Positions 1-64,000 of a stretch of 64,000 nt of DNA are shown piece after piece. A program made the position numbers and the translations under genes. Source of the stretch: Kudoa neothunni (Eukaryota > Animalia > Cnidaria); the NCBI GenBank assembly GCA_964304625.1, contig OZ199840.1:9594882-9658881 (forward strand), in the 5' to 3' direction. The first letter of the stretch is position 1; every line of letters begins with the position of its first letter. Under the pieces are notes generated by a model. It saw nothing but the letters and a program-made list of their open reading frames with translations, was not told the origin of the DNA and ran no database searches.

Positions 1-395
1 TTAAAAGCGCCCCAAATAGAATCAATCCGGTTGGTATGGGGTATGTGTTGGGTGGGTATCGTGACCAACCGTACGATATCTGTCAAAAAATCCGTAAGCT
101 ATTTCAAGGGGACCAGAATTATCAGGCGGACCTACTCCGATTGCCAAAAGTGAGTAATGCGGTTAACCACAAAACGGTACAACTCAAACATGGGTAAAAT
201 TCACACAGGAATACTCAGAGGTGAATGTACACATGTTTGGCCCAGCATTGAATCAGTTTTTGGCACCGCTCACCACATATAACGTTACTTTTTACTAACA
301 TTAGCATTCTCTTTTTTTCGAGTCTTCTTCATTTGTTCTTTCTGCCGCGTGCACTCGAGGATACAACAGTATGGACCCCCACTCGAAACAAACTG

Positions 396-923
396 GCCTG
401 GACAATATGGCATAGTGGTGTTAGGTCGAGATCGCATACCCTGAGATTGCGAGTTCGAAGCCTAGTCCGGGCGTTCATGTACCCCTAATCCGAAATTAAG
501 TAGGGAGACTGTAGTAATCTAATCGTAAGGATCTACGATTTATCGTGGACTTGCTGCAGTAGGGAGGAGAGCCTGGCGGAAGGGTAGAACTCGGACGCTC
601 ATAAACTCATAAACTTTAAACGTTGGAGTACAGGAGCGAAATAAAACCCAGTAGGGGATTTCCATTGAGCCGATTCCCGCATTCAGACGACTTTCTCAGA
701 CTAATTCTGGGTTAGTCCAGGGTGTGGTTGGGGAGATGGTTGCTCCGAAACGAGGATGTTTAATGGGTTAAAATCAAAATCACACACTATCACATAAACG
801 TAAATGTAAGTCGCCTTAATATGACGCTGCGGCGCATAAAGCAAAGCGTAAATGGAGAAGGCTTAACCAGTCCCGCCTTCACAACCTAACAAGTTGCGCC
901 AGGGGTATGACCTTGTAAAAAAA
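396..923 (+). mobile_element. tRNA-derived SINE-like element (copy 1)
   Basis: Pol III A box TGGCATAGTGG (408-418) and B box AGTTCGAAGCC (452-462) lie inside an acceptor-stem-like pairing GCCTGGAC/GTCCGGGC. The body is GC-rich and ends in an A-run. Core and tail are homologous to the minus-strand element at 60955-61441. Confidence 0.7.
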
Positions 924-935
924 TCAAATCTCGAA

Positions 936-1202
936 TTAAAATTTTCCTCTCTGATATGGTAGACAAAGATGCAATATTGACATGATGTATTTCTTCATAG
1001 GCGACACTGAAGAAATAGGACAATATAGAGGAGAAAGACAAAACATTTCCACAATGGAGGGGTTGATTGTTCGAAAATACTGTTTTCTAATTGAGCATTT
1101 CTTTCGACAAAATTTGCAAAATAACTGATGACCTCCACCGGTTTCCTCTCTTGTCGCCATTATCATTATCTGGCTATGGAAACATTTACGATAATTCCTC
1201 AA
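936..1202 (-). pseudogene. possible piggyBac transposase C-terminal cysteine-rich domain remnant
   Basis: ORF contains CKFCRKKCSIRKQ...FCLSPLYC, resembling the piggyBac CRD; no catalytic motifs seen nearby. Confidence 0.3.
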
Positions 1203-1614
1203 AATTTCAACATTAAACAGAGTTTCGATTGTATAACCTATATCATCTCAAAAATAACCATAATCAACTATTTTTATAGTATCTATATTTTCCTAATTAG
1301 CCGTAGAAATTATTTTCGGAGGTTTAGTTTCTTTTTTATAACATCTAATTTAATTGGAAAATTAGGTTTCATACAATAGAATTAAATATATTTATTTATT
1401 ACAAATTATCAGCACATAATCGCCCAAAATAAATTTCGTTATTTTTTTCTGAAATCCAAATACCGCTGGATACATATTTATATATGTATTTTTAGCAAAA
1501 GTGCATTATTTATTTTATTTTTAAATTAATATTTTCAATAATTTATTACGGGTTCACTGAGGAAACGAACGATAAAAGGCATTTTTAGGCAGGCGCACGC
1601 ATGCAGGCCCAAAA

Positions 1615-2805
1615 ATGGATCGGCCCACCGTATGCCACTATTATTTGATGGGAAGGTGTCGATATGGCGATAGTTGTCGATTTTACCATCCACCAGGTAG
1701 ATGGATGCCTAGTTTTATTTTTTAAGTTGTCGATTCTCCACAGAAAACGACCATGTAAACACAAACAACAACAACAACAACAACAACTATAACAATTATT
1801 CGTATAAGAGTTCGTCCAGTGGCACCAACACAGCCAAGTTTTGTGTCGGCGAAGGTTCGAAAAAAATATGGCTTACCCATCAGCAACTGTAAGCTGATTC
1901 ATCTCGGTGGAAATCACTAGCTTCATTTTAAAGGGAAAAATCCTACAAAAACTTTCTTCTTGAAGTTGATGCATTTCGAAGAGAAGACAGTTGGTTGTAT
2001 ATTGATTATATGCCGGCAGGAGCTAATGCACCTTCTTTGGGTATTAGTTTTTGTTGATTGGCAGCGAATTTCTGTGTTTTAAGGAGGAATGGTATTCTCC
2101 CCAGAAGAGGTGAGATATGCACATTACAAATATATGAATCAAGAGAATCGTTACGGGTGTTTGGTATATTTTGTAGGTTGGTCAATAAAATAGTCTTGAT
2201 CTATATTTGTTAGATTCAATATTTGGGGAAAGTAAAAAACGAGAACCTATCCAAAATTATCTCTGTCGCCGATAGTATCAATAATATTGATGATTACAGA
2301 TATGTTGTAATTGCAAAGAGAGGTGGAGCGTGTTTAAGAAACTTTTGGTGTTAGATTTTTCAAAGGTCGGAATCGGAAAAGTTAGAGGAACCGATCCTGC
2401 ACACTCTTTTTGACAACATTATGGAGTCTAGTCATATTGATGAGAATGGGGAGGAGGTTTTCTCAGATGAGCTGTCCACTTCATCTGTAGATTCTGACTC
2501 TGAAACGCCACGGTAATTGTAGGTGTCATCATTCCATTCTAAGTGTTTATTCGAAATCCAGTGTTCAAAACCCGCCTTCGAAACCTCAACAAAATCTCGA
2601 TCGGAGAATCAGAATAAACGTTGATGACGATTTCATCGAAAATGAAGCCAATATGTTTTTAGATTTGACCATTTACTCCTACGAGGGAATCCTAAATGAG
2701 CGATATTTGAAGTCTTACAAAAAGGCGGTTTTTAAAAAAAAACATGGCATTCCACTAGTTCCGCCTACCGCTCAGCTGTGTTCACACCCTATGTATTATT
2801 TCTAG
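1615..2805 (+). CDS. NUP42: Nucleoporin NUP42/NUPL2 (hCG1) homolog, ~7 exons
   Basis: Manual splicing (e.g. introns 1697-1743, 1890-1933, 2041-2083) gives an N-terminal CCCH finger (VCHYYLMGRCRYGDSCRFYHP), the NUP42-type block WLYIDYMP...FSPEEVRYAHY, and a C-terminal Gle1-binding-like motif (...GIPLVPPTAQLC). Confidence 0.8.
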
Positions 2806-3442
2806 TGTGGACAACTTTTACAATTCAAACAATGTTTTCTTATTGTAAAATATTGCGCAAAATTATTTCAGCAATCTCGTTTTTCTTCAAAATTTCCTTT
2901 TTATTTTATCACACACATTATTTTACTGTATGCCTCTATTAGTTGAGTAGTTAAATGACCGAATCTCCTGTGAATTAATTATTTCAAAAAGTACGATTGA
3001 ATATCCATAGATATCCGTAGATATAATCAATCTCATTTATATCATTAAACTCCGGTTTTACTAACTCTCTTTGATAACTACAGTTGTAGCTTGATTGATA
3101 ATAGTAAAATCGGAAGTATTGAAGGGTGGAGTTTGAAATTATATAACAATAATTGTGAATAAATGCTCGATTTTCTTGAGTGTCCTCAAGATAGTTTACA
3201 AATGGCGACGATATAATAATCCTTTTATTTTTGTTGCAAGAAAACAATAATTTATATTAAATTATTTTATAGTCTCCGTATATTAGTGTAATAATTACTT
3301 ATTATATTTAATCGAATTAATAACTAGGATTTATGGATTTTTATTATGCAAATTTTAGTCACCTGAAATAAGGGCGCTATAAATGTTATTTCGACCTTTG
3401 TTAAAGGCAGTGGTTATTGCAACAGATACCTTACTCCTAGAT

Positions 3443-4409
3443 CAGAGGTCACCAAAGTTTTTGACCAGTGTGTCGCATTTCTTATTCTCCTATGCTTTGA
3501 TGGCCGGATTTATTAAAAAAACAATAAAAAATGGAACAAAAATAACATAAATGTTAAAAATTATGATATTTTGTTTAGGCGTGAAACATGACAATAATTT
3601 CTGTCCGATAACGTGTTACCCCACCTCAGTACAAAAAATAATTCCAATCCTAAGAAATGCATTAAGATGCTTAACTGATAACTTATTCTAGTGGTAGTAT
3701 ATCATTTTTGATTCCTCGATGAGATAACGGACGACCTGTCGTCTAATGTATAATTAAAAATATAAAATATTGATTATATTTTTGATTTTAGTTAAGAATT
3801 GCGATTTTTTCTTCACATAAAAATTCATAATTTATCAATTTAATTATGCCCAAGTTATTTAAATGCTAATAAGGTGCTCATTTATTGAGTTTTAAAATTT
3901 TTGGTTTCTATTACAAACCGTCATTTGGATATATGTACATAATCTTATAGTGTCGTAAATACTGTTAGCAAATATCTATAGAACGATGATTATTGTTTCA
4001 TCATGTAAAATTTATAGTATCAAATCAATTAAACTCAAATCGATTAAAAATAAGAGTAATCAGTCAGATTAATCCAAATTATTCGTTAAAATATTTAAGA
4101 ATTTTAAATTGTAAGAAACATAGGAATCAAATAAACCTTGAAACATATGTCTTATCGATTTGTGCATTTTACGTTCAAAATTTTGTTATACTAATGTGTC
4201 GTTTATCTCTTTTATTTCAAATAAAACAAAATAAAAACATCACGAGGAATTAGATAAAGAGTTTTAATTAACATTCATCCAATATGGTAATGTACTGATA
4301 GTTTGAGCAAATCGATTTGGTTACGTGTGCACAAGTGTATTCAAGTTTTAGGGGGGCACCACGGCATGATTTGTGATTTGGTCCGCGAGCTGTACTTTGA
4401 TGAGCCCTG
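3443..4409. mobile_element. non-autonomous hAT (Charlie/Buster-like) element
   Basis: Imperfect TIRs CAGAGGTCACCAAAGT / ACTTTGATGAGCCCTG; flanks TCCTAGAT and TCCTTAAT are a 6/8-matching 8-bp TSD. Confidence 0.65.
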
Positions 4410-5303
4410 TCCTTAATAACATTTACGCATTCGCAGTCTTCCTATTTAACCGCGGCAACTCCTATTTATATTTTTTGTATAAAGTGTATTTTTTAGAATC
4501 TGCTGCATTTAATTATTAATTCTAATTTCTGGCGCTTTTGGGTGTAAAAATAATTCCTTACAGTCAAAACTACACTCACTTGGATAGTATGATCCGCTGC
4601 AATAATCATTTCCTTCAATATTTAATATTTTAATATTTAAATGCGTGTTTAAAGATTCATGAATAAAAGTTGGATGAAATGATACTTAGGGGAACGTATT
4701 ATTCCCAAATATAGCGTCTTCATGCGACATATGCTTTTTTTGGAGCAAAAATAAGAGTTCGCTAGTCTCAAAACTTGTCAAATCCCTTGGACGAGGAAGA
4801 GTTGAGTCCCGTAAAATGAATATTTTTCTTTCCAGAATTTTATATTAATAGGTGATTTTTTTCACAACTTAAAAAATATATTTGCAGACATTTGAGCATA
4901 CTTTTGGAAATGATGGAAAAATAAGAAATGAAACTTGATGGAATACAGTGGACGAAAATTAACTAGAATAAATTTAAAAAAAATAGATACTTTAATAAAT
5001 TATACCATAATAATGTAACTAAAATGTTCAAGTTAAAAATAATGATCGCGCAAGCAATTAACAACCCCAAGTAATATTTTCCTGTTTTTACAATATTCTA
5101 TGGACAAGCATAGTAGGAAAACCTTACATTAAATGAAATTTTTAGGAAAATGGATGGAAAAAATATAATACTAATTGTTTTCTTTATAGAATTAATAAAC
5201 TTAATAAGATAAAAAAGATGGGACCAATAAATTTATATATAAATAACAGCATGAAATGAATATATCCTTGTAAATTGCATAAATAACAACTAAAACGGTT
5301 AAT

Positions 5304-6712
5304 TTACAAGTGAATTTTTTGTTTACGCTGGGCGTAACTCTCAACAGCAATATTCAACACATCCATTAATACTTTGGTTGGTAGGCGGGATGTTCCTATA
5401 AATAAGGATAGTATAAACAAATAATAAAGAAACCAAGTCATACCTTTTGTTTCAAGGTATAAAACATTACCAGTACAATCCACCAAAACATACACCAACA
5501 TGTTTGAGACATTCTCTTCCTCCTGGGTTGGATCGCAAAGAATGTGATACCTAATAAAATTGAATAATAACTCAAATATCTATCCAACACACTCTTTGGT
5601 ATCAGAAACAGCCAAAGTAAAACATATAGGCAGGTTGGAGCTATAGTTAGATATAGCAAATTATTGTTATAGTTGAATGAAAAATCCCATTACATATCCA
5701 CAACAAAGTTATTGCGAACCAATACATCAAGCTCAGGAATCTCATCAGTAACAGTGATAGTAGGCAGAGTTACTACATAGGTATGGGTCAAATATGAGAA
5801 AATATTCGTTCAATTTCATACAATTGTACAACGCTGAACAAATTGCTAAAATGCTGGCGTCAATCAAACATCCGTCCAACGAAATGCAAGTCAAATCAAT
5901 GTACAACACCCAAATCAGCTATATTTAATGCGTCAAATACAACCAACCACCTAAATGAGGTGTGGAGTTGCTAATCAGCTACTTTATTGGGTATAATATC
6001 AAGCTGGCTGGTTTGGAAATATTTTCCATGGATTAAAATGCTATAAGTGCTTGTTAACCAAACACAATTCCTACATTCGCTAAAGTAAACCTTTGAATCA
6101 TTTCACCCAACAAATGACTAAAATATTGACAAGATTGTGATGGAAGCTCATGTTGAACGCTTTTGTTTGTTCTAACTATTGCTTCTGGTAATTGCAGATT
6201 GACACCTTAAACACAAAAATGCTCAAAATAAACGAAATAAACGAAAAGTGCAGGCTGTGTAAGGTTATCGTCAAATAAATACTAATGTATTTGGTTTCAA
6301 AACTGTTGACAGTAATTTCTGATAGATGCTGAAATATTTGATAAAAAAAGTTGTTGCTTTAGCTAGAAATACTGCTTTTATTCCACAACACACGCTCGTA
6401 TTCCCTATACGAACCACACATGATCCATCACTGTTTTCGGCAAAATCTACGATTTTCATGATTATCCTATAGAGTATTTTCTACTGTACTTGGTTTAACA
6501 ATTATTTCATCAACAAATTGATTGAAACTTCGTCCGTCTGTTCGTAACGAACGTAGCTAATAAATCATTATACGATCATAGATGAGAATGACGATTTTTA
6601 CGTGAAATTGTTCGTGGAATTTTTCCAGAAATACTTTCCTACAACAAATTATAATTTTATCCTATAAAAGAAAAAAAAACCTAAACTCAGATCCTTGTCG
6701 TTGTTGCTGCAT
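5304..6712 (-). CDS. EXOSC8: Exosome complex component RRP43 (RNase PH-like), multi-exon
   Basis: Spliced translation shows RTDGRSFNQF, DGSCVVRIGNTSVCCGIKA, KLIWVLYIDLTCISLDGCLIDA and CDPTQEEENVS, collinear with RRP43; stop at 5304-5306. Confidence 0.85.
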
Positions 6713-7060
6713 ATTGCGGATAAGTATGTCCGAGTGCGCGCACTTGTACATACTTCATTACATTTTTCTATTTATAAAATTCGTTATTGCCGTTCATACC
6801 TAAATTATATTCTCAATTTTCATTCGTTTTAAGTATAATAATTTTATTTGAAGAATCAGATAAAAATAAAAATATATTTGCAATCCAGTTGAATTTTTAT
6901 AACCAAATGAAAATGACTCGAATATATAGGTACTCGACTATCAAGTTAGACTAGAAGACAATGATTGTGAACTTTTCGTTTTTATCTGGTGATTGAAATT
7001 GTTGGATCCAGTAAGGTGCGCAAAAGAAAAAGGAGATCCAAGTAAGAACACAAGAGAGAA

Positions 7061-7384
7061 TTGAAAAAAGTGGGACAATTATATGGCTTAAATACAGCGA
7101 GGAGCGCCAGTTCCAGAATTCGATGCGGTGAGGAAAAAAAAATGACTAGTGCAGCGAGGGTTCCGTGGGAAAGTAGTATTTCGTCATCGTTCATTGCTGT
7201 GGTCCATATTCGCCGTATTCCCATGTACCAAATTGTGGAGGAACTGTTGTTGGTTATCTTTGGAGGGAAAACGGGTCATAGGACCAACTTGTCAGCCGTA
7301 GAAATCGAAATTACCGACAACCATATATTTCCCGACTTGTACTCTTATTCTCCCACGGAACATTTGAATGGGAAACTAGTTTAA
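7061..7384 (+). pseudogene. possible decayed MULE-type transposase fragment
   Basis: Frameshifted pieces (KKVGQLYGL / KYSEERQFQNSMR / KMTSAARVP) loosely follow the MULE pattern LGL..Y..D..F...R.L.ALAFVP; weak. Confidence 0.25.
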
Positions 7385-7632
7385 CTTTTCTCACGCAGAA
7401 AGTCGAAGTTCCCATGACTCAACAGAAATATTTGCGGGTAATTTTTAATTCTAGATATGTGTGTTGTTGTTTTTCCCCTCAAGAACGTGTCAGAGATGAA
7501 TCTAATACATGTATAATAAATATTGAAAACAGTGATAAAGTTCGTTTATAAAGCTCCATATATCTTAATTTAATTTTGAAAATTCCATTAAAATCTCCCA
7601 TTGAGACTTGGAATGCTTACTTCTTGTCTTAA

Positions 7633-9240
7633 CCCTCCGATACCCAGGATAAAAACTTACTCATATGTCTGGAGGTGGACATTGAAATATATAAATGAAC
7701 AATGAATTATTTATTAAAACATGTTTTACATGTCATATATTTTATTCTTTATTCATAACAAGTCGATTGATCGCACGTACTCCAGTTTATGCGGCATCGT
7801 TTATTGGGAGACCTGTTATTTTTTATAATTGTTTTGAATTCCTCTAAAAGTTACATTGGAAGGTTATTTTGAGGATTTACCTTTTTGTACTGAAACTTGC
7901 AGTAACTAAGCAATGGAGGGTCCTGGTCCCATGTAATTGAAATGCGTTGTGTGCTGCCGCGTCTGTTATGTTGTATAATACCGTAAATCTCAACATTTTC
8001 GATCTTACCCAGCCCCTCATTTTTAGGATAATAAATTTTCGTCGTGTCTCTTTATGATTTCTCTATGAAGTTCTCAGATAAACCGTATTTTTTATGCAAA
8101 ATAATCATTATTTTAAATATTATAAATAATTAATATTTATACGTGAATTAATAAGTGTACATTTAAATTAATTATATACCTAAATGTATTGTAAAAATTT
8201 GGAATAATTTTCACAGAAAAAACTTTCCATTAATTCTTCTGTTTGAAAAAAATGATCTGAATAAAACAGTTAATTTTTGTAAATATTATTTAGTCTTCTG
8301 GCAATTTTTGCAGTTAAATTAAAATAGGAAATTTCCTGATAATGTTCCTGGATCCGATAGCAACTTTACGCAGAACGAACAATAAGAAATTTCTACGTCC
8401 GTCGAACCTCTGGCACTTGCACAATGAAACCAAAGGGTTCGGTTGAATCCCGGTTGAATCCCAGTTGGGAATCAATGATGTAAAACCTTAGTTTACACCA
8501 AATATATTTCTATAATCTGTTCGTCCTTCGATTCAAATTGGCTGTGAATATTACTTGTTATTGAGTTCCCCGCAGGAATGACGTTCGATGAGTCTTCGAT
8601 TTCTATACCGCTACCAACATCAGGGTTATCGTTAATGGGTCCATCAATAATTGTATCCATTTCCTTAATATTTTTGGATCAACTTACATCAGAATCTTCT
8701 AATGAAATAAACATAAAACCCTCGCCATTATTTATTGTTAGGCTGATAACCTCCTAACGAAAACCCCGTTTTATTCAAAAAATGGCGGGAAATATTCCAG
8801 AATAATGTAGAATAGCATAGATGAATCGTTATACCTTGAGAATATATTAGAAACTTCTGGGAAGATCTATAAAACTAAGATAACTCCGCGATTGACTAGA
8901 TAATCGCACCGTCCACGATCATTTGAAGACACATAAAAATGATAATTATGCTCAAGTAAGAATTAAATTTATTAAAACCTCATTGTTATATAATTTGTAA
9001 TGCATTATCAAGAAAACCATCGGATATACTGGAGCGTCATCCTCTTAAACGCTTGGATGTGAACATTCCTTTTAGAATTTGTGCAATTATTACTCATTCT
9101 AACCTGACTAACTTTAATTGGAAATAAAAAATAATTCTTTCAGAATCGGTACGTAAAATATCAACATTATAAATTCTTTATTAGAATAGTAAATTTAAAA
9201 CACACTTTACTGGGTAGCGTGTCCACCTCCAATCATACGC
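7633..9240 (-). mobile_element. decayed, internally deleted piggyBac-like element
   Basis: TTAA-CCCTCC terminus at 7629; inverted subterminal TGGAGGTGGACA at ~7670 and ~9220; minus-strand LYNITDAAAHNAFQLH (piggyBac D..A..NA motif) near 7930-7980 and acidic N-terminal-like sequence near 8550-8700. The right boundary is approximate. Confidence 0.45.
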
Positions 9241-10606
9241 GGAACTTTTTTTTTAAATCAACGATTAATATATCTTAGACTTTAATTCTTTAGCGTCATT
9301 TTGAAAAAGAAGCCACATCCAGTTAATTTATGTGAAATTATTGTTTGATCCGTCGAAGATGGTCGGATCGGTGGTAAGAATTTATAATTGGCACAACAAT
9401 TCAGTATAAAGATTTCGGTCTCATACAACCTATACCATAGGGACTTGAAAAGACGTAGTTTAGCTTTGGTTTATTATAACCTGATAAGAAGAGATTTTGA
9501 TGGGCTTCACCCTTAAGCTAAGATTTGTTGATTAGTTTTTGACACAACCAAAATCGCTTGATAATTTTGTACATCTATATAATTTTTAAAAAATATAATG
9601 TCGTCTTTCCAATATAAGTATTGTCTAGCTTTTAATTAATTTTATCATTCATATATCATACAGTTTGTGACCAAAAAGTCATTTTAGCGTAAAAGTGAAC
9701 AAGTATTTTATTTTTTTCATTAATTTCAATATCGACTGAATATGTATTTAACTAGCATTTTTATTTTTGAAAATACTATAGATATTAAGGATTTAAAAAT
9801 TCTTAGATACATTAATTCTATGTTTATTACAAGATCATCATTGGATTATTAAACACTATGAGATTTTCAACTTCGTATAAAAATGATTTCAATTATAAAA
9901 AATATTTGTTTTAATTCTCAGATTGTAATATGAATCAATTTACCTGCTGAGTTATATTAAAAATTCGTCTGAGGTTTTTTATTTGAAATTATGATAAATA
10001 ATTCCACAAGATGAGTACAAAAGTGTTGGTTTTGTAGATTTGTAAATCATAATAAGTATTATCAATTTTATTCGTTTATTTTTGAAACATTATTAACTCT
10101 AAATCTAAGCCTTTTCATTAAATATTAACATTTCTTAAATATTTGGAGTTTTCTATTGTTAAAAATGTAGGTGGAGTAATGTCAACACAACTCATGAAAG
10201 GTGAATAAGGTAATTTTTATATGTGACAGGTTGCAGTGCTTAGAACAACCAGGGTAATTACTCTGACAAAATTTCCACTATTTGCTAATTTGCGACGTCG
10301 GTTTTAACTAATAATAACAAATAAGTATATTGAATGAGCTTTAATTTTTTTTACGTAATAAATAACGAAATTATAATTTTTTATCGTAAAATATTTAATA
10401 AAGTGTAGCTATCAAACTTTGAATCTATATATTTTCTCAATAATTATGTTCACTTACAAATTAGGTTAACGCCGAGCACGACGCAAATAACCAAATAGCT
10501 ATCATTTATGTAGGCAAAAAGAGGCTAAAAAAGAAGGGAAATTAGCAGATATTTAAGTTAATAGATAGGGGGTATGTTAAAAATAACGGTTCAAACAAAT
10601 AAGAGG

Positions 10607-13577
10607 TTAAATAGGGCGAGGTTTGTTTCTGACTCGCTGAAGTCGTTTTCTGATGTAACTTTCAATTTGATCAACGGTAAACTGATGTTTTAGCCCAAAG
10701 ATATTAGTTATTTTTCTTGGAATAGGAGTTTGGACACTGAGGAGTGAATGATGTTCACTGCGTGCCCGTTTTTGGCAAATCGAGCAGAGATGTAGAAGGG
10801 CATCCATTTTGGAGATGTCGATTTCTTCATTCATTTCTGCTTTGGATCGAGCTATAAGATAGGTGGAGAAGGGCTCTTCGATTCCTTTCATTTTTACTGT
10901 ACCTCGCTTTTTCATAAACAGCTCCTTAGAACTGACAGCAGATAGTAGTTTACTAGTTGAATATTTGTATAAGAAAATTTGTGATGAGAGTGAAATTATA
11001 TTTTTAAGTATTGCTTACTTGTACGCACTTTCGGTGATATTGGTAACTCCAGGGACACATGTAGTTTCAGTTCTACTAGCAATGTTTACTGTGGAACCGA
11101 AAATGCAATATCTTGGAAGTTTGCTGCCAATAACTCCCGCAACAATATCCCCCACATGGATCCCACAGGTAAGCTAAAATTCAAAACAGAATATTAAAAA
11201 TTGATAACTCTTATCTATAGTAGTCGATACAATACCACAAGCGGTATATTATTGATTTTTATTAGTTTAGCAACGTCAATCATTTCAATTGCACATTCTA
11301 TAATACTCAATACATTGGCAGGAACAGATGCATCCAATCCGCTGGTGATAAGGTATTTATCGGAAGCAGTCTCGATCTAAATGTATTTATATAATATCAA
11401 TATAAAAATTAGTTGATCTTATAAATTGATGAAGTGTAAGAAATAACCTTGATTACATTTTTCTTTTCTTTCACCACCAAATCGAACAACAAATACAAAT
11501 CATTCACCAACTTGGCCAGTTCGATTGGTTGTAGATACTCACACAAACGTTTAAAATTGTATATTCCAGTGAACATGACAAATGTATCCTTATAGAGGCA
11601 AGGTTCCGATTGTTTTCCTTGTTTGAGCAGTTCGGCTATTTTTGGTGGAATGACATTATACAGCAGAGAGTCGCGTATATTTTTCTCCGTATTTATTTGG
11701 CCTATAAGTCTATACAGTTCTAGGTATTTTTCTTCATTGACAGCGTTACTATGAAGCGCCTTGACAAACAGATTAGTTGAAACTAAGAAAAATAACAAAA
11801 ATTTGTGAAAAACTACCTTAATGTAACGGTCATATTTAAAGATACAACATTTATTCTCCTCATACGGCAAGTAATCTGATAAACATACACCCATTTTGAA
11901 CATTTTACTGATGGATAAAACACGGAGACCTCCCACAAAGACCAAAAAAGATTCTCCATTTGTGTGATTCTCAATAAAAATACCCTTTAGAAATAAATTG
12001 CTCTAAAATATATTATTAATTTTGACAAATCACTCTCTCTCTCTCTCCCACTCACATTGTACTCTCGTCTGGGTACGAATAGAAAAGAGAATCCGTTAAA
12101 TTTGATTATTTCTCTGTAGGTGTATTTTCTGACCCTGGGTTGCATCATAATAAATGTATCATAAAATTGTAAGATTTCCAGATCGATTTGTGGTATTATC
12201 TGTCGATAAAAATTTCCATGCTAAAATTGAATACATATTACAATTGCTTAATCAAACGATCTTTCTCTTTAGAACTGAAAAAATCCAAGAATGTTTTTAA
12301 TAAAAGTTTAATTAGAAATTTTCTCATTAAATTTTTCTCTACTATACTTTGATGATATTTAGTTGTTGATCGAGCACCAAAACATATGGGAATTTTTCAG
12401 TAAATGCGTTCAAAGTTATCGCACTTTTATTGACATTTACATCTGGTTCGATTATTTCATAATTTTTAGCTATTAAAATATTAGAATTTTTTCTTTGATA
12501 AATAGACTTTACTCCCCGCAACCCTGACACTACTATCTGGGAAATCTGGTGGGAATATTTTCAGTGACATTTGTCTATTCAAAGAATGAACCATTATGAT
12601 GTAGGATGATTGGTTGTCGTATTTTGATTGTTTTAGTGTAGATTCAATCTAAAATTATAATATTTTAACTACAATTAAAATTGGAAGTACACGCGGTTCT
12701 ATATTGAAGATGGAGTTGGCAATAGCTTTGATAAAACCACGAAATATCGGACCGTATGCTTCCACTCGAATGCTCACAAATTTTATTCTTAGAGATTGTT
12801 CAATCTTTTTCAAATACAACAATGGGAATGATTTTATTCCGATAGTTAGTTCAGGGAAGGAACTTTCGGTCCTCATATAATCCACCAGAGTCCTACCCAT
12901 TACGCTGGTGAGAGGTATTTCCTGGGTTCCCACTTGTCTGGAGACGTAGTCCACGTAATAAATGCCAAATTTTTCACATATCGAATCCAATTCCTCGCCT
13001 ATCAACAAGATTTCATACAGAAACAACAATCAATATATTATTCATATTCTTATTATTGGTTTCATTGAATTATTTAGTTGACTTAAATAATAAAAAAACA
13101 AAAATATTAAAAAATTTTCGTACCTAATATGATTTCTGCAGATTTAAAAATTTGGAAAAATATGACCGCATCGTATGAATGATGAAAAAGAAAGTCGCCA
13201 TTAAAATTAATAGCATCTCTAATTTCAATTAACTACGATAAGAGACACTATCATTGGATTGGTGTTATTACTTTATTTTATTCCAATCGTTCTCCGAGTA
13301 GGTTTCCTTCACAAAAAAATATACTCCAATAAAAATTTGTCCTTTCTAGTTTGTAATATTCGTTTCAAAAACATAATCCATATATTGATTTTCTACCATG
13401 TAAATAACTCCACCATCTCGTGCATCTATGTTAAGATATCCATCTTTATCTAATGGCCTAGATAGGAATATATAACGAGTAACCACCATTAATTAGCTTA
13501 TCTAAATTGCAAACATACTCTGTTGACGAGGTTTTAGAGGAATCGAAAAAGGCACTCAACGAGTTTCGGTCAAACAT
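10607..13577 (-). CDS. Soluble guanylate cyclase, beta-type subunit (H-NOX, PAS/HNOBA, coiled coil, cyclase), multi-exon
   Basis: H-NOX start M|KGQIF...DWNKIK (ATG 13399, intron directly after it); [11 protein letters not shown]; [21 protein letters not shown]; cyclase motifs [50 protein letters not shown] and RGTVKMKG. The upstream in-frame ATG at 13577 is tentative. Confidence 0.9.
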
Positions 13578-14351
13578 CCCATGGAAATCGCCTTAAATCT
13601 TCGATTCTTTCCCCACTAATTTACGCCTACATACTAATACCTCCTGCTTATTTAAATGTGCATAAAATTTCTCAAATAACTAAAAACTTATATTTTTCAG
13701 AAGAATTATAGTTATCCAAATTTTTTTTTCTAAACGTCTTCGACAAAAACTTGTTACTATGTTCGCGGCAATTATTAGTTTTGAGGACTGCTAGATAAAA
13801 TCCCATTTTAGCATAATGAATAAGTAAATCGTGGACATAAAATTCAAAATCAGCATTGAATGACGTATTGATCCTAAGTATATTTTAAATTAATAACTTT
13901 TAGCGATATTACATACGAATAAATTAATTAGATTAGATTATACTAAAGCTATTTAAAACAGCATAAAATAATACTTTATTTAAAAAATCATAAAGTTTAT
14001 TATTCAGAAGATATCTCTTGAAATAAGGCGGGGGATCTACAGACGGACCTTAAATCGGTACAAAGCAGCCTTTCTCGAATCGTTTTAGTTTTAGTATCCA
14101 TATCACAAGTAATATGCCATTAAAAAAGTTATATGTTTATATGAAGCAAATATTTTTAATAAAATTACACGAAAAAGAAAAATAATGTAAATAACATAAA
14201 TCCAACTGATAAATTAAATACTCTGACTTAATTATTATCTTTTGTAGGCATTAATTAAGTCGAACGAAGCACGTCATTAGATAAACACACGGATAATTCA
14301 AAATTTATAATTAAACTAGATATTTAATATTTTAATGCAAAATATCAGATG

Positions 14352-14379
14352 TGACATTCCGCGCTTGCGCGGAATGTCA
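14352..14379. other. perfect GC-rich 13-bp inverted repeat (possible Helitron/Helentron terminal hairpin)
   Basis: TGACATTCCGCGC-TT-GCGCGGAATGTCA, with ACTAG about 32 nt to the left. Confidence 0.4.
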
Positions 14380-15200
14380 ATATATTTCTTTGTTGATCTA
14401 ATTACAAATATAAAATCAGAATAGATAAAATAAGGATTTAAACAAATTTCTGATGTAAAGTTTTAGTTTATATAATTTTTTGGTGCAAATTGACTTTGGC
14501 TTGAAGTATAAAAATTCAAAGTAATTCAACAAAAAAAAGCTAAAACACTTAGTTTGACGCTAATAAATTTAAATTCACATTTTCCTTGGACTTTAATTGA
14601 AAAAAACATATAATACAGTTGTAAGGAATGAACCTAATTTAAAATGGATTATAGTTTATTTATCATTTCTTTTAAAAGGTAAACATTAAATAATTTTATA
14701 CATTAAAACATTTGGGGTTTATAATTATATTTTATCTGTGAACAAAAATTACATAAATAATCATTTTAATCTTAACTGCAAGTAAACAGGATGATGTAGA
14801 TAGAATATGTAAATTAATTTCAAATTTAATTTATCAAACTTATTTCAGTTTGGATTGCGCGTACAATATATTTTAATGAGAGATTCTAACTACGTAGAAT
14901 TCGTACATTTCGCATAAAGTACGATAGGCCGTATAATTTTTGTTGGTAACTCAAGTTGTGAGTCTCAGAATGATGCAATAGGAAAACTGTGATTTATCGA
15001 AGCCTTTCGAGATTTTAATCATTTTTATAATTCAGTATTCATGTAACTTAGATTTCATATAGTTAAAAATATTTTTAGTTTTTTAAAAAAATTTAACATG
15101 AAAAAGAATCAGATTTAAATTTTAAAACATGCGCAAGCGCTAACGGTGAGTGTGCTTGCTTCACCCTCAATAACGACGACAGAAATAATAAAAACACAAA

Positions 15201-16210
15201 ATGACTACAAAATTTGGATTGAGTTTTATTGAAAAATTCATCCGAAGTAAAAAAACTCAACAACGATATTTTATCGGCATGGGTTCCTTAATTTCTGTTT
15301 TTCAGTTCGCTCCAGAACTTAGCGTTTTATTGAACTGCGAGGGTGTGCTACACGCTGAATTGGGAATTATTCCAATTACGGACGAACTTCAAAGTGAATT
15401 CACCAAAATCTGCGCTAAAGCTAATATCGATCCTGACAGTGTTGTGATGAAAACGTGGTCCAGAGAAAAGTAAGTTTTTTGAATTAATTAAGATTGATCT
15501 TATAATTGATATAAATTAGTTTTAAACTTATTGGTGGGTCATGGCTGTACAAATTGTTTGGGTTGAAAAGTATAATGTGTGTGCCCGCTCTGTTTGAGTC
15601 TTCGTATGTGGAAAGACGTTCCAGAGGATACAGCCGTCTTACGATTGGTCGTGTCCAATGGAAGTCACCTATAGGCAGTTTGGCAGAGGTCTATTATGTG
15701 CCGAATATTTTGGAAAAATGTTTTGGAATTACTGGCCAACTGGCTGTTCACAAATATAACACTTGGATGTTGGCTTCCTGTTTTTGTTTGATGTCATTCA
15801 TGGCAATATTGTGCTATTTTTCGTTGTACTTCATGAACAGAGGATTCTACCTGCTTGTCATACCTGTTCCGGTGATAGCAAGTTTTTTTGTGCAAGGACC
15901 TCTGTGGAGCCTCTATCTCCGAATGGAAACCTTCATAGCCGATAGTTTTGTTATTAGAAAATTCCCCGAGTTGATAAAGCATGGGAAGACGACTCTTATT
16001 GGACCGCTTTTCTTTAATACTGCTATTAAAATTCCTGGCAACAAACAAAGACGTTTCGACAGATACTTCTATGAACATTACCGTTTATCAAAACTTCCGA
16101 ATGTTAGTAGATTGAAGCGGTTGGATAAATATGACCAAGCTCACCCAGCGAATACACTTGCAAATGCTACCGTTACAACAAGAGAAACGAAAGCAACAAC
16201 AGTGGAATAA
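15201..16210 (+). CDS. TMEM177: TMEM177-like mitochondrial inner-membrane protein, 2 exons
   Basis: One intron (~15470-15519) joins the two ORFs. Motifs PITDELQSEF, VPALF, VQWKSPIG, two hydrophobic helices and KLPNVSR are collinear with TMEM177 (PLPPQLQSLF, IPASF, VDWRSPAG, HLPYTTR, recalled from memory). Confidence 0.7.
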
Positions 16211-17637
16211 TTTGTAAAAATTTTCTAAAGCATCGATTTTTTTGATGATAATTTGATTATGATTATGTGTTTGAAATTTCTTTGCGTAATGTGTAATTTA
16301 TAACCGCACTTTTTATCGCAAAGTAGACTCGTATCTACGATAATTTATGGACTTAAAAATAATAAATTAATAATTAAACAATTATAATCGCGCTTAAATT
16401 CATTTACACGCATGCCTAGTGAATAGAACAAAAAGTTCTCCATTGAGGGAAAATATTTCCTTATTTTCCTGTGGTGTTTTTATCAATAGTATTAATTTGT
16501 CCTAAATATATTTTGGATTCCCTTACTAATTACACAGCTATAATAACTTAACTTGATTCAAAACAGTGTGGGTTACAATATCCTTGGTAATTAATACAGA
16601 TTCGTTTTATTTTACGCATCTATGATGACTAATCATTATTTTTGTATTTGAAAATTTTTTATTGGTGATTTCGTAAATCACAATTGTTAATAGTGTAATT
16701 CATTAAAAATATTTTAGTTTAATCCCTTCTGTGGGTTAACTGAAAATATTAGTGTATTTTTAAATGATTTTTAAGGGGTTGTTTAACCCAAAATATTTCC
16801 AACACGAGGCAAGTCTTTGTGGTTCGCGCTATTTTGTCGCTAAAATTAATATAATGCATCTAAATTATTCCATGTTTTGGATTGTAGGCTGGAGATTTAA
16901 AGTACTACGCCAAAAATTTTGATTGCTGTATATAACACGAATTTTGTTACCCCTCTAAGGGGCTTGGGGTTTTTTAGACCCCAAAAGAATTTTAATTTGT
17001 TCATAGATATAATAATTATCTGAGATATTTAAAGTTTCGTCCATTCTCCAAAATTATTTTAATAAATAGATTCGAACAAAATTTTATGTGAAATATTGAT
17101 TATATCTCTTCAAACAAAATTTTTTTCCCCCAACGGGTTTTGGGGTAAAAAATACCCCATGATTTTTTTTAGTTCAATGGATGCAGAAAAATATTACAAA
17201 ACGATACGGAAGACTTTGAAAAATTCTGCCTAAGGAATACTGAGAAGTTGAATAATTATTGTCCGAGATAATCCGATTAATTTCGCGGGTGTCATATATG
17301 TCGTAGTCATCGTTTCAACGAGTATTGTGGCGCCAGTGTTTATTGTCCGAAATAAACAAAATTATCCATGTTACTAGCCCTGCTAACAATAAATATCCTC
17401 CAATAAATAAGCTTTTGATAATTTAAGGTAAAATTGCGGAACAATGGGAGAATTCACCAATGGCAAATTACATTTAGTTTGATAATTAATCCTACAATTA
17501 TACATTTAAATTTTGTGATATTTATTAAACAATTTATAGTCGTATATGAAAGTAGACAACTGCAAACTTAAAACCAAAATAGCTTGAGTGGGACTAACAT
17601 GGTTTATCCAATGTTAACTTGCCACGCTAAAACCCCC

Positions 17638-17881
17638 TTATCATTATTAATTATTATTATTATTATTAATTATTATTATTATTATTATTAATTATTATTA
17701 TTATTATTAATTATTATTATTATTATTAATTATTATTATTAATTATTATTATCATTATTAATTATTATTATTATTAATTATTATTATCATTATTAATTAT
17801 TATTAATTATTATTATTATTAATTATTATCATTATTATTATTATTATTAATTATTATTATTATTATTATTAATTATTATTA

Positions 17882-17912
<31 letters not shown>

Positions 17913-17980
17913 ATTATTATTAATTATTATTATCATTATTAATTATTATCATTATTAATTATTATCATTATTAATTATTA
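17638..17980. repeat. interrupted (ATT)n microsatellite
   Basis: About 340 bp of A(ATT)n units with occasional ATC variants. Confidence 0.95.
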
Positions 17981-18422
17981 GTTTATTGGACCCAGTCGGG
18001 TCGCGTGTGTTATTCTGTAGTTGGGTGAGCGCACTTAAGAAACGTAACAGGGATACATATACATTTGTACCACGAAAATTTTTCAGTCTTTAATTTTTGA
18101 CATTTTTTCATAAGGAAATGATATTAAAAAATAGTTCGGGTGATGTTATTGAGAATTTAAATAAAAATGGAAGATATGTTAAGAGTAACCTAGAATTTGA
18201 GGATTGTCTAGCGTGATAAATGCTCTAGAAAGAGCTTTTCGAATATTTAGAAATTTCATACGAGTCAAAGTCGAATGTGATGAGATATTAGAGAAAATAT
18301 CAACTATTAAATCGGGTTTCCAGTGAGAATTTTACGAAGATCAAGAAAAAAGGCGAATTTTCGCAATCATACAAATAATAAGACTGGTTCTATGGGGATT
18401 TAAGGAAATATTACATCATTTT

Positions 18423-18870
18423 ATGGGTTTTAGACGAGGATTGGAAATTGATAATTTTTTCACCCCCCTCCAACATCCAATGGCACTATTCTTGTTGCAG
18501 GAGAATATTACTTTAATGACAATTTTTATGAGCAATAACCGCTGCATACCTGAAATTCTACGACATATGACTAATTGCGATGTGTTATCGGCCAAATTTA
18601 TCTTCTGGAGAACGTAACGCTAATGCCATACGTTTTAAAAGAAAAAGCGTATTATTTTTATAATAATAATCGAATTTCCATGATAGAGGGATTGTAAAGA
18701 ATAAATCTGAAATCATTATCAATTATAATCAAACCAAAGGAGGTTTGATGGCGGCGATCGAATGGCGTAAAAGTACCGCTGTGCTTATATAACCAGAAGA
18801 TGACTCTTCAGCATGCTTATGGATCGCGTATTCGATGTTCCATCATTTAACGCTTATATAATATGGATAT
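18423..18870 (+). pseudogene. piggyBac transposase remnant
   Basis: DNFFT motif at ~18450, YNQTKGG-(frameshift)-DGGDRM at ~18725, then ITRR* and FNAYII; multiple stops and frameshifts. Confidence 0.75.
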
Positions 18871-20564
18871 CGAAATTCCCAGACCTGCGAGAAAGTGATC
18901 AAGTAACCATGTAATCGGTGGCAATGTTTTCTTTGCGAACTTGTTGTGTAATTCATCACTCCAAATGTTTTGAGTCGTCAAAGTTTAGGGAATAACCATT
19001 ATTTTTGTATTAAAATTAGACTCGTACTGTTTAACAAATACATCAGGGACGACGAAACATTTATTTCTGGTGAAATAATTTTGAACCTGATACAATCAAG
19101 ATCACTCACTGTTCAAGGAATATATACAAAAAACTGCGTTCCTTCTCAACAAATTAAATAAAGAATTCGGAATGTCCCAATTGCGATTTGGAATCAAACT
19201 TACGTACATAAAATGGTTTAAGCTCAATATATTTATATGAGTTACGGAATAGTTTGGGGATAAACGTTCAACGTATGTATGATATTCATTCTATGAAGAA
19301 TATAACGAAATTTACGAAGCGAATAAAATATACTATACTCAAAATTATAATAATTAATATATACAAGTTGTTTAATTGCCATATTTATTCGCGGACTTTA
19401 TATTTTATGTTAAAACTCAACTTAACTTTTAAAGTAACAGTCAACAATAACGTAGTATGTTGTGAGAGCTAATAATGCAAATCATTCAAAAATACTTTAT
19501 TATTATCGTTTAATTAAATGTATGTATACACACGTAATTGAATTTATTTTTTCTCCACTCTTCTTTCTCAATATTATATTTTGTTCTTGTCCATTTATTA
19601 AATCGAAAATAATATTTGTTAGGTGATTTCTCGGTTGAAAAGAAGTTTTTCCCAAATTAACCTCAACATTTATCTACGGGATTAACCAGGATAATCGGTG
19701 ATCTATAACCACTGAGTTTGTTGGCTGTGCGATAAAGTTGCAAAAAAAATTGAATCTGAATGCCGAATCCTCTAAGAGTTTATTTAGAGTTTTATTTTGT
19801 TGTGAAATATTCTCATCTCGAATATATAGCTGATTCGTCATTTCTTTGGTGAATCATGATTATCAGTTAAATTCGTGTTTCTTACTATATAGCTAAACTA
19901 TGTTTATTTTTTTGTGGTTTTTGTTAAAATAATTTGTCTCGCCACATAAGTGTAATAACATGAAAATTGTTTGTGGTGTAAAATACACCCCTTTCGTCAT
20001 CCTCGTTAGTTTTTTTGAGCTCCTTCTTCCGAGGGTTATAAAACTCATATCAATTATACATTCATATTACATAAATTTGAATTCAATTTAATAACGTACA
20101 ATAACGACTTATAAATCGCCACACCTAAATAAATTATATTTTTTCAAAATCGTATATGCTCGTCTATAGCATTACGATTTTGAATGGTCAGTCCGAAAAT
20201 TGATTTTTACGCATATGCACTTAACTATATATCGAACAGTATACAAAATTAATTTCAAAAAATACCATATCGTTTATATGAAGTGTGAAATTTTCAATAG
20301 ATCATTATTATATTTTAATTTATTACGTAAAATTAAAAAATAAGTATTAACCTGAAAATAATATCACATAAACGCGAGTTTTCCACAGTTTACTAGAAAG
20401 ACGTTTGTTAATTACGCGCATACACGCACGCACTCACGCAATCGCACACGGAATGATTGTCGTTCGTCAATTATCAGATATTGAATAATCGAAAATATTA
20501 TAAAAATCCATCCAAAATTACAATATCTTACAAAATAACCTATGCTATGGTTGGATGGTTTTCC

Positions 20565-20741
20565 TAATAATAAATAATAATAATAAATAATAAATAATAA
20601 TAATATATAATAAATAATAATAATATATAATAAATAATAATAATATATAATAAATAATAATAATATATAATAAATAATAATATATAATAAATAATAATAA
20701 TAATCATATATATATATATATATATAAGTAAATAATAATAT
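20565..20741. repeat. (AAT)n-derived ~20-bp minisatellite plus (TA)n
   Basis: Tandem TAATAAATAATAATAATATA-type units directly upstream of ZC3H14. Confidence 0.9.
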
Positions 20742-20813
20742 TACTAGCGGGAGTCAGCGCATCCTTGATTATACGTAAGGTGCCAACCGAGATAATACGA
20801 ATCAAGCCGAAAA

Positions 20814-22703
20814 ATGACCAACGCGAAGATGGTTTATTTCGACGTATTTCCTATCCAATGGATGCATGCGATAACTTGACTGTATAGAATGCTTTGAGCT
20901 CCAAGTTGAGAGACGTGGGCCGATACACAGGTAAGCATTAATGGTTGTTTTCTTTAAAAATAATGACGTGGGGATATAGAAGCATTGATGGACTATATAA
21001 AGAAGTTGCTCTCTAATAACAAGTCGAAAGCCGATCTAGTAGCTGATTTGACTCTGTTTCTACAAAATGATACGGAGCAATTTGTGATTGGTGAGTGAAG
21101 ACTGCGTGAATATGCCAGCATTGATTTTGCGGGTTAACAGTCTGTTATGTTAAATTTTTGTAGGCTGTTTGATTTGATCGAATCTATCAACAATGCACCA
21201 CACGATGAGATACAAGCAGTGGAATCGGATTCACAATTTCAAACTGTTGACGTTAATAATTCTGTTAACCAACATGTAGGTATGATGCCACCATCATCAT
21301 TTGATCATCAGAATGGGTATAATTTCGGTGGATATTTTGTTGCTTATTTATACAATTTTAGCAATGGAGCATTGAGCCTAAATAATCAACCTCAAAATGA
21401 TAACTTAGGTATCGATAGTAGCTCAATTGTCACTCATAATGAAATCACCATGGATGACGAATTGGTTGATACTCAAACCAATCACCCAAGGATACATGAT
21501 GGAAAAGCTGAGAATAAATCTCGTTTCAATAGGTTCATGAAAGATATTAAGCGAGTCAACGAGCAGCCAATCACTGCGTATTGATTTTTTTAGTTGCAAT
21601 TGTTTGATTTTAATGTATGCATTTAGTCACAAAGCTACCGGTACTCGTCGTTCTGTGCAGAAACCTGTGCGACCTAAAGTCACAGAAAAAAGATGGCCCA
21701 CTCGTTTGAGAGACGATCTATCGAATGATCTACGAAATGTGATCGATGATTTGAAATTGACTAAAAATAAAGGCTCATGCGATGGGATTTTCGTGGCGAA
21801 TGTCATGGATGTGCCAACAGTCTCACCACCACCACCACCACCACTATCTGATAGTATGTTATCAATCTGTTGTTTGAATAAAAATGATTAATAATAAACC
21901 CTTAGATGTTCATTTAATGGGAACAATAACTGATGACATGATGACCGCCGCCGTCCAAAAACCCCTTCCAGATGCAATCAGAATTAGCAATGGTCGATGT
22001 AAGTTTTGGCCAAGTTGTAAAAATGTCAACAATGATTGTGTCTACTATCATCCTACTATTCCCTGCATGTATTTTTGGCTTTATTACTGATTACTGATGT
22101 AATCCCGGCTCATGATTATTGATATAGGAAGTTTCCCAATTGTGTTTACGGAAACAAATGTCTCTACATTCATCCAGTTTGTAAATTTGGTGAAAAGTAT
22201 TATTTGCTTCTTTTTTTTGCGATACGTGAGGTCATTTATCCTATCAAGTTGCACCAACCAAAAATTGCACGTATACCCACTTGAATCGACCCACCAAAAG
22301 GTCGCATATTCCAAACAACGTTCAACATCCCACAAAAAATCTTTTTACATATAATGCTGATGAAACTACCTCTTCCCATGGTTGTTTGACCTCAAGCCCT
22401 ATGTCAAATGGTGGTATGCTGAACAGTCATATTTTCCCCTTTTATATTTTAACGTAACCTCCACTTCAATCAGCTAAATCCACAAACACCTCCTTTGGAT
22501 CTATTCCGTGCAAATACGGGGCCAACTGTCGCAACAAACAATGTCACTTCAAACACCCCAATCGCGATAACAACGGCACGGTCAGTCTTCATTCCATGGT
22601 CGTATATTTTAAATTTGCTGACTAATATTAAAATCGATAGACTATAAGATCGGATTCTAACCCAGCGATGAAGTATTTGGCTCCGGATCTTGTTTCCAAA
22701 TAA
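20814..22703 (+). CDS. ZC3H14: ZC3H14/Nab2 poly(A)-binding CCCH zinc-finger protein, multi-exon, with two apparent 1-nt indels
   Basis: PWI-like N-terminus (ALSSKLRDVGRYTEALMDYI...NNKSKADLVADLTLFLQNDTEQF) and fingers CKFWPSCKNVNNDCVYYH, C.KFPNCVYGNKCLYIH, CKFGENC...CTYTH and CKYGANCRNKQCHFKH. Confidence 0.9.
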
Positions 22704-22877
22704 ATGTATCTACCTAATTGAAAATTTATTTTCTACTTTAATTATTCAGTGTGTGACTGTATCAAGATGGTGAAAGTCGTATTTTCATTTTCTATCCAGT
22801 TTATTTGAAATTAATGATGTATTATTTTTTATTTTATAATTGCTTGTTTTTTTTACCTTTTAAAATAAATTATTATA

Positions 22878-22900
22878 CAGTAAACTCTCGGTATACGCAC
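22878..22900 (+). mobile_element. orphan Tigger/pogo-like TIR
   Basis: TA-CAGTAAACTCTCGGTATACGC; no partner end recognised. Confidence 0.35.
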
Positions 22901-23453
22901 TAAATCGAGACCTGAGCTTTTACTGCCCAATATAGGATAGATAGATAGAATAGATTAGATAGAATAGAATAGAATGTTGTTGTATGTGATTAAATTTTTT
23001 ATTTTTTCACGCAAAAATTATCTATCTTGCTTGAATTATTAAATTAAGGATGTGAATGGCATCGATCTAATAATAGGCCAACTTTAGATCAAGAGTTTTC
23101 AAAATATCAAGAAAATAGTTAGACATCTAACCATTTTTTGAACGTTAATATTTAACAGAAAATTCATAAATTCCTTTTAAACAAGGAGTCGCTTTTAATT
23201 GACCAATGACATTATGTGGAATTTTATCTCTATAATTCTATTATGGGATTTTTGATTGTTTCATTTCCATTTAATTCAACTTCTCTATATCATATGTTCG
23301 TTGTTTGCATTGTTCCTAGGAAAGAGCGGTCTCACCGTGATTTAATATGTTTTCTTGTTCATATCTACGTTTTGCCTAATAAAATTTGATTGCCTAATCA
23401 TTAACAATATTACCATCAATTTTCCCCCTTCTCCACGAAAAGTGAAATCTTAA

Positions 23454-24663
23454 CCCTCTAATTGTTTGTTTTACGGGGTAAATTTTACCCCAAAACGATT
23501 CTGTTAATGGTATATCTTTTTATACAGTAAATTAATACCTAATAGATTCCAGTTATTCTTCTAACAAAATTTCGTCGTTAGTTTAATGAAAGAATTTTTG
23601 TCGAAAAATTATTGTATAAGTTTTAATGTTTATTTTATCTTGTAAAGGTTTTTGGGGTAAAATTTACCCCATGTTTTTTCTGATTAAAAATATTTCAAAT
23701 AACGTAAACTATTTAGAATTTAAATATTATAAAATTCTTATGTGCAGTTTTTGTCGAGAGTAAGGAAATGTTAGATAAATTAATTAAAACGCATGCGTGA
23801 ATTATATGAAGATGTGTGATTCTAATGATTTCTTCGATGAATTTTGTTTATCTGAGAGTGAGTATCATGTTTTTGGTGAAAATGTCAACTTATCGGCGTT
23901 TCTTGCTGAAAAATTGTTGGAAACTCTTGACCATAGAGATATGTTAAAAACTAGAGATACCACCATGCCTCCAATCATCACCAAATAGAGCTCGTTGTGG
24001 CAGCATTTTTGTACTCCGTGAAAAATATATGTTGATATCTTATGTTCCAAATAAATCAAAATGCGTGATTTTTTTGAAGAAATCGTTGAACAATTAAACA
24101 AAACATTGTTGACAACAAAATCCACAAACAAAACAATAAAAACAGGTCTTAGCATTGTTTATGCACACCAACAGGAACCTCCTCTTGTTAATGTCTTAAT
24201 GTAAAGCGAACAACATGTAGATACAGTGACAGCGACAGTGAGAGGAAAAATGATAAAAAATAGTTTAAATAATGCGAAAATTGTTATAAGTTTTATTGTC
24301 CATTTCACGCATTTAAAAACTGTATCAACTTCTCATAACTTTAAAGAATCCTTCTTATTTTTTGTTTTAATATTTCAACTGGCGCAACACATTTAATTCC
24401 GCTGAATTAATGCAATTATTTTTTTAATGAACATCGATGTGTACCGACATAAGACGGATCGTAAACGAAGCCGATTATCGCGGGGATTACGTCAAAATTT
24501 AATATGCATTCGCCAGTGTTTCATCCATAGGAATTAAAAATTATTCTACAATATTGATTATTAGATTTTTTAAAGTGTTATAATTCCAAAAAGATGTGAG
24601 GTCAAATTTCCCCCAAAATCCATTCATTATTACACGTTCATCGTTTTTGGTATCATTAGAAGG
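23454..24663 (+). mobile_element. non-autonomous piggyBac element
   Basis: TTAA on both sides (23450-23453, 24664-24667); TIRs CCCTCTAAT / ATTAGAAGG; subterminal GGGGTAAA.TTTACCCC palindromes; acidic N-terminal remnant (23797-23988) and CRD remnant CENCYKFYCPFH (~24270-24310). Confidence 0.75.
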
Positions 24664-26208
24664 TTAAACAACAACGAATCTTAAAATTTTTAAGGAAACC
24701 TTCTGTTCCACTTAGACCAATGATTTAAGATCCTCGGAAAAAAGTTTTGCCTTCTAAGTGTTAAAACTCTAGAATATTTGCCTTTTTTCAGTGTTCTGAC
24801 ACAATCCGGTCATATAACGCAATTTGAAGTTGGATGTACTTTTTATTTGTAATTCCTTTATTGTGAGAACAACATTGGAGTTCATTATATTTGATCTATT
24901 AGATAAAATTCTATTCAGAGAAGGATAACTAATTTAAATTTGAATAAAATTTATAATAGCAGAATTCATAATATTCTATAGCGTTATAAAATAATTTTTT
25001 GGCATTCGAATCATAATATTGAATAGTTCAATTTTTTACCAAAATTTCTTTCATCTTTCACAATACCGAACTTTCGAATATGTAATTTAGTGGATTAATC
25101 GGATTAAAACTTGAAGAAACCACTGCCCAATAGCAAGACCCCGAATTTTACAAAAAATGCGTTTTTTTAATATTAATTCATATTTTTGGATATAAAGCTG
25201 GAGTAGAAGACTATATACATCGAAAAAGTTACAATGTTGGTTACAGAAATTTGAAAAAAAATGTCAACTACCCTATATCAAACCTAACACTAGCGAGTCC
25301 TTACTGCAGGGATTCTCAACGGTTTTTTCAGATTTACTCACTCGGCGTCTTGAATGGTCCAAATTTACCCCTTAAGTTTGAAGCCAAATTCACATTTACT
25401 TTAAGACAATGTTTCTCACAGAGCTACAGCGAAAAGCAACATTTAACACTCATACTGAGAACTGAGAACTGAGTTTGGAGTCAAAAGTGACCCTAGAGAA
25501 AAGTTCACTTCTTAAAAGCTATGCTATAGTGATCAATATTAAAAATTCGAATTTATCGTTGTAAATTCACCTCTATATATGCCATTTTATATGCTAAAGT
25601 ATTGTTATTAGTATTCGAATTTATTCTGTGTTTATTCACGTATTAACTTAAATTCATCTTTAATTGATTTTGGGGTCATTTTCGACCCAAAAATAAATAA
25701 TTACATTAACAATTCGACATAATAAATAAATTTAAATAGTATCTTTGTTAATAAAATCTTTCCAACTTTTTAAACCTTTCTAAGGTTTTCCAGAAGGATC
25801 CTGAACAGCGGTAGACATAACATGACCCGTGGGCTGGAATTTGTCCCATGATGTTCCCTTCGGCTTTCGGGAGCAATAACAAGTTTACTATATAATTTAT
25901 CTATTTGTGATAGATGGGGTTTTAGTTTCTCTCTAAGATATTCCAAAAACCAGATTAATATTAATTCATCCGTAATTTTGTATACCCGAAATAAATAATT
26001 GTTTTCGTTAGATTTACCATTAGTAACATGAATAATTATTAAATTTGGCTAACATTATTTGGAAATTTTGAAGGAATAAAACATGAATTAACAGAAATAT
26101 GCGGCGTCACACAAGTTATGCGAACTAAAAAATCAATGAAATTGTATAAGGAAAGTTCCTTAATTATATTTTTTGGAATGGCGCTTATTATAAACAGATT
26201 AGCCCAGG

Positions 26209-26225
26209 CAGGGGTCGGCAACCGA
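26209..26225 (+). mobile_element. orphan hAT-type TIR (similar ends at 25307 and 35525)
   Basis: CAGGGGTCGGCAACC matches the Charlie/Buster TIR pattern; partner not found. Confidence 0.45.
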
Positions 26226-26409
26226 TATGACCGGAAGAGCTAATTATTGACGGAGGAGAAATTTTTTTCTACTTCCAGAGTCGCACATTAAATTTAAGCT
26301 CGAAAATCAAAACATTTAACTTTGAGACCATGAATACATCTCAGAAAAATCTAGAGAAAATTGTCCAATTAGTCTATCTACGCGTTTTCCTAAAAACTAA
26401 TTAACCTAC

Positions 26410-26730
26410 TATTTTTATTATTTATTATTTATTTTTATTATTTATTATTTATTTTTATTATTTATTATTTATTTTTATTATTTATTTTTATTATCTATTT
26501 TTATTATCTATTTTTATTATTTATTTTTATTATTTATTTTTATTATCTATTTTTATTATTTATTTTTATTATTTATTTTTATTATTTATTTTTATTATCT
26601 ATTTTTATTATCTATTTTTATCATCTATTTTTATTATCTATTTTTATTATTTATTTTTATTATCTATTTTTATTATCTATTTTTATCATCTATTTTTATT
26701 ATCTATTTTTATTATCTATTTTTATTATTA
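26410..26730. repeat. AT-rich minisatellite (20-bp units followed by 13-bp ATYTATTTTTATT units)
   Basis: Directly visible tandem array. Confidence 0.95.
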
Positions 26731-29598
26731 GTATTTTAATGTATGGAAAAATAATAAAAGAAAGTATGAGCTTGAATTTGTCTGATTACTTCATATAATA
26801 TTGTTATTTCATTTTTGATAATTTCTATTATGATGAATTAGGAATTTTACCATTAACCTCTTTATAACAAATATACGATATAAATTTTCACTTTCATAAA
26901 TATTATTGTCAACAAAAAGAAAATTTCAGGCATAAATTTAATCTTTTAAAATTGAAAGAGTTACTTTCTAGTGTATTTTCCTGAATTTAATTATTTCATC
27001 GACATTTTATATGGAGTTTTCTTTGTATTAAAACTAAAGAACGTTTAATATTACAAGAGAATTTTTTTTCCTGGATAACATTTAAAGAAAATATGTGTAT
27101 AACTACTTTTTTATGTAAATTTCGTTGATTCGACAAAATTTTAAAGTTGAAAAAATATCAACATTTTTATAAATCTAATTTAATGGGTTTTAAAAAGTTG
27201 TGCATATAAAAAAATAAGATGTATTTTGTACAATATTTGAAAAAATTTATTTTTAAATAATTTCAGTTTAGTAATAACCTTTTTATTACCAATAAATTTT
27301 GATTAATGTTCAAAAATAATATTTTTATTTATAAACGTAGATAAAAATGAGAACATTTAAACGGACACTTTTTGGGTAAAAAGCATTCACTCAAAAAATA
27401 TTACTCTAATAGCGTAATATTTTTATGGAACTGTCAACCAACAAGTTTTTTCTGTTTTCATAGATAACTTACTTGGCGACATAGCCCGCAATGGTGTTAA
27501 TAACGCCTTACTATTAATGGATAATATGAGATTACATAAAAAGATCTAGTAGAGGTCCAGATTCAATCCACAAACCATAGGTTATTATTTTTTCCATCAA
27601 ATTATGTCCATTGCAAGAAATAAATGACCACCTAATCAGGAGGAATTGATAAACGTAATTATGGTCAGCTCAAGTAGAGTTTCTAGTGATCATCTCCAAA
27701 ATTATGCGAATCAATCGGAATCCTATTTCGCAGCATGTAATAATTCGGAAGAAAATAACAACTAGATCAATTATATATACGTTGTGTTAAACACATGAAT
27801 TTTAAATTAATGCCGTTAAATATTGGATTTTTGTTTTAAAGTAAATAAAATTACAAATTTAAGTGGTAATTAAAAAAACAGTATAATTTTACATTTAAAC
27901 AATCCATTTTAGAGAAGCGTAAGTATTAAAAATCTGACACAGTGATTACAATCGATGATAAAAATAAATAAAAGAATTATAAATACTTGCAGACAGACTT
28001 TAATGTTCAAAAAATTATTCACTCTAACATAATTGGTCGTTTATAATTGTCAAAAAACATCTACATGCGATACAAATTAAATTTTATAATAAATAAGTTG
28101 CTTACTTAAAATGTTGCATCTAAGTTTTAAAATACTGTAATATTTATCATGCAGACGGCAACTTTACGTATTATTTATTATTATTATTATTATTAGATTA
28201 CATCACTAAAAAATAAACGAGTCATAAAAGAAAGAGACTGTTTATAATAATATAGATATTTGTTAAATAGTTATTTTTTTAAGCATTTCTTCCACTTTAT
28301 TATTGAGTTTTATCGCCATGAATAATATAATTCCTTGGGAATCCTTTGGTACAACACAAACTTTATTATGCAAGAATTATTCCAAACTCATTTAAAAGGG
28401 AAAGCTGTCGACATAGTATGAATTTTAATTTACCCCTGGTCATTCATCAATTTTACACAAGAAATAGCCTTCATTAAGTCTTATATTTCCCACGAAAAAT
28501 CATAAGATATATATGTTCCTATAAGACTGTCTAAAAAAGTATTGTAGATGAAGTTTATTCCAGCCAAAAATTGTTATTATCTTCATAGAAAACATTACCG
28601 ATGTCTAAGAAATTAATTACATGCTTAATTTACACCTACATTAGAAAGAGAAATATAATGAGAGTACATAAAAGATAAAAGAAACCAATAAAATTTTTTA
28701 TATTATTTCAAAAATAAGATATTTATGGTCAAATAATGTTTTTAATTTTTACTCAATAATATTTCTTTTAAGTTTCGCGCTTAAAGAGAACGTGATTATC
28801 CCTTAATGTTGTAACTAGAGGTTATTAATTATATTCCTGTCGAATAGTGACTACCAAGATGTTCCGAAATGATGTCAGGTCTTCTATAAAATTTACGTTA
28901 AAAATGCCACACTAATTCGTACTTTCGAGGAAAAAGGCTAATAGTTACGAAACGCTATGTTAGATTTTTGTTTCTTTGTCCTACGGGTGCAATTGCAATC
29001 TGTCTATGAACGTAATACCTAGTGGGTTAAAATAAGTGTAGCTCGTTATTTACGCACCAAAATTTAGTTAGGAAAATTAACGTATTTTATTATTGTTCTA
29101 ATAAAAATTAGTCGAAACGCAACCATGCGGTTCGATTCCACTCGCGCCACTTTAGATTTTGATGAGATTAAAAGTAGTGATGAGCCACTGATTCGTAGCA
29201 AAACATTATAATTCCTTAAAATCATAATATGATCATATTTTTCTAAATCATTCTTTTAATATGTATCTAAACGCATCAACATATCAAATAGTACAATCTA
29301 AAATCCAACATAAATTACCGACCACGCATGCTATATGGAAGCTTTATTGTAATCCTGTACAAGGTGAAACAAAGCGTGGCGAACGAACTGTTGAGTGGTA
29401 TAGATTAATCCTATTTAACTTACATTTTAAATACACGGATTATTATTTACGTTGTCATTGAAATCGGTGTACTACGACAAAAAATAATCTCACGACCACC
29501 TCAAAAACCTCATCTTATTGTTGTTAAATCCACCACTTCGATATATCTCACGTAAGTGTGGAATTGTTATGTCGTTAATTGAAAATAAAATTTTCTAG

Positions 29599-30503
29599 GT
29601 ACCCTCACAACGTTATTAACTAAGCTGCAACTTAAAGTTCATCTCATTTAAGCACTATCACGTGCTAAATATTATAGAACCACGTGATGGGGCTTTATTT
29701 GCAATCATCGAATTCTTGATTTTACACACTATCTGCACACTTTCTGCACACATTAATACGCCACTGTAACACCTAGTTATGTCGGTTGTTTTGCAAGGTT
29801 GAATACATCGACACTAAGCCACTATACCAGCTAGTTTATAATGTTTTGCTGGGATGGGGTGGAAAGGAAAGTTTCGCGTTCAACGAGATTATAGCAAGAA
29901 GTAGCCCTAAAGAAGAATTACAGTTCAATCATAACAAGAGTTAAAGCAGGAATAATTGACTCAACCACCAATGAAATTCTACTAATTATCTCTGAGGAGG
30001 GGAGCCCATTCATAGATTAATTTAAAATAATTGCCGCAATTTATTGCAAACACTGCACGCCACATTACCACACTGTTAACAAAGTTGGTGGTATTAGTTA
30101 ACGAGTAATGTCGGTTTGGTGGGTTTTGAGCCGGGACAGCAGTAAGAAGCAAATTAGGTGGACATCCAAGTGTATTGATAGATTATCTAAAAACGAAAGC
30201 GAAATAATGAGGTGACAAAGGTGTTAAAGACGCATAAATTCTGATGCTATGTTTAACACGCTTGATTTCGGTCCCCGTCGGTATTATTTGTAGTAGAGTA
30301 CCAACTGGGTTTGATCGGACGATATTCTCAGTAGGTATGTTTGTTATTATATACACGTTGATTGAACTCTTATGTACTACACGTGAAACAATAACCTTTA
30401 AGTATCATGTGTGCATGATTAATGTGTAATCAAGTTAATGATACTTGAGGTTATTGAATGATGGAGTTGTTTAAAAAAATCCACAAACACCCTTATCACT
30501 CCA
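29599..30503 (+). ncRNA. putative large structured RNA domain in the eIF4G leader (5' UTR and/or intron-hosted ncRNA)
   Basis: At least 8 consecutive hairpins, many with G-U pairs that work only on the + strand, plus long-range helices (see findings). It is preceded by a short leader intron at 29552-29598. Confidence 0.5.
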
Positions 30504-30547
30504 CACTCTACAACCCAGCTAAAATAATGTTATATTTAGATAAAACC

Positions 30548-31535
30548 ATGGTCAATCCTACAACTGCTACTTCAGCAGCAACCAACACAAATTCCAATAA
30601 TGAAGTGGATACATCACAGTCCACTAGAAGCAGTAATAGATCTTCAGTGAATAAGAATTCCTCATCCTCAAATGTTAATGTATTTTTTGATTATGATGTG
30701 CGAGATATTCACATTTGTGTGAATGAATGTAGACAACCTCCTCAACTGTTTACCGGACAGCGACTAGTGCGTCAGTTATAAGTGTTCCATCCGCTAATAT
30801 GACTACTACCACCGATACGTCTTCGCCATCATCCAACGCTGGCGGTGCTGATATGACCAGACAGGAAGGTTCCATCTCTCAACAGAACCCCGTTCCAACT
30901 GCAACTGCAACTCAAAGTCCTGGTATTTCATTTGTTTGTTTGTTTATTTATTCATTTATTTATTATTATTTTGTATGGAGCTAAACAAATCTGACATTGC
31001 ATTATTGTGCGCTTACAATGGTTTATATTGTGTTCAAACTTGTTGTGATAGTTACGCACATTTGTTAATTAAATAACTTAATAAACTTTCATTAACATGG
31101 GTTGATATTGATGGATATAGTTAACTATCATGAACCGAGACCACCCTTGTATATGTATCACCCAACACAATCATTTCCCAACAATCCTGCAATGCAAGTA
31201 GGTGCAAAATCCTACGCTACACCAATGATTCCTTTTCGACGAAATTGTCCCCCCAATATGTATAACCCAGGAGGTTTCTCGATGGATCCCAATTTCAGCG
31301 GACCTGCAACTTATTTCGCTCCACATGGTTATCCCACTCGAATGATGGGTACCAACCGTAATGGAATGATGCCAACTCAATATGCTGAAGGAGTTCGATA
31401 TTCACATCCTACCTTTGGATATCCTCCTCCACAACCAACATCCGCTCCTAGGAATCAAGAGTCAAACATTCAATTTACAAGTCTGATAAAAGGAGCACTG
31501 GGTGAAACACCCAAGGAGACTCCACCTCAGCAACA

Positions 31536-31566
<31 letters not shown>

Positions 31567-34500
31567 CAGCAACAACCACAATCACAACCACCACCACCCC
31601 AATCTACTAAAACTGGTAATTTTATCATAAAATTAGACATAGTTGGAACTGTTTTGTCAGTGGTTGAGGATGTGCAGAGAAAATCGTCAGTTGACGACGG
31701 AAAAGTGAACGAGCTGAGAGATCTGTTTAAGGAAATTGTCTGCTCCGATCATCCTCCTTCTTCTTCAAGAGAATCCAAAACCAATGAGGTTGTTATATCA
31801 TCGAACGTTATTGCCTCCAGCAAGGGGATAACCGACGTCTCTCCTAGAGACAGTGTGAATCAAGCTTCGATAGACTTTAGCGCTATTATCAAAAATGCAG
31901 CTCATGGTGAAACTCCGCCGGTGGCCACTTGTGAATATGGTCAAGAAATTGATGGGTTGAAAACTTACACAATCGAAGATATGTTGAATATTCGATCGAA
32001 ATTGACTTATGACGTGCAGAGAATGGTTCAAACTTTATCCAAATTCCGAATTGCTATACGAAGTAAGTACGCGAACAAATCAGAAAAATTGTGGAAAACT
32101 ATTTCCGAAAAGAAAGAGCTTGGTCTTGTTACTGATAAGGAAGTGTTCAATCATTCGTTGATGCAGATTCTCAACAAAATCACTGCGTTTAATTTCTATC
32201 AAAATTGGGCATCTTTCCGTAATCTCAAGTTCACATCGGCCGAATTGGTCACATTGTACGCGGAACTGTTGTATGACAAAGTGGTTGGTGAACATTCGTG
32301 GTCGTATGTGTATTCGGAGTTGGCTCGAATTTCCATCAACACTTTCAGTCAGATTCATGCAAAAGAAGGCTATGCTGATGTTTTCTTGAACACATTGTTG
32401 GCATGTGTCGATAAAGGCCTCCAAAGAGATCACAATGAAGAACAATGCATTAAAGAACTGAAAAAATCGACCAGCAAAGATATGGAAGCTATCGACAAAA
32501 TTATCGCTGAAACCGCCGAACGTGAAACTACATACAGAAAAAAACATTTTGGTGTGATTTTGTTTCTGGCCAATCTCTTCTACGATGATGTGATCACTCA
32601 AGAACGTATTGATGAGATAATTCTACAGATGAAAAAAGATACCGATTCTTTGGGAATTGAGTTGTATGTGTGCCTGCTGGAGAAGGTCTGCGTCAAATAC
32701 ATCGAGAACAACAATCGATCTATGATCACAACCATGTCCAAACATATCGACACATTGAATGATTATGTTTCCAGTCATTCCAAAGAACTCGTGTCCAAAG
32801 CCAGATTTGCTATGATGGATCTCTACAAGTATAAACAAGATAAATTCAAAACTCTACCGCCAAGAAACAAGGTGCCCAAACCGAATGAAGCTACAAGCGC
32901 TCGTAACAGTACTACTGCTGGTTCTCCATCGTCAGTCAACAGTGCCACCTCCACCGGTTTCTCCAGCCATGATTCACTCAGAAGAACGACAAATGTCGAT
33001 TCTAGCGTGTTCTCGAGAGGAGACCGGTCGAGCAATAGATTTAACGCACTCAACCGCGGAAGAGATCAACCTAGATTTAAAACTGAAGTCAGTGACAATA
33101 GAAGACCAAATCCTGATGCCTTTCATAATCCTAACAAAGGCAAAGGTTACAACAAAACTAGAGGCTCTGGTTCGTCGGCGGGAGTTTCATTCAATTGTGC
33201 TCGTTACGCTAGCATGGAAAGTGGAGTAAATGTGTCTTTGGATGTAGACAACGCCACTCTACCTACCAATGCTTCTTCTTTCACCAAGAGAACCGCAGCG
33301 GATTCGAGATCTGTTTCCTTGTTGAAACGCCAACCAAGCGCTGGAGACAAAGTGACCGTCACCAGCAACATCAAAGCATCTGGCATCCAACCCACTACCA
33401 TTTCTAGTTCTGCTGCTGCTGCAGGATCTTCTAATAATGATACGATAGCTGCTGGTGCTTCGGTTGCGAGAAGTGCATCAAGCATACAGGTTACACCCAG
33501 CAGAGCAGCATCAGTCGATCTGTCGAAACGTTTACTCTCTCAAGATGCATCCTCATTCGAGGTTGATGACATGAAAGACAATGAATTGAAAAATCTCGAA
33601 GAAACTGCCCAAACCCTTATTTCCAATTTCCACCAAAATGAGACAAATGTTTCGCGCTTTATCATCGAACTGTCCAGTTATTCGTTGTCCGATCGCATGG
33701 ATATTCTATTGAAGGAAGCTTTCAAATATTATAGTGATGTCTCTCATGGACATTACGCGTTTGGTATGCTGTTGAGCGAAATGATGGGTCGTTATCCAGA
33801 GTTGGTCAAAGTTGTTAAGGAAAATCTATCCGAACAACTTGTTGAGTTGCCACTTAATGCACTTGATGAACCAGTCCTGTGGGAATATTTCTATCTAACT
33901 GTGTTACCTATGTTGTCGAATGTGAGAATCTCATTAGATGATATTCATGAGCTCCTTTCTAAAACACCCGATGTGACTGACGTTGATGGCACCATCGTGA
34001 ATATGCTCGAATTGGGAGAGAAACGTCTTTCCAAATTCGAAGTCACCAAAATGGTCGCCAAACAAACTGGCAGTGCTGTTTGGAAACGTCTTACCGACGT
34101 CAGTAGCAGTTGCCAATCTGATATTATCAAAACAATATCCAAAAAGCTACCAATTGTCAATCCATTCGATTCCAACCAATTCTTCGATTGGGTAGACATT
34201 TTGCTGGACGTCAACTACGATTCTGTTTATCTCAGCAATTATTTCTCTCTTTTTTATGCTACGCCAGATGAGGGTTTGAAGGACGTTGCCAAATGTCTCT
34301 ATCTTTATGCTGCTATCGGAGACAATTTTACCAATGATCTCATCACCATTTTCAACAGACGTGACAAACAATGTCTGGATGAATTGTTCGGTGTGAATTC
34401 GTCAAGAAAGTTACTTTGCTATTTGGCTGAAATATTCGCCATGTTCAAATTCACACCCAACGGTAAGGATCTGTCCGAATATCAATTGTTATTAATATTT

Positions 34501-34665
34501 GATGCGCTTCTAGGTGTCATTGTAGATATTGGTGTTCCACTCTATAAGAACAACCATGTAGATAAAGATTGGCTCAATTCATGGAGACAGCAAGACGATA
34601 AACCTTACGATTCGTCCAAAGTCGATCCTGATATTTACAAAATTATCAAATCAAGAAGTGATTAA
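30548..34665 (+). CDS. EIF4G: Eukaryotic translation initiation factor 4G (eIF4E-binding motif, MIF4G, MA3-like and C-terminal HEAT regions)
   Basis: YTIEDML (~31966) is a variant YxxxxL-phi motif; MIF4G motifs MQILNKITAFNF, LYDKVVGEHSWSYVYSELAR, FGVILFLANLF and SKARFAMMDL; exons 30548-30679, 30733-30922 and 31121-34665 (with two probable in-frame introns). Confidence 0.9.
31528..31575 (+). repeat. CAG/CAA polyglutamine tract in eIF4G
   Basis: About 16 consecutive Gln codons. Confidence 0.95.
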
Positions 34666-37600
34666 TCAGGAATTCCCAATAATACATCCATCCCCTTTTT
34701 TCACTCATTCACACCACCACCCACAATTATTTCACTATTATCATTATTATTATTATTAGTCGTAGTAGTAGTAGTAGTCTATTCATCTTCCCAACTCACT
34801 TCCATCCATCTAACTCAATCGTAGTGCTTTTAGTTCCAACTATTTCTGCTTTTAAATTATGTTGTTCGGTGTGTTTTTTCATTTAAATGTTTATGTTTTT
34901 TTTTATATCTCTAGGATCAAGTGTTATTTTAAAGTCGTTTGCTAATAATAATAATAATAATAATAATGTTGTTTTTTCCCTTAAATTAATTTGAAATTCT
35001 ATCTATCCTTAAATTAGGGGGTACAAGTAGATAATCACTTTCTCATTATTCCGCATGCGCACTTATAAATTCAATTTTTTCGATATCCTACTTTGTATAT
35101 TATTTAGATAATTATCATTTGGTTAAGATAGAAGACATTAGAAATATATATTTTATCTCTTCAATATTGTAACATTATTTAAGAATTTAAAGTCCGTGCT
35201 TGTGTTGCTACGTAACTTTTTTATTGATTTCGTAAGAAATTTAGAATTTTAAATTTATAAAGCACTTGTTATGGTTGCAAAAATCAATTCCAATGATTTG
35301 GTTGATATTGTTGGCCGAATATTTTGTGCGTAATTGTTTCAGACCTTCGATCAGATGCGATGTTTGAATATATGAGAGAATTTCGCCGAGAAAATTAATA
35401 TTATATTGTATTATTTTAAATCAAATAGTATAAAATCAGTTAATTTTGACAATATAACCTTATATTATTATTATAATATTTTATTTAGTGTGTACTTTAC
35501 GTCATATTTTTGATCGATTTAAACCAGGGATTGACCAACTACAGCCGAGAACTTTTTCATTACGATTCCCAGCAAAATGTTGTTACTCAATATTCATTAT
35601 GTATTTTGTTCCCATCGCATAAAAAATCCCTTAAATGATGTCATCCATTCGATTTGAAATAAATGAGTTTAAAACAAAAAATTATTGCTCTATTTTCGTT
35701 CTAATGATAATGATGGTATAAAAAGTGATTTTTGAATGTTGCAGTTCTTTGTCTTAAAATATTATCTCCATGCAGCCCGCGAATAATAAAGTTTGTCCAT
35801 CTCTGATTTAATCGAATTCGGTTATAAACGTGCTCGCTCAGAAAAACGATATTTCCGATAATTATTCTTATATTTATTAAAAAGTCAATATTCCAATTCC
35901 TTATATAATCCCTCATTATTTTTTAAAATTCAATTATTTTGGTTTATTTATTGCATGCTATGTGCATGATATTGATAGTTTTAATTCCCTAAAAAGTAAG
36001 GCTATTGAATTATATTATTATGTTATCTTTATCACTAACTCACCAGTTTTTGATTTAAATTGGTCATTCACTGAAAGCAAAAACGCTTATTTAAAAAACT
36101 AAGTAAAACTTGTTACTTTTCGTATTTAGTTTCTTCACAGTTTGGTTTACGTGATTTTAAATATTTCTCCAAGCACAAAGTGAATTAACATTGATATCAT
36201 TTTAATTATTTTGACCTAATTAAGGATGAATTAATACCGAATAAATTGGTTAGATCTTCAATCCCTCTCATAAGTTTAGGATTCATATGCTAAAATGAAC
36301 CTCGCATATAATCACAATCCCAACGGGGACGGGATTGAACTAAGAGTATTAGGACTAATTAATGCCCCAAAAATTGTTTAAATTAATCGAAATTTCAAGG
36401 CTGGTGGGATTTTTTGAAATTTTGTAGGAGGTTAGCTACGATTCACATTAACTATATATAAAAATTAATGATAACTGTCACGTTTCGCTGGGGGTGAAGT
36501 ACATGCCCCAACGAAAAATCTCTTAAAGTGATCATAATGCATTAATTTATTCAATTAACCCAGAAAAATACACATATAAAATGTATACAATATAATATAA
36601 ATAACGTTAATACATAATATTTATTGTAAAAAGATTAAAAGTTAAATTTGTAAGCAATAAGTGGTAAAATATAAAATATTGTTGTTAAAACATTAGTAAA
36701 ATGTTATTTCCACATAATTATTTAAGTCTTGAAAATTTAATTTAATTGATTAATTTAAATTAAATTAATCAATTTATTTTCTACAAAATTCTAATGTAAA
36801 GAATTCTGAATATATGACCATTATAAAATTTTAATTATATAATATTAAAATAAAATAATTGTAACTTGTTTAATTCAAATATATATTAACTAAAACAGTA
36901 TTGATTGATCTCAGATTTTTTAAATAGTTCATTGTCGATATACAATATGTGCTGGAGAATATTATCTATGTAAATAAAATCATTTGTTTGTCGGTCAATC
37001 TGTGTTGTTCTATGAATACACATGAAATGATCCAATCGTTATTTAAATATTAGTTTTAACGTATATATAATGGGATTATACAATTAAAAATTAAAACGAC
37101 TATTTGTATGGTAAATAATATTCAGGTGACACTAATTTTTACTACGTTTACTTATTTCTGGTTCGCCGATTCGCCCTTAGAGGCTTGAAATAATTAAATA
37201 TAATGTATTCTAAAAAATAAAATCTATGTATATCTTGTGAATAAGAGTTACTAGAATATAAAAATTATAATCGAGCATGCGTGAATGACACAGGATTAAA
37301 AATTATTCGTCCAATAGCCTCTATAATGTTTAATCCAAACACTGGTTCACTCATGCGCACTTACAAACTTGACTCTTATAGTTGACAATACTTTACTTTT
37401 TAGAATATTATATATTTTGTTATATCTAATGTACAGATAAGCGTCTAGTGGACAAATAATTGAACAAAATTTAAATCAGACCTCTTGAATACTATAATTC
37501 CTAAGAAAAGTAGTCTATTTTGAGAATATCGACTTCCAAAAACCAAATTTTCCGAGCGTACAATATATTTTATAATTAAATTCAATTTCATATCCGAAAT

Positions 37601-38919
37601 ATTGGTTTTATTTAATAAGAGAATGAATTAAATTATTTCTTCCGTGGGAATATTTTGGGAAGAATACTTATATTCACTATTGATAAATTCTTATAATTGT
37701 GGATTCCTCGTATTTCTTTAAGCCTCGTGTTAAACTTGTGATGTTTATCTTTTTATTACAATTATAGAAATGGAGAGTTTATCTACATGCGCCAATTTAA
37801 TTACTTATCTGTAATTTGAATTATAATTAGTTCCCTGCATCAAAAATGTAGTCTATGATCAGAAATAATCAATTATTATTGATTACTAAATCAAAAAAGC
37901 GCTTTAGTTCTATAAATTTAGCCTAGTTAATAAAATAAAGCTCCTACAAGCTTAATAACATCAGGATTAAATTATGAAGAGCCGAAAGCAAAACCCTCAA
38001 CGAATAATAATATTTATTCGTTAACAAAATATAAATTTCATATATCATAGAATTATAATATTTTTATAGACGTTATTGAATAGATTCATCTTTTATCTTG
38101 AAATACTGAGATTGGCAACGATGGAAATTAAGGGACCATGAGAGTTTCTGAATTATGGACTGCTAACCACTTGTCTAGACCTAGACCTAAACGTTGCAAG
38201 TAAAATTATAATTTTTCGCTATGATATTTTTAACTGATATTGTTTTTCTCCGGTTAATCTATTGAAATTAATTTCTTTATAAATGTTTTTATATTTTCTA
38301 AAATGAAAATTAATCGTTTAATCGGATTATTCCGTGGATTAAAATTAGGTGACATCAATTCTATACATTAAAAATCAAAATAAATTTTATTTAAAAAATT
38401 TTCATTTGAACAAAATGATCGATATATAAAATACATAACCAAAATTCATTAGATGTTTAAAATAAAGCTATACCTAGTTTAAATATATGTATTTATAGAC
38501 CAAAGTAAATTTTTCGAAGAATTATCGACAATGGGTTTTATTAACGCTATTATTTAATGACTAATTTAGTTTAGTTTAGTTTCTGAAAAGGTTAATGAAT
38601 TTGCAACTATATAAATTACACCCTAACGATTACTTACATGAACTTAACACAAAATATCAAAGGATTTATTTAATTTACAAACTAGATGAATATATAAGAT
38701 TTATTTACGAAAAATTCTATTAAAAAAATTAAACACAAATATTCACAGAAAATAACTTAAAAATTATTCACTATGGAATACGATTAATATCTAAAATATA
38801 AGTTGAATAAATATTTATCGAAATAATGGATAGTATGATTATTTCTTTAAAAACGATCAAGAAATAAATGATTTTAAAAATTGGAAAATAACAATAAAAG
38901 TTTTAAAAATTAGGGGAAA

Positions 38920-40004
38920 TTAAAATGACAATATCCGTTGTTTCATTGCATGGCGATGTTCAATGAATATGAGTCTAAAATTGTAAATTATAAATAATTA
39001 GTTTAATCTTACATGATAAGAATGAAAAATAATCCTAAAAGCCCCCAAAAGAGGACAATCAACGCAACCCTCAATTCTTCAAGAGAAAGGTTCATGTCTA
39101 AAACAGATTTAGAAGGTGGATGTAAAAATTATTTTTACTCTTTGGGATATCAGGATTAAATAGATGATTATCTAAAAAAATTTAAATCAATATGATTAGT
39201 TCTATAATACATTTGATCCTGCTAAGGGATCGAATTTTTCCATCTTCAGGGCTGTAAACTTGTATACAAAATTCCATACGTCTGTGATTGGGTAGAACAA
39301 ATTCGATATCATGAGTATCCAATCCATTTGATACGTAGAATCGTTGGATATGATCATGATTATTTGGTAGATCCTTATCGTAGTTTATATTGTAGATTCT
39401 ATGTCCCGCAACTGAGCATGTTAAAATTTGAGCATGGCTAGAGGGGGAAATCGATATAGGTTTTATAGAATACTTTACACGCGGCATATAATCTTTACTT
39501 TCTAAGAGATCAATGTTTTAAATATGAATTTTATACTATAAAAGAAATAAATACCGACATAAAATACTCTGGATGCAAGAATATAATTATTCGTTATAAC
39601 CCAAAGTCTATAAATTCCATGTGTGATTTCATTGATATTGATTTTCGCTTCATCACAACTTTTACATTTGAACGGTTCAATGCATTTTGCCTTGAAACCG
39701 CCAGTGTAATCCATTGTTTCATTCAATGATTTCATATTTTTCATATAATACGAACATTCGCCATGTAATATTGAGGAGGCTGAGATGATCTTTATCTGCA
39801 CAAATTTAGAGGTCATATTGTAGACGAAAATTTCTTAAAAAACATGTTTTATAAGAAATAATAAATAGAATTACGACTGAGATTAGTTCTCATTAGAAAT
39901 TCAACGGAACTCCTTAAGTTGTTTACTATTTGATCAATTAGTGAAAGTAACTCATCAAATCATATACAGAATAAAAGAGACAGTATAAATAAACTAAGAA
40001 TCAT
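38920..40004 (-). CDS. uncharacterised type I membrane protein (signal peptide, possibly Ig-like ectodomain, TM, short tail), ~7 exons
   Basis: Splices cleanly from MILSLFILSLLFL through ORFs 39502-39816 and 39182-39487 to TM VALIVLFWGLLGLFFILIILIFI and tail EHRHAMKQRILSF*. QILTCSVAG resembles an Ig B-strand. Confidence 0.7.
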
Positions 40005-40894
40005 AATCTTTATACAAGGAATTTAGTAGGATTAATGTGTGAGATAATGAATTTGCTTCGACTTAAATATAATACAAAATCCCAAAATTGATAAATAACC
40101 TGCAGGTACAAACTAGAAATTACTTTAATCCTAACTTAATATTAATTCCTAGACAATTGAGATATTTTTTGATTAAAAAAAATTATCAGAATTATCGTTA
40201 AAATGATTGTTAATGTAAAATGATGAGTACTTATGGATTTCCTTTAATTAAAGATGGTCGTTAATGCATTTGCAAGTTATAGTATTAAAACCCACTTAAT
40301 ACGAATTTCGACAATTTAAGAACACTCAAAGTTATTATTATGCAGGATAAAATTAATAAAAATGAGTTAAAAAATATTTCGTTACACAACATGGAATTTT
40401 AATTTTTTAGTTATTGACAATCAAGAATTATCAATACACTAATTCTATTATATTTATTTTTGAGATATATACTTTGGTGGAAATATATATTATTTATTTT
40501 GCTTACATTCAAGTAAGCTCTTGACTTGTATGCATACTCTAATTGGTATAGTAACTATGGGTGTTGTGATAAATGCACATGCACATGAAAGCCAATAAAT
40601 GTCTTCAGTAGTATTGATAGAATATATTTAGCAGGTATATAATGAAAAAAACATCACTTTTATGAAACAAATTGTTCTTTTTGGTATTTCATCGTGAAAT
40701 AACAACTAATGATTTAATGCGCCTGCATATAACAGATTTTTAGAGATTCGGTTATTATTAATTCTCTGATTTTTTTTATAAGCAAAATTTGTTTAAAATT
40801 TCAACATAAAAACCCTTTTAATTAATTATTTCAGTTTAGAACATGTCTTAAGAAAATGAACGAATGAATGATAATTCATAAAAAGTTATATTAA

Positions 40895-42500
40895 CCTTCC
40901 GAGCGTCGTTGGGTCCATTGGACCCCAATGGATGTTTGGAACAATTTTAGAAGACCTTATATTGCATCATTTGATTTAAGATCATATCGAATCTCCTATA
41001 AATATGATTTATATTAAAATAGAATGGAAAATTTTAATTTGTACATTTAGGTAACGAAATAATCAAAATACTTACTCATTCCTTCTTTCGGGAGCCAATG
41101 GACCCCACGTTTTTTTTCTATCAAATAACAAACAAAAATAATTTACGACGATTTTGAGAATTGAATAAAAATTTATCAAGAGGAAACAGAGAAAAATTGA
41201 AAAAACCATACATACGTTACATACTGACTATTACGGACGAGTAAAACGCTGCCATAAGTGGATCTGAGCGTAATATTTTGGATGAATTTGAATCCGATAT
41301 CAATGAATACTATGATGTATTTTGATAACTTAGATATTTATGTCATTCTAATGTTTCTGAAGATAATAAACGCATAAAAACTTTTACGAAGATAAGGATG
41401 GTGTTAATTGGTTTTCTGAGAAATTTCAAATAACTAAATGCTTTAAATGAAATATTTTTCAAAGTATCCAGGTTTAATTTCTTTTTTTCAATCGGAATCA
41501 ACTTCCTAGACGATCATTCCTCATATTTTATGGTGAATCTATTTTCTCAACTGGTGTTTCAAACATTAACACGTTTACTAATTTTAATTATCAGAATTAT
41601 TTGAAGACTTTTCAAACAAGATTTATTAGCTAATTTTGGAATCCATAATTCTATTCCCATTTTTAAATCTTAATTATAATGATTCAAATTTTTTGGGACG
41701 TTTATTACGAACAATTCAAAACCAGAGAAGCTTGAAGAATCATGGATAAGTTCTTCATCATTTGTGATATTTTTCGAAAGATTGCCGTTCCCAACTTTAT
41801 TACCCCCAGGAGAGTTTGACCATTGACGAGCAGCTATTTGCATTTAGGGGAAATTTTTCTTCGCCAATATATCGAATTAAGTATTTTCTCGTCACCAATC
41901 CCGAGATCAAGTACACTCATACCTTATTAGTGTCTATGTCTGTGTATTTGAATAAAAATAATAATGAAGCGTCAGAAAATGTTGAGGAGATATTGTTCTA
42001 GATCTTGTGTCATCATCAATGTAAAGTGGGGGAAATATCTCTACCTCTGTTTCGTTTGCCCAAAAACTCTTACACGGGGAATGACTAGAAAAATCCGAAA
42101 TAATAAAAGTGATATTATAAATTATCTAAAAATGAATTCAAAACGGGAAGTTTCAGTACACTTTTGTTTAATCGAAAACCAATACTAATCTCCTATGTTC
42201 CTTTAAAAGGTAAAGCAGGTTTACTGCTAACAACCTCTGGTTCATTACAAATGTTGAAGATACAGACTGAAAAAACCTGCTATTAACCTGGAATATAATC
42301 GTTAAAAAGGAGGAGTGGAAACAGTGGGTCGTATTATTGCTACAGCAAGTGTATAAAGTAAACGAATTGAAAATCGACAGCAGTATTTTTCATTATGTTT
42401 AGTATTAGCTTGTTTAATTCATTTTATCTTTATGACTGTTTTCTATGATCCCAAATGTTCAAGTGTTAAGTTTCTAGAGGAGCTTGAAGATGGTTTGACT
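40895..42500 (+). mobile_element. decayed piggyBac element, left end plus transposase remnant
   Basis: TTAA-CCTTCC end with GGGTCCATTGGACCC palindrome; ESLTIDEQLFAFRG (~41810-41850) and LEYNR*KGGVETVGR (~42290-42330). Confidence 0.8.
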
Positions 42501-43954
42501 CATATAACGAGTACATGTATCATGTATAATGAATCTGAAGATTCGATCGGATAGCTGTTAAATGAATTAATTGATGTTGCGCCTTAATTGAAAACCAAGA
42601 TAGCAACGATAACAACAGATATAGACCAACGCTTCATAATTTGTCTTAAGATGACGTTTGAATCTGCTTCCCTTTTGATATGTAGGTTTTATCTCTGTCA
42701 AATATTCCAACGTGAGATTAAATAAGAAACCGTCGAGTAAATTCAGAGAAAAGAAGATCTGTTCGGAACATTTTCAATGATATAATTTATAATGCAAGTA
42801 CAGATCAGTTCAATTTCCTATGAGATGAATTATACGGGAACGGAATCTCTAACCTCCATATTTATTTTTCCAAAAATAAGAACTCAACAATAAATGAATG
42901 GATCATTGTCCTAAGTTGGGCTGGAAATTTTATAACAACTGCACAAGTTATAGACTGGAATCAATAAGTGGTAAAATCAAAAATGTCGTTAAACAGTTTT
43001 TAACATTGCGAGATTCTTCATATTTTTCTTCCCTAACTTGAAATCTATGAGAATTGAAAGAACGAAATATAAAAATTTCGAATTGTTAAACTCATATGAT
43101 ACCACATTTAACAGCGGATTTCGCAAGAAATACTTTACTTATCTGCCACACTACGCATCTAATATTATTTTGGAGGAACTATCCAAAATGAATGTTATAA
43201 AAAGGTCGAAGGTGACTAGAACACCTGCTCTTGGGCTCCTCAAAAAAACAATTAAGAATAATTATATTAAAATTTGTTCTGAACACAATTTTTATTTATT
43301 ATTGATATAAAAATTTCCCGCTTATTTAATTTAACTTAATAAAACTATTATTTTAATAAATAGAGAAAATTATTTTCAAACAAAAGATCATAAAACAAGG
43401 ACATCATTAAAAAAACTTCAACCGATGAATACAAACATGGTTGCGTTAAAGAAATGAGTGCTGGTTGGACAGCCTCAATTTTTTCTACCATTTTTAGATA
43501 ATGGAAATATGTGTGAAACGTTGCCTGGTATGCATGCTCCATTTGAGTTTGTAACGTAAGATCTGGTAGATAATTTGAATTAATTAGATGAAAATATAAT
43601 TTTTATGAGTGGCTATAGATACGATGAGGTTCATTCGTAAAGGTAAGGTATACTATAAAAATAAATTGATTGGAATAACTGTTTAGAAAATAATTCGATT
43701 TTCAAGTTCTGTTTAATATTTTTACTTTTTATAATACTATCGGTAATAATAAATTAAGAAAGAATTTTTATTATCTATCTATATATTTGTATGTATAATT
43801 TGGTTTTACGGATATAAGGAAAAATCTCTATTATGTATTTCGTGGTATAGAAACTGAGTGTATAGATAACTAGAATGCAATAAATATAATTTTTAATAGT
43901 AATTATACGAACTATTAAATGGTTCATTGACGACCGGTTCACAAAATTTGGATT

Positions 43955-46039
43955 TTATAGATCGACGACGATGTTCCGGTGATAACTAAATTTATATTTG
44001 AAGTAACGAAATACCAAAGCAACAACCATAGTTCCAACCAAGATTAAAATAACGCAAAATGACATTACAAGCGAAAAATTAGTGCTGATTCTCATTTTTA
44101 AATCAATTTTATTCTTCTTGAGATAACAGATGAATCCAGGCCCCGAGGAAATAATGTCAGGAATATGAGGCATCCTAATAGTATCTCTAGCTTGTTCAAA
44201 TATTGATAAATCCCTTTAAACAATATGATATGCTAGCTTCAACGTAAGAATCTTGAAAATTTACGATGACTCAATGAATGTTGGAGTTTGTACAGGTGCA
44301 GATGAGGTGGGAATTTCGCCAATAATAGACGTAAGACCATTGATATCCGTTACAGGTTCCGACACTTGTACAGATAAAAAGGTCTCCCTTTACAAAATAT
44401 TTTTTCAACAAATTGGCTGATGTATTTACTTAGTCTCAGTTTGTTTCGTTGACATCGTAATTTCTTTAATGGTAGAGGGAAAACTATAATAATAAGTTAA
44501 ATCTTCTTTCGTTTTCGAAAAGAAAATTTGCCCCATTAATCTAATAATCCTACAATAAGATTGGTTAATAGATTTACGTTGTTTCGAAGAATCCAGAAGT
44601 TTCATGAGTTTTCACAATGGCAGAGTCAACACGGTAGAATGTTGACAACGTTTCCGTTACTTTTTCAGACAATGACAATTCCCTTGTTCAGAATATATTA
44701 TGCCCAATTATAATAGTTACTCTGATATCATTTGCTCCTCAAACCATATAGATCCAAACATTGGATCAAAAAATATTTATTCACATCCCGGATACATTAT
44801 TGAATAGGTGCTATATTGATTGTTGAGTGAACTTTACAATATAATGTATACATTTTTTCAAAATATACGGCAATATTTTCAGAAATGAACTTTGGGCTAA
44901 CAATTAAACTTACTAACATACTCATAAGAAAACATTCTTTGTTCTGCTTGAATATTTCCTAAATATTCGTTTTCAAAGGAAATATCCAAGCTATCGATAC
45001 AATTTGCGCGTAGTTTTTCTTGATCAAGCAATTTTCGTTGACAGCCTGAATAAATAACTTTTTATTTTGGATATTATCTTTAAGTTTTAAACTGCTCAGT
45101 GAATAGTATATCTGTATACAATTAGATGATTAAATAATAATTATGATGTGACTTTTAATTCTTGAAATTCATCCCCAAAAATTATATGCTCGATACTGGA
45201 GAAATTACAGTTTTCAGACGTATTGCAAAGTTGATTGTCGTAGAATACCGAATTAATCAACCTGATGCAAGTGTAAAGGTTATATTTTCCAACAAAAGTT
45301 GCTGTATATTCTTTGATCGGTCGTGACCTACAGCTATCATTTGTTTTTGTGCTAGACCATTTATAGCTGTAATCATCGATGGCACAGGGATGAGATAGTT
45401 TTTTGGTTAAGTCCGCATTTGAAGCTATTGCGTGCTATGTATATTAAAAATTTAATTTCATCGTAATATTACGTTAGTTTACTTTTATCAGTAAATAATG
45501 TGTTTCCCATAGTAGTTTAGGCGCTCTTAAACAGGTAAATTCTTTCACAATTGCGGTGTACTTTATATTATGAATGGAAAATGCTTTCACCAGCCAACTA
45601 TTATATAATTCAGGTGTATTTGTGAACGCTCCTATTACAATTCTTGAATCAGATACATAAACAAACGACTTTTTATCTAAGTACTTAAAAAATTTAAAAT
45701 ATCCTGCCAATTATAATAAAAATTACTGTTGTTTTGCAGTTATAATTATGCTTTATCAATTGTATTAACGCGATGATCTGCTCGTCAGCAATCATCTGTC
45801 CTTTGAGAATTAAATTCATATTATCCGTGGATTGTATATAGGAGGAATCAACATTTAATATCTCGCCAATTTTACCCTCACTATATCATAAATTAATAAT
45901 AACTCATGCAATCAACTGACATTGTTTTACTTAAATGAAAATGAGTAGACAATGTAAACTTCGATGTTGTATTCCATTTTTGAATTCCAGTTACAACTTT
46001 TGACAGCTAATAGTATACAGTTGTGTCGGTTTCCGTTCC
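43955..46039 (-). pseudogene. disrupted paralog (copy A) of an unassigned single-pass membrane protein family
   Basis: Same exon order and motifs as 58274-60297 (KHNY.C.TTVIF, FSIH...YTAIV.EF.CL, WETHY.LIK, IFFDPMFGSIW, TNFSL-TM). In-frame TAA at ~44777 where the paralog has TAT, and a +1 frameshift at ~45690. The first exon was not identified. Confidence 0.75.
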
Positions 46040-46590
46040 CTATGAATGGTTATAGATATATATCAACTAAAGAAAAATTTTATTCAAATTAATTAATTAA
46101 TTGATTTATTTAGTAGAGCAAATACCAAATTTTTCTTGGAAACGGGATTTTTAAATATTTGAGTAACTTTAGTAAAGATCACTCGACTGCTAAAGTAATT
46201 TTTCTGTTTATTTGAAAAATTTTGCAAAAACAATGAAATCTTTTGTTTAAATAATTTAAAATATTTTGGATTAAATTGAAAATTGCAAAAAAAATAAATT
46301 AAACGTAATGTGCGTCAAAAAGAATAAAATTAAATTTTACGAAAAATAATTTTTTTAATAAGCTTTCAGCGGGAAATAACAATTTCTTTGTAGAACGACA
46401 ATTTTTCGAATTCTGTATAAAAGCGTATTTTTTTAATATCAAATTTATTATTTTATTGAAATCGAGCTTAAATTAAAAAATATCTTTAAATATAAAATTT
46501 AAACTTGTTTTGGGTAGAAAAAGTCAAGTAATGGTTAATTACTAATTTATTCTCTTGACGGGTCTCTTTTTTAAGAATAATATCATAATC

Positions 46591-47696
46591 TAGGGATTCT
46601 CAACCATTTTTTTAAATTTATCCTCCTCAAACTTAAATGCTGAGTTCATATCTAATTTAAGATTGTATAATTATTCGATTATTATTAGTATAAATTTCTA
46701 AAAGATAAAATAGGCATACAAGAAAAGGAACAGTGCAGTAAGTAACCGATGATACGTAATCCCTTCAGGATCATCAAAAGGAGCGCGTATTAAACGTTGC
46801 AACAGATAATAATATGCCCCCGTTATGCGTATGCATGTGAGTTTATTTTGTGTTTTCTTTATTTTTCAGCATGAGTATGAAATCATTTATTTAAATAGAA
46901 TAACAAATATATATTGCTAAGATTATTTGGATTAATCAATATTTTACGATTTTTCTTTAAATCATATATATTGATAAAATATGCATTGCCTTTACATTAG
47001 GATAAAATTTGGTGAATGGCCAATTCTTAAAAATTATAAATACTATTTTATTTCATACTCATTTTTTAGCGCACTACGAAAAAGTTTACATTATATTTTT
47101 ACCCAAAAATCTTTATTTATGTGCATCTATAACATTCTTTAATTGGCAACTAACATTGTCCTGAAATAAAATTTATTCTATTTGCATTTTCAGGGAAATT
47201 ATCATTTTTTGATAGATATCTCAAAAAACTTTCTCTAATCGTTCAAATATTCAACCGAAACAATTAAACTTTTTCCCTTGTTAAAAAACCAATTTAATCT
47301 ACGTGGTTTGGCCGAAATAGTGTGTATTATCTTTAGTCACGTGATATAACAGATTGATAATTTCCTAGCTTAATTCAAAAATATTATTAAATGTTTCACC
47401 CAACATAAATTTGGAATTGGTCGTATCAATGAAAGTGTGTAGTATCGGTTGCCTACTGTAATGATTTTATGAAGAATTGTTAAATACTTACTCCTAAAAA
47501 CATTTTAATCATTTATGTCATCAGTTTAATATAGTTCAATAGCTCTAAATAATTAAACTCCTTAGATATACTTATGTACATAAAAACCGTATTATGCAAA
47601 AATTTTCCATATCAAATTTTGATGTCACTATATTTATCCGCTATCATTTAAAATTGACTTCCAGAATGTAAATTTTAGCTTGGTCGAGAACCCCTG
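46591..47696. mobile_element. probable non-autonomous hAT element
   Basis: TAGGGATTCTCAACCA ... TGGTCGAGAACCCCTG imperfect TIRs; TSD not preserved. Confidence 0.5.
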
Positions 47697-48184
47697 TACA
47701 ATTCAAAATTCAATAGTTTGGAATGGTTAATATACTGATCTTTTGTGATTTTAATGGAAACTTAATAGAAATATCGGGTTTATCGAATAAATTAAATATT
47801 TTTAATTTACTTAAAATGACGAATGACGAATAATAAGATTGGACAGAGATTTTTCAGTAGCACTCGTATATGTAGATCCCAAATTATCTATATCATAAGT
47901 TATGTCTTATTCCTGTAAAGTGTTGATACCATATTGAATTATATTTAGCCTAAAGGGAATCTAATATTGAGTTGAATATTATTTTTAAATCTCAAAGTCT
48001 TAAGTTAGGTAATAATTAGGATCGTAGGAGCTTCAATTTTATTGAAACAGTTACCTAAAACAACGAAGAACACTAATGAAATAGTTGTATCAGTTGTTAC
48101 ATAGTAATGCTTAGGTAAGTCCAAAATTTTTTTTTTTCACAATTAACTCTAAGATCAGCAAAAACGACCACTCTCCATTGACTT

Positions 48185-48222
48185 TTGGGGTCCAAAAGAT
48201 CCTAATGTACGTAGAGGGTTAA
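48185..48222 (-). mobile_element. piggyBac-type right terminus
   Basis: GGGGTCCAAAAGATCC subterminal palindrome followed by ...AGAGGG-TTAA. Confidence 0.6.
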
Positions 48223-48479
48223 CTAATTTGACAAAAAATATTTCTACAAGAAGTCATAACAGAAATTAAATTATTTAAAAGCTCTATGAACATTTTACAT
48301 TGTTTTTAGAATACTTATAGAGCCATTGAATTATTATTTTATAACAACAATGTATTATCTCATATTATGTATTTTATTGTACAAAAATTATCATTCTCTT
48401 ATTTGCCGAAAATTTATCTTTACCCCATAAAAGTAAATATATATCTTAGACATTATTATATATAACAGACTTTAAGGAA

Positions 48480-50190
48480 AATGCAACATCTCTTGTGTAT
48501 ATGACGTTATTGGCTTCATTTGTATTAAAATTATTATAAATGGTATTTTAACATTTGTATTACATTTTTTAACTTGGTTAATGTATTTTCTCTGCAAACA
48601 CAGAGTAGAAGAGCATTTTAATTCACTTTCTATCATTTGTGAATAATCAAACATAAATACTATGCAAATAACTGCTAATCAACGCACTATGAAATTCCTT
48701 ATTTCTTACAGTAATATTGGTTATATGCGTACTTCTAAGTACATTTCAGAATGATTTTAATGAATAAAATCTCTAAATTTTGGGATAACAAGTGTATACT
48801 AAAAGCTGTATTTAAAAAAAGTTTCTCCATACCACATTCGTACCGCTGCAAACACACACTCCGATAGACATAAGAACTTATAATAGGACTAGCGCGAAAA
48901 TCCCAGCTTTTCTCGGGAGTTTTCCAATTTGAATTAAAAAGAAATATCTTGGAAAATTAAAAAAATATATTAATCCCTATATACAACCCCCGGCTGAAAA
49001 ATATAAACTCATAATTTGCTTATAAATTATCTCTTTGACGATAGAGTTAAATAAATAAAAACCTTGATTTTTGTCGAATCACCCGGATTCGCCTCAATAA
49101 TTGGATCATTTAATTATAAAAATTTTAAAGAATAAAAATAATCTTAATCTTTAAACTGGCCCGTCAATTAGAATTTTAAACGAAAATCTCAATCATAGTG
49201 TCGCCCTTTTGACAATAATATTAATCAAAATAAACAGTTCTATCCCAGAACTCTTCAGTTTCCTCTGAAGTGAAGTTTACCTACATTTAAAGATAAAAAG
49301 TTCTAATAATTCGCGTGACGTATTAATCGCATTTGCCAACCCGACGATTAATCCATTAATCTAAACCTTGTAAGAAGTGCTTCACATAAGGAAAATTTAT
49401 TGATTTCAATTTAGAACAATTCAAAAAATAATAAACATCTCTTTTGCAAAAACTAAAAGTGCAATGTAAGTAATTTTCCACGTAAATTAATCTCCCTTGT
49501 GAATGTCACGTGATAATTAACCAAGCCGTCCCGGCCGACGCAAGCAAAAATTCCATAGAAAGTCTTAACTATGGCAAATAATAAACATAATATCACAACT
49601 GCATAGTTGAAGCAGCTGCGGAAAATAAAAGTTATCTACTCCATCACTTTATTATATTTAAAGTCACATGATGGAATAATCTTGTTATTATCAGCGCTAA
49701 TCTGTCTACAAAAAGTTTACTCCACTGATTCACCACTTTATAAGCAATCAGAAAGCTACATTTTATTTTTGTAGCTAATTTTATATTTTTTAAAATACAA
49801 AAATATTATTAAATGTTAAAAAAGTCTCTGTATACAGAAAAGATTTGTGCACACACAGACATTATAACTTTATATATATATTTTATATGAGCACAATTGT
49901 GTATCAACTTTTTTTATTTTTGTCATGTATTTTATTGTATAAAAATTATAATTATTGAGAAATAATTATTAACTCAATTAAGAAATATTTTTAGCTGAAT
50001 TAAATATATAACAGTTGTTTGACTGCATAATCAATCCCCCCGACAAATTATATGGTCATACAGGAACAAACACCACTGTTGATATTCAGCCTTTCTTGCA
50101 TATTAGTTTCAGTCCCTGGTGACGGCTTTATTTTAGTGTAACAGGTGAATGAAGTGATTGTTACACCCTTGAACATTACAATTCCAAACT
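48480..50190 (-). pseudogene. possible decayed EGF-like/cysteine-repeat gene
   Basis: Recurrent xCxC motifs in exon-sized blocks (GVCSCM, NVCVCTN, FACVGRDG, GVCVCSG, LCVCRE) with stops and frameshifts. Confidence 0.3.
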
Positions 50191-52024
50191 ATTAAATGCA
50201 TTTTAATACATATTTATTTATAATTGCTAAAAATATGTTTACCTTTTGATTTTGGAGTTCATTTTTAACCGTAAATTTGGATATTAAACAGAAGAATATG
50301 GCCCAATCAATCGTTTCTAAATATATCCTAAACGATTAGGAAATTATAGCATTAATATTCTTCTTATGTCATCAATTAAGCTAAAATCGATGATTAGAAT
50401 TAAAATAAAACGTCTACTAACTGCACATAAAAATTAAATATGTTTTATTTCTTATGCAAATTATAGGAACCCGATCTGTTGATCCCACAATTTTACATTT
50501 AAATCGTTTATCATGTTAACACATATTAAGCCATAAATTTCTTAGTTATATTTATTTAATTTAAATGTGAGATTTTTTCTTCTTAAAAATTGATTAGATA
50601 CTTTTTACCACTAAAATAAGGACAAAATTTTTATTAAAATCACACCTGATGGAACCTTAAATTAATTTGCTTATAAAAACATATTAATTAACTCGGTAGT
50701 GGAACTCGGAGAATCGATGGTAAAATCGCAATTATTTCTATTAAATTTTTCAAATTAGGTAAAAATATCGTAGCTGAAAATAAACCATTTTGAGTTCGAA
50801 AAGGAAAAAGCTCAGTTTTTATCTTTTAGAGAGCTATAAAGAAAGCACAGTTTATTAACATTTTACCGGAACCTGTAAACGGTTACGAAATTGGATTAGG
50901 TAAGTTTATTTACTTAACAATTCCAACGTATCATCTGTGTTCTTTCCAGAAACTACAAATTGTATTATTTTAGATATATTTTTAGTTAAAATTATTTTTC
51001 AAATCAAAATAAAATTATTCATGTTTTATAATCTATCCAAAAAATTTAATTCTCAACTTATATTTTACACTTGACATAGAACAATAATTTACATAAACAC
51101 ACCCATCTGAGATATTTGTCACCTAATCAAATGTAAACATTTGCTATAGTGCTATGCTATAAAATGTAGTTTAACATAACAGCGGCTACAGAATCTTCTA
51201 CTGTTGACATTCATATGGTTAATCAACTGGGATCTAATTTTATTTTTGTGTTGAAAAAGCGGGTTTTATCTATTTTAACATTATTTTGACTTTACTAATC
51301 ACTTAATTTCGATTAATGTTAAAGTGTAAAGTTAAATGTTTTCTTATCTTAATTAATCGAAAAATTCTGAAAGATCGTTAAATTATTATTTAATTTAAAT
51401 TATAATTTATACGTAGCTTCATTTAAAGCATAATTTGTCTAATCCATGCATTCGTAGAAAATATTCTAAAAATATTTTATCCTATTTCTGGAGTTCTCAA
51501 ACATACTCCCCTACATTATTTGATTCTAGTAAAAATATTTTATTTGGATGAAAATATGCTCTTCATATCAGAATTGGTGGTACCATCGTGCGCATGCACT
51601 GAACATTTTCACTCAAAAGTGACAAATCACCTGACAGACCGTAGCTAATATTTTATTTTATATTTCTAACAATATTAACAATGATACCTTAGTTTGATAA
51701 ATTTTCTCCAGGTTATACGTTAACAATAAAGGTGTCTAAATTTTAAAATACTATAATAATCAATAATAAATCACTGTTCTTATGAATTATAACTTTGTTT
51801 TTAAAATTTATAACGGTTTAGAGTAATTTTAATTAAAAAACAATATATTCTAAGGCGATCGTAACTTGGAATTGTTATTTTAAAAAACAGAATAATATGA
51901 GTCATACATAAATCATTAATTGATTTAATTAATATTTCTAGTACCATATTCAATGAAATAAAATCACATGTGATTAATTTTAATATCATGTTTTATCAAT
52001 TTCACATTATTTAAGCTTCCTAAT

Positions 52025-52059
52025 AATAATCATATCAAATTATATTTGATATGATTATT
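52025..52059. repeat. perfect 16-bp AT-rich inverted repeat, 3-nt spacer
   Basis: AATAATCATATCAAAT-TAT-ATTTGATATGATTATT. Confidence 0.85.
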
Positions 52060-52838
52060 GACATGTAGATTAATGACGACATAATAAAAACAACATTATG
52101 AGTTTTTCAATGTTAATGCTATTTCGATAATAATAATAAAAGTGAATAGCGGTTTATATTTTTTAGTCTTATATCTACATTAACATACACAACGATTGTT
52201 ATTTTCAGGGCAATTGAGGTCTCCAGTAATTATTTTAACAAATTCAAATGAATAGAGGAAAGAAAAATTTACTAACTAGCGCTAATGCCCAGTTTTGCTG
52301 ATACTATATGATGGAAAACTTTAACTCTTAGTTTTATTTTTGAATTAAGAAATTCTACGAAAGATTTAATCTTATTAGCACGTAAAACCCTGAAAATATA
52401 ATTTTTCTATTTTAATTGTTGCATTTTAAATCTTTTCATTATTTGTATAATGTGATATTTTAGATAAACAAAATTATGCAAGCACTTTCCATTCAAACAT
52501 AAATAGATATATTGAAGGAAATTAATGAGTATTTTTAAATTTGTTTTATAAATTATTGACCAAAAATATAATAACCATAATTATATGAGTAATGTAATTA
52601 ACGATTAAAGTTCATATATTCATTAAACAAAATCATTTGGAACTTAAATAGGACTTTCAGTTCTTTTCAAAATTTTGCGATAAAAATTATTCCTTCTGGT
52701 TATTAAATGTATTATTAGTCTACAAACGATAAGAAAAAATTAAAAACAACCTAAGATGCGTCAGTAATGAAAATATTAATTGTTAATCCATTATTTGGCA
52801 AGTTTATAAATGTTTTAAAAAGCTGTGAGTATTAACTT

Positions 52839-55800
52839 GGCTGTGTCTATTTTGCCGGACGCGCTTTTTCTCTTAAAATAATAATTCAATCGCTACAATT
52901 TTTTCCTAAAAATATCTTTTATAAATGCAGAATATAAATTTAGTTTCATTTATCTTTTAATTAATAATTAGGTATCAACATACATTGAGGATATTTTAAA
53001 CTCATTCATAAGTTTCATTATAAATGACATTAAATTTTTATAAATCTGTATTATTTATACAATTAATCTAATTTTATGTGTTATAACAGCATAAACGAGT
53101 AAAATACCCTCTAGCGTGCGGTTGTAACTTTGATAGTCGCGAGTAGAATCACTATGGAAGGAGAGTCTGATCAAACACTACTAATTCAGGATATTACATC
53201 TGAACCTATGGTCGGAAATGCATTTACAAACTTTGAAAAGGCTAAAGAATTCATGGATAAGTACTCAAAGCGGAACAACTTTTGTTACTGGGTCCGAGAC
53301 TCTAGAAAAATCTCAACTGCCCTAAAAAAATTTGATAGAGACATGAACTCTGATCTTGTTTATTATGAAGCCACTTTTTGTTGTGTTCATGGTGGTAAAA
53401 ATGTAATTATCTATATAAAAATTGATGTAATTAATTTGAATTCAGATACAATCTAAAAGTGCTGGGAAGAGAAAAATCAACAGCCATAAAAGTGGTTGCA
53501 ATTTCTTCATTACACTGCGAGTTCCTAAAAACATGAATATGTTAGTTATTAGAAAATTGGATCTTACTCACAGCTGCAACAGAAATGAGCATTTTAGGGA
53601 TTTTTTACCAATGAATAGAAAATTAGATGAAGAAAGCAAGAATCTTATAAAAAATGTTCATTTTTATGATGGAAATTTAAAAAGAGTACAAGTAGAAATC
53701 ATGAACCAATCACAAAAAAAGGTTTCGTTGAAGCAAATCCATAATTATATCCAAACATTGAAAAAAAATGTTTCGTCGGATATTTCGGAATTGTTTAATT
53801 CAATAAAAAATTCTCACCCAAATGCAACTATCGAAATATTGCACAATAACTCCAATGAAATGACTGGAATATTTTTCCAAGACCTTTATATGAAAAACGT
53901 TATTAAAAAATTTCCCGAACTAGTATTTATGGATGCCACTTATAAATTAATCAATAATCGTATGCCATTGTATATATGTCTGTTTATCGATTCATTTGGG
54001 CAAAGTCAAATAGGAGCTATTGCTCTTTTATCTGAGGAGAGTACCGTGGCTGTTACCTGGTTATGTCAGTCTCTACTTAAACATAACGAGGAAATGTCAA
54101 CCAAAACAGTTTGTTTCATTACGGATAAAGACATGATTGAAAGAAACTCTATAAGATCTATATTTCCTAACGTAAGTACAAACTTATGCCTGTACCATGT
54201 CTTAAGAACATTTGGGAGAGAAATCTCTACATTAAGAATGGGAATAAACAAAGCCGAAAGAAAAACTGCCTTAGAGTTGATTCAAAAGCTTTGCTATACC
54301 AATGATCCAAAAATTTATGAAAATTACCATGAATTGTTAAATAATACATGTAACAAAAAAATCATTACTTATTATAATAAATCTTGGGATCCAATCAAAC
54401 ATGAATGGTGCCCGGCATACATGAACCTAAAGGGTACTTTTTTAAATAGAACAAATAATCGATTAGAATGCATAAATTCCAAAATTAAACAAATCATAAA
54501 AAAATTCTCAACAATTGAAGTCTTTTTCAGCGATCTGCTTATTTATTTATCTATCAAGTATGAGGACTGAGCGTGAGAATAAAGCAGTTAGAGAGTGGAC
54601 AACCCAAACTGTTGAGAAATTAAATTCAGACATTAACGAACAATATAAAACATTGTTGACTTCATATGCGTATAATATTATGCAAGATGAAATAAATAAT
54701 CATATCGAATCCTATGCCAATCCTGATCCCAATAGTTGTACATGTTGTTTCTACGTAAGTATGGAGTCACCATGTAGGCATATTATTTACGCTAGAAAAA
54801 TAATGAACATGAATTTATATGAAGAGAAAATTTGTAATAAGAGGTGGCACAAAGAATATTACCTGTCATTTATTCAAATGAACAAAAATTTATATCTTCA
54901 AAATCCTTCGTGTTGTGTGCAACCAAGTATTACAGAAATTTCGAGTCAGTGCCCTGTTCCGAATTCTGCTTTTAGGCGATACAGGGAGCTAGAAATTCTT
55001 TGTAAGAAAATAGCTTCGCTAGGGTCTGAAAAAACAGGGAGTCAATATGATTCATTAAAAAAGATTTTAGGTGAATTAATCTCTCTTATTTCCAATGAGG
55101 ATTCTCTGGATAAGGTGACTATTTTTTCCACTATTCATATATCAACATAATTCAGTTCAAGTTGACGTCTGAATTTTTCGTCGAAAACAATCAAGAGATT
55201 TTAATCTCAACACGTTATTAATGATAGTGTCTTTAGTAAAATTTTTATTTTGTGTTTAGATATTGAGGAATCATGAATAGAGAATGAGGATATACTAGAA
55301 ACAGTTAATGATAATGTTCCACCATCAATAACTGATATGGAGATCCTTAATATTGTATATGATACCACAACTAAAAATCCATCTTTGGAGGGTGTGTATC
55401 TTTTGTCCATTTTGCTAAATTCATAAAATTATAAGAATTAAACTGCCAACAGTAGTGAAATTGAGAGGTAGACCAAAAGGTGTATTTCAAACAGTTGTAG
55501 GTTTGAGAAAAAAAAGATAATTATGATAATGATGATAGTAGTAATAATAACAACACCAATATCGATATATTATATTCAAATATAATTTTATGTGGAAGTT
55601 AAACAGTCACAATTATTTGGCGTTGCAATACAAGATAATTTCAAACATTTATTATTTAAAGTAGAATACTCAACATTTTATTAAATTTTAGTGGTGTATC
55701 AATCATCTGATAAAAACATTTACCTAATTATAAAAATTTTAAATACGAATTGGCCAAATAGTTTTACTTTACTGTATTTTCATTTGGATATTATGGATGC

Positions 55801-55944
55801 AAATTAGCTATGTTAAAATTCGTCACTGAATTAATGACACTAAATTTATATTCTGCATTTATAAAAGATATTTTTAGGAAAAAATTGTAGCGATTGAATT
55901 ATTATTTTAAGAGAAAAAGCGCGTCCGGCAAAATAGACACTGCC
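52839..55944 (+). mobile_element. full-length Mutator-like (MULE) DNA transposon
   Basis: Near-identical ~110-bp TIRs (GGCWGTGTCTATTTTGCCGGACGCGC...), perfect 9-bp TSD TATTAACTT (52830-52838, 55945-55953), internal transposase. Confidence 0.97.
53154..55520 (+). pseudogene. intron-containing MULE transposase (FAR1/ZSWIM3-like N-terminus, DDE core, SWIM finger, RGRP motif), inactivated
   Basis: FMDATYK, FITDKD, CLYH, TNNRLE, CTC...PCRH and KLRGRPKG; intron 53403-53445 restores frame; TATC duplication at 54548-54555 shifts frame; probable TGA at ~55274. Confidence 0.9.
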
Positions 55945-58273
55945 TATTAACTTACGTATTCATTATTTTAGCATAATTTCCCAATTTTTAGATAAATAAA
56001 ACCTTTTTTAACCAAGATACATAAATTAAATTAACAAAATACGATTAAATCTAAAATATGAAGGTGGTTTTGTTTTTAAAAATTACAGTAATGCTTAAAT
56101 ATCGATTGGTTTTCTTGAGGGAATGCACCCTTTTATAAATTAACGTTCTGTTTGATTGCCCTAAAAAATTTCTTCGTAATGAACTATTCTTTGAATAACA
56201 ATAACTTTGTGAAAATATCTGTTAAAACGAATAAACCAACAATTTCTTATTAACTTACATGGCACGTATTGAGATTGAAAGGGGATTGTATTTTTGAAAA
56301 AGTAATCTTGAATATAAATTCTTAAACTACGTATAGAATGAGGTGTCGCATATTTCCATGCAGCTTTTATAACATAATGAATTATTTTTAGCGAAAAAAG
56401 AATTTATATATTGATTTGAATATTAACCTTAAAGCCTGGGATAAGGAATAATTAGGTTACTACGAACCTAAACATTATTTAAAAAATTGTCTCATCAAAT
56501 ATAGAAACTTATCGAATTAGTTATGCCAGCTGTTTTGTGAGAATGTTTAGGAAACCCAAAAAATGAGTAAAAACTTATCGAAAAGACGAATATAGTTTCA
56601 AACTTAATCGATATATTTGGTAAAAAGAAATTTTCACATCTCAAGAATTCCAATGGAGTATAATTTTCATTCAAGAAGTTATCACAAAAATTAAATTATT
56701 TGAAAACTCTACACACATCTTACATCGTTTTTAGAATGCATATAGAGACCTAAATTATTCCAACATGACAACAACTTGTAATCTCAAATTCTGTGTTTTA
56801 TTTAAAATGATCGTAATCTTTTTCACTTAAAATGTATCTTCAGAGTTTGAAAAATAACAATACATCCTAAAAAATCTGGTTAATCTTCAAATTTTAAGGG
56901 AAATGCATCAACTCTTGTAAATGTGACGTTAATAGTTTTATTTATCTTAAAATTACTCCAAACAGGCATTTATAACATTTTTAAAACGTTATATATAATA
57001 ATTAAAAGATTCTCTTTGCATATAATTCTATACAAATACAAAATTTTTTGGTTTTCAAGTTTTTATTATAACAACATTTTTACTTTTATCAAATGCTATA
57101 CTAAACACACATACAAGAATTCCTCCTAAAAAGTGATAACTTACTATAATCTATCTTAAGATATTTTCCTATTGAAGTTAAATGTTGATCTAAAATATGA
57201 TATTGATTAATTTTTAAATAACTCATCAGCTCCAATAAAATCAAGAAAATATATTTAGAGACCAGTTCAATGTTAGTTGAAAACAGATGGAGATTACACA
57301 TGTATCCGTCTGCGTTCGTAAGGAAAATTCTTAAAATTTGATAGCTATTATTTTGAGCTGTGTATTAGCTCTCCATATTCTTTTATTTCATTATCAAGAA
57401 TAGTGGTAAAAGAAACGCGAAAAAACGTGCGCAAAAGGACGTTTTTTAGGTAACGCATACTTTATCATTACCTGATATTTTATTGTGGGCCTAATGAATA
57501 TTGCAAACCTAATATTTTTTTGTACTATCCAATGATGAAATGCGTAAAGATTTATAAAAATGGAAGAATAATTTTAAAAAGCTAATTCAAAGATATCTTG
57601 ATACATTTTAATGTAATTTGACACACTATTCTTTATTATACACTGGTTTTAAGAAAATAAATTTTATTGGTATTGGGGCAACCCTATTATTGTTTACCAA
57701 ACTTATTTGAGCTACGATCACGCGCGAAACGCACATGATGTATTTTTGAGAGAAGTTCCTATTACATAGATTTGGTATATTACGCAAAAAGTATGTAATG
57801 CCTTAAAATTTTTTCATTGAATCATAATATGAGAAATCCTAGTATATACTGAGGTTATCAAAAAGTATTGCAGTTCCGCATTTCCTATGCAAGAACCACC
57901 ATTGAATAACACATCCAAATGAAATGAGAGTGCATTATTTTGTCACGAATGTAAAAAAATATTCCTAGGAAATAAAGTCGAATCTGTGTTCAATTGTAAC
58001 ATCGTATTTCAGCTAAAATGTGTGACATTTTAGTTTTAAACGACAAAAAAATAAAATCGTCTGTGGAAGTAATTAAAGTTTATTATTTTTAGAAATTCTT
58101 CTCAATAAACTGACTGTTTATTAAATGTTAATTGTTACGTCTTGTCCCTAAAAAAATCGTGTTTTTTAATTTTTCTACGCATGTAACATTGAAGAAAGAG
58201 CATAAAAATAAGTTTTTAAAGATATAAAATAATCAGTTAATAATTTAAAAGAGAAATATAGTATGCAATTTTT

Positions 58274-60297
58274 TCATAGATCCCTCTCAACGTTATGCTT
58301 TTTAACAATTCTGTAATTGACGAAAACCATCACCAAAGAAACCATTAAAATTCCAACCAGCGGTAAAATGGCGTAAAATGTTATTTTTAGCGAGAAATTG
58401 GTTCTAAAATTCATCACGAAATTAAGCTTACTCTGCTCAAAAATAATGATGGATTCAATCTTTGGAGAGATTCTATCAGAACTAATTGATTTCAGAATAG
58501 TGTCTTCATCTTTTTCAATTAATGATGACTCTCTTTTAATATTTTTAATTTAACTTGAAATTTAATATATTCACGTTGTTTCATATGTAGTTGTTTCCAG
58601 TATAGCGGAAGTAAAAAATTCATCAATAGTGGGAGTAAAAAGTTCGTCAATGGTGGGAGTAAAAAGTTCATCAATAGTGGGAGTAAAAAGTTCGTCAATA
58701 GTGGGAGTAAAAAGTTCGTCAATAGTGGGAGTAAAAAGTTCGTCAATAGTGGGAGTAAAAAGTTCGTCAATAGTGGGAGTAAAAAGTTCGTCAATAGTGG
58801 GAGTAAAAAGTTCGTCAATAGTGGGAGTAAAAAGTTCGTCAATAGTGGGAGTAAAAAGTTCATCAATAGTGGGAAGAACAGTTTGAACCCTCGTTAATTC
58901 TCTAGTCATTATTTCAGAAGATAGAACCTCCCTTAACTAGGCTATACAAACTTGAAACTAGATATTTTATTTACGTCGTTATCTCTTCGCCGCCAGGCCA
59001 TATAGATCCAAACATAGGATCAAAGAATATATATTCACATTCGGGTACGTAGGGATAATATGAACTATAAAAATGTTTATTCCTATTATTTCCAATAATA
59101 AAATACAATTTTTCCAAAGATATATATATATTTTTATCCGCTAACTTTTCTTCGGTTGTTAATTTTAATAAAGTATTCATAAAAAAGCATTCCTTGTTTA
59201 GATTTATCATATCCTAAAAATGTAACGCTAATGCTGTTATGAAACAATTGTTACCGGTTTTGTGTGGATTTTTTGTTTTTCACATTTTTCAGTGACGATA
59301 CGAGTAATTATTTTATTCATACGCTTACTGTCAGACTCAATAAGGTTCATCATTGGATTGTATATCTGAATAAAATTTAGTAATTAAATAACTATTTCAG
59401 TAAGACTATTAATCCTCGTTTTTCCTGGGAAAAGAATGGCTTTTTTATTTGAGAAAAATTGCAGTTTTTATTATTGCCACAAATTTCGTCGTCGTTGAAA
59501 ATTGAATTGATCAATTGAATGCACTTTTTGAGTTTGAATTTTCCTATAAACCTTGCTGTATATTCTTTTAAAGGCTTTGACCTGCAGCCATCATTGGTTC
59601 GTGTACTAGACCATTGATAAGTATATCCTTTGATCGCACATGGATGGAATATTGGTTTTGATAAATCCGCATTTAAAGCTTCCGCATTCTAATAATTATA
59701 CTTAAATATGTTTAATAAAAATATCAAGGTATTCTACTTACTTTTATCAATGCATAATGCGTTTCCCATAAGATAATATCCGCACTCAAACAAATAAACT
59801 CATTCACAATAGCGGTGTACGGTCTATCATGAATGGAGAATTTTTTCACAAACCATTCATGATACAAATAAGGATGTTTTGTGAAAAATCCTACGAAAAA
59901 AATCGATTCAGATATATACACAAACGGCTCTTGAGCTAAAAACTTGAAGCCAATTAGGTTATTTCCTTCTATAACAAAAATTACCGTTGTATCACAATCG
60001 TAATTATGTTTTATCAATTTAATTAATGCGGCTGTCCTCTTGTCAACAATCTCCTGTTTTTTCAAAGTTAACTGCATATTATCATTAGAGGTTATATGAC
60101 TGGAATCAGATTTTAAGATCTCACTAATTTGACTGTCACTAATCCTTAAAAAAATAATAAAGTTTTTAACTTTTTGAAATATATGTACTTTATTGAGGGT
60201 GAATATATGAGGAAAACGTCGATTTCGTATGTCGTATCGGAATTCCAGCCGCACTTTTTAAAAGCTTTTTTTAAACAAGTATATTCGTTTCCCATCC
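58274..60297 (-). CDS. uncharacterised single-pass membrane protein (copy B) with Thr/Pro/acidic repeat stalk, multi-exon
   Basis: Exons splice without stops: Cys-containing ectodomain, IFFDPMFGSIW, (PTIDELFT)x11, TM FYAILPLVGILMVSLVMVFV and a short basic tail. 60297 is an acceptor, so a 5' exon may be missing. Confidence 0.75.
58610..58873 (-). repeat. 24-bp coding minisatellite x11 (PTIDELFT)
   Basis: Near-identical head-to-tail GTAAAAAGTTCGTCAATAGTGGGA units with no spacers. Confidence 0.97.
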
Positions 60298-60954
60298 CTA
60301 TGTATGTTTATGTATATATATTTCACGAAACACCAGATATTTTAATTTAATTTAAATGTGATAACATGCTTATATTTAGTTATTGTAGAAGTTCTTGATC
60401 AAACTACAATACTTATTTGAATACATAAGACAAAGAATATTAATTTGAATTTATTCTTGAAATATAACTTTACTCTAGTTTCAAATAAACATCAAACAAT
60501 ATAGTTGTATATCAAGTTTTTATATAAATATTATATAAAAAGAAACTGTGAACTGGAAAATATTTTATTCTATCATAAATGAAAAATGTCTTGTAGAAAT
60601 CATCCAAACACGTCGTAATCATAAAAATAATGGCTAAATGATGACAGATAAAGAACTTACACCTTTTAGGCCATCGGATATTATTGGTCATCAATTAGAT
60701 TTTGGAATAAATGGCATTTAGTAAGAATAATTGTTTAAAATTAAAAACAAACCATAAAGGTTTTAGGTAATGATAAACTGTGTGACAACAAAAAATCAAC
60801 ATTATCGCGACTTTTTGTCGCTTTAATTTTTTAACTGTTATTTTCTACAGAAAAGCATTTGGGGAAATGAAAAACCAAATAAAGATAAGTAGTTCAAAAT
60901 TCGCATATATTCCTTGGTATAATCTTCCTGTTGATCATTTAAGCTTTTATGTAT

Positions 60955-61441
60955 TGTATAAAAGGTAAAACCCTGGCGCAACATATTAGGTTGTGGAGTT
61001 ACGACTGATTAGGCCACCCCCTTAACGCTGTAGGCCCAGCAGAATGAACAACATATATTCCCATGCCTCTTATCTTTCTGAGGTAGTGGGGGAGTTTAAC
61101 CCATACAAATATCTTATTTTCGGGTCAATCACCACCCCAATTTCTATCCATAATTCCATGTTTCCATAATTAATTCCATAAGGACTTTGGCTCTACAGAG
61201 AATTCAAGCCTGCTAGTGCATCCCCGACGATTCAAATGTCTAACTCAGCCTCCTTTGCTAGAGTGAACTATACCTAAAGGCAAAATCACATCTATAATGC
61301 AATCGTAATTTAATAACAGCTCCCATTACGGATGGCGATAATACACTTGTAAGGAATCAGTAGACTCATTAGCGACGGGAATCGAACCAAGTACCTCGGG
61401 GTATTGAGTCCAGTCACCTCACCAATGGGTTAGGTGAGTCC
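60955..61441 (-). mobile_element. tRNA-derived SINE-like element (copy 2, divergent)
   Basis: Minus-strand head GGACTCA...TGAGTCT with A-box-like TAACCCATTGG and B box GGTTCGATTCC; core and tail blocks shared with 396-923. Confidence 0.7.
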
Positions 61442-62603
61442 ATTCAACTAAGCTGGTTTATAAAATAATGACCGTTGGTTTTTTTAATGATAACTCCAAT
61501 TTTTTTTCACTTGTCAGAAAATATATCTTGATTATAATATTTGATGCATCTAACTAACCACAAATTATAAGAACTCAAGTAATCAAAGACGATGATCATT
61601 TTTATATAATTATAAACGAGTTTACAGTATTTTTTGATTTCTAAACGAATAAAAGTATAATGAGTTAAAAACGTGTGAGTTGTGACAATTGTATGAGCTT
61701 CAACTTGCTTCGATTATGTATGCGCCATTCCAGTGAATGATAGCCCATAACATCGATGGGAGCATTAGGACGAAATAACAAGTACGATAACTATCAAAAT
61801 TTCCGAATAAAGAATTCCATTTATTTCTCTACCCATTCATTAAATATTAAATACAGTTCGTCTCACATATCTGTTTTAATCATATAAAGCAATTTTTTAT
61901 GTAATGATATCAATTGTCTCATTTCTCCTCAAAATTTATTTCTAACAATTATTCAATGTATTTTGAAATGCAATAAATATTCTCGCATAATTTTAAATTT
62001 TGGAAATGATTAACTTAATTTTATATTGTTATATTTAAATTATGCGGTATGGTTTATTTATTTAGATTTATATTGATTAGTATAATTAATTTTTATTACG
62101 AATAATATAAGGTATCTTCAATGATTTATAGCTCGTTAGAAATTAATAAATCGTTCAAACATTAAAATAAAGAATTGGAGAATCAATAAATTACGTTAAA
62201 CATAAATTATATTAAATTTGAAGTGGTAGATTCTTTAATAAATGAAATATGTTAGTCTAAGTCTACTGTATTAATATTTAAATTAATAATGTATTTAATA
62301 TATTCAAAGTAAATTAAATATGAAAATTAAAACATTACATAATAGGCAACCCATTTTGTACAATCCCACTCGAACCATTGAAAAAGTATGTATAATCAAT
62401 TGCAACCAATTTTGCGTATGCACATAATAATTAATATCCCATTTTGGGAACGTAAAAGAAAAAATTGTCACTCATTATATCGAAAAAATACAAATGAATA
62501 AAATTTCTATGTCTGCAAAAAAAACAAATGATTCTTAGTGTCTATTTTGAAAAAAAGTCAGTTATTTTGGATTGTGTCATATTTGGACCCACTATAACAA
62601 ATA

Positions 62604-63224
62604 CAGTCGAACCTCGATTATCCAGAAAATTTGGGGCCAGCAATTTTCTTTCCAAGTAGCGAGATTCCGGTTAATTGAACATAAAAAATTTCTCGTGCTC
62701 GCCGTTTTTGTAAATTTCTACTTAAAGGTTGTTTACTTGATTTATAAACAATTTTTACTATATATTAAATAAAAGATTTTAATTCCTGCCATTTAAATTA
62801 AAAATGTTGACATATCTATTAACTAAAAATGTGAGGCTTAAACGAAAAACAATAAATAATTATGGCAGTTCTTACATGTCTACAGAGGAGTTACCTACTT
62901 TTTTAAATAATCGATAATTAATGTTTGTTCAATATACATACACGCATTTGTTCAGAGATAGCACAAATTTATATAAGAACAGGATGCTTAACATAGAACT
63001 ATTTTTGTTTTAAATATTGCGTTGGTATATGTGCCATATTGTATATGTCGTAGGGTGATGGATAGCACTTTTAGCCGGAAATATGATCAAATAGTTCATC
63101 CGGTTTCCGCTTACCGAGGTTCCGGATAATCGAACATTTGTCCACACGCAATGTCAATAAAATCCAATTAAAGTTTAAAATTTCTTCCGGATAGCGCAAT
63201 TTCCAGATAATCCAGGTTCGACGG
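62604..63224. mobile_element. Tigger/pogo-like MITE
   Basis: TA TSDs; TIRs CAGTCGAACCTCGATTATCCAGAAA / TTTCCAGATAATCCAGGTTCGACGG; internal CCGGATAATCGA-type subterminal repeats. Confidence 0.9.
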
Positions 63225-64000
63225 TATTTTCATTTCAAATTCTAACAATCAGCGGAAACGATCTACAAATTTTTGAACTCTGGAGAAGATTTGATCTTTT
63301 ATTGGAGGGTGCTATTCAGAGTTTCTGAATTTGATATATTTAAATACTTCACGATAGCTATTTAGGAGTTTTTTAATGTAGAATTTTCAGGATATTTTAT
63401 AATTTAATACTCTTCTTCTCACGTTCTTAGGTTGCTTAATTTTCTTATGGGCATATTTCTAATTTTTTGGTATAATGATACCTTGATCAACAGATTTCCC
63501 CCAAAAGATGTGCAAAATAGACATGTCACATGATTTTTGCTATTTATTTTGTATCTTTTACAGTCAATTATTTAAACTAACATTATCATTAAGCTGAATA
63601 TATTTATTTATATAAATATTAAGAACATTCATAATTATAATCAAATAATTTTACAAGTGTGCACAATCGGTTGCCAACTGTATTAATTAAACCCGCAAAC
63701 TAAACTTTCATTTGACATAAGCCAAAAAATATGCACAAAACCAAAATTTAAAGAAAATGATAATAATGATGAAGCCAAAATTATTTATAAAAAGTAATGT
63801 TGTAATCATTAAAATGAAAATGAAAATTAACGTTAATATTTGTATATTATTGGGTCATATTATTTGCATATTTACACGCTATATAGAAAGAAAAATAAAT
63901 AACCATACAATTTTTTTTTATTAGGAGGAAAAATGACTTTCTTTACGGCTTCAACCAGTTATAACAACGATTTAATTTTTTAAACAAAACACAAACCAGC

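What the first reader, a model, noticed from the sequence alone, without database searches (positions are those of the whole stretch)
29599..30503. ~0.9-kb densely structured RNA domain in the eIF4G leader
Seen: stems at 29655-29664/29681-29690, 29780-29785/29808-29813, 29819-29831/29848-29862, 30062-30080/30097-30111, 30221-30228/30252-30259, 30274-30285/30297-30309, 30352-30386/30405-30428 and 30462-30503. Long-range helices: 29603-29620/30434-30450 and 29640-29648/30206-30214. Many pairs are G-U on the + strand; the region shows no recognisable transposon sequence and no long ORF, in a window where other leaders appear short. Established: eIF4G-family mRNAs are reported to have regulatory/IRES-like leaders, and translation-factor genes often host intronic ncRNAs. 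Inference: an undescribed autoregulatory leader or hosted ncRNA; this is my best candidate for a novel system here.
Basis: partly seen in the sequence, partly recalled or inferred. Interest (0 to 1): 0.78.

Follow-up and report, generated by a model that had tools for sequence, protein, structure and literature searches.

The report
Long spliced leader of eIF4G gene
This is the non-coding front end of a translation-factor gene, holding an intron and many short upstream reading frames; it folds no better than shuffled sequence overall, but one strong long-range pairing and two hairpins stand out and likely help tune how much of the factor is made.

Summary
Partly confirmed. The listed stems exist as complementary segments, but 29599-30503 is not a compact folded domain. 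MFE z is about -1.4 (+) and -1.0 to -1.2 (-), G-U content is no higher than in shuffles, and only 2 of 10 listed stems are well populated. One contig of a close relative splices out 30335-30539, so the last ~170 nt are intron. Rfam finds nothing. Best reading (0.45): a long, likely twice-spliced leader with nine upstream AUGs that likely dampens translation of a divergent eIF4G. Main rival (0.28): promoter DNA. Transcription upstream of 30309 and covariation are untested. The scan's notes showed no earlier report of this element.

The parts
29100..29480 (.). Likely promoter region (inferred): CpG-rich patch with two CATGCG/CGCATG motifs (29124, 29325); the NRF1-like label is recalled
   Evidence: CpG o/e 1.3-1.8 in 29001-29600 vs 0.56-0.9 in 29601-30200 (but 1.38 in 30201-30400); the same motif sits 73 nt before the ATG of the gene at 15201; 31 motif clusters in the window, not validated as promoters
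29495..29550 (+). 5' arm of a predicted 41-bp long-range RNA duplex; ends 1-2 nt before the putative splice donor
   Evidence: -46.9 kcal/mol on +, -30.4 on -; helices of 13, 10, 7 and 6 bp at p>=0.96 in a fold of 29400-30700
29552..29598 (+). Putative 47-nt leader intron (GTAAGT...TTTTCTAG); not seen spliced
   Evidence: 24% GC, 41% T like the other introns, between flanks of 36-39% GC; pattern in 6.1% of 3000 shuffles; 14 such patterns in the window on both strands
29599..30334 (+). Non-coding putative leader exon with nine ATGs (29687, 29779, 29841, 29854, 29971, 30108, 30207, 30244, 30249); only 30309-30334 is seen in a spliced contig
   Evidence: 39% GC, exon-like; codon score -0.16 to -0.18 vs +0.12 to +0.15 for held-out coding pieces; ATG list; X5 record 17
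29650..29695 (+). Hairpin formed by two inverted CACGTG boxes (29659, 29681) and their flanks
   Evidence: z -5.71 on +, -3.92 on - after trimming to the hairpin; p 0.97-1.0 in all folds
30102..30162 (+). 3' arm of the predicted long-range duplex
   Evidence: all 6 wobble pairs are U(5' arm)-G(3' arm)
30221..30259 (+). Small stable hairpin covering the in-frame upstream ATG 30244
   Evidence: p 0.99; z -3.13 trimmed; ATG 30244 would add 33 residues after splicing but scores non-coding, -0.27
30335..30539 (+). 205-nt GT-AG intron in the leader; holds the third CACGTG box (30380)
   Evidence: joint 30331->30537 (cut +3) in one X5 contig, 23 nt on the short side; X1 and X2 run through unspliced; intron z -2.74 (+), -2.65 (-)
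30389..30456 (+).
   Evidence: -27.4 kcal/mol, z -7.15 (+) and -6.81 (-) trimmed; the only one of 1847 local elements at <= -27.4 with GC <= 36%; 99.2% vs 0.8% of 1000 sampled intron folds
30548..34665 (+). Divergent eIF4G-family coding region, 1271 aa in the model 30548-30679, 30733-30922, 31121-34462, 34514-34665; introns 30680-30732 and 34463-34513 seen spliced, 30923-31120 inferred
   Evidence: phmmer 56 hits, two at 38% identity; 4 of the 7 top hits looked up carry names, three of them eIF4G-like names from animals; Atlas 0.96 to MIF4G eIF4G1-like clusters; own MIF4G score below Pfam cut-off (E 4e-4), both homologs above it

Best explanation
The stretch is non-coding sequence in front of a divergent eIF4G gene, and it is likely a long, twice-spliced 5' leader that dampens translation of eIF4G, not a folded RNA domain. 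Seen: the 205-nt intron 30335-30539 is removed in one contig of a close relative, joining 30309-30334 to the coding exon; nine ATGs precede the main start; three CACGTG boxes lie here. Inferred: transcription starts near 29350-29490; a 47-nt intron (29552-29598) is removed; in the ~0.8-kb mature leader the end of exon 1 pairs with 30102-30162 and closes a loop that holds five upstream AUGs, with a sixth in the 3' arm. Scanning would have to unwind this clamp and pass the short ORFs, so output would be low and would depend on eIF4F helicase activity, which could feed back on eIF4G's own level. The CACGTG boxes likely act as DNA sites for Myc-type factors, and the intronic hairpin would be lost with the intron.
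For: Splice joint with canonical ends in X5, which shows two more GT-AG joints in this gene. Exon-like composition of 29599-30334 (39% GC, 29% T) and intron-like composition and ends of 29552-29598. CpG-rich, motif-bearing patch upstream of exon 1. Duplex: -46.9 kcal/mol, first of 1594 plus-strand tiles; 0 of 806 target shuffles and 1 of 863 query shuffles; 0 of 1917 with both arms shuffled; 0 of 67 region-wide local shuffles; not detectable as a Watson-Crick inverted repeat (score 23 vs shuffle best 31); 6 of 6 wobbles read U-G on +; persists at p 0.97-0.98 in the spliced-leader model. Best compatible helix set for 29480-30540: -149.7 vs -105.9+/-18.6 on + (0 of 60), 20 of 60 on -. Human EIF4G1 has MYC-bound E-boxes (PMC4406810, passages).
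Against: The leader-intron joint rests on one contig with 23 nt on the short side, a class the tool warns can come from other organisms or repeats. The 47-nt intron is unproven (6% in shuffles). The spliced leader folds like its shuffles (z -0.25, 17 of 42). On the minus strand 4 of 1594 tiles reach -46.9 or better, so the duplex is fifth of 3188 by energy and third after composition correction; I found it after looking. The helix-count excess is matched by the antisense strand of a coding tile (20992-22052: 58 vs about 33), so it is not specific to functional RNA. ATGs are not clearly depleted (9 vs 12.8, p 0.11). No short ORF ends near the stem base, so a viral-type shunt is not set up. Human eIF4G mRNA barely responded to added initiation factors in vitro (PMC4718060, passages). 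No covariation evidence.
Confidence: 0.45

Rival explanations
1. Most of 29599-30300 is promoter/enhancer DNA. The mRNA starts near 30300 and has a short first exon plus the 205-nt intron. The stems are side effects of palindromic and inverted factor-binding motifs and of C-rich and G-rich patches.
For: 3 of the window's 5 CACGTG lie in these 905 nt (6 of 5000 shuffles); two listed stems contain them; CCAC and CACG are the most enriched 4-mers; ordinary bulk folding. Precedent: putative Hoxa IRES 'structures' proved to be E-box promoters (PMC9456764, passages).
Against: One E-box lies inside the spliced intron, so E-boxes here do not mark upstream DNA only. Exon-like composition over 736 nt and an intron-like 47-nt segment on the sense strand. 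The duplex works much better as + strand RNA than as a DNA repeat.
Confidence: 0.28
2. An independent ~670-nt non-coding RNA (29495-30162), closed by the long duplex as its terminal stem, is transcribed just upstream of the eIF4G gene.
For: Terminal-stem geometry; plus-strand excess of helices that survives removing the busiest hubs; non-coding.
Against: No Rfam match even at E<=10; only one 6-nt match to a TTAGGG template, no exact C box, no Sm-like site, four T4 runs inside (motifs recalled); inner fold no better than shuffles; an intron-like segment sits directly inside the 5' arm.
Confidence: 0.1
3. The 205-nt intron hosts a small RNA (miRNA-like or atypical snoRNA) made from the hairpin 30389-30456.
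For: Strongest AT-rich hairpin of the window; human EIF4G1 is paired with the intronic snoRNA SNORD66 (PMC7072173, passages); the gene's other ~200-nt intron is unstructured (z +0.65).
Against: Nearly as strong on the opposite strand (z -6.81), as any short inverted repeat is; best Rfam scores 13-20 bits against cut-offs of 44-100; no D box in the intron and no H or ACA box after the hairpin (and the sequence); no basal stem in the fold; ends lie 54 and 83 nt from the splice sites.
Confidence: 0.07
4. The region is an IRES that lets eIF4G be made when cap-dependent initiation is low.
For: Long candidate leader with nine upstream ATGs; an IRES and autoregulation have been proposed for human eIF4G mRNA (PMC13409590 and PMC4718060, passages).
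Against: [quoted passage not shown]
Confidence: 0.05

Closest known systems
Long, intron- and uORF-containing leaders of translation-factor mRNAs (human EIF4G1, EIF4G2; eIF1 and eIF5 autoregulation)
   Same: Non-coding leader in front of an initiation-factor gene; upstream AUGs; an in-frame upstream start; feedback has been proposed or shown (PMC6573783 abstract; PMC13409590 passages).
   Different: No sequence homology shown. The known loops use start-codon context (eIF1, eIF5) or PCBP2 binding (eIF4G2); a long-range cap-proximal duplex was not seen in the passages read. No function was tested here.
E-box promoters mistaken for structured leaders or IRESes (mouse Hoxa9 and other 'hyperconserved leaders')
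   Same: CACGTG boxes within a predicted stem, GC-richer DNA upstream of the start codon, 3' splice sites in the region (PMC9456764 passages).
   Different: Here one E-box is inside a spliced intron, and there is an RNA-type long-range duplex; the start site is unknown.
Ribosome-shunt leaders of plant pararetroviruses and foamy virus
   Same: Long leader predicted to be closed by a basal stem with short ORFs inside and an AU-rich stretch behind it (PMC5902531 passages).
   Different: The defining short ORF ending 7-8 nt before the stem is absent (nearest stops end 82 and 87 nt upstream); the enclosed part is not stably folded.
Intronic snoRNAs of initiation-factor genes (SNORD66 in EIF4G1, SNORA63 in EIF4A2)
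   Same: A hairpin-bearing intron in an eIF4G-family gene.
   Different: No Rfam match and no usable C/D or H/ACA boxes.

Membership tests
eIF4G family (host gene) | MIF4G domain and similarity to eIF4G1/3 | tested here: met
   Pfam E 4e-4, below cut-off, for the gene itself; both 38%-identical homologs pass the cut-off; named hits are animal eIF4G; Atlas 0.96
eIF4G family (host gene) | eIF4E-binding Y-x4-L-hydrophobic motif before MIF4G (motif recalled) | tested here: inconclusive
   YTIEDML here, YTFDDML and YTIEEML in the homologs: a conserved variant with M in the L place
Long structured 5' leader | Region is part of the mature mRNA | tested here: inconclusive
   only 30309-30334 is seen in a spliced contig; upstream part rests on composition and splice motifs
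Long structured 5' leader | Folding more stable than shuffled sequence | tested here: not met
   z -1.4, +0.69, -0.14, -0.25 for four boundary choices; single elements do exceed chance
Long structured 5' leader | Covariation in orthologous leaders | not testable with these tools
   no genome held; no related loci found; the relative's contigs do not reach the arms
IRES | Cap-independent initiation free of promoter and splicing artefacts | not testable with these tools
   needs reporters; no Rfam IRES match
Pararetrovirus-type shunt | Short ORF ending a few nt before the basal stem | tested here: not met
   7 ATGs in 29100-29551; nearest stops end at 29408 and 29413, stem begins at 29495
C/D box snoRNA | C box RUGAUGA and D box CUGA 60-150 nt apart (recalled) | tested here: not met
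   no exact C box; D boxes only at 29992 and 30241; none in the intron
H/ACA snoRNA | Hairpin-H box-hairpin-ACA with pockets 14-16 nt from the box (recalled) | tested here: not met
   H-like hexamers at 30386/30388 precede the main hairpin, which is not followed by ACA; its lower stem is 19-20 bp; best H/ACA model 13 bits vs cut-off 48
microRNA or mirtron | Basal stem for Drosha, or hairpin ends at splice sites; small-RNA reads | tested here: inconclusive
   no basal stem, ends far from the splice sites; small-RNA reads not available
Telomerase RNA | Template of about 1.5 telomere repeats (TTAGGG assumed, recalled) | tested here: not met
   single 6-nt match at 29905; the organism's repeat is unknown
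Multicopy repeat or MITE | Further copies | tested here: inconclusive
   none in the 64-kb window; X1 and X2 cross it in one contig at flat depth; rest of the genome not held

The most novel reading that the evidence does not exclude
A cap-proximal RNA clamp: the end of the first exon pairs over 41 bp with a site about 550 nt downstream, shutting upstream AUGs in a loop, so that the eIF4G message measures the cell's own eIF4F unwinding capacity. The many competing C-rich and G-rich partners would let the leader switch folds. This would be a structure-based self-control of eIF4G, distinct from start-codon-context loops (eIF1, eIF5) and from IRES models.
Probability: 0.12. Interest if true: 0.65.

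Novelty: new member of a known kind. Interest (0 to 1): 0.3.

Why it matters
If ordinary, it shows how E-box palindromes, competing G-rich and C-rich motifs and an unrecognised intron can look like a 0.9-kb RNA domain. If the long-range duplex is conserved and functional, it would give a concrete, testable form to the old and disputed idea that eIF4G controls its own translation, in a compact animal genome where a leader of 0.8 kb would be costly to keep.

Tried and rejected
No RNA holder was listed by the run search; X5 is labelled 'DNA?' and I read it as RNA from its three GT-AG joints. X5 and X6 lay nothing on 28500-30308 at 80% likeness, and the X5 contig begins at about 30309: a part without cover, one study, low depth, so not used as evidence either way. 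Only 4 of the 23 listed runs were laid; the three raw RNA runs were not, so transcription upstream of 30309 and leader lengths of other genes stay open. No whole genome is held. Protein searches: none at E<=0.001 among 1399 and 111 candidates; one homolog among 7987. No related locus among 474 pattern matches in metagenome contigs; exact patterns found 0 in metagenome and 0 in viral contigs. Internal duplication (22-nt look-alikes at 29757, 29815, 30056): best direct score 34 vs 30.5+/-3.6, 1462 of 8158 shuffles as high, rejected. RNase P/MRP and SRP resemblances seen by eye from recalled motifs: no Rfam support and no P2 helix, rejected. Hidden coding exon on either strand: best frame +0.09 in a first model with one mis-framed training piece; whole-frame scores after correction -0.06 to -0.18, rejected. 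The bacterial promoter scan and the tRNA scan (0 genes) do not bear on it. Structure shortening long introns in general: the second ~200-nt intron is unstructured. A pseudoknot between stem 30352-30428 and 30442-30456 is possible on paper but leaves a 2-nt loop across 15 bp; not modelled. The organism was not identified; 'myxozoan-like parasite' was a guess used for two paper searches and is not supported by any search.

Full report
Setting. The window is AT-rich eukaryotic DNA with short introns. No genome is held and the organism was not identified; two unreviewed notes on another piece call it a compact animal genome. The ORF at 31096-34665 is a very divergent eIF4G-family protein. Its own MIF4G score is below the Pfam cut-off (E 4e-4). 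A search of 1.84 billion representatives gave 56 hits, two of them at 38% identity over nearly the whole query. Both pass the MIF4G cut-off. Of the 7 top hits looked up, 4 carry names, three of them animal eIF4G1/3-like. The Atlas gives 0.96 to eIF4G1-like clusters.

Gene structure. I laid 4 of 23 listed runs. X1 and X2 cross 28500-30886 in one contig each. X5, a few percent different in the coding region (72 other letters in its 1921-nt contig), shows three GT-AG joints: 30335-30539 (205 nt), 30680-30732 and 34463-34513. I therefore read X5 as RNA although it is labelled 'DNA?'. The first joint rests on one contig with 23 nt on the short side, a class the tool warns about. With an inferred intron 30923-31120 the exons give one 1271-aa frame from ATG 30548. 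So 30335-30503 of the finding is intron. Such a pattern arises in 6.1% of shuffles and is unproven. 29599-30334 has exon-like composition, no coding signal and nine ATGs, one in frame.

Check of the observation. Whole-region MFE z is -1.41/-1.23 and -1.45/-1.04 with 31 shuffles. The strand difference is ordinary (12 of 31) and the G-U share is below the shuffle mean. The part before the intron has z +0.69. In 1065 sliding windows the region's mean z is -0.37, and 26.5% of equal stretches do as well. Two of ten listed stems are well populated, two partly, six hardly; both long-range helices are at zero in the full region, though 29640/30214 forms when the exon is folded alone. Strong potential helices number 39 on + against about 25 in shuffles that keep local composition or 3- to 5-mers (0 of 60, 0 of 40), and 20 on - (the energy table is recalled). 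The tile 29480-30540 ranks first of 59 on + and second of 118 strand-tiles. The one above it is the antisense strand of a coding region, so the measure is not specific to functional RNA. The helices are long-range and compete for a few G-rich hubs.

Discrete elements. (1) Hairpin 29650-29695 is two inverted CACGTG boxes with flanks. Three of the five CACGTG in 64 kb lie in the finding (6 of 5000 shuffles). The z-scores of trimmed hairpins are inflated by the trimming. (3) A 41-bp duplex, 29495-29550 with 30102-30162 (helices of 13, 10, 7 and 6 bp), appears when the fold is extended upstream. It scores -46.9 kcal/mol on + and -30.4 on -. It is first of 1594 plus-strand tiles; 0 of 806 and 1 of 863 one-sided shuffles reach it, as do 0 of 1917 two-sided and 0 of 67 region-wide local shuffles. 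All six wobbles are U-G on + and the arms are not a detectable Watson-Crick repeat. With it, the compatible helix set beats 60 of 60 shuffles on + but not on -. Against it: four minus-strand tiles are as strong, it is third of 3188 after composition correction, it was found after the fact, and the spliced leader as a whole has z -0.25 (exon 1 was cut one base too long there).

Known families. Rfam gives 0 matches at gathering score in the window and only 11-20-bit matches at E<=10. snoRNA boxes, a telomerase template and a viral-type shunt ORF are missing (motifs recalled except the shunt, PMC5902531). No second copy lies in the window. No homologous DNA was found for covariation.

How it most likely works. 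I put 0.45 on a long, twice-spliced leader whose upstream AUGs and long-range duplex likely make eIF4G translation low and dependent on scanning and unwinding, with the E-boxes acting at the DNA level. Shown: the host gene, the 205-nt intron (one contig), the ATGs, the boxes and the complementarities. Inferred: the start site, the 47-nt intron, duplex formation in cells, and any feedback. The main rival (0.28) is promoter DNA with a start near 30300, as for the Hoxa 'IRES' regions (PMC9456764). A separate non-coding RNA (0.10), an intronic small RNA (0.07) and an IRES (0.05) rank lower.

Literature seen. Passages only: PMC9456764, PMC9945437, PMC4406810, PMC10782387, PMC7072173, PMC5902531, PMC4718060, PMC13409590, PMC8855578. 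Abstract and outline: PMC6573783. No supplements were read. Ten searches listed no paper on this element or on a long-range duplex in an eIF4G leader.

Verdict. The finding as stated, a dense 0.9-kb RNA domain, does not hold. The region is the regulatory front end of an eIF4G gene with three local features above chance, one of which deserves a comparative test. New member of a known kind; interest 0.3.

Noticed in passing
window 31966-31986: Conserved variant of the eIF4E-binding motif (recalled) upstream of MIF4G in this protein and both homologs, suggesting an eIF4G1/3 type rather than DAP5 type.
   Followed up: partly
window 30352-30456: Two mutually exclusive long hairpins in the intron; the loop of the first is the 5' arm of the second (switch or pseudoknot geometry).
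   Followed up: partly
window 6735, 15128, 20415, 23790, 35052, 37352, 37786, 51589: Clusters of a CATGCGCA-type motif (NRF1-like, label recalled); the one at 15128 lies 73 nt before an ATG; may mark promoters in this genome.
   Followed up: partly
window 47338 and 49507: The two other CACGTG boxes are both GTCACGTGAT; no gene was assigned to them.
   Followed up: no
window 14341-14460: Lowest 120-nt folding z of the window (-6.59); a short GC-rich inverted repeat in intergenic DNA.
   Followed up: no
window 23432-23707 and 62600-63353: Strong long-range complementarities: a 23-bp palindromic repeat pair, and a region with duplexes on both strands; likely repeat elements.
   Followed up: no
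window 53115-55150 with 52839-52953/55830-55944: MULE/SWIM transposase ORFs flanked by a 115-nt inverted repeat at 97% identity: a Mutator-like transposon with terminal repeats.
   Followed up: partly
window 43958-46063 and 58277-60321 (- strand): Two paralogous regions (68% over ~980 nt); the second has a weak GDA1/CD39 nucleoside phosphatase match (E 6e-4) and an in-frame repeat array at about 58600-58875.
   Followed up: partly
window 10607-13029 (- strand): Soluble guanylate cyclase-like gene pieces (HNOBA and Guanylate_cyc above cut-off).
   Followed up: partly
window 20750-22700 (+ strand): Multi-exon gene with CCCH zinc-finger-like pieces, read by eye as ZC3H14/Nab2-like (recalled, no tool match; one search gave none).
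   Followed up: no
window 15201-16210 (+ strand): Two-exon ORF with no Pfam match and no homolog among 111 candidates.
   Followed up: partly
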